From NCBI GenBank assembly GCA_040220235.1, contig JAVJTO010000060.1: a stretch of DNA of 64,000 bases; one strand, given 5' to 3'. Position 1 is the stretch's first letter, and every line of letters starts with the position of its first letter. The notes beneath the pieces are model-generated. The model made no database searches. It saw nothing but the letters and a program-made list of their open reading frames with translations, and was not told the DNA's origin. Positions 1 through 64,000 of the stretch are shown piece after piece. This DNA comes from Coleofasciculus sp. B1-GNL1-01. GTDB lineage: Bacteria > Cyanobacteriota > Cyanobacteriia > Cyanobacteriales > Coleofasciculaceae. The position numbers were made by a program, and so were the translations under genes.

Positions 1-76
1 TCTAGGGTGAGAAGTTGAGACTCACTTAGATAATTCTTAAGGCAACTGTGATAGAATTTGGGTAGCATTATTGATT

Positions 77-114
77 GAGCGGTTGATTGGAATAAACATA
101 GACCGCTCTTTTTT
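77..114 (+). terminator. Possible intrinsic terminator for a convergent gene outside the window
   Basis: GAGCGGT (77-83) / ACCGCTC (102-108) inverted repeat followed by T6; the loop is long. Confidence 0.25.
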
Positions 115-399
115 ACCACAAAACCAACCCATTTCTTGTTAATTTTTGGAAAAAGTCAAAAATTTATTTTCTATTGCTTTTACTCTGAGCGATACGTTCC
201 TTCTTACTGAAGTTCAAAGAGCCGAAAAATTGAAACGGCAAACGCCGTGCCGACCAAATTATTGTACTCAGAGGTGGTCAGGTAGAGGCACGAGGCAAGT
301 TTGATGATTTACGAGAAACCTGCACTGAGTTGCAGTAATTGTGGCAGTCCGGAGATGTCGCGAGACACCGTGATTTATGCATGTTAGATGCCGAATTCC

Positions 400-615
400 C
401 TATTCCCTAGCAGACTCTACCATTTTCTTTCTTAAACTCAGTGGTCGCATATCTGTCCATACTTCCTTGATGTATGCAAGGCATTCTTGTTTAAGACCAC
501 TTTTTTCTACATCTCGCCAGCCTAGGGGAATTTCCCGGTTAGCTAGCCAGATAGAATATTGCTCTTCCTGATTGACTACAACTCTGTAAATTGTGGTGTC
601 TTCGTCTTGACTCAT
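400..615 (-). CDS. mbtH: MbtH-like protein
   Basis: Signature [12 protein letters not shown]...IPLGW...[20 protein letters not shown] aaggag upstream. Confidence 0.97.
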
Positions 616-638
616 CGTTTTCTCCTTAAAGCTTCATT

Positions 639-1406
639 CTAGCGATCAATCTGTTTACGACCCACAAAGATTCCATAGCTATTCCCTTCAGGTTTTGCTA
701 AATTACCTTCGCGATCGTAGAGAGTAACTCCTGTAAAACCTACATTATCCAATGTAGACTTAACTTCATCCTCGGTATAAGCTTTGTAGATCCAAGTAAT
801 ATCTGAACGCTGCCATTGCTCCTCGATCAACTCAAAAATAGTCATTATATTCGGGTTAATTTTTTCTTTTGGATCGTAGCTCTCGCGACAAGCCCAAGCA
901 TAATCATCTTTGACCTCACCGTCAGTTAGGAAAGTGTCAGATCCGTAGGACTTAAACTTTCCTTTAAAAATTAGATCGAATACGAACAAGCCATTATTTT
1001 GTAGTGCGTCATAGACTTTTTTGAAAACGGCTTTTAGTTCCTCTATACTCATGATGTGGTTAAGACCAATATTGGTCGAAACAACTGCATGGTAGGTAGT
1101 TGGTAGCTCAAAGAAACGTGCATCACCTAGGATAAATTCAGCAGTGGGTGCATTTTTGCGAGCATAGTACAACATTCCTTCAGAACTATCCAGTCCAGTT
1201 ACTTGATATCCTTTAAGTACTAACTGTTGTACCGCTTGCCCCGTACCACAACACAGGTCGAGAATATGTGCTCCTTTAGGAAGATGATGCTGTATCAACA
1301 ACTTTTCTACCTGTGGCAGCTTAGTTTGACATGAATGTGGTCCCCAAGATTCATTGTACATGCGAGCAAAAGGATCATAGTTGGGATAAAGATTTACTGA
1401 AGACAT
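639..1406 (-). CDS. Class I SAM-dependent methyltransferase
   Basis: ILDLCCGTG motif I, VTGLDSSEGML, FILGDAR. Confidence 0.92.
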   Translation of the reverse strand: MSSVNLYPNYDPFARMYNESWGPHSCQTKLPQVEKLLIQHHLPKGAHILDLCCGTGQAVQQLVLKGYQVTGLDSSEGMLYYARKNAPTAEFILGDARFFELPTTYHAVVSTNIGLNHIMSIEELKAVFKKVYDALQNNGLFVFDLIFKGKFKSYGSDTFLTDGEVKDDYAWACRESYDPKEKINPNIMTIFELIEEQWQRSDITWIYKAYTEDEVKSTLDNVGFTGVTLYDREGNLAKPEGNSYGIFVGRKQIDR

Positions 1407-1496
1407 TAAAGATTACTCCTTGAATTAACTGAATCAAACAAAGAATCAATGCAAACGATCGGTTTAGGTCTCAACCTTACTTAGGATTCCCCCTAC

Positions 1497-2261
1497 CTAT
1501 TTTTTCGAGGATTTACGGGCTACAAAAAAGATAGTGCCAGCATTTAGAGGCGTCTCAAGTTTACTGTTGGTCTTGCCAATACTAATTTCTACAAAACCCG
1601 CACTTTTCAGAGCTAACTGAATTTCTTCTCTAGTGTATGCCTTTACTTTCCAACTACTGTCTGAACGCCGCCAAGTTTTTTCAACTAATTGGAATAACGT
1701 CATTTGGTACTGACCGATTTTATTTTCTGGGCTATAATTCCCCCTAAAAGCCCAAGCATATTCGTCTCTGATATCACCTTGAACAACAGCACCTTGCCAT
1801 CGCTGCGACTGATAGTATTCTTCCATATCCATATCAAAGACAAACAGACCTTCTTCCTTCAGGGTCTCGTAAACATTGTGGAAAATACCTGTCAGTTCCT
1901 CAAGGTTTAAGAAATGGTTTAAGACAGCATTGGTTGAAACAACGGCATCGAAGGTCGTCGGCAACTTCAAGAGTCGTGCATCACCTAGAATAAATTGACC
2001 ATCGGGTGCATTTTGGCGAGCATAACGCAACATCCCCTCAGACGCATCCAATCCAGTAACTTGATATCCCTTGATTAGTAGTTGTTGTACGACTTGACCT
2101 GTTCCACAACCTAAGTCAAGAATATGCGCTCTTGGAGAGAGATGCTGTAGTAGTAATTCTTCCAAAATTGGGAGAATTTTTTGACAGTATGGTAGTCCCC
2201 ATGAGTCGTTGTATATCTGACCAAAGTTATCATAGTCAGAAGCGGTAATATCTAAAAACAT
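1497..2261 (-). CDS. Class I SAM-dependent methyltransferase (paralog of 639..1406)
   Basis: ILDLGCGTG, VTGLDASEGML, FILGDAR; colinear similarity to the neighbour. Confidence 0.92.
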   Translation of the reverse strand: MFLDITASDYDNFGQIYNDSWGLPYCQKILPILEELLLQHLSPRAHILDLGCGTGQVVQQLLIKGYQVTGLDASEGMLRYARQNAPDGQFILGDARLLKLPTTFDAVVSTNAVLNHFLNLEELTGIFHNVYETLKEEGLFVFDMDMEEYYQSQRWQGAVVQGDIRDEYAWAFRGNYSPENKIGQYQMTLFQLVEKTWRRSDSSWKVKAYTREEIQLALKSAGFVEISIGKTNSKLETPLNAGTIFFVARKSSKK

Positions 2262-2323
2262 AACGTTTTCTTGTCTCTCCTTATAACGACATGAGATAGA
2301 TCGAACAAATTGACAGAATGAAT

Positions 2324-3715
2324 TTACAAAAAACCTCCTTCTTGCAGTTCTTTTACACTATCTTTGACTGCGTTAATAATATTGCTAATATCTTCATCTG
2401 TATGGGCAGTCGATAAAAAGCTTGCTCCTCCTCCAACTCGGAGCAGAACTCCTCTATCGAGCAAATGATAAGATAACAAATTCATACCCATCGAGGAATC
2501 TGAATTTTCTGAATGAGCGGAATTACTTGAGGAAAATGGACTGAATATCGAGCCAAAATTTACTAATCGGATAGGCATTTTTTCTGCTTCAAAGTAAGTA
2601 TTCAGTGTTTGGACAAATTCAGACGTTCGTTGATTTAATTGCTGCTGTAGAGCTGGCCCTTGAACCTTCAAATATTTGAGTACGGCATTGGCTGCTGCCA
2701 TAGCTAGTGGATGTTTACAGTAAGTACCTGCAAACATTGTTTTTTCTACCTGGGGTGAAGATGTATCACCATAATTCCACAGACCACCGTCAATTCTGTC
2801 CATATAGATAGCTTTGCCAGCAATTATGCCAATGGGTATACCGCCACCAACAACCTTGCCATAGGCAGCGATGTCTGCTTCAACGCCAAACCAAGCTTGT
2901 GCTCCGCCGGGATGGATGCGGAAACCAGTAATCATTTCATCAAAGATTAAAGCTATCCCTAATTCTTTAGTTAATTGCCTCAGTTGCTGGAGAAATACTT
3001 TAGGTTGCAAGTTAGGTCGGCTACTCTGTACAGGTTCAACCAGAACAGCGGCTAAATCTTGCTGGTAATCTTTGATAATATCCAGTGCATGAGGATTTCC
3101 ATAATCTAAAACCAACACATCTTCAAGAATACTAGTCGGTATCCCTGGAGCAACAGGAACTACCTGTGGATGTCCGTTGACTGTCTGTTTTTTAACGAGT
3201 ACTGCATCAAAATGACCGTGATAGGAGCCTGAAAACATGGCAATTTTATTGCGACCTGTTGTGGCTCGGGCTAAACGGATTGCTGCCATCATCGCCTCTG
3301 TGCCTGTATTACTCAAAGCCACACGCTCCATTCCTGTCAGTTCACCGATTAACTCGGCAACTTCTCCAGCCAACTCCGCCTGCGGACCAATTTGTATTCC
3401 CTTTTCCAATTGTTCTTGCAGTGCTTCTCTCAAGAACGGTGGATTATGACCGAATAGGTTTATTCCCAACCCCATGATTAGGTCTACATATTCGTTACCG
3501 TCTACATCCCAAATTCGAGAACCGAGAGAACGCCTCCCAACAATCGGATAGCACATCTCCTTGAGAGGCAAATTAAACCCTTCTGAAACCCGACGATCTG
3601 CTAGAACTGAACGATAAAGTTGGGTAAGCTCTTTTGAGGATTTTGTCCGCTTGGTATAGCGTTCAATTAAAATTTGTAAGTATTTTTGTTGTGATTCTGT
3701 TTTTTCGATGTTCAT
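2324..3715 (-). CDS. Class III PLP-dependent aminotransferase (GSA-aminomutase-like; resembles NRPS/PKS AMT domains)
   Basis: WDVDGNEYVD, NTGTEA, YHG, LIFDEMITGFR, YGKVVGGG (PLP Lys), AGTY. Confidence 0.92.
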   Translation of the reverse strand: MNIEKTESQQKYLQILIERYTKRTKSSKELTQLYRSVLADRRVSEGFNLPLKEMCYPIVGRRSLGSRIWDVDGNEYVDLIMGLGINLFGHNPPFLREALQEQLEKGIQIGPQAELAGEVAELIGELTGMERVALSNTGTEAMMAAIRLARATTGRNKIAMFSGSYHGHFDAVLVKKQTVNGHPQVVPVAPGIPTSILEDVLVLDYGNPHALDIIKDYQQDLAAVLVEPVQSSRPNLQPKVFLQQLRQLTKELGIALIFDEMITGFRIHPGGAQAWFGVEADIAAYGKVVGGGIPIGIIAGKAIYMDRIDGGLWNYGDTSSPQVEKTMFAGTYCKHPLAMAAANAVLKYLKVQGPALQQQLNQRTSEFVQTLNTYFEAEKMPIRLVNFGSIFSPFSSSNSAHSENSDSSMGMNLLSYHLLDRGVLLRVGGGASFLSTAHTDEDISNIINAVKDSVKELQEGGFL

Positions 3716-3753
3716 GAAACTGATGCTAGTTAATTTTTTGAGTTGGTATTAAA

Positions 3754-6700
3754 TTAGACAAAACCCCGATCAATTAGATAGGTCAGATAAGTATGAAGTA
3801 ACTTCTCATTTACGGGAGGACATTCAATAGATGTACCTTTCAAACCCTCTTGAGTATTTTGGCAATCAAATTTCATTGGTGTGGGATTATGTCCTCGATC
3901 TTGAGAACTTATTTCTGGGAAAAATGGCAACAGTGAAGACAAAACATGTTCGGGAGAAAACTTAGCAAGTTGAACTAACTGAGAGCGCCAGTCCTTATAA
4001 GATAATGGTTGAATTGAATAACCCATTTTGGAAAGTATATTCAGCAACATTTTTGAATGAAAAGGTTGGTAGTTTACGAGATGAAACGCTTTTCCGAGAG
4101 AAGTTTCTTGCTTCGATAAATGGATTATTGCCCTGCTAACATAATCTATAGGAGTCATGTCTTCGATCGTGTCTTCATCAGGTACATAACCAAGTTGAAT
4201 ACAACCGATTATCAGCCTATATAGACGGTCATTTGGGTTGAAAACACCAGTTTTACTATGTCCGGATACACGTCCTAATCTGTAAATACAAACAGGCAGT
4301 CCTCGATCCTGTGCAATTTTTACTAACTTTTCTGCAACCCATTTACTCTGAGAATAACCGCCTGATGGTACTCGTCGATCCTCTAGAGAATCTTGCTCTC
4401 GAACAACTTGAATGTCAGCACCTGCAACCGAGGAGAATACACTGGTAGTTGAAATAAAATGTACGGGCTTCACTTTGATTTGACTAGCTAATCTCAAAAC
4501 TTCCTGAGTTCCTAACACATTAGCTGCCTTGAGAGTGGAGTAGGGGGAAGTATGATGTACCCATGCACCATTATGGTAAATAACATCGACTTTACGAGAG
4601 AGCGCTTGGAATTCCTCCTCCGAAAGTCCCAAAAGCGGTCGAGACAAATCACCAACAACCGGAATGATTCTGGTGCTTAAAGATTCATCCCAAAGTAAGT
4701 AAGATTCAAGACTACTCTGGATTCTATTTTTACCCTCTTTCCGGTTAGGAGAACGAACTAAGCACCATATATCTGCTTGGGTTTGCTGGAGTAGTTCATT
4801 GAGTAAAAAAGCACCGACAAAGCCTGTAGATCCAGTTAGAAAAATACAAGCAGGTTGTGGGGTATGACGAATCAAGATAGATTCAGGACGGATTGCGGGG
4901 TCAAGAAAAATTTCGTTCTTGAGATCTAGAAGAGCATTAGGTTCAATACTATGAGTTTTTGTCTGGCAAGCTATCTCAATTTTTTCAGCTAAATCTGCTA
5001 AAATAGGTAGTTCAAAAAGAGTTTGTAAGGGGAGTTCTACTTTGAATGTTTCTCGCACCCTGATCAGGAGTTGAGTAACCAGCAAGGAATGTCCGCCCAA
5101 ATCAAAGAAGTTGTCATGAATCCCTACTCGTTCAACTCTAAGTACCTCCCTCCAAATCTTTGCTAGTGAAGTTTCAATTGGTGTACGTGGTGGTATGTAG
5201 ATTGTTTCTAGGTGAACCCCAGTCCTGTCAGGTTCTGGCAGTGCTTTACGGTCTACCTTGCCGTTAGGTGTTAAAGGTATTTCTTCCAGTAACACCAAAG
5301 CTTCAGGCATCATGTAATTGGGCAGATTTTCTTTGAGAAAGAGGCGCAGTTGTCTAATAGAAGGAGCAGATTGCTGTCGGGGAACGACATAGGCTACTAA
5401 CTGTTTGTTGCCAGGTATATCCTCTCGCGCTATCACTGTAGCCTGCTGCACTTCTGGGTGTCGGCTCAATACAGCCTCAATTTCTCCACATTCAATGCGG
5501 AAGCCGCGAATTTTGACTTGGTGGTCGATACGTCCGAGAAACTCAATATTGCCATCCGCTTGATAACGAGCTAAATCCCCAGTCTGATAAAGACGCGATC
5601 CTAATTTGCTGCTGCACTCTAAAGAGTAGGGATTGGGAATGAACTTTTCGGCAGTTTGAACCGGATTGTTGAAGTAACCGCAAGCTAAACATTCTCCACC
5701 AATGTAAAGATTTCCAGGAATACCAATTGGACAGAGGTTAAATTGAGAGTCAAGAATGTAATATTGGCTGTTCTGGATGGGTTTACCGTAGGGAATGCTC
5801 ACCCAGCTTGGATCCACCTCACCAATAGAATAGTGATTAGACCAAACCGTTGCTTCGGTCGCTCCACCAAGAGCGATTACTTGAACGCCAGGGTATGTCG
5901 TTCTGATTGAATCTGGCAGTGTTGTGGGTATCCAATCACCACTTAAAAAGACCAATCTGAGTTGATTTTGTCGGTCAATAGAACTTGCCGAAGGCAAAAA
6001 AGGTACTAGTTGCTGAAGTGCTGCTGGAGCAGAATCCCAGAAGGTGATTGGTTCATGACCGAGTATATGCACCAACTGTTCTGGATCGTGAATTTCGGAT
6101 TCAGAGGCAACTCGGATAGAACCTCCCGCTGCCAACAGACCAAAAATATCGTACACCGACAAATCGAAACATAGTGAAGTAATGAAGAGGATGCGATCGC
6201 TTGCTTGTATTTGGTACGCCTTATTCACCCAATCAATTAGATTAACTACGGACTTATGGCAGACAGCAACCCCTTTTGGTTTCCCAGTCGAGCCAGAGGT
6301 ATGAATTATATAAGCCAGGTTATCTGAAATTATTGTACCAGGTGGATTACTCTTTTGCCTTTGGTTTAAATGCCAATTTGTCCAAATTATTTTCTTCTGT
6401 TTTTCTGGACTGAAAGACTTGATTGATTGACTCTGTAAACGGGACTTTTTGATAATAACGTCATATCGGTATTGCAGTTCATTTTCAAATTTATCTTCTC
6501 GATGAAGTATTGAAATTTCGGAAATTTGGTCTAATTCTTCTCTTAAATAAGAAAAGAAAGCTTCATCGAGATAGAGTTCACTGTCTAATTGAATTTTGGT
6601 CTTGATACCAACATCTTGGTGATGTTGATTTTTAAAATCTTCTAGGGATTTTTGGAATTCCTTTTTCTGCCGTGCATCCATGACATCAGCAATCAAAATT

Positions 6701-9216
6701 ATTCCCTCTGGATTTAATAATTTAAGGGCGGTTTCTAATACTTGACTTAAATAGATAACTCCAGGAAAAAATTGAACGGTGCTTGCCAGAATAATTAGAT
6801 CGAAAGAATCGGATGCAAAAGCGGTAATTTCGTGGGCGAATCCTGTTCGCAGTTCGATATTAGAATAACCCTGTTTTTGAGCTTTTTGAAGGTTGCGTGT
6901 CTGGGTAACTTCTGAGGGGTCAACTCCGATGTAGTGAGAGACATGGGGAGCGATCGCAAACATGATAAGTCCAGAACCACATCCAATTTCTAGAACTCGC
7001 TTACCTGGCTCTAGGTATGGCTGTGCTAGTTTGACTACGTGGTTCTTGTATTCGTTAACTTCTGTTTCAGAGAAAGGAACTCCCGTATAACTGCTAACGA
7101 AGCCGCCGGCAGTAATATCATCAACAGCTTGTTCTGCGATACGATCCCAAAGCGATCGAACTACATTGGCTTCAAGGGGTTCTGGCGGTGGTTTCGGCGT
7201 ACTGATATCCAGACAAATTATGTCTGTTAGTCTGGGGAGTTTCCATTGAAGTTCGCGCACAGTCGGCAGTTGCCAGTATTGGGTAATAATATAGCGAACC
7301 TCAATAGGTGATAAAATTTGCCGGAGTCGTTCCATTGGCCAACTCGGTTCGAGTGGCACATACGCACCACCTGCCTTGAGAATACCCAAGATACCGACGA
7401 CCATTTCCAAGGAGCGCTCTACACAGATTCCCACCAGTACCTCTGGTTCCACCCCCAGTTTTTGTAGGTGGTGTGCGAGTTGATTCGCCCTGACGTTCAG
7501 TTCTCGGTAGGTCAACTGTTGCTCTTCAAAGACTACCGCTACTGCATCCGGTGTCTTCTCCACTTGAGCTTCAAACAACTGATGAATGCATTGATTCTGG
7601 GGATAATCCGCCCCAGTGTCATTCCATTCCACTAGCAATTGTTGTTTTTCAGCTTCTGTTAGGAGCTGTAAGTCTTGCAGACGCTGGTCAGAATTGGAGA
7701 GAATGCTTGCCAATAAGGTCTGGAAATGTCCTAGCATTCTAGCGATCGTACCTGCGTCGAATAAATCGGTATTGTACTCTAGGCTCCCAATCAGCCCCTG
7801 CTTGGTTTCCCTCATCGACAGGGTCAAATCAAACTTTGCCGTACTGCTGTCCGTTTCCAAAAGACTCAGGGTCAGACCGGGTAACTCTAAAGCCGATACT
7901 GGCGTGTTGCCGAACTCGAACATCACCTGGAGCAGCGGCGTGTGGCTCAGATCCCGCTCTAGTTGCAGTTCATTGACAAGGCGCTCAAAGGGCAAGTCCT
8001 GGTGAGCATAGGCTTCCAGCGCGACGTTACGCACTCGGCTCAAAAGCTCCCGGAAACTGGGACTATCTCCAAGGTGGGTACGCATGACCAGGGTATTGAC
8101 AAAGAACCCAATCAGTCCATCAATTTCGCGCCGATTTCGGTTAGCAATGGGCGAACCCACCAGAATATCTTCCTGCCCTGTATAACGGTAGAGCAACGTA
8201 TTGAATGCTGCCAGCAGGGTCATGAAGAGGGTGACATCCTCCCGCTTACTCAAATCTTTAAGAGCTTCAGTCAAAGCCTGAGGTATTATGAAAGATTGCG
8301 TTGTACCCCGGAAGGTTTGAACTGCTGGTCGGGTTCTGTCTGTGGGAAGTTCCAAGATCGGGGGGGCACCTTTGAGTTGCTGCCGCCAGTAGCTTAGTTG
8401 GTTATCGAGTACCTCTCCCTGAAGCCACTGGCGCTGCCAAGCAGCAAAGTCAGCATACTGGATGGGCAACTCCGGCAGTGGGGACGGCTGCCCCGTGGAA
8501 AAGGCTTCGTAGAGCGTACTCAGTTCTCGAATGAGAATACCTGTAGACCAAGCATCGGAGACGATGTGGTGCATCGTCAACAGCGCCACATATTCGGCTT
8601 CATCTAAGCGTACTAGAGTAATTCGTAGAAGTGGATCCTTGTCTAAATCGAAAGGTCGCTCTCGCTCCTCATCAGCCAATCGCAAAACTTCAGCTTCTCG
8701 CTCGTCGTCCCTTAGCTGCCGCCAGTCTAGTATAGGCAGCGTCAACCTTGGGGTCGGGGCAATCACCTGAACTGGCTGACCGTCTACCGTCTTAAAGGTA
8801 GTGCGTAAGGCTTCATGGCGGCGCACGATTTCATTAAAACTCTGCTCCAAGGCGGCTACATTGAGCGAACCCTCGAGACGCACAGCCCTAGGAATGTTGT
8901 AAAGGGGGTTGCCGGGTTCCATTTGGTCGAGAAACCATAACCGCTGTTGGGCAAAGGATAGGGGGAGGTTCCCCTCTCTCGAAACAGGTTGAATAGCCTG
9001 AGACGTAGTGTTTGAGGCAAGATTAGCCTGGTTGAGAAATGCAATAATTTCGGCTTTGCGATCGGAGATCTGAGCGCTGAGGTCTGGTGTTAACACCTCC
9101 TCAGGAGCATTACAACGCAGGCGAACCTCTTTCAGAGGCGCTCCGCTAACGCTTTCAACCCAAAGCTTGACATCCAGACTATAAAGGTAAGATAGAAATT
9201 CATCAATTGTTTTCAT
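3754..9216 (-). CDS. Terminal NRPS: docking-C-A(Cys-like, methyltransferase inserted between A2 and A3)-T-thioester reductase
   Basis: HHIVSDAW; VLEIGCGSG before A3 HTSGSTGKPKG; code DLYDFSLVWK; GGHSL; R domain TGSTGFVG and YSQSK. Confidence 0.93.
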   Translation of the reverse strand: MKTIDEFLSYLYSLDVKLWVESVSGAPLKEVRLRCNAPEEVLTPDLSAQISDRKAEIIAFLNQANLASNTTSQAIQPVSREGNLPLSFAQQRLWFLDQMEPGNPLYNIPRAVRLEGSLNVAALEQSFNEIVRRHEALRTTFKTVDGQPVQVIAPTPRLTLPILDWRQLRDDEREAEVLRLADEERERPFDLDKDPLLRITLVRLDEAEYVALLTMHHIVSDAWSTGILIRELSTLYEAFSTGQPSPLPELPIQYADFAAWQRQWLQGEVLDNQLSYWRQQLKGAPPILELPTDRTRPAVQTFRGTTQSFIIPQALTEALKDLSKREDVTLFMTLLAAFNTLLYRYTGQEDILVGSPIANRNRREIDGLIGFFVNTLVMRTHLGDSPSFRELLSRVRNVALEAYAHQDLPFERLVNELQLERDLSHTPLLQVMFEFGNTPVSALELPGLTLSLLETDSSTAKFDLTLSMRETKQGLIGSLEYNTDLFDAGTIARMLGHFQTLLASILSNSDQRLQDLQLLTEAEKQQLLVEWNDTGADYPQNQCIHQLFEAQVEKTPDAVAVVFEEQQLTYRELNVRANQLAHHLQKLGVEPEVLVGICVERSLEMVVGILGILKAGGAYVPLEPSWPMERLRQILSPIEVRYIITQYWQLPTVRELQWKLPRLTDIICLDISTPKPPPEPLEANVVRSLWDRIAEQAVDDITAGGFVSSYTGVPFSETEVNEYKNHVVKLAQPYLEPGKRVLEIGCGSGLIMFAIAPHVSHYIGVDPSEVTQTRNLQKAQKQGYSNIELRTGFAHEITAFASDSFDLIILASTVQFFPGVIYLSQVLETALKLLNPEGIILIADVMDARQKKEFQKSLEDFKNQHHQDVGIKTKIQLDSELYLDEAFFSYLREELDQISEISILHREDKFENELQYRYDVIIKKSRLQSQSIKSFSPEKQKKIIWTNWHLNQRQKSNPPGTIISDNLAYIIHTSGSTGKPKGVAVCHKSVVNLIDWVNKAYQIQASDRILFITSLCFDLSVYDIFGLLAAGGSIRVASESEIHDPEQLVHILGHEPITFWDSAPAALQQLVPFLPSASSIDRQNQLRLVFLSGDWIPTTLPDSIRTTYPGVQVIALGGATEATVWSNHYSIGEVDPSWVSIPYGKPIQNSQYYILDSQFNLCPIGIPGNLYIGGECLACGYFNNPVQTAEKFIPNPYSLECSSKLGSRLYQTGDLARYQADGNIEFLGRIDHQVKIRGFRIECGEIEAVLSRHPEVQQATVIAREDIPGNKQLVAYVVPRQQSAPSIRQLRLFLKENLPNYMMPEALVLLEEIPLTPNGKVDRKALPEPDRTGVHLETIYIPPRTPIETSLAKIWREVLRVERVGIHDNFFDLGGHSLLVTQLLIRVRETFKVELPLQTLFELPILADLAEKIEIACQTKTHSIEPNALLDLKNEIFLDPAIRPESILIRHTPQPACIFLTGSTGFVGAFLLNELLQQTQADIWCLVRSPNRKEGKNRIQSSLESYLLWDESLSTRIIPVVGDLSRPLLGLSEEEFQALSRKVDVIYHNGAWVHHTSPYSTLKAANVLGTQEVLRLASQIKVKPVHFISTTSVFSSVAGADIQVVREQDSLEDRRVPSGGYSQSKWVAEKLVKIAQDRGLPVCIYRLGRVSGHSKTGVFNPNDRLYRLIIGCIQLGYVPDEDTIEDMTPIDYVSRAIIHLSKQETSLGKAFHLVNYQPFHSKMLLNILSKMGYSIQPLSYKDWRSQLVQLAKFSPEHVLSSLLPFFPEISSQDRGHNPTPMKFDCQNTQEGLKGTSIECPPVNEKLLHTYLTYLIDRGFV
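6193..6200. repeat. HIP1 octamer GCGATCGC (one example of many, e.g. 6950, 11103, 14946)
   Basis: Recurrent GCGATCGC throughout the window, a cyanobacterial genome signature. Confidence 0.85.
9121..9152 (-). mobile_element. Small dispersed repeat (SDR5-like), 24-bp in-frame insertion at a HIP1-like site
   Basis: Minus strand GCGTTAGCGGAGCGCCTCTGAAAGAGGTTCGC with hairpin CCTCT/AGAGG; the paralogous position (24717-24724) has only GTGATCGC. Confidence 0.65.
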
Positions 9217-12200
9217 AACTCTATTTCCTTTCGACCTTTTCCTTCAGCAACGGAAGGGTGAGAAACTTGGGCGAGAGCTAAACGCATTGTTTCAATGCGA
9301 TGGCTCAAAAGCGCCACAGTCGGTTTCTCGAACAGACTGCGTAGGGGCAACTCCATCTGGAATGCTTCGCGCAAGTGAGAAATAACTTGGGTGGCTAGTA
9401 GAGAATGTCCTCCCAATTCAAAGAAGTTGTCGTGGATTCCTACCTTTTGCACACCGAGAACGGAAGCAAAGATGTTGGCGATTATTTCTTCACCTGGCGT
9501 GCGTGGTGCCACGTATTCACGTTCTCGGCTAATTTCTTCATCTGGTGCTGGTAAGGCTTTTCTATCTACTTTGCCGTTAGGTGTTAAGGGTAGGATGTCT
9601 AAGGTGACAAAGGCAGAAGGCACCATGTATTCTGGTAGCTTTGAAAAGAGGAATTCACGCAGTTGGTTGTTAGTGAGTGATTCATCTCTGGTAACTATAT
9701 AGGCAACTAAGCGTTTGTTACCAGCAATGTCCTCTGTTGCGATAACTACAGCTTGTTGGATTTGGGAGTGGGTGTTCAGGACGGCTTCAATTTCTCCGAG
9801 TTCGATGCGGAAGCCGCGAATCTTCACTTGATGGTCAATGCGATCGAGGAATTCGATGTTACCATCACTCAAGTAGCGGGCTAGGTCGCCCGTTTTGTAA
9901 AGGCGTTCTGATTTGGAGTTCGAGAAGGGGTTGGGGATGAATTTTTCTTGGGTTAGTTCGGGGCTGTTGAGGTAGCCTCTTGATAACCCAGCACCACCAA
10001 TATGCAGTTCTCCTGCTACTCCAATGGGGACGGGCTGCCCCTCGGCATCTAGGAGGTAGATTTGCGTATTAGCAATGGGACGCCCAATCGGCACTGTAGC
10101 TGATTCTAAACCCGTTGAGTTGCTCTCAACCTCAAAAGTCGTCACACCGACAGTCGCTTCTGTTGGACCGTAATGATTGATAATCTGGCAGTCTGGATTG
10201 TGCTGTTGTGTCTGCTCGATCAAATCCCAACTAGCCACTTCCCCTCCAAGAACTAATCGCTGACGGGGCAGAATAGACCTAGATGACGAGTTTGCCAAAA
10301 GGACAGCAAGGTGGGAGGGAGTAATTTTGAGACAGTCAATAGGATGGCGCTGGAAGTAATCGGCTAGAGCTTGGGGATCGGCAACTCGCTCAGAAGAAAC
10401 CACATGCAGACACCCTCCACTACAGAGGGAAGGGTAGATAACAGTGTTACCTAAATCAGCGGCAAAGGTAGAAACATGAGCAAAGCTGGAGCCTGCTGGC
10501 AAACTGAGTACGCCTTGGATGCTGTAGAGGTAGTTGAGAAGTTGCCGATGCTCGATCGCGACTGCTTTAGGTTTACCTGTAGAACCAGAGGTAAACAACA
10601 CATAGACTAAATTTTCACCTGTCACCTTGCTGGTCGGATTCTCGGAACTTTCCTGAGCAATAACGTCTGAGTCTGTGTCCAAGTATACTACCTTCGCTGA
10701 GTTCTCAGGCAGCTTCTCGACTAGCGACTGTTGTGTCAACAATATTGGTGTCTGAGCATCTTGCAACCGGAAAGCTAAACCTTCTTTCGGCAAAGCTGTA
10801 TCTAGGGGTAAGTAGGCTCCACCTGCTTTGAGAATACCGAGTATGGCGATGATTATATCAAGGGTTCGCTCTAAATAAATTCCCACTAACACTTCTGATT
10901 CAACACCCAAATTTTGTAGATAATGGGCTAGTTGATTGGCACGCTGGTTGAGTTTAGCATAAGTCAAGTGTTGGTCTTCAAATAAGACAGCAATATTATT
11001 GGGGGTTTTTTCTACCTGTGCTTCAAAGAGGTGGTGGATACACTTGTCTTGTGGATAATTAGTCTGCGTTTGGTTGAACTCGACCAGCAGTTGTTGTCGT
11101 TGGCGATCGCTCAGAATTTCTAACTCATTAACTTTAGCGTCTGGGTTCTTTAAAAGATTTTCTAGCAAGGTCTGAAACTGTCCCGCTAAACACTTTATAC
11201 TTTCTACATCGATTAGTTCAGGATCGTAGTGAAACTCTGCTGTAATGGACTCTTCTCTACGCATACAGGTGAGCTTTACTTTGAATCGCTCAAAGCAGAC
11301 ATACTGCTTCTCAATTGAAAATGAAACCTCACCTGCATCATATTTATAAAACCCTTCTTCAAATTCAAAACTTATGGGCAAGTTTACAAGATTATCTTTT
11401 GATCCTGTACTATCTTCCCAGAGGAAATATTCTTGCCATTTTTCGTGGTTACGTAAAGGTTCACTGATTTGCAATAAGACTTCAGTAAACTTAAAGTCCT
11501 TCTGGAAAGAACAATGGACAGGCAACCATTTTGCCGACAGCCCTAGTACATCTTGCAATTCTTCATATTTTCTGCCACTGAAGACAGTGCTGACGATAAT
11601 CTCTGACTGTCCTGTAATTCGCCAAATTAGCGTCTGCCAACAGGCGAATAAGAATTCAGCAACTGTGGTTTGGTGTAGAGTGGCGATTTTTTCGAGCTTC
11701 GCCACTACTTCTGGCTCAATCCTCAGGGCATAAACATCGGGTTCAAATCCCGTTTTTCCACTAGGCTTGCGCTCAAAAGGAAGGGTTAGCGCTGGAAGTG
11801 AACCTAAGTTTTGCTTGTGCCAGTACGCTTTTCCGAGTTCGGCATCTTCTTCTAATAATTCATTCTGCCATTCAGAAAATTGAATATATTGTACTGGTTC
11901 ATCAGTCAATTTCTCATTTTTCAAGCCTTTGCTGTAGATGTAACTCAGTTCTTTAACCAGATTTTTTAGCGTCCAGCTATCTGCACACAGTGATGGCAGG
12001 GTAATGAGCAAAATATGTTGAGTGGCTGACAGGCTAATTAGGGATGAGCGTAGAATAGAATCTTGCTCAAAATTGAAAATAAAGCACTTTTCTTTCTGAA
12101 ACAGTTCCTCAATTTTTGCTTGCTGTTCCTTTGGATCTGAATCACTCAGATTGAAGTAATTCCATAATGGGATGCCGCTATTGTGTATGACTTGAATAGG

Positions 12201-12428
12201 GAGTTTTATCCCAGGTTGCCGATAGAATGTTGTGCGAAGGATTTCATGGCGATTGACGACTTGCTGTAAAGCGTCTTCTAGTACTTCTGTTTTGAGTTTA
12301 CCTTCAATCCGAAGAACACACTGGGCACGGTAAACGAGATTATTGTGTTGTAATGACCACAGATGTTTTTGCTGTGGGGAGAGTCGAAAGCCTTGAATAG
12401 TTTGATTTTGCATTGTTTGATTTTGCAT
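9213..12428 (-). CDS. NRPS: interface (I) domain-A(Asp)-T
   Basis: C-like domain with LPSLCADSW instead of HHxxxDG; code DLTKVGHVGK; GGHSL; C-terminal tail GRKEIEL. Confidence 0.92.
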   Translation of the reverse strand: MQNQTMQNQTIQGFRLSPQQKHLWSLQHNNLVYRAQCVLRIEGKLKTEVLEDALQQVVNRHEILRTTFYRQPGIKLPIQVIHNSGIPLWNYFNLSDSDPKEQQAKIEELFQKEKCFIFNFEQDSILRSSLISLSATQHILLITLPSLCADSWTLKNLVKELSYIYSKGLKNEKLTDEPVQYIQFSEWQNELLEEDAELGKAYWHKQNLGSLPALTLPFERKPSGKTGFEPDVYALRIEPEVVAKLEKIATLHQTTVAEFLFACWQTLIWRITGQSEIIVSTVFSGRKYEELQDVLGLSAKWLPVHCSFQKDFKFTEVLLQISEPLRNHEKWQEYFLWEDSTGSKDNLVNLPISFEFEEGFYKYDAGEVSFSIEKQYVCFERFKVKLTCMRREESITAEFHYDPELIDVESIKCLAGQFQTLLENLLKNPDAKVNELEILSDRQRQQLLVEFNQTQTNYPQDKCIHHLFEAQVEKTPNNIAVLFEDQHLTYAKLNQRANQLAHYLQNLGVESEVLVGIYLERTLDIIIAILGILKAGGAYLPLDTALPKEGLAFRLQDAQTPILLTQQSLVEKLPENSAKVVYLDTDSDVIAQESSENPTSKVTGENLVYVLFTSGSTGKPKAVAIEHRQLLNYLYSIQGVLSLPAGSSFAHVSTFAADLGNTVIYPSLCSGGCLHVVSSERVADPQALADYFQRHPIDCLKITPSHLAVLLANSSSRSILPRQRLVLGGEVASWDLIEQTQQHNPDCQIINHYGPTEATVGVTTFEVESNSTGLESATVPIGRPIANTQIYLLDAEGQPVPIGVAGELHIGGAGLSRGYLNSPELTQEKFIPNPFSNSKSERLYKTGDLARYLSDGNIEFLDRIDHQVKIRGFRIELGEIEAVLNTHSQIQQAVVIATEDIAGNKRLVAYIVTRDESLTNNQLREFLFSKLPEYMVPSAFVTLDILPLTPNGKVDRKALPAPDEEISREREYVAPRTPGEEIIANIFASVLGVQKVGIHDNFFELGGHSLLATQVISHLREAFQMELPLRSLFEKPTVALLSHRIETMRLALAQVSHPSVAEGKGRKEIEL
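9313..9866. repeat. Near-identical copy of 19744..20297 (end of A domain plus T); partial third copy at about 16533..16803
   Basis: Long identical DNA stretches, e.g. gtggctagtagagaatgtcctcccaattcaaagaagttgtcgtggattcctaccttttg at 9391 and 19822. Confidence 0.85.
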
Positions 12429-12444
12429 TTTTTGTTCAAATCCT

Positions 12445-15400
12445 TTAAATGTTTTTACTAGAAATCATTTCTCCCATTGCCACTACAATTTTGCGTGAAC
12501 CAACGTAGGGATTTCGCCCATGAGCAATTAACATATTATCTAGCATCAATATGTCTCCTTGCTGCCAAGGGAAGCTGACTTTAGCTTCTTGATAAACTTC
12601 TCCAATTTCTGCCATGACTGAGTCTTCAATGGGAGAACCATCACCGTAATAGACATTGCGCGGTAGATTTTCTTCCCCAAGCGTTGATAGTAGAGATGCC
12701 TTAATAGCTGGCTCTAGGCATGATATATGGTGTAATTGCACTTGATTAAAAAATAATGACTCTCCTGTTTTGGGATGTTGAGAAATTGCTGGTCGCACTT
12801 TGCGGATTCTTAGGCTATTACCTGAGAGCCACTCGAAATCAATGCCAGACTGACGACAATAATTTTCGACAGCTATTTTGTCAGTGGTGTGAAAGAAATC
12901 TTGCCAACTTACATCTAGACCTTCGATGTAGTTGCGGACATACATTAATTGTTTTTGCTTGAATCTTTCTCGTAGTTTTGGATTGAGACGTTGATAGACT
13001 TTGCGGCAGTCAACAATCGGAGTTTCTCCACCTTGGTGCGCTGGCTGCACGCAGAAAAACCAAATTTTAAGGGGCCACTGGTGCATGTGGGAACTTTCGT
13101 TATGGAAGAGAATGGCTTGGTTAGAAGGATAAGGGGTAGAACCATAGACTCTGCCACTGATGCCTTCCCTAGGTAAGTCACCATACTCACCAAACAACTT
13201 GGGACAAATAGCACTGGCTACTTTTTCAAATTCAGGTACTGACTTGACATTGAATCCTCGGAAGAGAATTGCACCGTGTTGCAGCAAATTAGTTTCAATG
13301 AATTCGCGTTTGTTAGTTGCCCAGTCAGCTAGGTCAATATCATCTCCATCGGGTTGAATAACATAAGGGAGGTTTTGTCCAGGCTGGAGATAATCTGTTT
13401 TGATTAACTCTTTTTGGGGTAGGCTAACAGTCTTAGGCTTGATAGTTTTGAATTTCTTGAACTGCGCTTTTTCACGCTGATTTGTTTCAGCAATTTGTTG
13501 CTGCTTTTCAGATTCACTAAGCATTTCTAAGGTATTAATTCTGGTATCGGGGTGTTGGGCAATGCTGTGTAGCAGCGTCTGAAAGTGAGCTGACAGACGG
13601 GTAATCGCCTCAGCTTCAAATAGGTCAGTGCGGTATTTCCAATTGCCAACGATTCCTTGCTCTGTGTCTTGCATAAAGAGAGCTAAATCAAATCTGGCTT
13701 TATCGCTATTGACTTCTATTGAGGTGAGAGTCAGACCTGAAAACTCCACAGCAGGCATAGGAGTATTCTGGAGGACAAATAACACCTGAAATAGGGGGGT
13801 TTTACTTGTAGCCCGGTCTGGACGCAAACTTTCTACCAATTTGGCGAAAGGCAAATCTTGATGAGCATAAGCTCCTAAGCAGACTTCCTGCACTCTTTTT
13901 AGTAGTTCTCGGAAGGTGGGGTTACCAGACAAGTCACTGCGCAATAACAGGAGGTTGATAAAAAATCCTATTAGGGGTTCTATTTCAGCTCGATGGCGAC
14001 CGGCAACATCAGTACCAACTATAATGTCATCCTGATTGGTGTAGCGGTACAGTAGTGTCTGAAAAGCTGCCAGTAAAGTCATAAACAGGGTTACCCTTTG
14101 TTTGCGACTCAGTGTTTTGAGTTGTTGAGACAGGTGAGTTGATATTAGGAAGGATTGAGCTACAGACTCCTGTTTTCTGGTAGTTAGAGGGGGAGGGTCT
14201 GCTATTTTCTGTAAATTCAGTGTAGCGGGAGCACCCGCCAGTTGTTGCCGCCAGTAAGAAAGCTGGTTTTCCAGTACTTCTCCTTGTAGCCACTGACGCT
14301 GCCAGACTGCAAAGTCTGTATACTGGATGGGAAGCTCTGGTAGCGGAGAGGGCTGACCTTGAGAGAATGCCTCATAGAGTGTTGCCAGTTCTGTTATCAA
14401 CACTCCCATAGACCATCTATCAAAAATAATGTGGTTTGTACTGAACAGTAGCACATGTTCCTGCTCATTTAGTTTTAGCAGCTTTACTCTCAGCAACGGG
14501 TCTTGAGCTAAGTCGAATAATTTTTGACTCCACTCATTGGCTAACCGCTGGACTTCACTCTTCTGCTCAGCTTCTGGCAACTGGCACAAGTTCACTACCG
14601 ACAAACTAATATCTAAGGATGGGGCGATCCGCTGAATGGGTTGTCCCTCAACAACAGGAAATGTAGTGCGAAAGACTTCATGACGACGCACAATTTCGTT
14701 GAAGGCCTGCTCCAGTGCTGCTACATTGAGTAAACCAACTAGACTTACAGCGTCTAGTTCGTTATAGCTACCTGAGTCTAGTTGCTCTAGAAACCACAGC
14801 CGCTGCTGAGCAAAAGACAGGGGTAATTTGCCATTTCGTGAGACGCGCTTGATGGATTGCTCGAAGTCTTTCTGGAGCACTTTTGTTGTCTGGAAGTTAG
14901 AAGGGGGATAGCCTCCAACTTCTGGAGATTGGCAATGAGCGATAAGCGATCGCAACGCTTCGATAAAACTCTGTGCCAGGTTCTCAATCGTAGCTCGCTG
15001 ATGAATTGCCTCACTGTAAGTCCAATCGAGTCGTAGCTGACCTCCAGCAACAATCCCGTTAATATCTAATAGATGGCTGCGACTTCCCCGCAAGCTAAGT
15101 GCTTGTCCGCTAGGTTCTCGAGCTGGTACAAACAGAGATGACTCCTGGAATACCTGGTCAGTCTGGCCCAGATAATTAAACGCGATTTCAGCTTGAGGCT
15201 GATGCTGCCAAGACGTTGTCTCCTCACCCTTGAGATAGCGTAAAACGCCATAGCCAATTCCTCGATTTGGAATACTTCTGAGCTGTTCTTTAATCGTCTT
15301 TAAAGCATCTCCCGGACTAGCAGATTCCTCGATATCCAGCAAAACGGGGAAGATAGTAGTGAACCAGCCCACAGTACGTGATAGGTCTACATCATCAAAG

Positions 15401-18400
15401 ATTTCCTCCCGTCCGTGACCCTCAAGGTCAATTAGCAGTGAGTACACCCCTGTCCACTGGGCAAAAGCTTGTACCAGCGCTGTAAGCAGTACATCATTAA
15501 TTTGAGTCTGATAAGCTGCCGGTACTTCCTGTAGCAATGCTTGAGTTTCTTCCTTGCTCAGAGCTACCGACACATTCCTCGCTTTAGCCACAGTATTATC
15601 GCCTTCAGGAAAGTCTACTGGGATGTGGGCAATTTGCCGACGAGACTCCCTCAGCCAGTAATCCAACTCTTGTTGTAGTGCTTCAGATTGGGCGTACTCC
15701 CTTAATCTTTCCGCCCAATACTTGAACGAGGTTGTTTTAGGTGACAACTGAATCTCTTTGCCCTGACTGAGTTGTTGGTAGGCACTCTGGAGGTCTTCTA
15801 ACAAAATCCGCCAAGAGACACCATCAACGGCTAGGTGGTGGATGACCAACAGCAAGCGGTCAGGCTTGTTGGCACCTAAGTTAAAGTAGGCTACCCGCAC
15901 CAGTGGTCCTGAGGATAGATTGAGGCTGGCTTGTAGTTCAGTCGCAGCTTTCGATATGGCTAGCCCTCGTTCTGTCTCTGAAACCGTTGACAAATCTAGC
16001 AGAGTAAATGGCGTTAACTCATCAGGGTTAACCTCAAGCTGCTGCCAGTCTGTTTCCTGGTGAACAAAGCACAGGCGCAGAGCATCGTGGTGTTCGAGCA
16101 GTTTCTGCACTGTCTGCTCCAACAGTGCCGGGTCAAGTGCTTGCCGAACTTCCAGTAAAATTGATTGATTCCAATGATGAGACTCAGGAAGATTTTGCTC
16201 AAAGAACCAGTGCTGAATAGGAGTTATAGGCACTTTACCTGTCACCAACCCCTGTTGAGCTTGAATAACTCGGTTCGTGGCAGCCACTGCTGCTAGTTCG
16301 GCAATTGTCTGGTGTTCAAACATCTGCTTGATTGTCAGATTCAGACCAGTCTGGTTTGCTCTAGCGACGATCTGGATACTGAGGATGGAATCCCCACCTA
16401 AGTCAAAGAAATTATCGTGTACTCCTATCTTTTCGAGTCTGAGAACCTTAGCCCAAATTTCAGCTAGGACTTTCTCAACAGTAGTACGAGGTGCTACAAA
16501 AGTTTCTTCCTCCTCAGATCTGGTTAGATCGGGTGCTGGTAGTGCTTTTCGGTCTACTTTGCCGTTGGGTGTTAAGGGTAAGGTGTCTAAGGTGACAAAG
16601 GCATTTGGCACCATGTATTCGGGTAGCTTTAAAAAGAGAAATTCACGCAGTTGCTTAGTAGTGAGTGATTCATCTCTAGTAACGATATAGGCAACTAAAC
16701 GTTTGTTACCAGGAAGATCTTCTCTGGCAATAACTACAGCTTGTTGGATTTGGGAGTGAGTGTTGAGGAAGGATTCGATTTCTCTGAGTTCGATGCGGAA
16801 ACCCCGAACTTTCACCAGGCGATCGAGGCGACCAAGAAACTCAATTGTTCCGTCCGTTCGGTAACGCACGCGATCACCCGTTTTGTAAAGACGCGCTCCT
16901 GGTGTTTCACTAAATGGATCGGGAATAAACGCCAGTGCTGTGAGTTCCGGTCGGTTTAAATAACCTCTAGCGACACCAACTCCTCCGATGTAAAGTTCTC
17001 CTGGAACACCTACTGGCACTGGCTGTAAGTATGGGTCGAGGATGTAAGTCTTGGCATGGCTAATTGCTTTGCCGATGGGCAGTTCTTGCCCTGAAATATC
17101 GACATCTGTAAGATCTGACAAGTCAACAGCGGTCGTCACGATGGTTGCTTCTGTAAGACCGTAGGTATTGACCAGGCGTACCCTTCGATCGACCTGCTGC
17201 TGCCAGGTAGTGAGTCGCTTTGGCAACGCTTTTTCACCGCCAATAATGACCAAGCGCACACAATCCGGTAAGGTCAAATTCAGGGCTGGCAATTCAGCAA
17301 CCATTTGATGCCAGAATGCAGTGGGTAAGTCGAGTACCGTCAGTTGCCAATCGTCGCAACATCGGAGAAATGCTGGGATGGAACTCAACATTTCGTCGGT
17401 TCGCAAGACTAGCATTGCTCCTCGTGCCAGACAGGGAAAAATTTCTTCAGCAGCAGCATCGAAGCTGATGGACGCAAATTGCAAAATGCGATCGCTAGAA
17501 GAAATCGCGTATTCAGCCATCGCCGCCTGAGTATAATTCACCAACGACTGGTGTTGAATCATGACTCCCTTGGGTTTGCCGGTGGAACCAGACGTATAGA
17601 TCGCATAAGCCAGGTTCTCAGGTCGAGTGTGGCTAACTGGATTTTTGCGGCTTTCCTGTGCAATCAACGTCCAGTCTGCATCCAAGCAAACCACAGACGA
17701 TTTGAGATCGGGAAGCCTTGCGACTAAAGCCTCCTGAGTGAGCAGAACCGACACCTGTGAATCTGATAAAAGAAATCGTTGACGCTCTTGAGGATAGGCT
17801 GGGTCTACAGGCAGATAGGCTCCTCCTGCTTTGAGAATTCCTAGCAATCCCACGACCATCTCTAAGGAACGTTCTACACAGATTCCCACCAGTACCTCTG
17901 GTTTTACGCCAAGCTTTTGCAAATGATGCGCTAGCTGATTGGCTCTGACGTTTAGTTCTCGGTAGGTTAGCTGTTGCTCTTCAAATACTACCGCTACTGC
18001 ATCCGGTGTTCTCTCTACCTGCTTCTCAAATAACTGATGAATACATTTCTCTAAGGGATATTCACTCTCGGTCTCATTCCACTTCACCAACAACTGATGA
18101 CGTTCTGCTTCACTCAACAAGGGTAATTCAGCTACAGTTTGTTGAGGATTTTCTACAATGGCTGATAACAAGTTCTGAAAATGAGCTGTCATGCGCTCAA
18201 TGGTTGACCCATCAAACAAGTCAGTATTGTATTCCCATTCGCCCACTAATCCCTGAGTCGTTTCAGTCATTGACAGGGTTAAATCAAACTGAGCAATTGT
18301 GCTTTCCCGCTCTAAGGGAGTCAACGTCACACCGGGTAACTCTACTTCCCCCATCGGTGCATTCTGCAAGATAAACATCACCTGAAACAGAGGAGAATGA

Positions 18401-19647
18401 CTCAAGGAGCGTTGGGGTTGCAAGGCTTCTACTACTTGCTCAAAAGGCACGTCCTGATGTTCGTAGGCTTTGAGTGTGGTTTCCCTAACTTGTGCCAGTA
18501 AGTCCTTGATCCTGGGATTATCTTCAAAACGGGTTCTCAACACCAAAGTATTCACAAAAAAGCCAATCAAAGATTCAATTTCACGGCGGTGGCGATTGGC
18601 TATAGGAGAACCCATTAAAATATCTGATTGACCGCTATAGCGATAGAGTAAAGTGGCAAACGCCGCCAACAGGGTCATAAATAAAGTTGTCCCCGACTCC
18701 CGAGACAGGGTTTGCAACTTTTGGGTTAAATCAGTATTTAAAGTAAAACTGTGAGTCGTCCCTCGGTAAGTTTGCACAGTTGGACGAGGGTGGTCAGTCG
18801 GTAATTGTAACAATTCTGGCGCACCCTGCAATTGAGAAAGCCAGTAATTGAGTTGAGCTTCTAGTACCTCTCCACTCAACCACTGTCTTTGCCAAATGGC
18901 AAAGTCGGCATACTGGATTGGTAATTCGGCTAAGGGAGATGGTTCTCCTGCACCAAAAGCTTGATATAAACTAGACAGTTCTTGGATAAATACACCCATC
19001 GACCAACCATCAGAGATAATATGGTGCATTGTCAGTAACACTACAGATTCTGTTGCTGATAGCTGCAACAAACTGCACCTAATTAAGGGTGCTATCTCCA
19101 AGTTAAAGGGGGTAATGGCTTCTTGTTGTGCTTGTTGGTGTAGGACAGTTTCTCGTTCTGTTACTTCTAGTGGCTCTAAGTCCACCACATTTATCTTCAG
19201 GGTGGCTTCTGAGTGAATTACCTGTATGGGTGTGCCGTTAACAGTTTGGAAGCTAGTGCGTAGTACTTCGTGGCGGCGTACTATTTCTGATAAGGCTTGT
19301 TGCAGGGCATTAACATCCAAGTTACCACTGAGGCGGACTGCCCCTGGTATGTTGTAAGTGGCACTTGACCCTTCCAGTTGGTTGAGGAACCACAGTCGCT
19401 GCTGGGCAAAGGACAGGGGTAAATCTGTATCCCTTGGGACAGGCAGAATTGGCTTAATACTAAAACTTGAGGCAAAATCAGTTTTTTTCAAAAATTCGAT
19501 TATTTCTGATTTGCGCTCTCGTAGCTGAGACTTCAGAGTCGGTGTCAGCGTTCCTTCAGGGGCATTATAATGTAGCTGCTCACCATCAACCCAGAACCTT
19601 ACGTCTAGACTTTGAAAGCAAGATAAGAATTCATCAATGGGTTTCAT
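12445..19647 (-). CDS. NRPS: docking-C-A(Lys-like)-T-E-C-fused Fe(II)/2OG beta-hydroxylase (TauD family)
   Basis: HHIISDGW; code DAEDIGTIVK; GGDSI; E domain HHLAVDGVSW/EGHGRE; second C NHIIFDRW; TauD FHNESSH...DNMLIAHGR. Confidence 0.92.
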   Translation of the reverse strand: MKPIDEFLSCFQSLDVRFWVDGEQLHYNAPEGTLTPTLKSQLRERKSEIIEFLKKTDFASSFSIKPILPVPRDTDLPLSFAQQRLWFLNQLEGSSATYNIPGAVRLSGNLDVNALQQALSEIVRRHEVLRTSFQTVNGTPIQVIHSEATLKINVVDLEPLEVTERETVLHQQAQQEAITPFNLEIAPLIRCSLLQLSATESVVLLTMHHIISDGWSMGVFIQELSSLYQAFGAGEPSPLAELPIQYADFAIWQRQWLSGEVLEAQLNYWLSQLQGAPELLQLPTDHPRPTVQTYRGTTHSFTLNTDLTQKLQTLSRESGTTLFMTLLAAFATLLYRYSGQSDILMGSPIANRHRREIESLIGFFVNTLVLRTRFEDNPRIKDLLAQVRETTLKAYEHQDVPFEQVVEALQPQRSLSHSPLFQVMFILQNAPMGEVELPGVTLTPLERESTIAQFDLTLSMTETTQGLVGEWEYNTDLFDGSTIERMTAHFQNLLSAIVENPQQTVAELPLLSEAERHQLLVKWNETESEYPLEKCIHQLFEKQVERTPDAVAVVFEEQQLTYRELNVRANQLAHHLQKLGVKPEVLVGICVERSLEMVVGLLGILKAGGAYLPVDPAYPQERQRFLLSDSQVSVLLTQEALVARLPDLKSSVVCLDADWTLIAQESRKNPVSHTRPENLAYAIYTSGSTGKPKGVMIQHQSLVNYTQAAMAEYAISSSDRILQFASISFDAAAEEIFPCLARGAMLVLRTDEMLSSIPAFLRCCDDWQLTVLDLPTAFWHQMVAELPALNLTLPDCVRLVIIGGEKALPKRLTTWQQQVDRRVRLVNTYGLTEATIVTTAVDLSDLTDVDISGQELPIGKAISHAKTYILDPYLQPVPVGVPGELYIGGVGVARGYLNRPELTALAFIPDPFSETPGARLYKTGDRVRYRTDGTIEFLGRLDRLVKVRGFRIELREIESFLNTHSQIQQAVVIAREDLPGNKRLVAYIVTRDESLTTKQLREFLFLKLPEYMVPNAFVTLDTLPLTPNGKVDRKALPAPDLTRSEEEETFVAPRTTVEKVLAEIWAKVLRLEKIGVHDNFFDLGGDSILSIQIVARANQTGLNLTIKQMFEHQTIAELAAVAATNRVIQAQQGLVTGKVPITPIQHWFFEQNLPESHHWNQSILLEVRQALDPALLEQTVQKLLEHHDALRLCFVHQETDWQQLEVNPDELTPFTLLDLSTVSETERGLAISKAATELQASLNLSSGPLVRVAYFNLGANKPDRLLLVIHHLAVDGVSWRILLEDLQSAYQQLSQGKEIQLSPKTTSFKYWAERLREYAQSEALQQELDYWLRESRRQIAHIPVDFPEGDNTVAKARNVSVALSKEETQALLQEVPAAYQTQINDVLLTALVQAFAQWTGVYSLLIDLEGHGREEIFDDVDLSRTVGWFTTIFPVLLDIEESASPGDALKTIKEQLRSIPNRGIGYGVLRYLKGEETTSWQHQPQAEIAFNYLGQTDQVFQESSLFVPAREPSGQALSLRGSRSHLLDINGIVAGGQLRLDWTYSEAIHQRATIENLAQSFIEALRSLIAHCQSPEVGGYPPSNFQTTKVLQKDFEQSIKRVSRNGKLPLSFAQQRLWFLEQLDSGSYNELDAVSLVGLLNVAALEQAFNEIVRRHEVFRTTFPVVEGQPIQRIAPSLDISLSVVNLCQLPEAEQKSEVQRLANEWSQKLFDLAQDPLLRVKLLKLNEQEHVLLFSTNHIIFDRWSMGVLITELATLYEAFSQGQPSPLPELPIQYTDFAVWQRQWLQGEVLENQLSYWRQQLAGAPATLNLQKIADPPPLTTRKQESVAQSFLISTHLSQQLKTLSRKQRVTLFMTLLAAFQTLLYRYTNQDDIIVGTDVAGRHRAEIEPLIGFFINLLLLRSDLSGNPTFRELLKRVQEVCLGAYAHQDLPFAKLVESLRPDRATSKTPLFQVLFVLQNTPMPAVEFSGLTLTSIEVNSDKARFDLALFMQDTEQGIVGNWKYRTDLFEAEAITRLSAHFQTLLHSIAQHPDTRINTLEMLSESEKQQQIAETNQREKAQFKKFKTIKPKTVSLPQKELIKTDYLQPGQNLPYVIQPDGDDIDLADWATNKREFIETNLLQHGAILFRGFNVKSVPEFEKVASAICPKLFGEYGDLPREGISGRVYGSTPYPSNQAILFHNESSHMHQWPLKIWFFCVQPAHQGGETPIVDCRKVYQRLNPKLRERFKQKQLMYVRNYIEGLDVSWQDFFHTTDKIAVENYCRQSGIDFEWLSGNSLRIRKVRPAISQHPKTGESLFFNQVQLHHISCLEPAIKASLLSTLGEENLPRNVYYGDGSPIEDSVMAEIGEVYQEAKVSFPWQQGDILMLDNMLIAHGRNPYVGSRKIVVAMGEMISSKNI

Positions 19648-22600
19648 AGTATTCCCTCCTCTCGAACACCAAAAGCAGCAGTTGTAAAACTTTGCTGTTT
19701 TTGGGTTGTCAAACGTATATTTTCAACTTGCTCAGATATACCGGCCACAGTCGGTTTCTCGAACAGGCTGCGTAGGGACAACTCCATCAGGAACGCCTCG
19801 CGCATGCGAGAAATAATTTGAGTGGCTAGTAGAGAATGTCCTCCCAATTCAAAGAAGTTGTCGTGGATTCCTACCTTTTGTACGCCTATAACTGAAGCAA
19901 AGATGTTGGCGATTATTTCTTCACTTGCCGTGCGGGGTGCTACGTATTCATGTTCTCGGCTGATTTCTCCATCTGGTGCTGGCAGTGCTTTTCTGTCTAC
20001 TTTGCCGTTAGGTGTTAGGGGGAGAGTGTCTAAGGTGACAAAGGCAGAAGGCACCATGTATTCGGGTAGCTTTGAAAAGAGGAATTCACGCAGTTGCTTG
20101 CTGGTGAGTGATTCATCTCTAGTAACGATATAGGTAACTAAGCGTTTGTTACCAGCAGTGTCTTCTGTCGCAATGACTACAGCTTGTTGGATTTGGGGGT
20201 GGGTGTTGAGAACGGCTTCAATTTCTCCGAGTTCGATGCGGAAGCCGCGAATCTTTACTTGATGGTCAATGCGACCGAGGAATTCGATATTGCCATCCGG
20301 CAGCCAGCGAGCTAGGTCTCCAGTCCTATACAATCTTTCTTCTTCTGCCTTTTGACTTTTCCCGATTTCCTTCGCAAACGGGTTGGGAATAAACTTTTCC
20401 TGCGTTAACTCAGGCAGATTCAAATACCCTTGTGCTAGTCCATCTCCTCCTACATATAGCTCACCCGTAACACCTGGTGGTAAAAGATTGCCATACTTGT
20501 CCAGTATGTAAATTTGTGTGTTTGAAATCGGTTTTCCAATCGGAATCGTATTTTTCTTCATATAGTCTTCTAGAGCTTCTCCTAAATCTGCTTTTGGATC
20601 GTCCGCCAACTGCAAATGTATCGCTTCTTTCACGATAGCAGTTTCTGTACCACTTGAGTCACTTCTTTGTACGGGAAGATTTTTTATACCATCAAGTTTC
20701 CCTTGACTTCTTGCTTCAATTTGATTGGCGATTCTCAGTTGATCCTCAAGAACACTCTGTAAATCTGTAGCGGTTGTATTCGGATTAGACAAAACAGCCC
20801 GAAATACAATGATTTCTTTGTCTTTACCATAGGCAGTGTCCATCAGAGTGCTCTTAGAGACAAAGGTTAGTCCTTGTTCAAATTGTTCTCTTTGTATCTG
20901 TGTATTGAGTTGATTAATTCTTTGGATGTCATCGTCACTCAAGGAGTTTTGTTGTGATTTCGCTCTTAAATTCTCAGGAATATATCGATAATTAACGATA
21001 TTCAACCCTGGTTCCATGACGAGATCGAATGGTTCCAATAGCTCAATCAGTCTAGAAAAATATTGGGCTTTCTCTATGCCATTGTCAATCAGAATCTCGT
21101 ATCCCCTTTTACCGATAATATGAAGTGCCCCGTGTAAGCATAACGATAGTGCCGAACGTGACCCTTCAATCGTGAATCGTCCCACGTCAAATGTATCTCG
21201 CTGAGCCTGGTAACGGGCTGTGGTCTCGGCAAAGTTTAACATCTGCGGATCTTTAAACAGACAAACACTAATACCCTGAGGTAGGTATAACTGTTTATGC
21301 CCACAAATAGTTATCGAATCAGCTTTGTTGATTCCCTTCAATTTTCCTTTATGCTTCTCGGAAAATATCGTCGCACCACCCCAAGCAGCATCCACATGAA
21401 AATGAATACCGAATTCCTGCGCGATATCGCCCAGTTCAAATAAAGGATCGATTTCACCAGTTTCTGTTGTTCCAGCGATGCCTACAAGCGCCAGAATGTA
21501 TAGCTTATTTCTACTACATTCGCGGATTCTTTCTTTGAGCAAATTTAGGTCTAATTTTCCGTCATCATTACTGTCAATAAAAACAATGTTGTCTGTCCCC
21601 AAACCTAACATTGAAGCTGCCTTATTGAAAGAATAATGCATTAGCCGAGAGCCAATGATAACGATATCGTCATATCCTTTTTTACTCAGAACTTTATAAA
21701 GGCTTTCTTTTGATAAATTGCCGGATTTTTTTGTGTTTAACAATCCCGAATTTCGCGCACACAATAAAGCACTGATGTTTGCCGTTGTACCGCCGGTTGT
21801 TATAATACCCAGGTTTCTATTTTTTTGCTGAATATTTTCCTCGTAAAATTCACCTGAAAAGTTATAAACAAGACGATGCAATATGGCGATCGCTTCCCGT
21901 TCCAAAAACATCAAAGACTTTGATGTCTCGATTTTCACCAAATTTTGGTTCAATCGCGAAATCATCTTGCTCATATCATGCATAAAATCGGGCAAAGCCG
22001 ATGTCATATGCCCGATGAATGTAGGAGAGCCTGTATCGATCGCATATGGAAGCACCTCCTCGGACAATTTATCGTAATAGTCGTCAACGGTTAAAGGATA
22101 TGAGGGCAACTCGCTCCGTTGAAACTTTGTAGCTAGCATTTCTGGACTCACGCCAGGCTTCGTAAACGGTTTCTGGTGAACCCCAAGAACCTGGTTTTCG
22201 GTTGCACCACGAACAACTTCTGGCTTGAAATATTGCAGTATTCGTTGCCGTGTTTCCCAAAAATTGACTTCAAAGCAGGTCACGTCAGCAGCAACTTCTG
22301 AAGAGCCGTAGATATTGAACAATCTGGCAGAACTGAGTTTCTGGTGAAATGCCTCAGCCAACGTTAGTGGTAGGGCTTCACCGCTGCAAAAGACATATTT
22401 GAGATATCGAAGTTGTGTCAGTTGTTGGGGCGCATTGTCCAGCATCGCTTTGAGCAGGGAGGGAACCAGAACAATTCTAGTTATCTTGTTATCGCTCAAC
22501 AGGCTCATTAGCCTGGGAATATCGCCTCGTATATTATCTGGAACAACCACGAGCGGAATCCCTTTGAGAAGGGGAGAAAATATTTCCGCAACATGATCGA

Positions 22601-24788
22601 CAAAATTGATGGACGTTTTCTGACAGCAAATCTCATCTGCCCCAAATGGTAGGGTTTCCCACATCCAATGCAAGCGATTGACGATACCACGATTTTTACC
22701 TAGAACGGCTTTGGGTCTTCCAGTAGAACCGGACGTATAGATTGCGTATGCCAGGTCATCCAGTGTTGCTTGACAATCTAGATTTTCGACGCTTTCTTTA
22801 GCAATGGCATCCCTATCCCTGTCTAGACAGACGATATGGGCGTGTTGAAGGGAAATTTTTTCAGTCAAAGGCTCCTGGGTCAATAGGACATGCACATTGG
22901 CGTCTTCGAGCATGAACACCAGTCGTTCTTGCGGATAATTCGGATCTAACGGCACATATACGCCACCGGCTTTGAGAACACCCAGCAAACTCACTACTAG
23001 ATCAAGAGATGGCTCAATACAGATTCCCACCAGCACTCCCGAACCAACAGAGAGAGACCGTAAATAATGCGCTAGTTGATTGGCTCGTTGGTTCAACTGC
23101 CGATAAGTTAGCTGCTGGTTTTCAAGAACGAGTGCGATCGCATCTGGAGTGCGTTTCACCTGCTCTTCAAATAACTGATGAATACATTTATCTGAGGGAT
23201 ATTCACTCTCGGTATCATTCCACTCGGTCAACAACTGATGGCGTTCTGCTTCACTCAACAGGGGCAATTGGTCAACTCGCTGTTGTGGATTAGCCGCGAT
23301 CGCTTCGAGCAAGGTTTGCAAGTACCCACTCATCCGGCTTATTGTGGCAGCATCAAACAAATCGGTGTTGTATTCCCAGAAACCCTCTAGCCCCGAATCC
23401 GTTTCTGTAATATCCAAGCGCAAATCCAACAAAGCCCTGGTGCGTTTAACCTTAACAGGTGTTAAGGTCAGCCAAGGCAGTTCACATTTCACTTTTGGAG
23501 TATTTTGTAAGACAAACGACACCTGGAACAGCGGATTGTAGTTGGCATTCCGTTCTGGCTGTAGTTCCTCCACCAGCTTTTCAAAGGGCAAATCCTGGTG
23601 ATCATAAGCTTCCATCGTCACCTGCCGCACTCGACCTAAGAGTTCCTCAAAGGTCGGGTTGCCTGAAAAATCGGTACGTAGTACTAGGGTGTTGAGGAAA
23701 AAGCCAATGAGTCCTTCAATTTCAGCTCGGTTACGGTTAGCGATAGGTGAACCAACGATGATATCTTCTTGCCCACTGTAGCGGTAGAGCAAGATTTTGA
23801 AGACTGCCAGCAGGGTCATGAACAGGGTAGCCTCGGCTTTTTTGCCAACAGTCTTAAGGGTCTCAGTCAAACTCTTGGGCAACCGAAATGATTCCTTTTC
23901 CCCCCGATAAGTCTGAACTGGTGGTCGGGGTCGGTCTGTTGGCAGTGGCAGCAGGGGTGGAGCTTTTTCCAGTTGCTGCTTCCAGTAAGAGAGTTGGGAG
24001 TGTAGTTTTTCTCCCTGCAACTGTTGTCGCTGCCAGACGGCGAAGTCGGCATATTGAATTGGCAGTTTAGGCAACGGCGAAGGTTTTCCGGTAGAAAAGG
24101 CTTGGTAAAGGGCTGACAATTCACGAATGATTATGCCCAATGACCAGCCATCAAAGACAATGTGGTGGATATTGAATAGCAGCACATGTTCCTGTTCGCT
24201 TAGCTGTACCAGCATCCAGCGCAGCAGAGGACCTTGAAGCAAGTCGAAGGGACGTTGACTTTGCTCAGTCGCGAGGCCCTGGACTTCCATTTTCTGCACC
24301 GCTTTTGGCAACTGGCGCAGATCTACCACGGGCAGTGTCAAGGTCAGGTTTGGGGCAATGATTTGAACGGGTTGCGCCTCCACCATCTTGAAAGTGGTGC
24401 GCAGAGCTTCGTGGCGTTGCACCATCTCGTTGAGACTCTGCTCCAATGACGCCACGTCAAGCAAACCTGTTAGCTGTATTGCTACGTGTTCATTGTAAAA
24501 AGGGTTGCCGGGTTCCAACTGTTGGAGAAACCATAGCCGCTGCTGGGCAAAGGATAAAGATAGATTTCTCTCTCTCGAAACAGGTTGAATAGCCTGAGAC
24601 GTACTGTTTGAGGCAAGATTAGCCTGGTTGAGAAATGCAATAATTTCGGCTTTGCGTTCAGAGATCTGAGCGATTAGATCTGGTGTTAGTGCTTCTTCAG
24701 GGGCATTACAACGCAAGTGATCGCTTTCAACCCAAAGCTTTACATCCAGACTATAAAGGTAAGATAAAAATTTATAAATCGTCGTCAT
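19644..24788 (-). CDS. NRPS: docking-C-A(beta-Ala-type, with inserted group II PLP decarboxylase)-T
   Basis: HHIVFDGW; code VDAVFSIADK; insert with FIGHMTSALP, NQNLVKIETSK, HVDAAWGG, CGHK; GGHSL. Start placed at ATG 24788 (MTTIYKFL) by similarity to the N-terminus at 9216. Confidence 0.92.
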   Translation of the reverse strand: MTTIYKFLSYLYSLDVKLWVESDHLRCNAPEEALTPDLIAQISERKAEIIAFLNQANLASNSTSQAIQPVSRERNLSLSFAQQRLWFLQQLEPGNPFYNEHVAIQLTGLLDVASLEQSLNEMVQRHEALRTTFKMVEAQPVQIIAPNLTLTLPVVDLRQLPKAVQKMEVQGLATEQSQRPFDLLQGPLLRWMLVQLSEQEHVLLFNIHHIVFDGWSLGIIIRELSALYQAFSTGKPSPLPKLPIQYADFAVWQRQQLQGEKLHSQLSYWKQQLEKAPPLLPLPTDRPRPPVQTYRGEKESFRLPKSLTETLKTVGKKAEATLFMTLLAVFKILLYRYSGQEDIIVGSPIANRNRAEIEGLIGFFLNTLVLRTDFSGNPTFEELLGRVRQVTMEAYDHQDLPFEKLVEELQPERNANYNPLFQVSFVLQNTPKVKCELPWLTLTPVKVKRTRALLDLRLDITETDSGLEGFWEYNTDLFDAATISRMSGYLQTLLEAIAANPQQRVDQLPLLSEAERHQLLTEWNDTESEYPSDKCIHQLFEEQVKRTPDAIALVLENQQLTYRQLNQRANQLAHYLRSLSVGSGVLVGICIEPSLDLVVSLLGVLKAGGVYVPLDPNYPQERLVFMLEDANVHVLLTQEPLTEKISLQHAHIVCLDRDRDAIAKESVENLDCQATLDDLAYAIYTSGSTGRPKAVLGKNRGIVNRLHWMWETLPFGADEICCQKTSINFVDHVAEIFSPLLKGIPLVVVPDNIRGDIPRLMSLLSDNKITRIVLVPSLLKAMLDNAPQQLTQLRYLKYVFCSGEALPLTLAEAFHQKLSSARLFNIYGSSEVAADVTCFEVNFWETRQRILQYFKPEVVRGATENQVLGVHQKPFTKPGVSPEMLATKFQRSELPSYPLTVDDYYDKLSEEVLPYAIDTGSPTFIGHMTSALPDFMHDMSKMISRLNQNLVKIETSKSLMFLEREAIAILHRLVYNFSGEFYEENIQQKNRNLGIITTGGTTANISALLCARNSGLLNTKKSGNLSKESLYKVLSKKGYDDIVIIGSRLMHYSFNKAASMLGLGTDNIVFIDSNDDGKLDLNLLKERIRECSRNKLYILALVGIAGTTETGEIDPLFELGDIAQEFGIHFHVDAAWGGATIFSEKHKGKLKGINKADSITICGHKQLYLPQGISVCLFKDPQMLNFAETTARYQAQRDTFDVGRFTIEGSRSALSLCLHGALHIIGKRGYEILIDNGIEKAQYFSRLIELLEPFDLVMEPGLNIVNYRYIPENLRAKSQQNSLSDDDIQRINQLNTQIQREQFEQGLTFVSKSTLMDTAYGKDKEIIVFRAVLSNPNTTATDLQSVLEDQLRIANQIEARSQGKLDGIKNLPVQRSDSSGTETAIVKEAIHLQLADDPKADLGEALEDYMKKNTIPIGKPISNTQIYILDKYGNLLPPGVTGELYVGGDGLAQGYLNLPELTQEKFIPNPFAKEIGKSQKAEEERLYRTGDLARWLPDGNIEFLGRIDHQVKIRGFRIELGEIEAVLNTHPQIQQAVVIATEDTAGNKRLVTYIVTRDESLTSKQLREFLFSKLPEYMVPSAFVTLDTLPLTPNGKVDRKALPAPDGEISREHEYVAPRTASEEIIANIFASVIGVQKVGIHDNFFELGGHSLLATQIISRMREAFLMELSLRSLFEKPTVAGISEQVENIRLTTQKQQSFTTAAFGVREEGIL

Positions 24789-24867
24789 AGCTCTATTTCC
24801 TTTCTTCCTTTCCAAGCTTTACATTCAGGCTATAATCGTAGTCATAGCTCTATTTCCTTTCTTCCTT
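24784..24867. repeat. 27-bp direct repeat duplicating the stop/start junction
   Basis: gtcatagctctatttcctttcttcctt at 24784-24810 and 24841-24867. Confidence 0.9.
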
Positions 24868-27800
24868 CTCCGGCAGCAATGGGAGAGCCTGATGCTTGGG
24901 CGAGAGTCAAACGAATTGCTTCAACGCGCTCAGCTAAACCAGCTACGGTGGTTGGTCTCTCAAAGAAACTATGTAGGGACAGCTCTATTTGAAATTCTTT
25001 ACGCAACTGAGAGATAACTTGAATAGCCATTAGAGAATCTCCCCCCAGTTCAAAGAAGTCATCATGGATACCTACTTGCTCGATCCCAACAGCTTGTCGC
25101 CAGGTATTCGCAATAGTTTGTTCGACCTCGTTGCAGGGAGCAACATAGGCATTCCGCAAGTTTGATCTCGAGTGGAGTGATAATGAATCTTTCTTTTTTG
25201 AGTATTCTGTATCTCGTAAAGATTCAAGCTTAAGCCATTGGTCAATCCTCGTGTGCAAGTCTCCAGCCGAGACAACAACTTGAGGGAGTTCAGCCATTGA
25301 TAACACACGCCTAAATGCCTCCACACCTCCCTTTGGGGACATAGCTAATTTAGACAAGGTGGCTCCAATCCCTGCTTCTTGCTTTTCTTCTTCCCTAAGC
25401 CCCCAGTTATCCCAGTTCACGCTAATCCAGGGACAAGAGTCTGCCTGGTCGTGCTTGAAAGCAAAGGCATCCATAAAGATGTTCGCTGCGGAATAGGAAA
25501 CGAATCCTAAGCCTCCCAAAATAGATGCTAAAGAGGATGTTAATAGAACAAAATCAAGATTTCTTCCTTGCAAAACTTTTTCCAAGACAAATAGTCCATA
25601 CACTTTGGGCTGAAATTGCAAATGACTATCGGTTTGAGAAGTTTCTTGAATAGCACAATGTGTATTTTCGAGATTCCCAGCAGCGTGGATGACACCATGA
25701 ATTTCACCAAAGCGCTCATATGTGTGGGAAATTGCTGTCTGCATTTGTTGCTCGCTTGTCACATCGGCACTAATGACCAGAACCTCGACTCCTAGCTCCT
25801 CGATTGTCCGCACTTTCTGTATCTTTTGGCTGACTTTATCCTGCCGATCGTGAGTCGCTAGCCATTGCTCCCACTGGGAGCGCTCAGGCAGCCCCTTTCG
25901 TCCGATTAGGATCAACTTAGCCCGTACTGTCTTCGCTAGATATTCTGCCAATACCAAACCGATGCCACCCAGTCCACCAGTGATTAGGTAGACTCCTCCT
26001 TCCCTCAAACGTGTTCTGCTTGTACTGCTATCATTTAAACGGACAGCTTCAAAGGTCTGAACCCAACGATGATTACCACGGTAGGCAACTACTAAATCAC
26101 TTGGCTGTACGGTAAATTCCCTTATTAAGTGGTCTATCAGTTTCTGTGCTTGCTTTGTCCCAGATTCAGGAATCACTACATCAAAGCTACAGCATGTTAT
26201 GTTTGGATATTCCTGTGGAATTACCTTGCACGGACCTAACACAGTCGCTTTCTCTGGAAATAACTTCTCGTCGCCAGTCACTTCATGTACATTGCTGGTT
26301 ACGACCATGAGTTGAAGAGGCTCAGTAACCTTCTGTTCTCCTAGTGCTTGTGCCAGAAAGAGCAGACTGTAGAAACCGAGATTTTGACAATCTTCAAAGA
26401 ACTGATGTGGTGATTGTGTCTGTTCGCCTAGCTTGTTGCTAGGAAAAGTATTGCTGGCTGTGATACTCCAAAAATGCGCAATCCCTTGTGGGGTTAAATC
26501 CCGACTCTGAAGTTCTTGAACCAGGGCATCATAGTCATCCCGTTGTTGGGGATTAATTGTGTATGCGTACTCACTGAGTTTGCTAAACTGATCTCCCACT
26601 CTCACAGTGATGACATCATGGTTCTGCTGTTCCAGCCGTTTTGCTATTTCTGAGCCGACTCCATAGGCATCGACAAAGACTAGCCAGCATGACTTTAACT
26701 CTACCAGCTCTCTTTCTTGGTAGAAGTCAAGAAGCATAGATTGTTTCCAAACTGGCATGTAGAACCAGTCGGCAATATTTGGTTTCTTGTGTAACGGATC
26801 TTGACGCGCCGTTGCTAGGAAGGTTGACTGGTTTGGTTCAATCCAGTAACGCTGACGCTCAAAGGGATAGGTAGGTAAGGGAATATGATGACGTCGTTCA
26901 TAGGCATAAAAACCTGACCAATCGACTTTGACACCTGCTAACCAGAGACGACCTAAGCTATTCAGTAAAAAGGCGATATCTGACTGTTGCTCCTGGGGAT
27001 GGCGTAGCGAGGTTAGCACCCCGTTATTATTGATCTGATGCTGCTTGGCAAACGTACTCAACGTCCGTCCAGGACCAACTTCCAGCAAAACTCGCTCAGG
27101 TGTTTTGAGCAACTCAGTCACTCCTGCACTGAAACGCACAGGTTGTCGTAGATGTCTTGCCCAGTAATTCGGATCTGTTGCTTCTGATGGGGTAATCCAA
27201 GTTCCAGTGAGATTCGAGACAAAAGGAATTTGGGGAGGATTGAAGGTGATTTGATGTAATAACTCTGTAAATGGCTCAATCATTGGCTCCATCATCGGAG
27301 AATGAAAAGCATGAGAGGTATGAAGCCTTCGACAGGGTATGCTTTTTTCTTGTAAGGTCTGTTGCAATTGTGCGATCGCCTCTGCTGAACCAGACACCAC
27401 AGATGAAGTAGGGCTATTGCTTCCTGCCAGCGCCAGGTCTTCTCCCAGTAACGGTTGCACTTCTGGTTCTGGTAGTTGAACGGACAGCATCGCGCCAGAG
27501 GGCAGTTGCTGCATCAATCGTCCTCTAGTTGCTACTATTGCTAAGGCATCTTCTAGGGAGAAAACTCCCGCTAGACACGCTGCTACATATTCCCCAATGC
27601 TGTGACCGATCATCACTTCGGGATACACACCCCACGCCATCCATAACTTAGCTAGCGCATACTCAATTACAAACAACGCAGGTTGGGTAATGTGAGTTTG
27701 TTGAAGTTGTTGTGTCGCCTCTTGCTCCTGGGTTGTACTGGGGTAGAGTAAATGACGCAAATCTAGCCCGAGGTGAGGTTTGATCCGTTCACAGCAGTCA

Positions 27801-29488
27801 TCAACGTGTTCAGTAAAAATTGGCTCATGCTGGTAGAGTTCCAGTGCCATATTGACGTACTGCGAACCCTGCCCGGAAAACATAAACACCACGGGGCGAT
27901 TACCGGCTTCTTGGTAGTGGGTGAAAACTCGTTGCGAATCTAGATTTGTCAGCGCCTGCACTGCATCATCCAGAGTTTGACACACTAACATCCGGCGATG
28001 CTCGAAATCTCGGCGACCAACCTGAAGTGTATGAGCAACATCGGCAAGATTCAAATCGGGATGTTGCTGGAGGCAATTCGCCAAATTCACTGTGGCGGTT
28101 TCCAGTGCCGTACTTGTCTTGGTCGAGAGCAACAACAACTGCCAGGGACGAGAAGGACTAGAGGGTTCAATTGCCGGAGCTTCTTCGAGAATCAGATGGG
28201 CATTAGTGCCACCAAAACCGAAGGAACTAACTCCAGCGCGACGAGGGATGTCGTTGTTTTTCCATTCAGACAGCGTTGTGTTGACGTAAAAAGGACTATT
28301 TGCAAAATCTATCTTGGGATTGGGTTCCTCAAAATGCAAACTGGGTGGTATTTGCTGATGCTTGAGTGCTAGAACAGTCTTGATAAGACCTCCCACTCCA
28401 GCGGCATTATCTAAATGCCCTACATTTGTTTTAAGCGAACCGATGGCACAGAAGCCACACTTCTGCGTACTGGTGTGAAAAGCTTTTGTGAGCGCTGCGA
28501 TTTCAATAGGGTCTCCTAGGGATGTTCCTGTACCGTGGGTCTCGATGTAGGTAATTGTTTCAGGTTCAACTTCAGCCATAACTTGAGCTGATCTAATCAC
28601 CTTCACTTGACCATTTATGCTGGGTGCAGTGTAGCTAACTTTGGAAGACCCATCGTTATTGATCGCCGAACCTTTGATCACAGCATGGATACAGTCTCCA
28701 TCTGCTATTGCCTCCTCTAACCGCTTCAACACCACAAGACCTATCCCCTTGCCTATCCCAGTTCCCTCTGCTTTGGCATCAAAGGCACGGCAACGTCCGT
28801 CAGGAGAATAAATTCCTCCCTTTTGATACAAATAACCAGCATATTTTGATATTGAAACGCCACCGGCCAAAGCCATATCACATTCGCCACTCAGCAGACT
28901 TTGGCATGCCAAATGAACAGCGACCAACGAAGTTGAGCAGGTAGTTTGAACTGCATAACTTGGTCCATCCAGGTTTAATTTGTAAGATACTCGTGTGGTT
29001 ACAAAGTCTGGATTATTAGCAATAGAAACTTGTAAATGACTTACGTTGTTAATAATTTCCGGATTTGAATAAATATTAAATAAGTAACTATTTACGCTTA
29101 GACCTCCGAAAACCCCAATCGACTTCTTATAAGTTTCTGAATTGTAGCCAGCGCTTTCAAGAGCCTCCCAAGCAGACTCTAAGAAAATACGGTGTTGGGG
29201 ATCCATGATTTCAGCTTCTCTGGGAGTAAATCCAAAGAATGACGCATCAAACAAATCTACATTTTTGACTACGCCACCTGCCTTAACATAATTAGGATCG
29301 CTGACTAACTTAGGATCTATAACTAAATCCTTTAATTGCTGGTCAGTCAAAGAAGAAATCGATTCTACGCCGCCTCGGAGATTTTGCCAAAATTCATCAA
29401 GGTTTTTAGCTCCAGGAAAACGACCAACCATGCCAATTATGGCTATTTCTAAACCCGTGGTCTTACTGGATTTTTTGGGATTAATCAT
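24842..29488 (-). CDS. cis-AT PKS module KS-AT(malonyl)-KR-ACP
   Basis: QTTCSTS, HGTGT, GHSIG/HAFH, GGLGGIG, PKV..YSAAN, GGDSL; tail GRKEIEL. Confidence 0.94.
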   Translation of the reverse strand: MINPKKSSKTTGLEIAIIGMVGRFPGAKNLDEFWQNLRGGVESISSLTDQQLKDLVIDPKLVSDPNYVKAGGVVKNVDLFDASFFGFTPREAEIMDPQHRIFLESAWEALESAGYNSETYKKSIGVFGGLSVNSYLFNIYSNPEIINNVSHLQVSIANNPDFVTTRVSYKLNLDGPSYAVQTTCSTSLVAVHLACQSLLSGECDMALAGGVSISKYAGYLYQKGGIYSPDGRCRAFDAKAEGTGIGKGIGLVVLKRLEEAIADGDCIHAVIKGSAINNDGSSKVSYTAPSINGQVKVIRSAQVMAEVEPETITYIETHGTGTSLGDPIEIAALTKAFHTSTQKCGFCAIGSLKTNVGHLDNAAGVGGLIKTVLALKHQQIPPSLHFEEPNPKIDFANSPFYVNTTLSEWKNNDIPRRAGVSSFGFGGTNAHLILEEAPAIEPSSPSRPWQLLLLSTKTSTALETATVNLANCLQQHPDLNLADVAHTLQVGRRDFEHRRMLVCQTLDDAVQALTNLDSQRVFTHYQEAGNRPVVFMFSGQGSQYVNMALELYQHEPIFTEHVDDCCERIKPHLGLDLRHLLYPSTTQEQEATQQLQQTHITQPALFVIEYALAKLWMAWGVYPEVMIGHSIGEYVAACLAGVFSLEDALAIVATRGRLMQQLPSGAMLSVQLPEPEVQPLLGEDLALAGSNSPTSSVVSGSAEAIAQLQQTLQEKSIPCRRLHTSHAFHSPMMEPMIEPFTELLHQITFNPPQIPFVSNLTGTWITPSEATDPNYWARHLRQPVRFSAGVTELLKTPERVLLEVGPGRTLSTFAKQHQINNNGVLTSLRHPQEQQSDIAFLLNSLGRLWLAGVKVDWSGFYAYERRHHIPLPTYPFERQRYWIEPNQSTFLATARQDPLHKKPNIADWFYMPVWKQSMLLDFYQERELVELKSCWLVFVDAYGVGSEIAKRLEQQNHDVITVRVGDQFSKLSEYAYTINPQQRDDYDALVQELQSRDLTPQGIAHFWSITASNTFPSNKLGEQTQSPHQFFEDCQNLGFYSLLFLAQALGEQKVTEPLQLMVVTSNVHEVTGDEKLFPEKATVLGPCKVIPQEYPNITCCSFDVVIPESGTKQAQKLIDHLIREFTVQPSDLVVAYRGNHRWVQTFEAVRLNDSSTSRTRLREGGVYLITGGLGGIGLVLAEYLAKTVRAKLILIGRKGLPERSQWEQWLATHDRQDKVSQKIQKVRTIEELGVEVLVISADVTSEQQMQTAISHTYERFGEIHGVIHAAGNLENTHCAIQETSQTDSHLQFQPKVYGLFVLEKVLQGRNLDFVLLTSSLASILGGLGFVSYSAANIFMDAFAFKHDQADSCPWISVNWDNWGLREEEKQEAGIGATLSKLAMSPKGGVEAFRRVLSMAELPQVVVSAGDLHTRIDQWLKLESLRDTEYSKKKDSLSLHSRSNLRNAYVAPCNEVEQTIANTWRQAVGIEQVGIHDDFFELGGDSLMAIQVISQLRKEFQIELSLHSFFERPTTVAGLAERVEAIRLTLAQASGSPIAAGEGRKEIEL

Positions 29489-29520
29489 TGATAAATTACC
29501 TAAAAAAATAGCTAGTTTAA

Positions 29521-32346
29521 CTATAAACTATTTTGACTTTTTTGCAAACGTTTCTTGAGTCGCAACTTTCCACTTTCTATTTGCTGAATTCGCTCAACAT
29601 CTTCCTCGTAAGATGATTTGTTTCCTTCTGAGATTAAACATTGTGCTAAAGAACTTATTGTCGGATATTGAAATAGATCGACAAGAGATAAATGAGTTGT
29701 AAACTTTTCACGCAATTGACTATAAACCTGAAGAATGCTTAATGAATGACCGCCAATATCAAAGAAGTTATCTTCGATACCTACCCTCTCGACATTAAGT
29801 ACTTTCTGCCAAATACTGGCAATCATCCGTTCTGCTTCAGTTACTGGTGGCAAATAAGCAACTTCCAATTCAGGGCGAAGATTATCTGGCTTAGGTAGAG
29901 CCCTGCGATCCAATTTGCCACTGGGGGTTAGCGGCAGCGCCTCCAGCAGAACAAAAACTGATGGCACCATGTAATCCGGCAGCTTATCTTTCAGGAAGTT
30001 CCGTAACTGTGGCAACAGTTCACTAGTGATTGCTGAGTCTTCAATTGACCGTGAGCTGTCCCCATCTCCATGCAGCAATCGACCATGAAAATTCGGAACA
30101 ACATAGGCAACCAAACGCTTGTCGCCAAGATTGTCCTCTCTAACCACCACAACCCCCTCCTGCACAGCCGGATGCTGACTTAGTACTGCCTCAATTTCGC
30201 CCAGTTCAACCCGGAAGCCACGAATCTTGACTTGGGAACCGATGCGTCCTAGAAACTCAATAGTCCCATCAGGTAACCATCTGCCTAAATCTCCAGTTTT
30301 GTAGAGTAAATCGTGGTTAGTCTTTTTGGGATTAGAAAAGGGGTTGGGAACAAAGCTTAAATTTGTTTTCTCTGGGTCTTTCCAATATCCATTACCAACG
30401 CCAACGCCTGATACACAAATTTCTCCAGGAACCCCAATTGGGACTAACTGCATCTGAGGGTTAAGGATGTAGAGGGTTAAGTTTGCCAAAGGTTTACCAA
30501 TCGGAACTGTGCGTTGGTTTGCGGGTAAGGGCTTTTCAACGATTAACTGAGTGATATCATCTGCTGCTTCGGTGGGACCGTAAGCATTAACGACGTGGAT
30601 GGAAGGGTACAAATGCAGCCACTGATTAATTAACTCAACAGACACCGATTCTCCAGTTACCATCATCCATTTCAGGTCAGGTAGCCCTCGTTGTTGAGTC
30701 GGTAAGCGGGAGATATAGTTGAGTAAACTGCTGAGAACAACGGGAACAAGTTCTGCGATCGCAATTTTTTCTGATTTGAGCACCTTGAACAATTTTTCGG
30801 GATTAAACACTGTTTCCCGGTCAGCGATGACTGTTGTTCCACCAATCAGAAGGGGGGCTAGAAATTGCCAGACTGAAATATCCGATGAAGCGGGTGCTGT
30901 TTGCAAGAAATTAAACGTTTCCGTAAAGCCTAACGCCTCAAATTGGGCATAGATATGATTAATTGCTCCATCCTGTCTAATAATGGCTCCCTTCGGTAAT
31001 CCGGTTGAACCCGATGTATAGAGCATATAAGCTGGGTCAATTCCTCGATTGACTGCTTCTAGATTTTCTGTCGTAAACTGATCAAAATCCCGGGGGTCGT
31101 ATAGACTTATTCCTGCTAATTTATCCCTCAATCTAGGATCAGGTTTAGCATCTAAGCAGATCAGAGATTTCAAGTGCGAACACTGTTCACTTAGATCAGC
31201 CCAGTGATGTAAAAATGAGGAGTCTGTGAGCAGGAATCTCACCTCACTATGGCATAGCATATACTTGATTCTATCGGTGGGATAAGTACTATCAATGGGG
31301 ACATAGGCTCCACCCGCCTTGTAGATCGCCAGGATAGCGATCGCAAAATTGATATCCCGGTCTTTTAAAATGCCGACAAACTCTCCGGCTTGGATGCCTA
31401 AGTTTCGTAATAACTTAGCCAGTTGATTGGCTTTCTTATTGAGGTCTTGATAGGTTAAGTGGCGAGTATTGTCAACTACTGCTCTACTCTTGGATGCTCG
31501 CTTAACTTGTTGTTCAAATAATTGATTAATCGTCTGATCTAAAGGATAGGTTCTAGAATTATTATTAAATTCTTCTAATAACTGGTGTCTGTCAGACTCT
31601 TTCAAGAAAAGAATATCTTGTAACTTAATGTGGATATCCTCAAAAATGCATTCAAAGATATTCTTATAATTTTGACTCATTAATTTGATCGTTTTTTCTC
31701 TAAAAAGAGAACCGTTGTAGTCTATTGTCAGACGAATATTTTCACCCTTGACTAAACCAGAAACGGTGATATCATTGTTCAGCGTTTCCAGATCACTCGT
31801 GCTATGAATCCTGTCCCATAAAACCACGATATCAAAAAGTGGACAGCGATTTTGACTCTGGGGCAGATTTAATAAGCGAACTAATTCACTCAAGGGATAG
31901 TGGGGATGACTATAAGCCGCAACAACGGTATCTTTGACGTGAAGAAGAAACTCTCTAAATGTCAGTTGAGTGGTTACCAGAGTCCGCAATGGAACCACTG
32001 TCTTGGTTAAACCACTATGACTAGCTTGTTTATAGAGAGGTGAGCCGACAATAATGTCATTATTACCCGTGTACTTATGTAGAACTAACTTTAAAGCAGA
32101 CACCAGCACTATGTAAATGGACAGGTTAGATCCTTGAGTGAAGTTGAAGATGGCTGCTGATAATTCCTTGGATAAATCAAAACTGAGACTTTTAGTATTG
32201 CCCTCATCCCGTAATGGTCTGACATAATCCAGTATGAGATTTGTTTCCGGCAGTTCTCCGGATAATTGGTTTAACCAGTAGATTTTTTCGTGAAATAATT
32301 CTTCAGGAGTTAACATGGATTGATTTTGGGGTTTCAGGACTATCAT
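29521..32346 (-). CDS. NRPS: truncated C (C-terminal lobe only)-A(Dab)-T
   Basis: Begins at the YWLNQL motif with no HHxxxDG; code DIWEMTADDK (Dab-type DIWELTADDK); GGHSL. Confidence 0.88.
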   Translation of the reverse strand: MIVLKPQNQSMLTPEELFHEKIYWLNQLSGELPETNLILDYVRPLRDEGNTKSLSFDLSKELSAAIFNFTQGSNLSIYIVLVSALKLVLHKYTGNNDIIVGSPLYKQASHSGLTKTVVPLRTLVTTQLTFREFLLHVKDTVVAAYSHPHYPLSELVRLLNLPQSQNRCPLFDIVVLWDRIHSTSDLETLNNDITVSGLVKGENIRLTIDYNGSLFREKTIKLMSQNYKNIFECIFEDIHIKLQDILFLKESDRHQLLEEFNNNSRTYPLDQTINQLFEQQVKRASKSRAVVDNTRHLTYQDLNKKANQLAKLLRNLGIQAGEFVGILKDRDINFAIAILAIYKAGGAYVPIDSTYPTDRIKYMLCHSEVRFLLTDSSFLHHWADLSEQCSHLKSLICLDAKPDPRLRDKLAGISLYDPRDFDQFTTENLEAVNRGIDPAYMLYTSGSTGLPKGAIIRQDGAINHIYAQFEALGFTETFNFLQTAPASSDISVWQFLAPLLIGGTTVIADRETVFNPEKLFKVLKSEKIAIAELVPVVLSSLLNYISRLPTQQRGLPDLKWMMVTGESVSVELINQWLHLYPSIHVVNAYGPTEAADDITQLIVEKPLPANQRTVPIGKPLANLTLYILNPQMQLVPIGVPGEICVSGVGVGNGYWKDPEKTNLSFVPNPFSNPKKTNHDLLYKTGDLGRWLPDGTIEFLGRIGSQVKIRGFRVELGEIEAVLSQHPAVQEGVVVVREDNLGDKRLVAYVVPNFHGRLLHGDGDSSRSIEDSAITSELLPQLRNFLKDKLPDYMVPSVFVLLEALPLTPSGKLDRRALPKPDNLRPELEVAYLPPVTEAERMIASIWQKVLNVERVGIEDNFFDIGGHSLSILQVYSQLREKFTTHLSLVDLFQYPTISSLAQCLISEGNKSSYEEDVERIQQIESGKLRLKKRLQKSQNSL

Positions 32347-32386
32347 CGGTCATTTTTAATTGGTCATTTCAATGTGCCATTTTTAA

Positions 32387-33712
32387 CTATACCACTGTTA
32401 CTGGTCGCTCATTCCCTTTTGAAATCAGGCACTCATCAAATACTTCTTTTAAAATTGAACACCCCTTTTGCAAAGTAGACATTTCAATAGTCAAGGGGGG
32501 CAAGATTTTAATTACGGTATCATTTCTTCCCACTCGTTCAGCAATTAGTCCTCGTTCAAAACATCGGGAAGTTATCTGCTTGGTCAAACTGGCATCTTCA
32601 AACTGGGCAAGATCGATTCCCCAAATCATACCAATACCACGTATTTCTATTTTGTTATGAATTGATGCGATTTGCTCATTTAAAAACTTTTTTAGAAAAG
32701 TCTCTTTAATGTTAACCTCTTGTTCAAGATTGGTAATTTCTCGATATTCTAAAGCGGCTGTTCCACCAACGAAGGCGAGTTGATTTCCTCTAAAAGTCCC
32801 CGTATGCTCACCAGGTTTCCAAATATCTAACTCTGGCTTAATTAATAAAAGGGACATGGGAAATCCGTAACCACTGATAGATTTTGAGAGGACAACAATA
32901 TCAGGAACGATATTCGCTCGTTCAAAGGAAAAGAATGAACCAATTCTACCACAACCTACTTGAATATCATCGCAAATCAATAAAATATCATGCTTGTCAC
33001 ACAACGCTCTGAGTTTTTGCATCCACTCAATCGGTGCGACAACAACTCCCCCTTCCGCTTGTACAGTTTCAAAGATGATTGCGGCGGGTTTCTTAATTCC
33101 AGAACTGACATCATTGAGGACTGATTCAATATATCCTATCGTATCAAAATTGTTCATAAATCCATAGGGATAGGGCATAAAGGTGACATTATTTGATGTG
33201 CCAATTGTCCCTGAACGGATTGCTGTATTTCCCGTAACCGCTAAACTGCCCAAGGTCATGCCATGATAGGCTCCCATAAAGGAGAATATGCCTGTTCTTT
33301 TTTTGACTTTTCTGGCTAATTTTAAAGCTGCCTCCACAGCATTAGTGCCAGTGGAACCACAAAACTGGATTTGATAATCTAGGTTTTTGGGCATGAGGAC
33401 TTTCTCGGAAAATTTAATTAAAAAGTTTTCTTTGGCGGATGTGTATAAATCTAAGCCATGGGCAATAGAGTCGGCTTCTAAATAGGACATCACTTGTTGT
33501 TTAATATAATCATTGTTGTGTCCATAGTTCAACGCCCCCGCACCCGATAGGAAATCAATATACTCTACTCCGGATTCTGAGTAGACCATAGACCCTTTTG
33601 CTCTATGGAATACGGTAGGAAAACTCCGACAATAACTTCTAACATTTGACTCACGCTGGGTAAAAATATTCATGGTATTACTCACGGTTTTCGTATGGTG
33701 TAATGGATGCAA
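32387..33712 (-). CDS. ectB: Diaminobutyrate--2-oxoglutarate transaminase (EctB/PvdH family); start may be 33673
   Basis: ESNVRSYCRSFP, GALNYGHN, ETVQAEGG, DDIQVGCGR, LSKSISG, PGEHTGTFRGN. Confidence 0.9.
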   Translation of the reverse strand: MHPLHHTKTVSNTMNIFTQRESNVRSYCRSFPTVFHRAKGSMVYSESGVEYIDFLSGAGALNYGHNNDYIKQQVMSYLEADSIAHGLDLYTSAKENFLIKFSEKVLMPKNLDYQIQFCGSTGTNAVEAALKLARKVKKRTGIFSFMGAYHGMTLGSLAVTGNTAIRSGTIGTSNNVTFMPYPYGFMNNFDTIGYIESVLNDVSSGIKKPAAIIFETVQAEGGVVVAPIEWMQKLRALCDKHDILLICDDIQVGCGRIGSFFSFERANIVPDIVVLSKSISGYGFPMSLLLIKPELDIWKPGEHTGTFRGNQLAFVGGTAALEYREITNLEQEVNIKETFLKKFLNEQIASIHNKIEIRGIGMIWGIDLAQFEDASLTKQITSRCFERGLIAERVGRNDTVIKILPPLTIEMSTLQKGCSILKEVFDECLISKGNERPVTVV

Positions 33713-33726
33713 TAGAGAAGTCGGCT

Positions 33727-35172
33727 TTATACACTGACCTGTACTTGGTTTTGGTCTATGGGGGATGTTTCCTTAAAATCAAAATCGAAGGTGATTTCCT
33801 TTTCCCACTCTAAGGCGAGGCGCTGCTCCGTTTGGGTTAATATCGATAAGTCTTTAATCGGGATTTCAGGATGAGTTGCCATACAATGAAGTATTATCTC
33901 GAAGTGGGTAAGAATTCCGTTAATCGTAGCAACATCAATACAACTGAAATCATAATTAATTCCCAACACTAACGAAGACCCAGGCATAATGACCACAGTT
34001 ATGGAATAGTTTATTTTGTAAAAGTTGGTAAATTTGGATACTTCTATACTTCTGTTTCCCTCCCGTAAACTTGGAGGTACAGGTAGGTTTTCAAAGACCA
34101 CGATGCTCTCAAACAAAGGCATACCTCGTGGCACATCACTCCATCCTTGAACGTCTACCAGAGGGCTATATTCATACTGACGCATTTCTACCAGTTGAGC
34201 CTGAAGCTGTTTGAGCCAAGATAACAGAGACTGTTCAGGATTTATCTTGACTCGTACAGGCAAGGTGTTCACCAACATCCCTACAATTGATTCTGCCCCG
34301 ACCAAATCGGCTGGACGACCAGAAACAGTACACCCATAGACCACATCCTTTTCGCCACTATAACGACTGAGCAGTATAGCCCAGGCTCCTTGAATTAAAG
34401 TATTTAGTGTTAGTTGATGCTGCTTTGCTAGGGACTGTAGTGCGGCTGTCTTGGCTTCGGATAGGATGATTTGTTGATCATTATATTGTTCATCTTGGTT
34501 AGCCAAGCTGCCAACATCGTCAGCATATAAGTGGGTTAGCGGCGTGGGCGCTTTTACTCCCTGGAGTACCCGCCGCCAAAATACCTCAGCCTTGGATAAG
34601 TCCTGTTGCTGTAACCAATCGATGTAGTTTTGGAAAGGAATGCTAGGTGCTAACGATAACGTTTGACCTTGACAAAACGCTTCGTAAAACTGAACCACTT
34701 CATCCAGTACCATGGGGGCTGACCACCCATCCACGATTAAAAAGTGTCGGCTCCAGATAAATTGGTAATACTGGTCAGCGCAGCGAAACAAGGTTAGACG
34801 CATTTGGCATTCTTGGGATAGATCAAAACCTTGTTGGCGATCGCATTTCAAAAAAGCCGTTAAGCGTTTGTCTTGTTCAACGGGATCTAGTCCTCGCCAA
34901 TCCTGCTGTTCTAGGGGCAGGTTAACTTGTTTATACACCACTTGTAAGGGGTTATCAACGTCTTCCCAATAAAAACCACTTCGCAAGATGGTGTGCCGAG
35001 AAACGACTTGCTGCCACGCCTGCTCAAAGGCGACAGAATTAAGATTGCCCTGGAGCGCAAATCTTGTTTGGAAAAAATATTGCCCAAACTCGGGAGCGTA
35101 CAAACTATGAAAGAGAATTCCTTTCTGTATCGGGGTAAGTTCGTAGATATCTTCGATGTTTTCGGTTTTCAT
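33727..35172 (-). CDS. Stand-alone DCL-type condensation domain with atypical active site
   Basis: DCL-type start IEDIYELTPIQKGILFH; motif reads RHFLIVDGWS. Confidence 0.88.
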   Translation of the reverse strand: MKTENIEDIYELTPIQKGILFHSLYAPEFGQYFFQTRFALQGNLNSVAFEQAWQQVVSRHTILRSGFYWEDVDNPLQVVYKQVNLPLEQQDWRGLDPVEQDKRLTAFLKCDRQQGFDLSQECQMRLTLFRCADQYYQFIWSRHFLIVDGWSAPMVLDEVVQFYEAFCQGQTLSLAPSIPFQNYIDWLQQQDLSKAEVFWRRVLQGVKAPTPLTHLYADDVGSLANQDEQYNDQQIILSEAKTAALQSLAKQHQLTLNTLIQGAWAILLSRYSGEKDVVYGCTVSGRPADLVGAESIVGMLVNTLPVRVKINPEQSLLSWLKQLQAQLVEMRQYEYSPLVDVQGWSDVPRGMPLFESIVVFENLPVPPSLREGNRSIEVSKFTNFYKINYSITVVIMPGSSLVLGINYDFSCIDVATINGILTHFEIILHCMATHPEIPIKDLSILTQTEQRLALEWEKEITFDFDFKETSPIDQNQVQVSV

Positions 35173-35226
35173 CGTTTCTCTCCTGAAAATAGTGCTGAGT
35201 AGTGGCTTAAGGGTATCGAATGTGGG

Positions 35227-38200
35227 TTAACTTGTTTTATTTGTCCTTTGGTTGAGTTTGGCGAGGAACTGATCTAGATCTTTTTGGTTTAAATTCGCTT
35301 TGGGAAAGTCAGAGGGTGTATAATCTCTAGCGTTGGCAGATTGACAATGGGTGATGAGCGATCGCAATGTCTCGACAAATCGTGTCGTGAGTTGTTGGAT
35401 GGTTTCCGGGTGATGGATTTTGGCGTTGTAAGTCCACTCCAGTTGGAGTTGCTCCTCCAGCACAAATCCGTTGATTTCTAATAGATAGCGTCGATTAGTG
35501 CTGGGGTTGATGCCAGGAATCGGCTTGATTGGTTCAAACCATGAGGATTCAGATAACACCGTCTCAAACGAGTCTAAATAGCTGAATCTCACCTCCGCTT
35601 GGGGTAGGGACGCAACTATCGACCTGTCCTCGTTCAGATAGCGCAGCACACCATAGTCAATACCCTGATTCGGAATACTCCGAAGTTGTTCTTTAATGGC
35701 TTTGAGTGCCTCCCCTGGCTCTAGAATCCCTTCTAAGGTCAGCAGTGCTGGGAAGCGGGTTGTAAATCTGCCCACTGTGCGGGATAGATCAATATCGTTA
35801 GCGATCGCGTCTCGTCCTTGTCCTTCCAAATCCACCAGCAGGGAGTGTCCCTGTGTCCACTGGTTAAAGGTTTGTACTAATGCGGTGAGCAGTACATCGT
35901 TGATTTGGGTACGATACGCGGCTGGCACGTCCTGTAACAAGGCATGAGTTTCTTGAACACTCAGAGAAACTACAATAGTCTGAACCCAGTCCGTTGTATT
36001 CGCCCCGTTTGGATCATCCACAGGCAGGGGAGAGATAGATTGATGGGATGCTTGTAGCCAGTAGTCGCGCTCTTGCTGGAGTTGAGCGGATCGCGCATAG
36101 TGTAAATACTCAGACCATTGCTTGAAAGAGGTTGTTTTTGGAGACAGTTGAACGAGCTGCCCTTGGCTGAGTTGCTGGTAGACTTGCTGAAGATCTGCCA
36201 GCAAAATTCCCCAAGAAACGCTATCCACCACTAAATGATGCATCACGAGTAGCAGGCGGTGCGGCTGGTTCTCACCTAGATTAAATAGAGCCACCTGCAA
36301 TAGGGAACCCTCCGTCAGGTTTAGGCTAGCTTGCAGTTGGGAAATGGTGGTGTCAATGGCAGTGTCTTGGTCTGCTGCCGATTGACCCGACAAATCAATG
36401 TAGGAGAAAGGCACGGTTTCGTCGGCATCCCATCCAGAATTAACCAGTTGCCACCCGGATTCTGTGGGGATAAACCGCAGGCGCAGGGCGTCATGGTGTT
36501 CTAGCAAATCCTGCACTGTTTGCTCTAGGAGAGCCGGAACCATGGCGTCATGGACTTCTAAGAGTAACCCTTGACTCCAATGATGCGGATTATCAGGCTT
36601 CTGCTCAAAGAACTCGTATTGATTCGGTGTCAAAGGCAGTGAACCCGTTACCATACCTTGTTCCGCGTCGAAGGTTGGCGTTGTACCGACAACGGCGGCT
36701 AACCCCGCTACAGTTGGGTACTCAAATAGCTGCTTGGGTGTCGCCTGTAAACCCGCCTGGTTAACTCTGGCGATGATTTGAATGCTCATAATCGAATCGC
36801 CGCCTAACTCAAAAAAGTTGTCATGAATACCGACTCGCTCAATTTCCAGTACCTGCGCCCAAATCCTGGCGATCGTGTCTTCGATGGGGGTGCGGGGAGG
36901 AACGAATTTCGCTTCTAACTCCGGTCTAACGTTGTCTGGGGCGGGTAACGCTTGGCGATTGACCTTGCCATTGAGGGTGAGCGGTAATGCTTTGAGCTGT
37001 ACAAACGTGGAGGGTATCATATACTCCGGCAGCTTTTCGTTGAGGAAGTTCCGGAGGTCACTGACCGAAATATCTGACTGAGAATGGGGGACAATGTAAG
37101 CAATGAGACGCTGGTTTCCGGATTCGTCATGCCGCCCTAGGGTGATCGCTTGCTCAATTTCCGGATGAAGTGCGAGTGTTGATTCAATCTCTCCCGGTTC
37201 AATGCGGAAGCCGCGAATCTTCAGTTGATGGTCAATTCGCCCCAGAAACTCAATTGTGCCATCAGGCAGATAACGCGCCACGTCTCCCGTTTTGTATAAC
37301 CGTGATCCCGACTCATGGCTAAAGGGGTTGGGAATAAATCTCTCGTTTGTTAAGTCGGGTTGGTTCAGATACCCCCGCGCCAGATTATCTCCACCGATAT
37401 AAAGTTCGCCGCCTACACCTATCGGGACAGGTTGTAAATGCTCGTCCAGAATGTAAACCTGAGTATTAGCAAGAGGACGCCCAATGGGGACAGTCTGCGA
37501 TCGCTCCCAAATTGCTCTATCTTCGATGGAATAAGTTAGGACTCCAATTGTCGTTTCTGTTGGTCCATAGTGATTGACAATTTGGCAAGTTGGTGCATAC
37601 TGCTGGAGTTTCTCCACTAATATCCAACTCAGCGCCTCGCCCCCCAGAATCAGGTGCTTTTTGGGTAAAATCTTCTCCGGGTGAGATGCACTTAAAAGCG
37701 CTTTTAGGTGAGACGGGACAATTTTGAGACAATCAATGGGATGATGGTTGCAGTAATCGGCTAAGGCTTCTGGATTCGTTGACCGCTCCTGGGAGATAAT
37801 AGACAGAGATCCCCCGGTACACAATGCTGAGAAGATGGCAGTGTTACCTAAATCGGCGGCGAAGGTAGAAACCGTTGCGAAACTAGCACCTCTGGGTAAG
37901 TCGAGTTGGTTGATAATTCCGTTCAGATAATTAAGTAGTTGCCGATGCTCAACGGCGACACCCTTGGGTTTGCCTGTAGAACCTGATGTATAAATAACGT
38001 AGACTAGATTTTCACGGGTGACTTCACTACTGGGATTGGTATCACTCTGTTGAGCCATAGTATCCCAGTCTGTATCTAAACAGATTACCTGTGCGGCAAG
38101 AGTTGGACAAGTTTCGACTAACGACTGTTGGGTTAAGAGGATGGGAACTTGAGCATCCTGCAACCGGAAGGTTAGAGCCTCAATGGGTAAGGCTGGATCG

Positions 38201-39801
38201 ATGGGTAAGTAGGCGCCTCCGGCTTTGAGGATACCCAGGAGTCCGACAATCATGTCTAGGGAACGCTCTACCCACAATCCCACTAGCACTTCTGGCTTGA
38301 CTCCCCGTTGCTGCAAGGTGTGAGCCAGTTGATTGGCTTTTTGGTTAAGCTGGGCATAGGTTAACTGTTGGTCTTCAAACACAACAGCAATAGTATTCGG
38401 TGTCTTTTTTACCTGTTCTTCAAAGCGTTGGTGAATACATTGATCTAGAGGGTAATCAATCTGGGTGTGGTTAAACTCGACCAGAAGTTGTTGGCGATCA
38501 CTAGGCGTGAGCATCTCTAAGTGACTAATGAGCGCCTCTGGATTTTCAATCGCACTGGTTAATAGAGTCTGAAACTGTCTAGACAGGCGTTGAATGGCAT
38601 CTACAGAGAATAAATTAGTATCGTAATGAACGTCTACACTCAGAGAGTTGTTGCTACTAATACAGGTCAGTTTAACCTTGAACGGTTCAATACAGGTGTA
38701 CTGCTTGTAAAGAGAGAATGAAACACCAGCACTCAACCATTGGTCCGACCATTCAACCCATTCAAAACCAATTTGAGACGTTATTCTATCCTCATTCCAG
38801 CAAAAATAATCTTGCCATTCTTCAGCATCAACCGTCGCTTTTTTAACGAGTTCTAAGGCTTCTGTGAAGTGCAAATCTGGTACAACGTGAATTTTAATCG
38901 GCAGCCAAGTAGCAAGTAGCCCTAGTACGTTATGCAGGGGTTCATATTCTCCGTCTCTGCGATCGTAGATTGTGCCGACGACAATATCTGACTGTCCTGT
39001 AACTCGCCAAAGCAGGATTTGCCAACAGGTGAGTAGCACGACAGACGCTGAAGTCTCATACTGCTGCACCAGCGCCTCAATTTTTTCGAGTACATCAGAG
39101 CCAAGCGTCACGCTCAGACAGCTAGGATTAAATTTTGACTGTGGTAAAGATTCGCTCTCAAAAGGCAGCTTTAATCTGTTTGCATTTGAGAAATCTTGCT
39201 GCTCCCAATACTCTTTCCCTGCTTCAGCATCGTCGTCTTCGAGTAACTGATTATGCCACTCTGAAAATTGAACATATTGCACCACTGGATCGGACACTTC
39301 CTCACCTTGTAGGTAAGCCGAGTAAGCCTTACTAATTTCAGCGACCAAATTCTTGAGAGTCCAAGCATCGCCACAAAGGGAAGGTAAGCTAACTATCAAA
39401 ACGTGCTTAGTGGCTGAGAGCTTGAGTAGAAATGAACGCAAAATCGCTCCTTGCTCTAAGTCAAAGCCTTGGAGTCTCTGTTCCAGAAAAAGGGACTCAA
39501 TTTTAGCATCTTGTTCCTCCGCTTCCAAATCACTCAAATTGATGTTGTGCCACGACCAGCTACTGCTATCAGTTATAACCATGACTGGCATTTTTATCCC
39601 AGGTAGGCGGCTAAAATTTGTACGTAGAATTCTCTGCCGATTGACAACGTTCTGTAAAGCACAGTTCAATATCTCTGGTTTGAGATGACCTTCTAGCAGA
39701 AGGGCGCCTTGGACACAGTAAGCTGAACTATTTTGCTGTAATGACCAAACACGCTTCTGTTGAGGAGAAAGTCGAAAGCCTTTAGTAATTTGATTTTGCA
39801 T
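35227..39801 (-). CDS. NRPS: interface (I) domain-A(Asp)-T-E
   Basis: LPSLCGDAW; code DLTKIGHIGK; GGDSI; E domain HHLVVDSVSW, SRTVGRFT, YTPSDFP. Confidence 0.92.
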   Translation of the reverse strand: MQNQITKGFRLSPQQKRVWSLQQNSSAYCVQGALLLEGHLKPEILNCALQNVVNRQRILRTNFSRLPGIKMPVMVITDSSSWSWHNINLSDLEAEEQDAKIESLFLEQRLQGFDLEQGAILRSFLLKLSATKHVLIVSLPSLCGDAWTLKNLVAEISKAYSAYLQGEEVSDPVVQYVQFSEWHNQLLEDDDAEAGKEYWEQQDFSNANRLKLPFESESLPQSKFNPSCLSVTLGSDVLEKIEALVQQYETSASVVLLTCWQILLWRVTGQSDIVVGTIYDRRDGEYEPLHNVLGLLATWLPIKIHVVPDLHFTEALELVKKATVDAEEWQDYFCWNEDRITSQIGFEWVEWSDQWLSAGVSFSLYKQYTCIEPFKVKLTCISSNNSLSVDVHYDTNLFSVDAIQRLSRQFQTLLTSAIENPEALISHLEMLTPSDRQQLLVEFNHTQIDYPLDQCIHQRFEEQVKKTPNTIAVVFEDQQLTYAQLNQKANQLAHTLQQRGVKPEVLVGLWVERSLDMIVGLLGILKAGGAYLPIDPALPIEALTFRLQDAQVPILLTQQSLVETCPTLAAQVICLDTDWDTMAQQSDTNPSSEVTRENLVYVIYTSGSTGKPKGVAVEHRQLLNYLNGIINQLDLPRGASFATVSTFAADLGNTAIFSALCTGGSLSIISQERSTNPEALADYCNHHPIDCLKIVPSHLKALLSASHPEKILPKKHLILGGEALSWILVEKLQQYAPTCQIVNHYGPTETTIGVLTYSIEDRAIWERSQTVPIGRPLANTQVYILDEHLQPVPIGVGGELYIGGDNLARGYLNQPDLTNERFIPNPFSHESGSRLYKTGDVARYLPDGTIEFLGRIDHQLKIRGFRIEPGEIESTLALHPEIEQAITLGRHDESGNQRLIAYIVPHSQSDISVSDLRNFLNEKLPEYMIPSTFVQLKALPLTLNGKVNRQALPAPDNVRPELEAKFVPPRTPIEDTIARIWAQVLEIERVGIHDNFFELGGDSIMSIQIIARVNQAGLQATPKQLFEYPTVAGLAAVVGTTPTFDAEQGMVTGSLPLTPNQYEFFEQKPDNPHHWSQGLLLEVHDAMVPALLEQTVQDLLEHHDALRLRFIPTESGWQLVNSGWDADETVPFSYIDLSGQSAADQDTAIDTTISQLQASLNLTEGSLLQVALFNLGENQPHRLLLVMHHLVVDSVSWGILLADLQQVYQQLSQGQLVQLSPKTTSFKQWSEYLHYARSAQLQQERDYWLQASHQSISPLPVDDPNGANTTDWVQTIVVSLSVQETHALLQDVPAAYRTQINDVLLTALVQTFNQWTQGHSLLVDLEGQGRDAIANDIDLSRTVGRFTTRFPALLTLEGILEPGEALKAIKEQLRSIPNQGIDYGVLRYLNEDRSIVASLPQAEVRFSYLDSFETVLSESSWFEPIKPIPGINPSTNRRYLLEINGFVLEEQLQLEWTYNAKIHHPETIQQLTTRFVETLRSLITHCQSANARDYTPSDFPKANLNQKDLDQFLAKLNQRTNKTS

Positions 39802-39879
39802 TTATACACATCTACTCATTTAGCTGTTTACGATCTATAAAGCAGGCTCTTGATCCTCTTTACCTAATACTCATGTAAA

Positions 39880-42800
39880 TTAAGCCCCTTGAACCATTTC
39901 ACCCATTGTCACCACAATCTTACGATCGCCTACGTAAGGATTGCGTCCGTGAGCAGCCAGCATATTATCTAGCATTAACACATCTCCTCTCTGCCAAGGA
40001 AAGCTCACTTGAGCGTTTTGGTAAACTGCCATAATTTCTTCAATGACAGAATCTTCAATTGGCGAGTGATCACCATAGTAAACATGCCGTGGAAGATTAT
40101 CTTCACTGAAAGTAGAGAGTAAGGATTCCCTAACTTCTGGTTTTAGGCAAGAGGCATGGTGTAACTGGATTTGATTAAAAAATACCGACTCACCCGTCTG
40201 AGGATGCTGGATAATTGCCGGACGCACCTGACGAGTTCTTAAGCCTCCATCTGGTTTCCACTCAACATGAATTGATGCTTTGCGACAATAGTCCTCCACT
40301 TTCTTCTTATCAGTGGTATGAAAAAAGTCTTGCCAGCTTACATCCAAACCATTGGTATAGTTTCGGACATACATTAACTGCTTTTTATCAAATATTTCTA
40401 GCAGTTTTGGATCGAGTAATTGAAAGATTTTCCGACAGTCAACTATCGGCGTTTCTCCCCCTGATTGAGACGGTTGCACACAGAAAAACCAGATTTTTTG
40501 GGGCCAGCAGTGCAGATGAGAACTTTCGTTGTGAAATAAGATAGCCTGGTCGGAAGGATAGGGGGTCGAGCCATAAACTTTTCCAGAAACTCCTTCACGC
40601 GGTAAATCACCGTATTCTCCAAATAAACTTGGACAAATAGCTTCAGCTAACCTTTCAAACTCAAAGATTGAGTTAATATCAAATTCTCGGAAAAGAATAG
40701 CGCCATGCTTTAAGAGTTTGCTCTCTATTAATTCCCGATTACTCTTAACCCATTGTATTACACAAACCTCTTCAATATTCGGTTTAATTACAAAAGGCAA
40801 TGTTTCCTTGGTCGGTAAATAACCCGTCTTTATCAGTTTCTCTTGTGATAAGTCTACAGCTTGAGGTTGAACTGCCAAAAACTGCTTGAGTTTTGTGATT
40901 TTATTCTGTTTTTTCACAGCTTGTTGTTCTTTTTCAGTTTCCGTACTCATGTCTAGAGTATTTATTCTGGCATCAGGTTGCGCCACAATGGTCTTGAGTA
41001 GCGTCTCTAACTGACCTGACATACGGTTGATCGTGGCGGCTTCAAACAAGTCAGCATTGTACTGCCACTTTCCTTCAATCCCTTGATCCGTTTCTGTCAG
41101 AAATAAAACCAAATCAAACCTTGCTATTTCGTTATCGACCTCCAGAAGGCTTAGCGTTAGTCCTGGTAACTCCAAAGGCGGCATCGGGGCATTTTGAAGT
41201 ACAAACAACACCTGAAATAGAGGGGTGTGGCTCGATTTTCGCTTAGGCTGTAGAGCGTCTACTAATTTGTCGAAGGGTAAATCTTGATGAGCATAAGCTC
41301 CTAAGGCTACCTCCCGTACTCGTTTAAGCAACTCTCGGAAACTGGGGTTTCCACTCAAGTCGGTACGCAAGACTAGCAAGTTGACAAAAAAACCAATCAA
41401 TGGCTCTATCTCAGCCCGATTACGATTGGCAACATCAGTACCGACAACAATGTCATCTTGATGGGTGTAGCGTTGTAGCAGTACCTGAAAACCTGCCAGC
41501 AGAGTCATGAATAAGGTAACTCCCTCTTGGTGCGAGAGTGCTTGGAGCGCTTTGGATAGGTTGGCGGGAATTAGGAACGATTGAGTAGCACCTCGGTTGG
41601 TTTTTACTTCTTCTCTAGGACGAACTGTAGGCAATTGCAGCACAGGTAGATTACCACCCAATTGCTGCTTCCAGTAAGCGAGTTGGGCTTCCAGTACCTC
41701 TCCTTGCAACCACTGTCGTTGCCAAACGGCAAAGTCTGCGTACTGGATAGGCAGTTCTGGTAGTGGAGAGGGCTGACCGTCACAAAAGGCTTCGTAAAGT
41801 GCGGCGAACTCTCGTACCAACACGCCTATTGACCAACCATCTGAAACAATGTGATGAATTGTGAACAATAGGACATGCTCTTTCTCGTCAAGGCGTAGGA
41901 GAGTGTATCGCAGAAGTGGTCCTTGAACCAGGTTGAAAGGGCGTTGGGCTTCTTGACGAGCTAGGCGCTGAACCTCAGCTTCTCGTGCAGCTTCTGGCCA
42001 ATCGCAAATATCTATTATGGGCAGGCTCAGATTGAGGGCTGGGGTTATCACTTGAACGGGTTGCCCATCAGTTTGGGAAAAGGTCGTTCGTAGACCTTCG
42101 TGACGACGCACGATTTCATTGAAACTCTGTTCTAGTACAGTGACATTGAGTTCCCCAACTAGGCGCACGGCAGCAGGAGTATTGTAAATACCACTGTTTG
42201 GCTGTAGTTGCTCTAGTAACCACAGTCGCTGTTGAGCAAAGGACAGGGGTTGCTTGGCTTGTCGGGAGACACGCTCAATGGTATAAGCTTTGTGTTCTAG
42301 TTCTGCCTTCATTAGCTCTTGGATGCCCTTAGCCAGTCCAGCTATGGTCGGTGACTCAAACAAGCAGCGTAGCGGCAGTTCTACCTTGAAGGTTTTTCGT
42401 AGGAGAGAAATCACCTGAGTAGCCAAGAGTGAATGTCCACCTAACTCAAAGAAATTGTCGTAGACCCCTACCTGCTTGAGACCAAGAACTTGAGTCCAAA
42501 TCCTAGCTAGCTCTTGTTCAAGGGAATCGCGAGGTGCGACAAAAGAGCTTTTCAGATAGGAGCTAGCGATATCAGGTGCGGGCAGAACACTACGATCTAT
42601 CTTGCCGTTGGGTGTCAGCGGTAGCACCTCTAACTGCATAAAGACCGACGGCATCATATAATTCGGTAGCTTTTCCTCTAATAAGTTACGCAGTTCGTGA
42701 ATGATGCCATCTAACGATGCCTGAGCCAGCAAATACGCTACCAAGCGCTGGTTGCCAGGTTCATCTTCCCTAGCTATAACCACAGCTTGTTGCACGGCTT

Positions 42801-45456
42801 GGTGTTGGCTCAGTACAGCTTCAATCTCTCCTAGCTCAATGCGGCAGCCGCGAATTTTTACCTGATGGTCGATGCGACCAAGGTACTCAATTGTTCCATC
42901 TGGGAGATAACGAGCTAAGTCACCCGTCTTGTAAACTCTCGTCGGTTGGTCATCAAGATACGCAAAGGAGTTGGGAATAAATTTATCAGCGGTCAGATTT
43001 GGGCGTTTGAGGTAGCCTCGTGCTAGTCCAGCACCGCTGATGTGTAACTCACCAGGAATACCAATAGGTACAGATTGTCCTTGGGAGTCGAGCAAATAAA
43101 TCTGGGTGTTGGCAATTGGTCGTCCGATGCTCGCTAAGGCACCCGATCGTTCTGTCGCTTCTACCTTATGAACCGTTGACCAAATAGTCGTCTCCGTCGG
43201 ACCATAAAGATTCCAAACGGAAGCACCTTTTTTTAGTAACTGCTTCGCCAGATCACTGGGTAAAGCTTCTCCACCACTAAGGATTTTCAACTGAGAACTA
43301 CCTTGCCACTCAGCAGCCAGAAGCATTCGCCAAGTAGCTGGAGTAGCTTGCATAACAGTAGCACCAGCAGCAGTCAGCCTTGCACTAAGCTTTTTACCAT
43401 CCGTGGCTACTTCGCGGCTGACCAATACAAGCCGTGCACCAACCATTAGGGTCAGGTACAGTTCTAGGGCAGCTATATCAAATGATATGGAAGTAACCGC
43501 TAAGAGGGTGTCAGACTCTGTTAATCCTGGCTTACACTCCATCGACTTCAAGAAGTTGACGACGGCATTGTGAGAAATTTGCACCCCTTTGGGTTTCCCT
43601 GTAGAACCTGATGTGTAAATGACGTAAGCCAAGTTTTCCGGTGTGACGTTGCTCACAGGATTTTCTTGGCTAATTATTTCCCAAGCTTCCCCTTTTGCAT
43701 CTAAACAGATGATATGCCCCTGATGTTCAGGCAGTCGTTGAAGTAACTGCTTTTGGGTCAGCAGTAACGGTGTTTGGGAATCCGATAACATGAAGGCTAG
43801 CCGCTCCGATGGATAGGTTGGGTCGAGCGGCACGTAAGCTCCCCCGGCTTTGAGGATACCCAGCAGTCCGACGACCATTTCCAAGGAGCGCTCTACACAG
43901 ATACCCACCAGTACCTCTGACCTTACGCCCAGCTTTTGTAGATAGTGCGCTAGCTGATTAGCTTGGGTGTTGAGTTCTCGGTAGGTTAACTGTTGGTCTT
44001 CAAATACTACGGCAATGGCATCAGGCATCCGCTCCACCTGAGTTTCAAATAGCTGATGGATGCACAAATCTTGGGGATAATCCGCCTGTGTAGCATTCCA
44101 CTCCACCAGGAGTTGCTGCCGTTCTGCCTCTGTCAAGATAGGCAAGTCTGCCAGACACTGCTCAGGGTTGGCAACAATACCTTCTAGCAAAGTTTGAAAA
44201 TGCCCCAGCATCCGAGATATTGTGTCGCTGTCGAAGCGATCGCGATCATAGAAAATCTCTAGGGATAACTCTGAATTCACTTCCACCGACACCGTTAGGG
44301 GATAATGGGTTTGCCCAAAAGTACGAATTTCAGAAATTTCTAGATTACCGCTTAGCTGTTGCGAGGCAAAATCACTGGGGTACGTCTGAATGTTCAATAT
44401 GTTCTCAAACAGAGGCAACCCAGGGGCTATATCACTCCATTTAATCACTTCTATTAGTGGGCTATATTCGTACTGACGCACCTCATTTTGCTGTTTTTGA
44501 AGCTGCTTTAGCCAAGGTAAGAGCAATTCATCTGAATTGATGTACGCTCGCACTGGCAGGGTATTAATAAACACCCCCACCATTGAATTAGCTCCTGCTA
44601 GAGTGGGCGGACGCCCGGACATGACAGCTCCAAAGACCACATCGCTCTCGCCACTGTAACGGCTCAGAAGCAACGCCCAAACTCCTTGCATCAACGTGTT
44701 CAGCGTTAGCTGTTGCTGCTGAGCAAAAGAGCGCAATGCTGCTGTTGTTGCTATCGATAGTTGAATGTTTTGATTGTCATAATGGTTGCCTTGGCGAACC
44801 GAGCTGCTCGGCTTGCGATCGACCCTCAGAGAAGTTGCTGTAGTAAAGCCCTTGAGCCGTTGCCGCCAGAACTTTTCAGCCTGAGATAAATCCTGCTGCT
44901 GTACCCAGGCTACATAGTCCCGGTAAGGACGGGGTTGCTCTAGGTGCAAAGTTTGACCTTGGCTAAAGGCTTTATAAAAAGCAAAGAGTTCCTGGAAAAT
45001 TAGAGGTGTAGACCATCCATCCATTAACAGGTGGTGGCGGTTCCAGATGAATTGATATTCATCTTCAGCTAACTGGATTAAAGCTAACCTAATCAGTGGT
45101 GCCTGAGAAAGTTTAAAGTCCCCCTCTCGATCTTCCTTAAGCAAATCCTCTAAGCGCTTTTGTTGTTCGAGTGTTGCTAACCTTCGCCAATCTTGCTGTT
45201 CCCAGGGTAGCTTTGTTTGTTTCTGCACTACTTGAATAGGTTCTTTGACATTTTCCCAAATGAAGAAGGTTCGTAAAACCTGATGCCGATCTATCAACTG
45301 CTGCCAAGCCTGCTTGAATGCTGAGATATTCAAGTCTCCATGGATGGTGAAGTGGAACTGTTCACAATACATTCCCGATTTTGGGGCATAGAGGGTGTGA
45401 AACAGTATCCCCTGCTGCATGGGTGAAAGTGGGTAGATATCTTCGACGTTTTTCAT
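39880..45456 (-). CDS. NRPS: C(DCL)-A(Gly)-T-C-fused Fe(II)/2OG beta-hydroxylase
   Basis: MKNVEDIYPLSPMQQG (ATG 45456; ORF track extends to 45489); HHLLMDGW; code DILQLGLIWK; HHIVSDGW; FHNESSH...HGR. Confidence 0.92.
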   Translation of the reverse strand: MKNVEDIYPLSPMQQGILFHTLYAPKSGMYCEQFHFTIHGDLNISAFKQAWQQLIDRHQVLRTFFIWENVKEPIQVVQKQTKLPWEQQDWRRLATLEQQKRLEDLLKEDREGDFKLSQAPLIRLALIQLAEDEYQFIWNRHHLLMDGWSTPLIFQELFAFYKAFSQGQTLHLEQPRPYRDYVAWVQQQDLSQAEKFWRQRLKGFTTATSLRVDRKPSSSVRQGNHYDNQNIQLSIATTAALRSFAQQQQLTLNTLMQGVWALLLSRYSGESDVVFGAVMSGRPPTLAGANSMVGVFINTLPVRAYINSDELLLPWLKQLQKQQNEVRQYEYSPLIEVIKWSDIAPGLPLFENILNIQTYPSDFASQQLSGNLEISEIRTFGQTHYPLTVSVEVNSELSLEIFYDRDRFDSDTISRMLGHFQTLLEGIVANPEQCLADLPILTEAERQQLLVEWNATQADYPQDLCIHQLFETQVERMPDAIAVVFEDQQLTYRELNTQANQLAHYLQKLGVRSEVLVGICVERSLEMVVGLLGILKAGGAYVPLDPTYPSERLAFMLSDSQTPLLLTQKQLLQRLPEHQGHIICLDAKGEAWEIISQENPVSNVTPENLAYVIYTSGSTGKPKGVQISHNAVVNFLKSMECKPGLTESDTLLAVTSISFDIAALELYLTLMVGARLVLVSREVATDGKKLSARLTAAGATVMQATPATWRMLLAAEWQGSSQLKILSGGEALPSDLAKQLLKKGASVWNLYGPTETTIWSTVHKVEATERSGALASIGRPIANTQIYLLDSQGQSVPIGIPGELHISGAGLARGYLKRPNLTADKFIPNSFAYLDDQPTRVYKTGDLARYLPDGTIEYLGRIDHQVKIRGCRIELGEIEAVLSQHQAVQQAVVIAREDEPGNQRLVAYLLAQASLDGIIHELRNLLEEKLPNYMMPSVFMQLEVLPLTPNGKIDRSVLPAPDIASSYLKSSFVAPRDSLEQELARIWTQVLGLKQVGVYDNFFELGGHSLLATQVISLLRKTFKVELPLRCLFESPTIAGLAKGIQELMKAELEHKAYTIERVSRQAKQPLSFAQQRLWLLEQLQPNSGIYNTPAAVRLVGELNVTVLEQSFNEIVRRHEGLRTTFSQTDGQPVQVITPALNLSLPIIDICDWPEAAREAEVQRLARQEAQRPFNLVQGPLLRYTLLRLDEKEHVLLFTIHHIVSDGWSIGVLVREFAALYEAFCDGQPSPLPELPIQYADFAVWQRQWLQGEVLEAQLAYWKQQLGGNLPVLQLPTVRPREEVKTNRGATQSFLIPANLSKALQALSHQEGVTLFMTLLAGFQVLLQRYTHQDDIVVGTDVANRNRAEIEPLIGFFVNLLVLRTDLSGNPSFRELLKRVREVALGAYAHQDLPFDKLVDALQPKRKSSHTPLFQVLFVLQNAPMPPLELPGLTLSLLEVDNEIARFDLVLFLTETDQGIEGKWQYNADLFEAATINRMSGQLETLLKTIVAQPDARINTLDMSTETEKEQQAVKKQNKITKLKQFLAVQPQAVDLSQEKLIKTGYLPTKETLPFVIKPNIEEVCVIQWVKSNRELIESKLLKHGAILFREFDINSIFEFERLAEAICPSLFGEYGDLPREGVSGKVYGSTPYPSDQAILFHNESSHLHCWPQKIWFFCVQPSQSGGETPIVDCRKIFQLLDPKLLEIFDKKQLMYVRNYTNGLDVSWQDFFHTTDKKKVEDYCRKASIHVEWKPDGGLRTRQVRPAIIQHPQTGESVFFNQIQLHHASCLKPEVRESLLSTFSEDNLPRHVYYGDHSPIEDSVIEEIMAVYQNAQVSFPWQRGDVLMLDNMLAAHGRNPYVGDRKIVVTMGEMVQGA

Positions 45457-45547
45457 TGTTTTTCTAAGCCTAGGAACAAGAGTTTTCAAATTGACTTAAC
45501 GGCTTGGGTAGACTTTGCACGGATTACTTAGTTAAAAAAATGGTTCA

Positions 45548-46516
45548 TTAGTTTTGATAAGAATAGCGACTAAAAAATGGGTAAAACTCCATATTTATTC
45601 TCACGCGGTCAATTAATTTAGGAGTCCAATCTGCCCCATGCCTGCTTTTAGGGGGAGATTTATAAACAAAATCTGCACAATCTTTTAAGTAGTCGCTCGG
45701 ATGTTCAACTTCTAAAAAATTACAAATTTTTATTAAGTGGTCTTTTGGATTTTCAATAAATGATTCGTAATAAATGTCCAAACACTTACTAGAATTGAGT
45801 TTTTCTTTAAGTCCTGCAACTGCTTTGTATAGCAAAAAATATAGCTCTATTGTGGTTTCCAGATCTAACGTTTTTTTATTTAAATATCGATAGAATGGAT
45901 ATTTGAGGTTGAGAGATTCTTTTTTAAGAAGATTGGTTTTTTTCATCAATGTAGTAATGGTGTCATAAGGGTTTCTGATGACATGAATAAACTGAGATGA
46001 GGGTTTGGATTTAGTGCATAAAGACTTGAATAAATTGGGATTTAGATACAACCACAGCGTTGCACCGGGTCCCTGTTTATCTCCAATGACCTTAAGTTCT
46101 CTAAATCGTCCTTGCCATTGGTTAGAAATCCCATAAGAATATCCTCCCATTTCTCGATTTTCTTGGGCATTGATTTGGGACAGTTTTATAATTAACGAGT
46201 AATGTTGCTGTTGACTAAATCCATCCTTTAGGTATCGTATGGCATTTAATTCGTCAGAGATGACCATTTCTGGATGAGCATCTATTAAGGAAGCAATTAG
46301 ACTGTGACCACTTCTCGTTGACCCAATGAACGTGCAATATTTATTTATCGTTTTGAAAGACTCTCGATTTTTAAGCGCTTTATAGGCGGATTGAATATAC
46401 TCATGAAACTTATCGGGGAATATCCGTCCATTCAGGTGACGGATATAGAGATGATAAAATTCTTGAGTCTGAGGACTAATTCCCTTTAATAGGGCTTCTT
46501 CTAAACTATTGTTCAT
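45548..46516 (-). CDS. Sulfotransferase-family protein
   Basis: 5'-PSB-like FIGSTRSGHSL..LIDAHP, 3'-PB-like FIHVIRNPYD, YESFIENP. Confidence 0.75.
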   Translation of the reverse strand: MNNSLEEALLKGISPQTQEFYHLYIRHLNGRIFPDKFHEYIQSAYKALKNRESFKTINKYCTFIGSTRSGHSLIASLIDAHPEMVISDELNAIRYLKDGFSQQQHYSLIIKLSQINAQENREMGGYSYGISNQWQGRFRELKVIGDKQGPGATLWLYLNPNLFKSLCTKSKPSSQFIHVIRNPYDTITTLMKKTNLLKKESLNLKYPFYRYLNKKTLDLETTIELYFLLYKAVAGLKEKLNSSKCLDIYYESFIENPKDHLIKICNFLEVEHPSDYLKDCADFVYKSPPKSRHGADWTPKLIDRVRINMEFYPFFSRYSYQN

Positions 46517-46597
46517 GCTTGTCTGATCTATGGGTAAATTTAGCTGAACTGAATGAAGGAGAATGATTGAACAGATGAATGAGGATTTATATAGATA

Positions 46598-49500
46598 CTA
46601 GGGAGCATCTAATTCTTCAGATTGATTAATAGCTGCCAGAATGTTGTCGAGGTCAGCTTGGTTCCATTGGCTGGACTTAAACTGTGCAAAGTCAGAAGGC
46701 GTATAGTTTTCTACTGAAGATGATTGACAGGAGGTAATCAGCGATCGCAACACTCCTACAAACTCTTGAGATAATCCCTCAACTGTTTCCCTTTGATGTA
46801 CATTCCCGCTATAACTCCAATCCACTCTTAGCTGACTCTGGGCAATCGACCCATTAATCTCGAACAGATGGCTTCGCTTGGCACGGGGACTGCAAGTTGA
46901 GCCGCTAAATTGTTGAGACATCTCGAATAACGAAGACTCAGGTAAAGTTTGATCGAATTGACCGAGATAGAGGAACAGAACCTCTGCTTCTGGGAGCGAT
47001 CGCAATTGTTCGGTAATGATCTCATCCTCATTCAGGTAGCGCAGCGCACCGTAGCCAATGCCTTGATTCGGAAAGTTACGGAGTTGCTCTTTCACCTGCT
47101 TCAAGGCTTCTTGGGGTTGAGCCTCTTCCCCAATGTCCAAAAGCACGGGGGCAATAGTGGTAAACCAGCCTACTGTCCGTGACACATCCACACAATCAAA
47201 GATGACGTCCCGTCCATTTCCTTCTAAGTCAACCAACAGCGATAGCGAAGCGCTGCTGCGTTCGCCCTTGGCGTCTCCCCTTGGGAGAAGCGCAGATCGC
47301 ACTCCAGTCCACTTGGCAAAAGCCTGTGCTAAGGCGGCAAGCAGCACGTCCTCTATCTGCACTCGATAGGCGGCTGAGACTGTCTCTAGTAACGTCTGTG
47401 TCTCTTCCACACTCAGGCTTACTGACACAGTCTGAACTGATGCTACAGTGTTATCACCCCTTGGATCATCCACTGGCAGTGGTGATACCCATTCACGAGA
47501 GGCTGCCAACCAATAGACTTGCTCCCGTTGCAATTCCGTTGACTGGGCGTACTCCGTGAGCCGTTCAGCCCACTGTTTGAATGAAGTCGTCTTAGGCGCA
47601 AGCTGAATCGCTTGACCCTGGCTGAGCTGTTGGTAGGCTGTTTCCAGATCCTCCAGCAAAATTCGCCAAGAGCCAACATCCACAAGCAGATGGTGGATTA
47701 TGAACAGCAGGCGACTTGGCTTGTGCAACCCCAGGTCAAAAAAGGCAACTCTTACTAATGGTTCTGATCCAAGGTTAAAACTCCCTTGTAACTCGCTAGC
47801 GGCTGCCTCAAAAGCCTGTTCTTGCAACTCAGGTGATAGGGCTGACAAATCTATTTTGGAGAAAGGGACAACGCCGTTAGGACTGGCATTAACCTGCTTC
47901 CAGCTTGATTCCTCTGGTAAAAAACGTAGACGGAGCGCATCATGGTGTATGAGCAAATGCTGAACCACCTGCTCCAATCGCTCTAGATTCAGAGGTTGTT
48001 GCACCTCCAGCAAAATTGCCTGGTTCCAATGGTGGGCGTCAAGTCGATTCTGTTCAAAAAACCAGTGCTGGGTCGGTGTTAGAGGGACTCGTCCTTGGAT
48101 TATGCCCTGTTCGGCTAAAATTGTCTCGGTTTTGCTGGCTACCTCTGCCAACTCAGCGATCGTGGGATATTCAAATATCTGCTGATTAGTCAGACGCAGA
48201 TTCATTTTATTGGCTCTGGCAGTAATCTGAATGCTGAGCAGAGAATCCCCACCCAACTCCAAAAAGTTGTCGTAGATGCCGATTTGCTCAATACCCAGGA
48301 TTTCTTGCCAAATATTGGCAAGAGTTTGCTCAACTTCATTTCTGGGAGCAATGTATGTACTCTGTAAACTGGGTCTTGAGTAAAGTGAAGGAGAATTGAT
48401 TTGATTATCGTCTACAGATTTACCCTTAGTCCACTGCTCGATTCTCGCGTTGATATCGACAGTAGAGGTTACAACTTGAGTCACTGTATCTAAGGATAAT
48501 ACACGTTTAAATACCTCCAATCCTTCTTCAGGTGTCATGAACAATTCAGTTGATATCTCTGGTCTAGTCGTTAATTGCTCGGCTAATTCCCTTGTTAACC
48601 AATTATCCCAATTAACACTAATCCAGCGAACAGAGTTTTCCTGATTATGCTTGTAAACAAACGCATCGGTGAATAGGTGTGCTGCCGGATAAGCTGCCAT
48701 ACCTAACACCCCCACAACAGAGGATATGGAAGAAATAAGTAAGCAGAAATCTAGCTCGATTCCCTGCAAAACCTTTTCTAAGACAAACAGTCCATGTCCA
48801 TTGGCTCTCAGTTGCTGATCAGACTCAATTCTATTGAGTTCCCTAATCGTACTCAATAATTTAAGTCCGGCGGCGTGGATGACTCCATCAATTTGACCAA
48901 AGCGTTCGAGAGATTGCGCGATCGCTGCTTGCATTTGTGACTCACTAGCAACATCAGCGCTGAGAACGAGAACTTCTGCCCCTACGTCTTCAAGTACCTG
49001 AAGTTTTTGTATTTTCCGACTCACTGGGTCTTGTTCATCATGAGTTGTTAGCCATGTCTCCCATTCATCTCTACTGGGAAAAGCCGAACGTCCTAGGAGT
49101 ATTAATTTGGCTCGCACTGTCTGAGCTAAATATTGGGCAAACTCAAGACCAATACCTCCTAATCCACCAGTAATTAGGTAGACTCCTCCTTCCCTCAACT
49201 GAGTTTTTGATCCATCCACCTTCTCATCCAAATGAACTGGCTCAAAGGTTTGTACCCAGCGATGATGTCCACGGTGGGCAACCACTAACTCAGATGCTTT
49301 AGCCGTCAATTCTGCTATTAGTTTGTCTATCAGTTGATTTTCCTGGGAAGTTCCTGAAGCGGGAAGATCAACATCAATACTTCGACAGGTGATGTTAGGA
49401 AACTCTTGGGGAATAACTTTGCCCATTCCTAACACAGTGGCTTTTTCTGGAGTTAATCGTTCAACACCTGTAAGGTCGTGAATATCGTTAGTGACGACCA

Positions 49501-52500
49501 GGATATTGATGGAAGAAGTAATGTCTTGTTTACCAATCGCTTGTGCCAGAAACAGCAGACTGTAAAAACCTAAATTTTGACAACTTTCAAAAAACTCGAT
49601 TCCCGATTGTCTCTGCTCATTCGGTGTGAGACTCCATAAATGGATAATCTCGTCAGGAACTTGGTCTAATAGTTGCAAATCTTCGAGCAAGGTGTCGTAG
49701 TCATTCGGCTGCTGAGGATTGATAGTATATTTGCCTTCGCCAAGTTTGCTAAACCGCTCTCCTGGGACTACAGTGATGACATCTTGATTGCCAAGTTCTA
49801 GATGTTTGACAATTTGTGAGCCGATTTGACCCGTATCGACGAAGACTAGCCAGTATTTTTTTGGCTCTATCTGTTCTCGAATCGGTGTAATCGCTTGTTT
49901 CCAGACGGGGACATAGAACCAGTCTGCAATATCTGGCTTTTTATAGTCTGCTGAAGCAGAATCCCTTGATTTTTTCTGGGGTTCAATCCAGTAACGTTGA
50001 CGCTCAAAGGGATAGGTGGGTAAAGGAAGTCGGTGGCGGTATTCCGAAGCGTAAAATCCAGACCAGTCTACTGGAACTCCCCTTAACCAGAGCTTACCCA
50101 GTGTACTCAGCAAGAATTTTACATCGGAGTATTCCTGCTTAGGATGACGTAGTGAAGAGAGTATCATCGGTTCATCTGCCCGATTGAAATGCTTTTTCAC
50201 CAAAGTAGACAGGGTACGTCCAGCACCCACTTCTAGGAAGATGTGATTGGGTTCACAGAGCAAATGGGTAATGCCAGCCGAAAACTTCACAGTTTGTCGT
50301 AGATGTCTAGCCCAGTAATTGGGATCGGTGGCTTCTGTGGCTGTAATCCATTGCCCTGTGACGTTGGAAATAAAGGGAATATTGGGAGGATTGAGCTTGA
50401 CTTTTTTGACTTGTTCCTTATAAGACTCCAGAATAGAGTCCATCATTGAGGAGTGAAAGGCATGGGAGGTATGAAGACGACCACAGTCTATGCCTTTAGC
50501 CGCGAGTTTTTCTTGAAACGCATCTATTAATTCATGGGAACCCGAAACGACACAGGAGGCGGGGTCGTTGGTAGCAGCTAAGGATAACCCTTCACTGAGT
50601 AAAGTGTTAATCTCTGTCTGGGATCGTGGAATGGAGAGCATAGCACCAGTGGGTAGCTGCTGCATCAATCGCCCACGGGTAGCCACTAGTGCTAAAGCCT
50701 CTTCAAGAGACATTACACCAGCAAGGCAAGCCGCAACATATTCCCCAATACTGTGACCAATCATGGCTTGGGGGGAAATACCCCATGACATCCACAACTG
50801 AGCTAGGGCATACTCAATGACAAACAAGGCGGGTTGAGTAATGTCAGTTTGTTTCAGTGTCTTGGCTGCTGCTAGTGCTTCTGATTCGTTCGGATAGATT
50901 TGCGATCGCAAATCCAGCCCCAAGTGCGGTTTGAGTACTTCACAGCAGTAGTCAACCTGTTGCTGAAATTGTGGCTCACTTTGGTATAGTTCTTTACCCA
51001 TGTCCACATACTGAGTACCCTGTCCAGGAAACATGAACACAACAGGGCGATCGCCTGGTTCTTGGTAATGGGTCAAAACTTGCTGGGGTTCTAGGGATTC
51101 GAGCAACTTGACTGTATCGTCAATCGTCTGACCCACCAACATGCGACGATGGTTGAATTCCCGGCGTCCCACTTGCAGGGTATAAGCCACATCCCCTAGC
51201 TTGAGGTGAGGATTCTGCCTGAGGTGTTGGGCGAGATTCTCTGTGGCAGTTTCCAGTGCCGATTCCGTTTTGGCACACAGGAGTAACAACTGCCAAGGGC
51301 GAGACGGACTAGACGGTGGCAACACTGGGGCTTCTTCGAGAACCAGATGGGCGTTTGTTCCACCTATACCCAAAGAACTAACGCCAGCACGGCGAGGGGT
51401 TAATCCTGCTTTCCATTCGGTTAGCGTAGTATTGACGTAAAAAGGACTATTGGCAAAATCAATCTGGGGATTGGGTTCGTTGAAATTCAGGCTGGGTGGT
51501 ATTGACTGGTGTTGGAGAGCTAGAACGGTTTTGATCAGTCCTGCTATGCCTGCGGCTGCATCTAAATGACCGATATTGGTTTTAACTGAACCAATGGCAC
51601 AGAAGCCCTTTTTCTCAGTGTTGGCACGAAAAACATTGGTCAGTGCGGCAATTTCAATGGGATCGCCCAGGGCTGTTCCTGTGCCGTGGGCTTCAATATA
51701 GTTAATGGTTTCAGGCTCCACTCTTGCCAGCATCATTGCTTCTGCGATCGCCTCGGCTTGACCATTCACGCTAGGCGCTGTGTAGCCAACTTTCAAAGAA
51801 CCGTCGTTGTTAATGGCTGCACCTTTAATCACAGCCTGAATACAATCACCATCAGCGATCGCATCTGCCAGTCGCTTTAAAACAACAACTCCCACGCCAT
51901 TACCAATGATGATTCCCTGTGCTTTGGCATCAAAAGCACGGCAGTGACCATCGGGAGATAACGTTCCTCCTTCTTCATAGAGATAGCCAGTTTTTTGGGG
52001 TACTCGGATTGACACCCCACCAACCAACGCCATATCACATTGGTAATTGAGCAAACTTTGGCAAGCCAGTGTTGTCGCCACTAATGATGTAGAACAGGCG
52101 GTTTGAACAGTAATACTGGGTCCGGTCAGATTTAATTTGTAAGAAACACGAGTCGTGAGGAAATCTTTATCATTACCAATCAAGGTCTGGTAGCATTTCG
52201 CTGAGCCTACTTTGTCATGGTTTACATCAAAAGACAGATAATTATTGAGACTTGCACCTGCATAAACTCCAATCCGACTCTTACACCTTTGGGAATCATA
52301 GCCCGCCTTTTCAAGAGCTTCCCAAGCACACTCTAAGAACAGGCGGTGTTGCGGATCGGTTGTTTCAGCTTCTTTAGGGTTAAAGTCAAAGAAGGAAGCA
52401 TCAAATAATTCAACATCTTCTACTATTGCACCAGTTTTTACATAATTTAATTTGTTTAAAACTGCCTGATCTATTCCCGATGCTATCAATTCAGCATCCG

Positions 52501-52627
52501 TTAAAATTGAGATTGATTCTAATCCGGCTTGCAGGTTTTTCCAAAACTCTTCAAGGTTTTTCGCTCCAGGAAAACGACCTGCCATACCGATAATGGCTAT
52601 TTCTTCCACTGTTCCGTAAGCTTCCAT
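46598..52627 (-). CDS. PKS module KS-AT(malonyl)-KR(atypical)-ACP with C-terminal epimerisation domain
   Basis: QTACSTS, GHSIG/HAFH, GGLGGIG, GGDSL, then PLTPTQHWFF, HHLLVD, SRTVGWFT, QGIGYG, YTPSDF. Confidence 0.92.
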   Translation of the reverse strand: MEAYGTVEEIAIIGMAGRFPGAKNLEEFWKNLQAGLESISILTDAELIASGIDQAVLNKLNYVKTGAIVEDVELFDASFFDFNPKEAETTDPQHRLFLECAWEALEKAGYDSQRCKSRIGVYAGASLNNYLSFDVNHDKVGSAKCYQTLIGNDKDFLTTRVSYKLNLTGPSITVQTACSTSLVATTLACQSLLNYQCDMALVGGVSIRVPQKTGYLYEEGGTLSPDGHCRAFDAKAQGIIIGNGVGVVVLKRLADAIADGDCIQAVIKGAAINNDGSLKVGYTAPSVNGQAEAIAEAMMLARVEPETINYIEAHGTGTALGDPIEIAALTNVFRANTEKKGFCAIGSVKTNIGHLDAAAGIAGLIKTVLALQHQSIPPSLNFNEPNPQIDFANSPFYVNTTLTEWKAGLTPRRAGVSSLGIGGTNAHLVLEEAPVLPPSSPSRPWQLLLLCAKTESALETATENLAQHLRQNPHLKLGDVAYTLQVGRREFNHRRMLVGQTIDDTVKLLESLEPQQVLTHYQEPGDRPVVFMFPGQGTQYVDMGKELYQSEPQFQQQVDYCCEVLKPHLGLDLRSQIYPNESEALAAAKTLKQTDITQPALFVIEYALAQLWMSWGISPQAMIGHSIGEYVAACLAGVMSLEEALALVATRGRLMQQLPTGAMLSIPRSQTEINTLLSEGLSLAATNDPASCVVSGSHELIDAFQEKLAAKGIDCGRLHTSHAFHSSMMDSILESYKEQVKKVKLNPPNIPFISNVTGQWITATEATDPNYWARHLRQTVKFSAGITHLLCEPNHIFLEVGAGRTLSTLVKKHFNRADEPMILSSLRHPKQEYSDVKFLLSTLGKLWLRGVPVDWSGFYASEYRHRLPLPTYPFERQRYWIEPQKKSRDSASADYKKPDIADWFYVPVWKQAITPIREQIEPKKYWLVFVDTGQIGSQIVKHLELGNQDVITVVPGERFSKLGEGKYTINPQQPNDYDTLLEDLQLLDQVPDEIIHLWSLTPNEQRQSGIEFFESCQNLGFYSLLFLAQAIGKQDITSSINILVVTNDIHDLTGVERLTPEKATVLGMGKVIPQEFPNITCRSIDVDLPASGTSQENQLIDKLIAELTAKASELVVAHRGHHRWVQTFEPVHLDEKVDGSKTQLREGGVYLITGGLGGIGLEFAQYLAQTVRAKLILLGRSAFPSRDEWETWLTTHDEQDPVSRKIQKLQVLEDVGAEVLVLSADVASESQMQAAIAQSLERFGQIDGVIHAAGLKLLSTIRELNRIESDQQLRANGHGLFVLEKVLQGIELDFCLLISSISSVVGVLGMAAYPAAHLFTDAFVYKHNQENSVRWISVNWDNWLTRELAEQLTTRPEISTELFMTPEEGLEVFKRVLSLDTVTQVVTSTVDINARIEQWTKGKSVDDNQINSPSLYSRPSLQSTYIAPRNEVEQTLANIWQEILGIEQIGIYDNFLELGGDSLLSIQITARANKMNLRLTNQQIFEYPTIAELAEVASKTETILAEQGIIQGRVPLTPTQHWFFEQNRLDAHHWNQAILLEVQQPLNLERLEQVVQHLLIHHDALRLRFLPEESSWKQVNASPNGVVPFSKIDLSALSPELQEQAFEAAASELQGSFNLGSEPLVRVAFFDLGLHKPSRLLFIIHHLLVDVGSWRILLEDLETAYQQLSQGQAIQLAPKTTSFKQWAERLTEYAQSTELQREQVYWLAASREWVSPLPVDDPRGDNTVASVQTVSVSLSVEETQTLLETVSAAYRVQIEDVLLAALAQAFAKWTGVRSALLPRGDAKGERSSASLSLLVDLEGNGRDVIFDCVDVSRTVGWFTTIAPVLLDIGEEAQPQEALKQVKEQLRNFPNQGIGYGALRYLNEDEIITEQLRSLPEAEVLFLYLGQFDQTLPESSLFEMSQQFSGSTCSPRAKRSHLFEINGSIAQSQLRVDWSYSGNVHQRETVEGLSQEFVGVLRSLITSCQSSSVENYTPSDFAQFKSSQWNQADLDNILAAINQSEELDAP
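47239..47300 (+). mobile_element. Small dispersed repeat (SDR5-like, probably nested), 54-bp in-frame insertion into a HIP1 site
   Basis: Removing 47241-47294 restores GCGATCGC and the E-domain text WTGVRSLLVDLEG; internal hairpin TCTCCC-CTT-GGGAGA. Confidence 0.75.
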
Positions 52628-52686
52628 ACTCTCTTTTTCTTATTTATCGGGTTGAGCCAATCAACGATTTTTCTGGAATTAACGTT

Positions 52687-53553
52687 TTACTTAAGGTAAC
52701 TCAAAGTAGTCAAAATTCGTCTTCTCGTATCTTTAAAGGCTCTACGACCATGCAAAAATCTTGAATTATCAATCATAGCTAGGTCACCGGATTGCCACGG
52801 TATCCTTTCCGTTAACCTATTCATGATTTCCTTAATTCCATTGATAACTGTCTCAGGAATCGGTGAACCATCTTCAAATGTTACGACTCCCCTGGGATTT
52901 TTATACTCTGAAATTAAGCTATTCGCAAATGCCTCATGATTCCCATATTTAGTTTTTACCACAGCCGAGCAAACATAGTCAAGAGAAACGGATTGATCGC
53001 GGTTAATCTGATAACTTACTCCCTCAAGACCATCAAGAGTCCTCTTTACATCAACAAGCGTAGAGCCTGTTCCTAGAAAATGTCTCCAAGCGGCAGCAGG
53101 GAATTTTTGAAAAAACCTTATTTTCTTGTCAATAAACAACGTCCTTAACTCTTCCCTCATTTCCTGCCACACCCGCACGCCATCCCAAACCAGTGTTTCA
53201 CCCCCTTGTGCTACGGGTACGACACAGCAAAACCAAATAACATCGGGTCGAAAGGGAGAATTAGCGTGTTCACAGTGGGGACTAATGTAATGGGTTCCTC
53301 CATCTACCAAACCAACAAACCCATCTCTAGAATCAACACGTCTTCTCGTTTCATCTCGAACAAATCTAGAACTAAATTGTTCGGCAAAGGCTTTCATTTT
53401 TTGAGCGTCAACCTCAAATCCTCGAAACAGAATGAATCCACAGGACTTAAACTCTTCTAGGATTTGTGCGGTTGAGAGTCCCAAAAGCCCCAGATTATGC
53501 TCATTTTTGATGATTTTAGTCTCTTGGGTCTTTAAGAATGAAGATTGAATCAT
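52687..53553 (-). CDS. Stand-alone TauD/TfdA-family Fe(II)/2OG dioxygenase
   Basis: GFILFRGF, HCE facial-triad motif, GGET, WQSGDLAMIDNSRFLHGR. Confidence 0.9.
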   Translation of the reverse strand: MIQSSFLKTQETKIIKNEHNLGLLGLSTAQILEEFKSCGFILFRGFEVDAQKMKAFAEQFSSRFVRDETRRRVDSRDGFVGLVDGGTHYISPHCEHANSPFRPDVIWFCCVVPVAQGGETLVWDGVRVWQEMREELRTLFIDKKIRFFQKFPAAAWRHFLGTGSTLVDVKRTLDGLEGVSYQINRDQSVSLDYVCSAVVKTKYGNHEAFANSLISEYKNPRGVVTFEDGSPIPETVINGIKEIMNRLTERIPWQSGDLAMIDNSRFLHGRRAFKDTRRRILTTLSYLK

Positions 53554-53592
53554 GGCAAATTTTCTTTAGTATCAGGGTTTGGGCTTCAGATT

Positions 53593-56500
53593 TCATCTGT
53601 GAAAGGGTTTACGTCGCTGGCTGACTTCTAGTTGCTTCTGAACTCGGTCGCGCATTGCCCCAAAAAAAGGCTGTTGCTTTTGCTTTTGGCTTAAGTATTG
53701 CACCAATGTTTTGATCGTTGGATTTTGGAACATTTCTATAATTGACAAATTCCAGTTAAAACGCTCCCGGAGTTGGCTGTGAACCTGAATGATTAACAAG
53801 GAATGACCGCCGAGGTCAAAGAAATTGTCATTAATGCCCACTTTTTCCAGGTGTAATACGTCTCGCCAAATCGTCGCGATCGCACGTTCCACTTCCGAAC
53901 GAGGCGCCTCATAAGTCGCTGTCAACATTGGGCGTAAACCTTCAGACGCAGGCAAGGCATGGCGATCGACTTTGCCATTGGGCAAGAGCGGTAGAGCCTC
54001 CAGCAAGACGAATATAGAAGGCACCATATAATCAGGCAGCCATTCCTTGAGATAGCTTCGCAGTTCGTCCGTTGTAGGAGTGTCAGCACTATTGGAAACG
54101 ACATAGGCTACCAGTTGCATTGCATCACTGTCCTCCTCCTGTGCGAGAACCACGACTTCTCGCACCCTTGGATGTTTAACCAATACCGCCTCAACTTCTC
54201 CGAGTTCGATGCGGAAGCCGCGAATCTTCACTTGGTTGTCAATACGTCCGAGAAATTCGATCGTTCCATCGGGTAAGTAGCGAGCTAAATCACCAGTTTT
54301 GTACAGACGATTGAATTTTGAATGTTCAAAGGGGTTCGGAATAAACTTCTCGGCTGTCAACTCCGGACGGTTGAGATAACCTCGCGCCAAACCAATACCG
54401 CCAATGTGCAACTCACCGGGAACTCCAACGGGAACAGGCTGTAAGTGCTGATCCAGTAAATAAATTTGGGTGTTGGCAATGGGACGACCAATCGGCACAA
54501 TTCGCTCTTTGCTACCCGGCTGGCAAACCCAGAAGGTAACATCAATTGCGGCTTCCGTTGGTCCGTAAAGATTATGCAGTTCTGCATTCAGACGAGCAAA
54601 GAATCGTTCTTGCAGGTCAACCGAGAGTGTTTCGCCACTACAAATAACCCGCTTGATGCTACTACAGGCATTCAGAGAGGGTTCCTCTAGAAAGAGTTGC
54701 AACATTGAGGGAACAAAGTGCAGGGTAGTGATTTGCTCTTTGGCAATGAGTTCGACAAGATAAGTACTATCTCGATGACCTTCGGGCTTTGCTAACACTA
54801 GATGAGCACCTACAATCAGGGGCCAGAAGAATTCCCAAACCGACACATCAAAACTGAACGGTGTCTTCTGTAAAACCCTGTCTGTGGCTGTTAATGGATA
54901 GGTATCCTGCATCCACAGCAAGCGGTTACATAAGCCTTGGTGGGTATTCATCGCCCCTTTCGGTTGACCCGTGGAGCCAGAGGTATAAATAAGATATGCT
55001 AGGTTTTCAAGGGTTATACCACTGCTCGGATTGTCCTGACTCTGATGAGCTAGCACTTGCCCGTCGGCATCTAGGCACACCACCTTAGCGTTGTGTTGAG
55101 GCAGTACGTTCGCGAACTTGGTTTGAGTTAGGAGTACGGACAGGCAAGCATCTTCCAGCATGAACGCTAGACGCTCTTGAGGATAGGTGGGGTCTAATGG
55201 TACATAAGCTCCTCCAGCTTTGAGAATACCTAAGAGTCCAATCACCATTTCCAGCGATCGCTCCACGCATATTCCCACCAGTACCTCTGGTGCCATGCCC
55301 AGCTTTTGCAGATAGTGCGCCAACTGATTTGCGCGGTTGTTTAACTCTCGGTAAGTCAGTTGCTGGTTCTCAAAAACTACAGCAGTTGCATCTGGTGTTC
55401 GCTTTACTTGAGCTTCAAAAAGCTGATGGATACAGAAATCTTTGGGATATTCTGTCTGTGTATCATTCCAAACCACGAGCTGTTGATGCTGCTCTGCTTT
55501 TGACAAGAGGGGCAAGTCCGAAAGGCGTTGGTCGGGATTGGCGACAATACCCTCTAATAAGTTACTAAAATGTCCCAGCATCCGGGTAATTGTGGCATTC
55601 TCAAATAAATCAGTATTGTACTCAAAGGAAGCAGTCAATTCTCCGGGTTTGATTTCAACAAACAGGCTTAAATCAAACTGCGAGGTCAGGCTTTCTACCT
55701 TTAACTGGTTTAAGGTTAACCCCGGAATTTCCTCAAGTTGTGGAGCATTCTGGAGAGTAAAAGATACTTGGAATAGAGGATTATAACTAACATCCCGCTG
55801 GGGTCGAAGTGTCTCCACCAACTGCTCGAATGGTAAATCATGATGAGTATAAGCCCCCAGTGCCACCTGACGTACCCTACCCAGCAGTTCTCGAAAACTG
55901 GGGTTTCCTCCTAAGTTAGTACGCAATACTAAGGTGTTGACAAAAAAACCAATCAGCTCTTTGAGTTCGCTGTGATTGCGGTTAGCAATGGGTGAGCCTA
56001 CAGGAATGTCATTTTGCCCTGTGTAGCGGTAGAGAAAAGTCTGAAATGTCGCTAACAGCACCATAAATAGGGTGACACCCTCTTGACGCGAGAGCGCCTT
56101 CAGCTTATCAGTTAGGGTTTGGGGTAACTCTAAAGATTGGCTTGCACCCCGAAAAGTCTGAACTGCCGGTCGTGGATGGTCTGTAGGCAGTTGCAAAACA
56201 GCGGGAACACCTTCTAGTTGTTGTTTCCAATAGTTAAGCTGGGTTTCTAGCTGCTCTCCCTGAAGCCATTGCCGTTGCCAGTAAACAAAGTCTTTATACT
56301 GAATGGACAGTTCAGGTAAAGGCAAAGAACTTTCGGTCAAAAATGCTTTGTAAAGCGTTACCATCTCCTGAATGAACACCTCTGCCGACAATCCATCCAA
56401 AATAATGTGATGCATGGTTAGCAGAAGCCTGTATTTTTGTTGACCTAAACGCACGAGTTTGGCACGCAGTAGCGGTCCGTGGGTTAGGTCAAAAGGTTGC

Positions 56501-58962
56501 TGACTCTCTTGAGTCGCGACCCGCTGTGCCTCAGACTCACGCTCTAATTCCGGAAGTTCTTGGTAATCAACGACCGACAGAATTACCCTTAAAGAAGGAG
56601 CGATAATTTGAACGGGTTGACCATTGACGATAGAAAAGGTAGTTCGTAGAATCTCGTGACGACGCACAATTTCATTAAGGCTGCGTTCTAATAACGTCAC
56701 CTTTAGCGAACCTTCTAAGCGAATGGCAAATGAAATATTGTAAGCCGGATTACCAGGCTCTAATTGGTCAATAACCCACAGCCTCTGCTGGGCAAAAGAG
56801 AGAGGATGAATATTAGTGGCTGTCGTGGCTTTTTCAAGGGGAAGTGATGGTATACAATCGGCAGATTTCAGTTGTTCTAGTATCTTGATCGCCCATTGGG
56901 TAATACTTGATCCTTCAAAAAAGTCCCCTATCGATACCGTTACTTCCAGGTCAACTTCAATTCGATTTTTTAACTCGAAGACTCTTAAAGAATCCAATCC
57001 TAAACTGCTTAAGGAGTGCTGGAGGTTGATTTTAGACGGTATTATTTGCATCACCTGAGCCACCAACTTCTGAAGATAAGATTCTAGAAGTAACTGACCC
57101 TCACCCGGTGGAAGAGATAGGAGAGCATCGCGATTAAGACTAGGAATTGTTTCTACAAAACCAGCAACGTTCAGGATACTACGTTCTATGACAATCAGAT
57201 TGCCTGCCAAGAACTTAGCTTTACAAGCACGACGTTGAATCTTACCACTAGACGTCTTGGGTATACTCCCAGGTTTAATTAAAACCACTCCATAAACTTG
57301 CACTTCATGGTCTTCAGTCACAGCCTGACGAATGGCGGCGGTTACTTCCTCAATATTAGGTTTGGCGCGAAACTCCAGTTCTTGAACCACAACCAATCGT
57401 TCTTCATTGTCAACCTCTACCGTAAACGCTGCACCACTTCCTGTTCTCAGGGACGGATGACTACGTTCTACTGTCCGTTCAATATCCTGGGGGTAAAGAT
57501 TACGACCGCGAATAATAATTAAATCCTTCAATCGACCCGTAATAAAGAGTTCCCCATTCTGCAAAAACCCCAAGTCTCCTGTCCGCAAAAAAGGTCCTTG
57601 ACCTGTATCGGATAAATAGGCGCGGAATGTTTTTTCGGTCTCTTCCCGTTGATGCCAATAACCATAACCGATACTGGCACCGGATACCCAGATTTCACCA
57701 ATCTCATTGGGTAGACATTGGGTGAATGTTTCAGGATGAACAATACGAATTGTCTGATCCGGTAGGGTTTGACCGCAACCGACTAAAGCGTAAATTGTTT
57801 TATTTTGATGCTCGGTGCTGGCTTCAATCGCTTGATTGCGTTCTAGCGCATCTCCTTGAATCGTTTTGAACACGGGTGGAGCTGTTTTTCGACCCCCAGA
57901 TACCATCAAACTTGCTTCTGCCATTCCATAACAGGGATAGAAGGCTTCCGGACGAAAGCCGCAGGGGGCAAATTTGGTACAGAATTTCTCCAAAGTCTCT
58001 TGTCGGATAGGTTCAGCACCATTAAACGCAACATCCCAGCAACTTAAATCTAGGGTTTCTAGCTGCTCTGGCGTAATTCTTTGCAGACATAATTCATAGG
58101 CAAAATTGGGTCCACCACTGGTTGTACCTTGGTAACGGGAAATGGCTTGCAACCAACGGTAAGGACGTTGGAGAAATGCCGCCGGAGGCATTAAAATGCA
58201 AGGAAATCCCCCATACAAGGGTTGCAAAATTCCCCCAATTAATCCCATGTCATGGTACGTCGGCAACCACGACACAAATTTACTCTGAGGCGAATGTTCC
58301 ATGAGACGGTACGTCATGGCGGCATTGTGTAGCAGGTTACCATGACTGAGCATGACTCCCTTGGGTGTCCCAGTAGACCCTGATGTATATTGCAAAAAGG
58401 CTAATGTATCTGTGGTTATTGAAGGCTCTTGCCAACGTTCTTCTAGTCCATTCCCCAGACTATCTGTTGTCAGCCACTGTAAATCCCCAAGGGCAGTTTT
58501 TTCAGCAAGTAGAGATTGCACCTTAGATAAGGTTGCTGTTGTCGTCAGAGCGATCGCGGCTTGAGCGTTTGCCACAACTGCCTGTATCCTGGGCATATTC
58601 CGTTGGTTGCGAGGTGGATAAGCCGGAACTGCAACCACCCCAGCATACAGACACCCAAAAAATGCTGCCAGATACTCTAACCCGGGTGGATACAGCAATA
58701 GGGCGCACTCACCACTTAAACCTAACGCCTGAAGTTGAGAAGCGATCGCTCTTGCCTGCCGATCTAACTCTCCATAGGTTAAGCGATCGCCTTCGGTTTC
58801 GCCATCGGGTAAAAAGGTGAAAGCTAATTGGTTCGGTTGGTGTAGCGTTCGTTGACGCAGCAGATCCACCCAGGTTGAACCATTCAATAGGATTTCTGGA
58901 CAAAGGCTTGAAGATTGGATGCGTTTACTTTGCATACTCGGTGCAACCCTGAACTTTTGCAT
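53593..58962 (-). CDS. Starter: fatty acyl-AMP ligase-ACP-C-A(Ser)-T
   Basis: FAAL motifs AFLQYTSGSTG, WLPTYHDMGLIG, YGMAEA, KTSSGKIQR; LGLDSL; HHIILDG; code DVWHISLIDK; GGHSL. Confidence 0.94.
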   Translation of the reverse strand: MQKFRVAPSMQSKRIQSSSLCPEILLNGSTWVDLLRQRTLHQPNQLAFTFLPDGETEGDRLTYGELDRQARAIASQLQALGLSGECALLLYPPGLEYLAAFFGCLYAGVVAVPAYPPRNQRNMPRIQAVVANAQAAIALTTTATLSKVQSLLAEKTALGDLQWLTTDSLGNGLEERWQEPSITTDTLAFLQYTSGSTGTPKGVMLSHGNLLHNAAMTYRLMEHSPQSKFVSWLPTYHDMGLIGGILQPLYGGFPCILMPPAAFLQRPYRWLQAISRYQGTTSGGPNFAYELCLQRITPEQLETLDLSCWDVAFNGAEPIRQETLEKFCTKFAPCGFRPEAFYPCYGMAEASLMVSGGRKTAPPVFKTIQGDALERNQAIEASTEHQNKTIYALVGCGQTLPDQTIRIVHPETFTQCLPNEIGEIWVSGASIGYGYWHQREETEKTFRAYLSDTGQGPFLRTGDLGFLQNGELFITGRLKDLIIIRGRNLYPQDIERTVERSHPSLRTGSGAAFTVEVDNEERLVVVQELEFRAKPNIEEVTAAIRQAVTEDHEVQVYGVVLIKPGSIPKTSSGKIQRRACKAKFLAGNLIVIERSILNVAGFVETIPSLNRDALLSLPPGEGQLLLESYLQKLVAQVMQIIPSKINLQHSLSSLGLDSLRVFELKNRIEVDLEVTVSIGDFFEGSSITQWAIKILEQLKSADCIPSLPLEKATTATNIHPLSFAQQRLWVIDQLEPGNPAYNISFAIRLEGSLKVTLLERSLNEIVRRHEILRTTFSIVNGQPVQIIAPSLRVILSVVDYQELPELERESEAQRVATQESQQPFDLTHGPLLRAKLVRLGQQKYRLLLTMHHIILDGLSAEVFIQEMVTLYKAFLTESSLPLPELSIQYKDFVYWQRQWLQGEQLETQLNYWKQQLEGVPAVLQLPTDHPRPAVQTFRGASQSLELPQTLTDKLKALSRQEGVTLFMVLLATFQTFLYRYTGQNDIPVGSPIANRNHSELKELIGFFVNTLVLRTNLGGNPSFRELLGRVRQVALGAYTHHDLPFEQLVETLRPQRDVSYNPLFQVSFTLQNAPQLEEIPGLTLNQLKVESLTSQFDLSLFVEIKPGELTASFEYNTDLFENATITRMLGHFSNLLEGIVANPDQRLSDLPLLSKAEQHQQLVVWNDTQTEYPKDFCIHQLFEAQVKRTPDATAVVFENQQLTYRELNNRANQLAHYLQKLGMAPEVLVGICVERSLEMVIGLLGILKAGGAYVPLDPTYPQERLAFMLEDACLSVLLTQTKFANVLPQHNAKVVCLDADGQVLAHQSQDNPSSGITLENLAYLIYTSGSTGQPKGAMNTHQGLCNRLLWMQDTYPLTATDRVLQKTPFSFDVSVWEFFWPLIVGAHLVLAKPEGHRDSTYLVELIAKEQITTLHFVPSMLQLFLEEPSLNACSSIKRVICSGETLSVDLQERFFARLNAELHNLYGPTEAAIDVTFWVCQPGSKERIVPIGRPIANTQIYLLDQHLQPVPVGVPGELHIGGIGLARGYLNRPELTAEKFIPNPFEHSKFNRLYKTGDLARYLPDGTIEFLGRIDNQVKIRGFRIELGEVEAVLVKHPRVREVVVLAQEEDSDAMQLVAYVVSNSADTPTTDELRSYLKEWLPDYMVPSIFVLLEALPLLPNGKVDRHALPASEGLRPMLTATYEAPRSEVERAIATIWRDVLHLEKVGINDNFFDLGGHSLLIIQVHSQLRERFNWNLSIIEMFQNPTIKTLVQYLSQKQKQQPFFGAMRDRVQKQLEVSQRRKPFHR

Positions 58963-59185
58963 CTGACGATTTCAGCGATATCAAATCCCGTCAAACTCGA
59001 TACCATCGGTTTGGTCATTTCAATACGGATTACTCGCTGTGGTGATCAAGACAAGAGCTTATCCAAAGGCTCTGGTTTGACCATCTCACCTGATAGCCGT
59101 GCCAACACAAGACGTTATGCTGCACTGTACGGCTATGGCGTTTTTCCACCCGCTTATTGATATCTATTTTTAATTAACCTCTGTT

Positions 59186-59238
59186 AAGGTACAGCAGGTT
59201 TCTCAATCTCGTCAAGCCTTAATCGAAAATATTTTTCA
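59186..59238 (-). promoter_or_regulatory. Candidate sigma70 promoter of the biosynthetic operon with adjacent Fur-like box
   Basis: TTGACG (59215-59210), 18 nt, TACCTT (59191-59186); CGAAAAT-A-TTTTTCA at 59224-59238 matches 10/14 of TGATAAT-N-ATTATCA. Confidence 0.4.
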
Positions 59239-59375
59239 TTTATTTATGCCTTCCCTAGTCTGTCCCAATCTTGCCCAGGGGACTAAAAAGACCCAAAGCC
59301 TTATCTATAGAGGGTTTCGGCAGAATTATAATCCTGTCCGATCACCATCCTTATCAAATCTTCATAATATTTCTC

Positions 59376-59433
59376 TTGACAGGGGCAACAGCGCCAGTTT
59401 AGGTTTAGCTCTTGCTGATGCAAATAGTTATCA
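59376..59433 (+). promoter_or_regulatory. Candidate sigma70 promoter and Fur box for the fhuF-like/MFS/acylase operon
   Basis: TTGACA (59376-59381), 18 nt, TAGGTT; TGCAAAT-A-GTTATCA at 59419-59433 matches 11/14 of the Fur 7-1-7 consensus. Confidence 0.55.
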
Positions 59434-59479
59434 ATAAATTAGATGGCGCGATCGCGCAATTGGGTGTGTAAGGAGAGAA

Positions 59480-60079
59480 ATGAAGCGAACGAAATTACTG
59501 CCGTACTTACAAGGGTTCAGCGCTATTATCGTCAACAATGATGTTCGGACTAGACCTGAGCCGCTATGAATTCACCGAACAGCGTGATCTATGCTCCCCG
59601 GTTTCCTACCCCTATCCCGGAAGACTACACAGGCAAATTAGTGAGTAGCGTGGACGAACTGCATCGAGCGGTATTCACAGGTTTATTTCACAACCACTTA
59701 GCAGTAGTCATTGAGCGGGTGAACGCCCTAACGAAGCTATCAAAAAGTGTGATGTGGGGTAAATGCTGCTAGCGCCTGTGCTATTTTGTATAACTGGCTT
59801 GCCCCATGTCCTAATACAGACGTGCAAAGAACCAGCGATCGCAGCGCTCTGCTGGAGAACAAATCAAGTCCTGTGATGCCCCATCGAAATCCCCTCTACA
59901 AGCTGATGCGCTCTGAGAAACTCAGCCAACCCGATTTACCTGCCGAAGTAACCATTAGAGGAACCTGCTGCCTAATGTTCCGAATGCCACCAAAATTCCA
60001 TGCCTGTGAAAGTTGCCCTCTGCTTAAAACACAAGAGCGGGTTGAGCTAATTAGACAAACAATGGCTAAGGCTGATTAG
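59480..60079 (+). pseudogene. fhuF: FhuF-like ferric-siderophore reductase, frameshifted and short at the 5' end
   Basis: C-terminal RGTCC-x10-C-x2-CP motif; deleting one A at 59761-59763 joins the two ORFs as MWGNAASACAILYNW; upstream frames are closed. Confidence 0.75.
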
Positions 60080-60113
60080 ATGTCTTGCGTTTATTTAGGA
60101 ACAGAGAATAGCC

Positions 60114-61442
60114 ATGAACTCACAGCATCGACCGAACAGCCTACGCACATTTACTATCGTTTGGATTGGGCAAGTCGCCTCAATCCTGGGTTCCAAAATG
60201 ACGAACTTTGCTGTGCTCATCTGGATGTGGCAACTGACTGGCGAGGTAACACCCCTGTCCTTACTCGCCTTTTTTAACCAAATCCCCATCCTCATCGCTG
60301 CTGCCTTCGCTGGAGTCATTATTGACTACTGGAATCGCAAGCTGATGATGATTGTCGGAGATGTCATGGCAGGACTGTCCACAGTTATTATTTTTGTGCT
60401 ATTCCTAACTGGCAATCTGGCAATTTGGCATCTTTACCTGACAGGTGCTGTCAATGGGTTGTTTGGCTACCTCCAGGAACTGGCGTTCTCGGCATCCCAA
60501 GCCCTAATTGTTCCAAAGCAGCATTACGTCAGAGTTGGTGCTATGGGTTCAATGAAGACCTTTGGCTCTGGTGTCCTCGCCCCAGCGCTGGCAGGCGTAC
60601 TCTACTACATCATTGGTCTTTCCGGCATTTTGATCATTGACTTCATTACCTTCCTGATTGCCATCGGCACGCTAACCCTCGTAAAAATTCCTCAACCCAA
60701 ACCAAGTGAAGTGAACCAAGCCAGCACTGGCAAACGTTGGCAGCAATTGACGTTGGGTTTCCGTTACCTGTTTAACCGTCCTAGTCTCATTGCTCTCCAA
60801 CTCTTTGCCCTGAGTTATATCTTCGTTGATACAGCATCTGAGGTTGTTGCACCGATGATGTTAGCTCGCAGTGGCAATAATACGGCGGTACTCGGTAGCG
60901 TCCAAGGAGCCGTTGGACTTGGTGGTTTAATCGGGGCAATTTTGCTAAGTCTTTGGGGAGGACCCAAGCGTCGCATCCAGGGTCTGTTAATCGGTAGAGC
61001 GTTAGTCTTTGGCGGTGAAATGTTCCTGGGTTTAGGGCGTTTGCCCTCTATTTGGATGGGAGCCAACTTTGGCGCAGGTTTATTTAAACCCTTAGCCAAT
61101 AGCTGTGAAAGTGCTATCTGGCTGTCTAAAGTGGAACCGAACGTGCAGGGACGAGTGTTTGCTGCCAGTTCTTTTCTCGAAGGAATCATCTCACCACTAG
61201 GGCTATTGATAGCTGGTCCCTTAGCCGACTATGTTTTTGAGCCAGCGATGATGCCCGGGGGTAGTCTCGCTCCCATCTTGGGGAATGTGTTTGGTACGGG
61301 TGCAGGTAGTGGGATGGCACTTCAACTGACCCTCTTCTCGTTTATTGTCGTCCTTATCTGTCTGGGTAGTTATGCTTTTCCAGTGTTGCGAGATATAGAA
61401 GATAGTTTACCCGATCATGATGTCGAGGCGAAGTCGGCATAA
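60114..61442 (+). CDS. MFS transporter (DHA3/MefA-like), probable product exporter
   Basis: FTIVWIGQVASILGS, GVIIDYWNRK motif A, QGRVFA, about 12 hydrophobic segments. Confidence 0.9.
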   Translation: MNSQHRPNSLRTFTIVWIGQVASILGSKMTNFAVLIWMWQLTGEVTPLSLLAFFNQIPILIAAAFAGVIIDYWNRKLMMIVGDVMAGLSTVIIFVLFLTGNLAIWHLYLTGAVNGLFGYLQELAFSASQALIVPKQHYVRVGAMGSMKTFGSGVLAPALAGVLYYIIGLSGILIIDFITFLIAIGTLTLVKIPQPKPSEVNQASTGKRWQQLTLGFRYLFNRPSLIALQLFALSYIFVDTASEVVAPMMLARSGNNTAVLGSVQGAVGLGGLIGAILLSLWGGPKRRIQGLLIGRALVFGGEMFLGLGRLPSIWMGANFGAGLFKPLANSCESAIWLSKVEPNVQGRVFAASSFLEGIISPLGLLIAGPLADYVFEPAMMPGGSLAPILGNVFGTGAGSGMALQLTLFSFIVVLICLGSYAFPVLRDIEDSLPDHDVEAKSA

Positions 61443-61455
61443 TTGCTTTTTCTAA

Positions 61456-63603
61456 ATGAGGAATTCTAGAAAGCCTCAATCCAGTCATTTAATGTATCTA
61501 AAATCACTATTGGTGATGTTTGCAGACACCTACAGTTCTGTCGCTGGGCGACAAAAGACCGAAATCCTTTGGGATACCTATGGTGTTCCCCATATTTATG
61601 GTAAGGATGTTCAGAGTCTCTTCCACGCTTTTGGTTGGGCGCAAATGCACAGCCATGGTAACTTGCTCTTGCGCCTCTACGGTCAAGCCCGTGGACGAGC
61701 AGCTGAATACTGGGGAGAAAGCTATGTAGAATCTGACCAGTGGGTGCGAACAATGGGTGTTCCTAGTCGCGCCCAGCAATGGTACGATGCACAAAATCCG
61801 ACGTTTCGCAACTACCTTGATGCCTTTGCTGCTGGGATTAACGCCTATACTCAAAACCATGCTGAGTTAATTGACGATGAGGTTAAGGGGGTGCTGCCTG
61901 TCAAGGGTGTAGATGTGCTGGCTCATGTCCATCGCTTGCTTAATTTCACCTTTATTGCTAAACCCCAGACTCTTGCCAGTTTAAGGGAAGAGTGGGAAAA
62001 CCCTCAGGATACTTCTAAAGAATTCAACAAGCAAAACATCACACCCCAGAAACCATTAGGATCTAACGGTTGGGCGATCGCACCTTCTCGTTCTGCCAGT
62101 GGCAATGCTATGCTGCTAGCCAATCCTCACAACCCTTGGTCGGATTTATTTCTCTGGTATGAAGCTCAGCTCAATGCCCCAGGTGTCGATACCTACGGAG
62201 CAACTTTGGTCGGTATCCCAGTTTTAACGATTGGTTTCAATGATGATTTGGGCTGGACTCACACCGTCAACAAATACAGTGGGTGGGATGCCTACGAGCT
62301 AACCTTAGCTGACGGGGGCTACCACTTTGACGGTAAAAGTCGCGCCTTTGAAACCGAAACACAAACGCTGAACGTTAAGCAGCCTGATGGGACTCTACAG
62401 GAAAAACCTTTGACTGTACAACGTTCTGTCCATGGTCCGGTTATCGCCCAGAAGGATGGTAAAGCCCTTGCCTTACGTGTGGTTGGTCTTGACCAGCCAG
62501 GAGCATTAGAGCAATGGTGGAGGATGGGACTTGCCAAAAATCTAACTGAATTTGAAGCGGCGATCAAGCCTGTGCAAATTCCGATGTTCACGGTGATCTA
62601 TGCGGATCGAGAGGGGCGTATCATGCACCTGTTTAATGGTCAAGTGCCAGTGCGCTCACAGGGCGATTATGCCTACTGGTCAGGCATTATTCCTGGCGAC
62701 ACCTCGACTACCTTGTGGACTCAATTTCACCCCTACGCCGATCTGCCTCGCGTCCTCGATCCCCAAAGCGGTTGGTTACAGAATGCAAACGACCCCCCCT
62801 GGACGACAACGTTTCCAGCACCCCTTAAACCCGATGATTATCCTGCTTACATGGTGCCGCGAGGTCCTATGGAGTTTCGGGCGCAACACTCCGCGAAAAT
62901 GCTCAAGTCAGATGAACGGATTTCCTTTGAGACAATGGTTGAGTACAAACACTCGACCCACGTAGAACTAGCCGAACGTCTGCTGGACGATCTGATTACG
63001 GCGGCACGGCAACACGGTGGAGAGGTAGGGAAAAACGCGGCGGATGTACTGGAAACCTGGGATCGTAAAACAGAATCTGATAGTCGTGGTGCAGTCCTGT
63101 TTGCATTCTGGAATGAAGAAGTCGATTTCTCGAACTTGTTTGCTGTTCCCTGGAATGAGCAAGAGCCATTAACTACACCCAATGGTCTTGCCGATCCAGT
63201 TAGTGCCGTGACAGCCTTGGAAGCCGCTGCTCAAAGGGTTATAGCAACCTATGGAACACTGGACGTACCTTGGGGAGACGTTTTCCGGCTACGCTCTGGT
63301 AATTTAGACTTACCAGCCAATGGAGGTGACGTTGATATTTTTCGCAACCTCTGGTTTAGTCCTTTAGAAGATGGACGTTTTGAAGCCATTGGTGGGGATT
63401 CCTATGTTGCCGCGATCGAGTTTTCTAATCCAGTCCGGGCGATGGCACTCACCAGTTACGGGAATGCCACTCAACCCAACTCACCCCATGTTGGCGATCA
63501 GCTAGAGCTGTTTGCCAAGAAACAGTTGCGACCGATTTGGCGATCGCGCCAGGAAATAGAATCTCATTTGGCTACCCGCCAGGTCTTTACTGATGTGGAA
63601 TAA
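61456..63603 (+). CDS. Penicillin acylase-family Ntn hydrolase (PvdQ-like acylase)
   Basis: ILWDTYGVPHIY, GSNGWAIAPSRS (catalytic Ser), LLANPH, SVHGPV, WLQNAN. Confidence 0.92.
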   Translation: MRNSRKPQSSHLMYLKSLLVMFADTYSSVAGRQKTEILWDTYGVPHIYGKDVQSLFHAFGWAQMHSHGNLLLRLYGQARGRAAEYWGESYVESDQWVRTMGVPSRAQQWYDAQNPTFRNYLDAFAAGINAYTQNHAELIDDEVKGVLPVKGVDVLAHVHRLLNFTFIAKPQTLASLREEWENPQDTSKEFNKQNITPQKPLGSNGWAIAPSRSASGNAMLLANPHNPWSDLFLWYEAQLNAPGVDTYGATLVGIPVLTIGFNDDLGWTHTVNKYSGWDAYELTLADGGYHFDGKSRAFETETQTLNVKQPDGTLQEKPLTVQRSVHGPVIAQKDGKALALRVVGLDQPGALEQWWRMGLAKNLTEFEAAIKPVQIPMFTVIYADREGRIMHLFNGQVPVRSQGDYAYWSGIIPGDTSTTLWTQFHPYADLPRVLDPQSGWLQNANDPPWTTTFPAPLKPDDYPAYMVPRGPMEFRAQHSAKMLKSDERISFETMVEYKHSTHVELAERLLDDLITAARQHGGEVGKNAADVLETWDRKTESDSRGAVLFAFWNEEVDFSNLFAVPWNEQEPLTTPNGLADPVSAVTALEAAAQRVIATYGTLDVPWGDVFRLRSGNLDLPANGGDVDIFRNLWFSPLEDGRFEAIGGDSYVAAIEFSNPVRAMALTSYGNATQPNSPHVGDQLELFAKKQLRPIWRSRQEIESHLATRQVFTDVE

Positions 63604-63655
63604 AACTACATCTGAAGTTCAATGTTTGTTGCAAAATTGAATAGATTTCTAGAAG

Positions 63656-64000
63656 ATGGATTACCTCATTGTCCCTGGAGTTACCTATCCTAAACCCAAT
63701 CCCCAGGCAAACTTACGTTTGTTTTGTTTTCCATACGCTGGAGGTGCTGCTCGGATATTTCGGACGTGGAGTGATAGTCTACCAAAAACGGTGGAGGTTT
63801 GTCCTGTTGAATTACCTGGACGGGGAAAGCAGATACGGTTTGCTCCTTTTACCAGATTACAGCCCCTCGTTCAGGCGATCGCGCAATCCCTGCTTCCCTA
63901 TTTAGACCAACCCTTTGCTTTCTTTGGTCACAGTATGGGAGGATTGATTGCCTTTGAGCTGACTCATTATTTACGTCAACAGTACGGATTAAATCCGGTT
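63656..64000 (+). CDS. Type II thioesterase (GrsT-like), truncated by the window end; missing from the ORF track
   Basis: Manual translation from ATG 63656: RLFCFPYAGG...VELPGRG...FAFFGHSMGG. Confidence 0.9.
   Translation, partial: MDYLIVPGVTYPKPNPQANLRLFCFPYAGGAARIFRTWSDSLPKTVEVCPVELPGRGKQIRFAPFTRLQPLVQAIAQSLLPYLDQPFAFFGHSMGGLIAFELTHYLRQQYGLNPV

Follow-up and report, generated by a model that had tools for sequence, protein, structure and literature searches.

An interrupted adenylation domain with an embedded PanP-like decarboxylase in a cyanobacterial NRPS: a multi-phylum family and its apparent trace in cryptophycin synthetase CrpD

The window analyzed here, a whole stretch of 64,000 nucleotides from Coleofasciculus sp. 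B1-GNL1-01, encodes a single-module NRPS subunit in which a PanP-like group II PLP decarboxylase interrupts the adenylation (A) domain. We consider it probable that the insert converts free Asp to beta-Ala and that the host A domain then adenylates this product. It is very probable that the protein belongs to an inserted family spanning several phyla, and that CrpD of the cryptophycin pathway descends from that family. The architecture itself is not new, since it has been published for JamL; what is new is the size of the family and a scar in CrpD that bears on the origin of CrpD module 1.

Results

Domain organization of the interrupted module

Pfam places PF00282 (Pyridoxal_deC) at residues 919–1278, between two AMP-binding stretches, and also detects AMP-binding_C and PP-binding (Table 1). 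The A5 motif occupies residues 834–840, and the A domain resumes with IPIGKPISNT starting at residue 1424. The A5-to-PIG spacing is thus 590 residues, as compared with 23–32 in most uninterrupted relatives, which corresponds to a net insertion of ~565 aa. The insert is built from a short N-terminal helix and linker, the PanP-like group II PLP decarboxylase, and a C-terminal linker, and has a GC content of 0.405 versus 0.46–0.50. The first-pass annotation of this DNA had described about 570 aa inserted in frame between A5 and the IPIGKPISNT/A6 region, which agrees with the single open frame across residues 851–1423, and every motif that it named lies where it had been placed, including the PLP lysine near 21295 (K1174). 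Its description of the decarboxylase as "complete" is slightly too strong: the motifs are all there, but N-terminal profile positions are missing.

Table 1. Features of the interrupted module and of the surrounding cluster, in window coordinates
Feature	Position	Strand	Basis or remark
FAAL-initiated NRPS/PKS cluster	639..63603		eight amino-acid A domains, three TauD hydroxylases, two PKS modules
Further cluster genes	within 639..63603		sulfotransferase, EctB-type transaminase, terminal reductase, class III aminotransferase, two methyltransferases
Divergent MFS and acylase genes	within 639..63603		cluster annotation
NRPS gene, TubC_N-C-A(decarboxylase)-T, 1723 aa	19644..24815	-	fifth amino-acid module of the assembly line
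TubC_N docking domain, residues 13-64	24624..24779	-	comes after PKS module; Pfam
Condensation (C) domain, residues 83-529	23229..24569	-	HHxxxDG intact; Pfam, motif reading
A domain N-terminal half, residues 540-850	22266..23198	-	A3, shifted Asp740, A5; motifs, alignment
In-frame insert, residues 851-1423, 573 aa	20547..22265	-	Pfam, profile, motifs
Decarboxylase core, ~residues 892-1362	20730..22142	-	48% identity to free PanP, 475 aa
Catalytic-loop Tyr1202 and subfamily-specific Gln1203	21207..21212	-	Tyr1202 aligns with GAD65 loop Tyr
CGHK motif	21294..21305	-	PLP lysine K1174 (21296-21294), C1171; motifs, family alignment
Arg1339	20799..20801	-	aligns with carboxylate-binding Arg of glutamate decarboxylase (GAD65)
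Last decarboxylase helix and linker, residues 1359-1423	20547..20741	-	CrpD scar part; alignment with CrpD
A domain C-terminal half, residues 1424-1612	19980..20546	-	A6, A7, A8, A10 lysine; Pfam, motifs
Carrier (T) domain	19731..19916	-	GGHS serine intact; Pfam, motifs

The host adenylation domain

The A3, A7, A8 and A10 motifs are intact in the host A domain and are kept across the aligned family. The specificity code was read by motif position against the PheA numbering, as we take that numbering to run, and by alignment with the six other A domains of the window. It is VDAVFSIADK, with the amine-binding Asp (Asp740) shifted by one position; the shifted Asp and the A10 Lys are each found in 98 of 101 aligned rows. 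Code positions 330 and 331 are Ala and Asp, giving a pocket without a basic residue for a free alpha-carboxylate, a reading for which we take VinN to be the appropriate comparison. Position 239, which is Trp in uninterrupted relatives, is Ala here, and this counts against the leading reading. Taken by code and motifs, the host A domain is supported as a beta-Ala type, for which adenylation of beta-Ala is predicted. The code with its shifted Asp, proposed as beta-Ala type at the first pass, is confirmed, and seven of the nine variable positions are as in CrpD.

The inserted decarboxylase

The insert retains the PLP Lys, His, Asp and catalytic Tyr of group II PLP decarboxylases, and across the 101 aligned family rows the PLP Lys, His, Asp, Tyr1202 and Arg1339 are invariant. 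In the same family alignment the insert is the best-conserved region of the protein (0.67 versus 0.49–0.57 for the A-domain parts). Roles for the GAD65 loop Tyr and carboxylate-binding Arg are as given in the accessible text of PMC3870968.

In a profile search, TIGR03799 (PanP) is the best family for the insert (E 3.7e-154), although the score of 514 for the whole protein, or 517.5 for the insert alone, lies below the curated cut-off of 606.1. The match begins at profile position 54 of 522, the first 53 positions being missing, and the alignment with free PanP begins at residue 70 of the latter. None of seven tested members of the insert subfamily reaches the cut-off, as opposed to two free PanP proteins that do. 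The L-2,4-diaminobutyrate decarboxylase profile NF052646 yields 134–139 bits and does not reach its cut-off of 900. The proposed profile check with PF00282 and TIGR03799 thus returns matches for both, and the label "PanP-type" holds as far as the best-scoring family and the Pfam match are concerned; it fails at the curated cut-off and in phylogeny, where the insert falls in a separate clade. The same picture emerges from a direct comparison: the insert shares the PLP, Tyr and Arg residues of free PanP and has 48% identity with a cyanobacterial PanP scoring above the cut-off, but it is embedded and ~50 N-terminal profile positions are missing from it.

Four further positions set the inserted form apart. 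Gln1203, Ser1183, Phe1312 and Cys1171 occur in 93 of 93 inserted copies, unlike the 45 free proteins compared, which were chosen by Asp at 1171, so that the Cys1171 contrast is circular. Cys1171, three residues before the PLP lysine, is Asp in most free PanP. We also considered the Gln six residues after the PLP Lys as a selector for Asp, and rejected it, as no paper was found to support it and it is present in only 56 of 93 inserted copies. By profile score and clade, the insert is assigned to a subfamily distinct from PanP and is not PanP by the curated cut-off; given the active-site differences from free PanP, it may have changed its substrate. Because of the below-cut-off score and the distinct subfamily, Asp as the substrate is something that we infer.

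Structure models

An alignment-based AlphaFold model of the protein has a pLDDT of 85.4 and a pTM of 0.62, with both linkers disordered at pLDDT <50, for which reason the orientation of the domains and any channel cannot be read from it. The modelled A core superimposes on PheA with 1.4 A over 394 residues (Z 52.6), and a group II decarboxylase, 4rlg, is matched separately with a TM of 0.81 by target; the structure prediction suggested earlier thus returns both expected folds, as models. Two copies of the insert are modelled as a homodimer, scoring 0.90 against 0.00 for the best control, with at least 93% of contacts agreeing between runs and a pLDDT of at least 88. The mark used was reached by 20 of 30 solved pairs and by 1 of 23 single chains, and the pass may be one of likeness rather than of binding, since solved group II dimers exist. 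These models are in line with the earlier proposal that the insert dimerizes and that the NRPS would dimerize with it. Dimerization of an NRPS via a tailoring enzyme has precedent and, according to the accessible text of PMC8795117, is rate-neutral in BmdB-BmdC.

Distribution and phylogeny of the inserted family

Both PF00282 and PF00501 are present in all 120 of the best 120 of 237 long homologues, and, apart from the window's own protein, 117 of the 119 in that set have A-half, decarboxylase and A-half in the same order at the same site. Some of these lie on contigs of 5.5–6.9 Mb, and an assembly artefact was rejected on these grounds. The suggested architecture search for AMP-binding split by Pyridoxal_deC was likewise productive: of the 150 top representatives at 50% identity, the full layout is seen in 92 and part of it in 10, and 48 are without a flanking A domain. 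Carriers include cyanobacteria, Pedobacter, Chitinophaga, Thiothrix, Microbulbifer, Candidatus Electrothrix and a SAR324 genome; the layout spans several phyla, the position of the module differs from cluster to cluster, and for many members of the family the protein itself contains no T domain. Public sequencing runs contained relatives only (best share 0.25) and no contig across the whole stretch. None of their contigs bridged the A5-side junction by 31 bases, and the A6-side junction was bridged by one contig, from a relative.

In a decarboxylase tree of 172 domains, with one short match dropped and rooted on one outgroup, every inserted copy falls in one clade of 125 (0.974; supports are FastTree local values) beside a clade of 41 free proteins, and short free-standing copies are scattered within this clade of inserted-type decarboxylases. 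In a tree of 134 A-domain N-terminal halves, 78 of 78 inserted domains group in one clade of 94 (0.935). A single old insertion would be the simplest reading of both trees. Recent transfer of the insert, which its lower GC content had suggested, was rejected because all inserted A domains share that one clade.

Sources of beta-Ala beside related modules

PanP-type genes were found in 26 of 401 cyanobacterial genomes, each of which belongs to the 30 with this A-domain type; 13 of the 26 are from one genus and are kin rather than independent cases, and 3–9 candidates were scored per genome. In two of the 26 the gene is fused; of the 24 free PanP genes, 23 share a contig with the module at a distance of at most 18 kb. 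The surroundings of the module were examined in 15 of the 28 genomes where it is uninterrupted, and we found a free PanP in 11, PanD in three and neither in one, where the examined stretch starts at a contig end. No second PanP or PanD was found in the window or in the examined flanks of 15 fused loci (L001-L011, L013-L015, L017). Modules of the beta-Ala type therefore come with free PanP, with PanD or with the insert. The source genome has a separate PanD, so that the insert is not needed for pantothenate, and no other PanP was found in this genome.

A scar of the insert in CrpD

A search among longer proteins returned A domains that are 80–88% identical in the pocket and have no decarboxylase. 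One such cluster contains CrpD (ABM21572.1, cryptophycin, Nostoc sp. ATCC 53789), and module 1 of this protein is, we take it, the one that loads the beta-alanine or beta-aminoisobutyrate of cryptophycin. The halves of its first A domain are 81% and 84% identical to those of the protein described here, and the pocket is identical at 145 of 165 positions (88%). At the A5-A6 site, the equivalent of residue 850 runs directly into the equivalent of residue 1359; residues 851-1358 are absent, and the equivalent of residues 1359-1433 is retained, with 17 of 23 residues identical in the helix and 31 of 38 in the last part of the linker. The scar scores 184, compared with at most 52 in 200 shuffles and 29–43 for the seven other NRPS proteins of the window. 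Since the same helix also forms the end of free PanP proteins, the direction is one of loss, and by this alignment CrpD appears to be a descendant that lost the insert. CrpD otherwise differs from the protein described here in a C domain that is merely 33% identical and at code position 235, which is Gly in CrpD and Val here; this would be consistent with room for a methyl group in CrpD only.

The crp cluster has a free panD, two genes beyond the P450 neighboring crpD; we take this panD to be CrpG, acting on methylaspartate. No PanP-type gene was found within the 34 kb examined. In the A-domain tree, the subclade of the window includes six scarred A domains, nested at three separate positions, and one protein (P0379) has a scarred and an intact module. 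Contigs from two public runs lack 544 codons at this locus without a frameshift, and the intact form occurs alongside (depth 38.6 and 32.8 versus 73.8 in the flank); with 28 bases on its short side, this last observation is weak. The losses speak for an A domain that accepts a free beta-amino acid, and for one insert being able to supply a neighboring module. The available texts on cryptophycin (PMC8842026, PMC12305651) describe beta-alanine or beta-aminoisobutyrate, loaded as the free beta-amino acid.

The surrounding cluster

The assembly line reads FAAL, Ser, PKS, Gly, Asp (TauD, E), Dab-like, PKS and the decarboxylase-bearing module, followed by Lys-like (E), Asp (TauD), a methyltransferase-interrupted module and the reductase, where the Ser, Gly, Asp, Dab-like and Lys-like assignments depend on code meanings that we presume to hold. 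The Dab-like module, with the code DIWEMTADDK, adjoins EctB, and ExbB, TonB and FecCD transport genes lie just outside the window. By its gene content (FAAL, Asp modules with TauD, acylase and iron transport), the cluster is classed as a cyanochelin-like siderophore type, for which the predicted product would be a beta-hydroxyaspartate chelator repressed by iron. The cyanochelin C cluster, in the accessible part of its description (bioRxiv 10.64898/2026.07.24.740629), is alike in its FAAL start, beta-Ala module, Lys module with epimerase, TauD/Asp modules, divergent acylase and adjoining transport cassette; its beta-Ala supply is ascribed there to the free transaminase CcsR. It is unlike the cluster described here, which has two PKS modules, a sulfotransferase and reductive release.

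Comparison with known systems

Edwards, in 2004, is said to have placed beta-alanine incorporation at the JamL module. JamL (Q6E7J8, Lyngbya majuscula, jamaicamide) has the layout KS-AT-ADH-KR-CP-C-A-PLP-A-CP with the PLP domain embedded at 3094-3479 (PMC3870968). That paper, in its accessible text, leaves the function of the domain unclarified, raises a dimer constraint, counts two Pyridoxal_deC cases in all, speculates on decarboxylation of a carrier-bound substrate, and reports the B6db label diaminobutyrate decarboxylase (DDC) for the JamL insert. Compared by published layout, the two proteins share PF00282 between two A-domain halves followed by a carrier domain; they differ in that JamL is a PKS-NRPS fusion of a neurotoxin pathway, whereas the protein described here stands alone as a C-A(DC)-T subunit of a siderophore-like cluster. 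JamL was not found among the long homologues, nor in 7 and 51 genomes around a Moorena locus. The insertion site and subfamily in JamL are likely the same as here, and the protein described here is most likely a member of the JamL-type architecture. The first-pass annotation knew of no characterized precedent, which has to be narrowed, since the architecture had been published (PMC3870968, in the part available); what stands is that the accessible literature searched yielded no biochemical test or characterization of the architecture and no mention of the CrpD scar.

The methyltransferase-interrupted A domains of families 1–7 have their insertions at a2-a3, a6-a7 and a8-a9 only (PMC8341866), in agreement with the earlier view that A5-A6 is an unusual site, and the word "decarboxylase" does not occur in that paper. 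Interrupted and oxidase-embedded A domains (PMC8341866 and the accessible text of PMC8795117) resemble the present case in that a foreign enzyme sits in a surface loop of a working A domain and in that a dimeric insert or partner can dimerize the NRPS. They differ in that they modify a carrier-bound residue, whereas the insert at A5-A6 most likely acts before activation. As a free-standing counterpart, Vibrio fischeri PanP is described as a pyridoxal-dependent aspartate 1-decarboxylase in work cited in the accessible part of PMC10102598. Several natural products that might have been precedents were rejected: for corramycin the enzyme is a separate ComE, no decarboxylase is mentioned in the paper on janustatin, and the texts on cyanochelin B, cyanochelin C and fatuamide are without such a decarboxylase. 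An exact literature search for six code strings returned no paper.

Discussion

We propose that the insert belongs to a PanP-derived subfamily and acts as a PLP-dependent aspartate 1-decarboxylase, whose homodimer would hold two copies of the NRPS subunit together and which would turn free L-Asp into free beta-alanine. The host A domain, folded normally around the insertion loop, would adenylate beta-alanine and load it onto the T domain, and the C domain would join it to the ketide-extended chain delivered by the upstream PKS module. The fusion would couple precursor supply to the module and allow both to be transferred from cluster to cluster as a single cassette. In this scheme the substrate, the product and the sequence of steps are inferred. 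Hand-over would most likely be by local diffusion, such that one insert can serve sister modules. The module had been called "self-supplying" at the first pass; a supply of beta-Ala is supported, but the beta-Ala is probably free and diffusible rather than reserved for its own module, because sister modules without an insert occur in the same proteins.

A bolder version adds true channelling to the family and the descent of CrpD, and in this combination we regard it as unlikely: the dimeric decarboxylase would dock on the A core and pass beta-Ala straight into the pocket, shielded from the coenzyme A precursor pool. Channelling would then be the mechanism on which a multi-phylum family of precursor-making A domains was founded. 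The invariant Cys1171, Gln1203, Ser1183 and Phe1312 would then be adaptations to channelling, and the cryptophycin unit C module would have arisen by deletion of the decarboxylase and widening of the pocket for the methyl group.

That the insert acts on a substrate other than Asp is improbable, even though its score lies under the PanP cut-off and its active-site changes are conserved. Three conversions come into question: Glu to GABA or 3-methylaspartate to 3-aminoisobutyrate, with the module loading an omega-amino acid other than beta-Ala, and Dab to diaminopropane, which another part of the pathway would use. For the second, the closest characterized A domain sits in a methyl-beta-Ala pathway, but the Gly/Val difference at position 235 would be consistent with room for the methyl group in CrpD only. 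Dab is brought in by the Dab-making EctB-type transaminase of the cluster and by the B6db label of the JamL insert; the Dab decarboxylase profile remains at 134–139 against its cut-off of 900, however, and diaminopropane has no carboxyl group to adenylate. The separate DIWEMTADDK module beside EctB would account for Dab, if the code meaning that we assume is right. Finally, PanD, a dedicated Asp decarboxylase, takes the place of PanP beside related modules.

Decarboxylation on the carrier would have the A domain load Asp via its side-chain carboxyl and the insert decarboxylate the T-bound aspartyl thioester, as CtaD/CtaF do in closthioamide. CtaF is proven to convert carrier-bound Asp to beta-Ala while ignoring free Asp (PMC7183216, accessible text), but it is of a different decarboxylase family. 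PMC3870968, in the part available, speculates along the same lines for embedded Pyridoxal_deC domains. Such a route would explain the subfamily-specific active-site changes and would fit the action of other inserted domains. Against it, the pocket has no basic residue for the free alpha-carboxylate (Ala 330, Asp 331), near-identical A domains persist after deletion of the insert, CrpD included, and a T domain is missing from many proteins of the family; we judge this route very improbable.

That the insert is a dead or dispensable passenger, or a device for dimerization only, with beta-Ala coming from the housekeeping PanD, is hardly credible: the insert has been deleted several times, the genome has PanD, Cys replaces Asp three residues before the PLP lysine, and dimerization of an NRPS by a tailoring enzyme can be neutral (PMC8795117, accessible text), but none of the catalytic residues varies, conservation is higher in the insert than in its host across ~45-90% identity, and the deletions occur where another source is at hand, either a sister module with the insert (P0379) or panD.

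The embedded PLP domain of JamL, an oddity since 2004 and still called unexplained in 2013, now belongs to a large family, of which the single-module subunit described here is a small, testable example. If the preferred reading, supply of free beta-Ala to the host A domain, is confirmed, the family would add to the interrupted A domains a class in which the insert produces the substrate instead of altering the loaded residue; it would offer NRPS engineering a tolerated insertion site for 570 residues together with a portable beta-alanine cassette, and genome-mining tools could call beta-Ala from the architecture. The scar makes CrpD a natural deletion control for the insert, and suggests that a clinically studied pathway probably changed its building block when the built-in supplier was replaced by a free one.

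Distribution and probable loss of the decarboxylase insert

In three loci of other genomes that encode a fused module (L004, L005 and L006), an uninterrupted module with the code VDW[VI]ISLAN is also present downstream. The fetched flanks of these three clusters contain no free PanP, in contrast to the related clusters L053 and L056, where a free PanP is present; the insert in L004, L005 and L006 may supply two modules. A(decarboxylase) proteins of about 1040-1110 aa also occur on their own, without C and T domains (P0044, P0065, P0072-P0086 and similar), in hosts that include Thiothrix, Chromatiaceae and Candidatus Kentrum, and the A3 loop is changed in several of them.

In the cryptophycin locus, the first A domain of CrpD (P0484, ABM21572.1) retains a 63-residue leftover of the decarboxylase insert in the A5-A6 loop (residues 782-844), and the same locus carries panD. 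In the public sequencing runs X2 and X4, an assembly bubble separates the intact form from an in-frame deletion of 544 codons of the decarboxylase. The two forms have similar depth, the short side being only 28 bases, and represent either two paralogues or two strains.

Coordinates of features in the window and in loci (L) of other genomes
Feature	Location	Strand
Locus in fused-module cluster with downstream uninterrupted module	L004:10171-14268	
Locus in fused-module cluster with downstream uninterrupted module	L005:17526-21506	
Locus in fused-module cluster with downstream uninterrupted module	L006:17374-21468	
CrpD first A domain, region with insert remnant	L070:16919-17938	
panD	L070:27316-27657	
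Assembly bubble	window 20614-22249	
Last module, interrupted A domain	window 3754-9216	(-)
Module split around ectB	window 29521-35172	(-)
Sulfotransferase gene	window 45548-46516	(-)
Beta-Ala-type operon	L064:7378-11800	
Beta-Ala-type operon	L065:6370-12100	
PanP-like gene	L071:12001-13459	
Free decarboxylase	L012:1787-3256	

Other features of the window cluster

A second interrupted A domain lies in the last module, with a methyltransferase (residues about 736-858) between A2 and A3. After it come a terminal reductase, then a class III aminotransferase and a pair of methyltransferases; this arrangement suggests that the product ends in a methylated amine. A split module surrounds an EctB-type transaminase in the order stand-alone C domain, ectB, and A-T protein with a truncated C (code DIWEMTADDK), an arrangement repeated in L002 and partly in L010. 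The sulfotransferase gene separates the Gly module from the first PKS module; the texts searched on cyanochelin B and C mention no such gene in either cluster.

Free-standing decarboxylases and small operons

In two small, non-assembly-line operons, panD is found together with genes for a group II decarboxylase of another kind and for a beta-Ala-type A protein about 820 aa long, a combination that suggests a beta-alanyl-amine as the putative product. On a plasmid of Paenibacillus polymyxa M1, a PanP-like gene directly follows an NRPS gene and is probably frameshifted, since its matches are spread over two reading frames.

Free decarboxylases (the Crocosphaera copy L012, P0123, P0124 and P0132) are 53-77% identical to the insert, fall within the inserted clade and look like escaped inserts. 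The 11 kb contig of the Crocosphaera copy holds no NRPS, and its genome also encodes PanD. These free decarboxylases are well suited as soluble test proteins.
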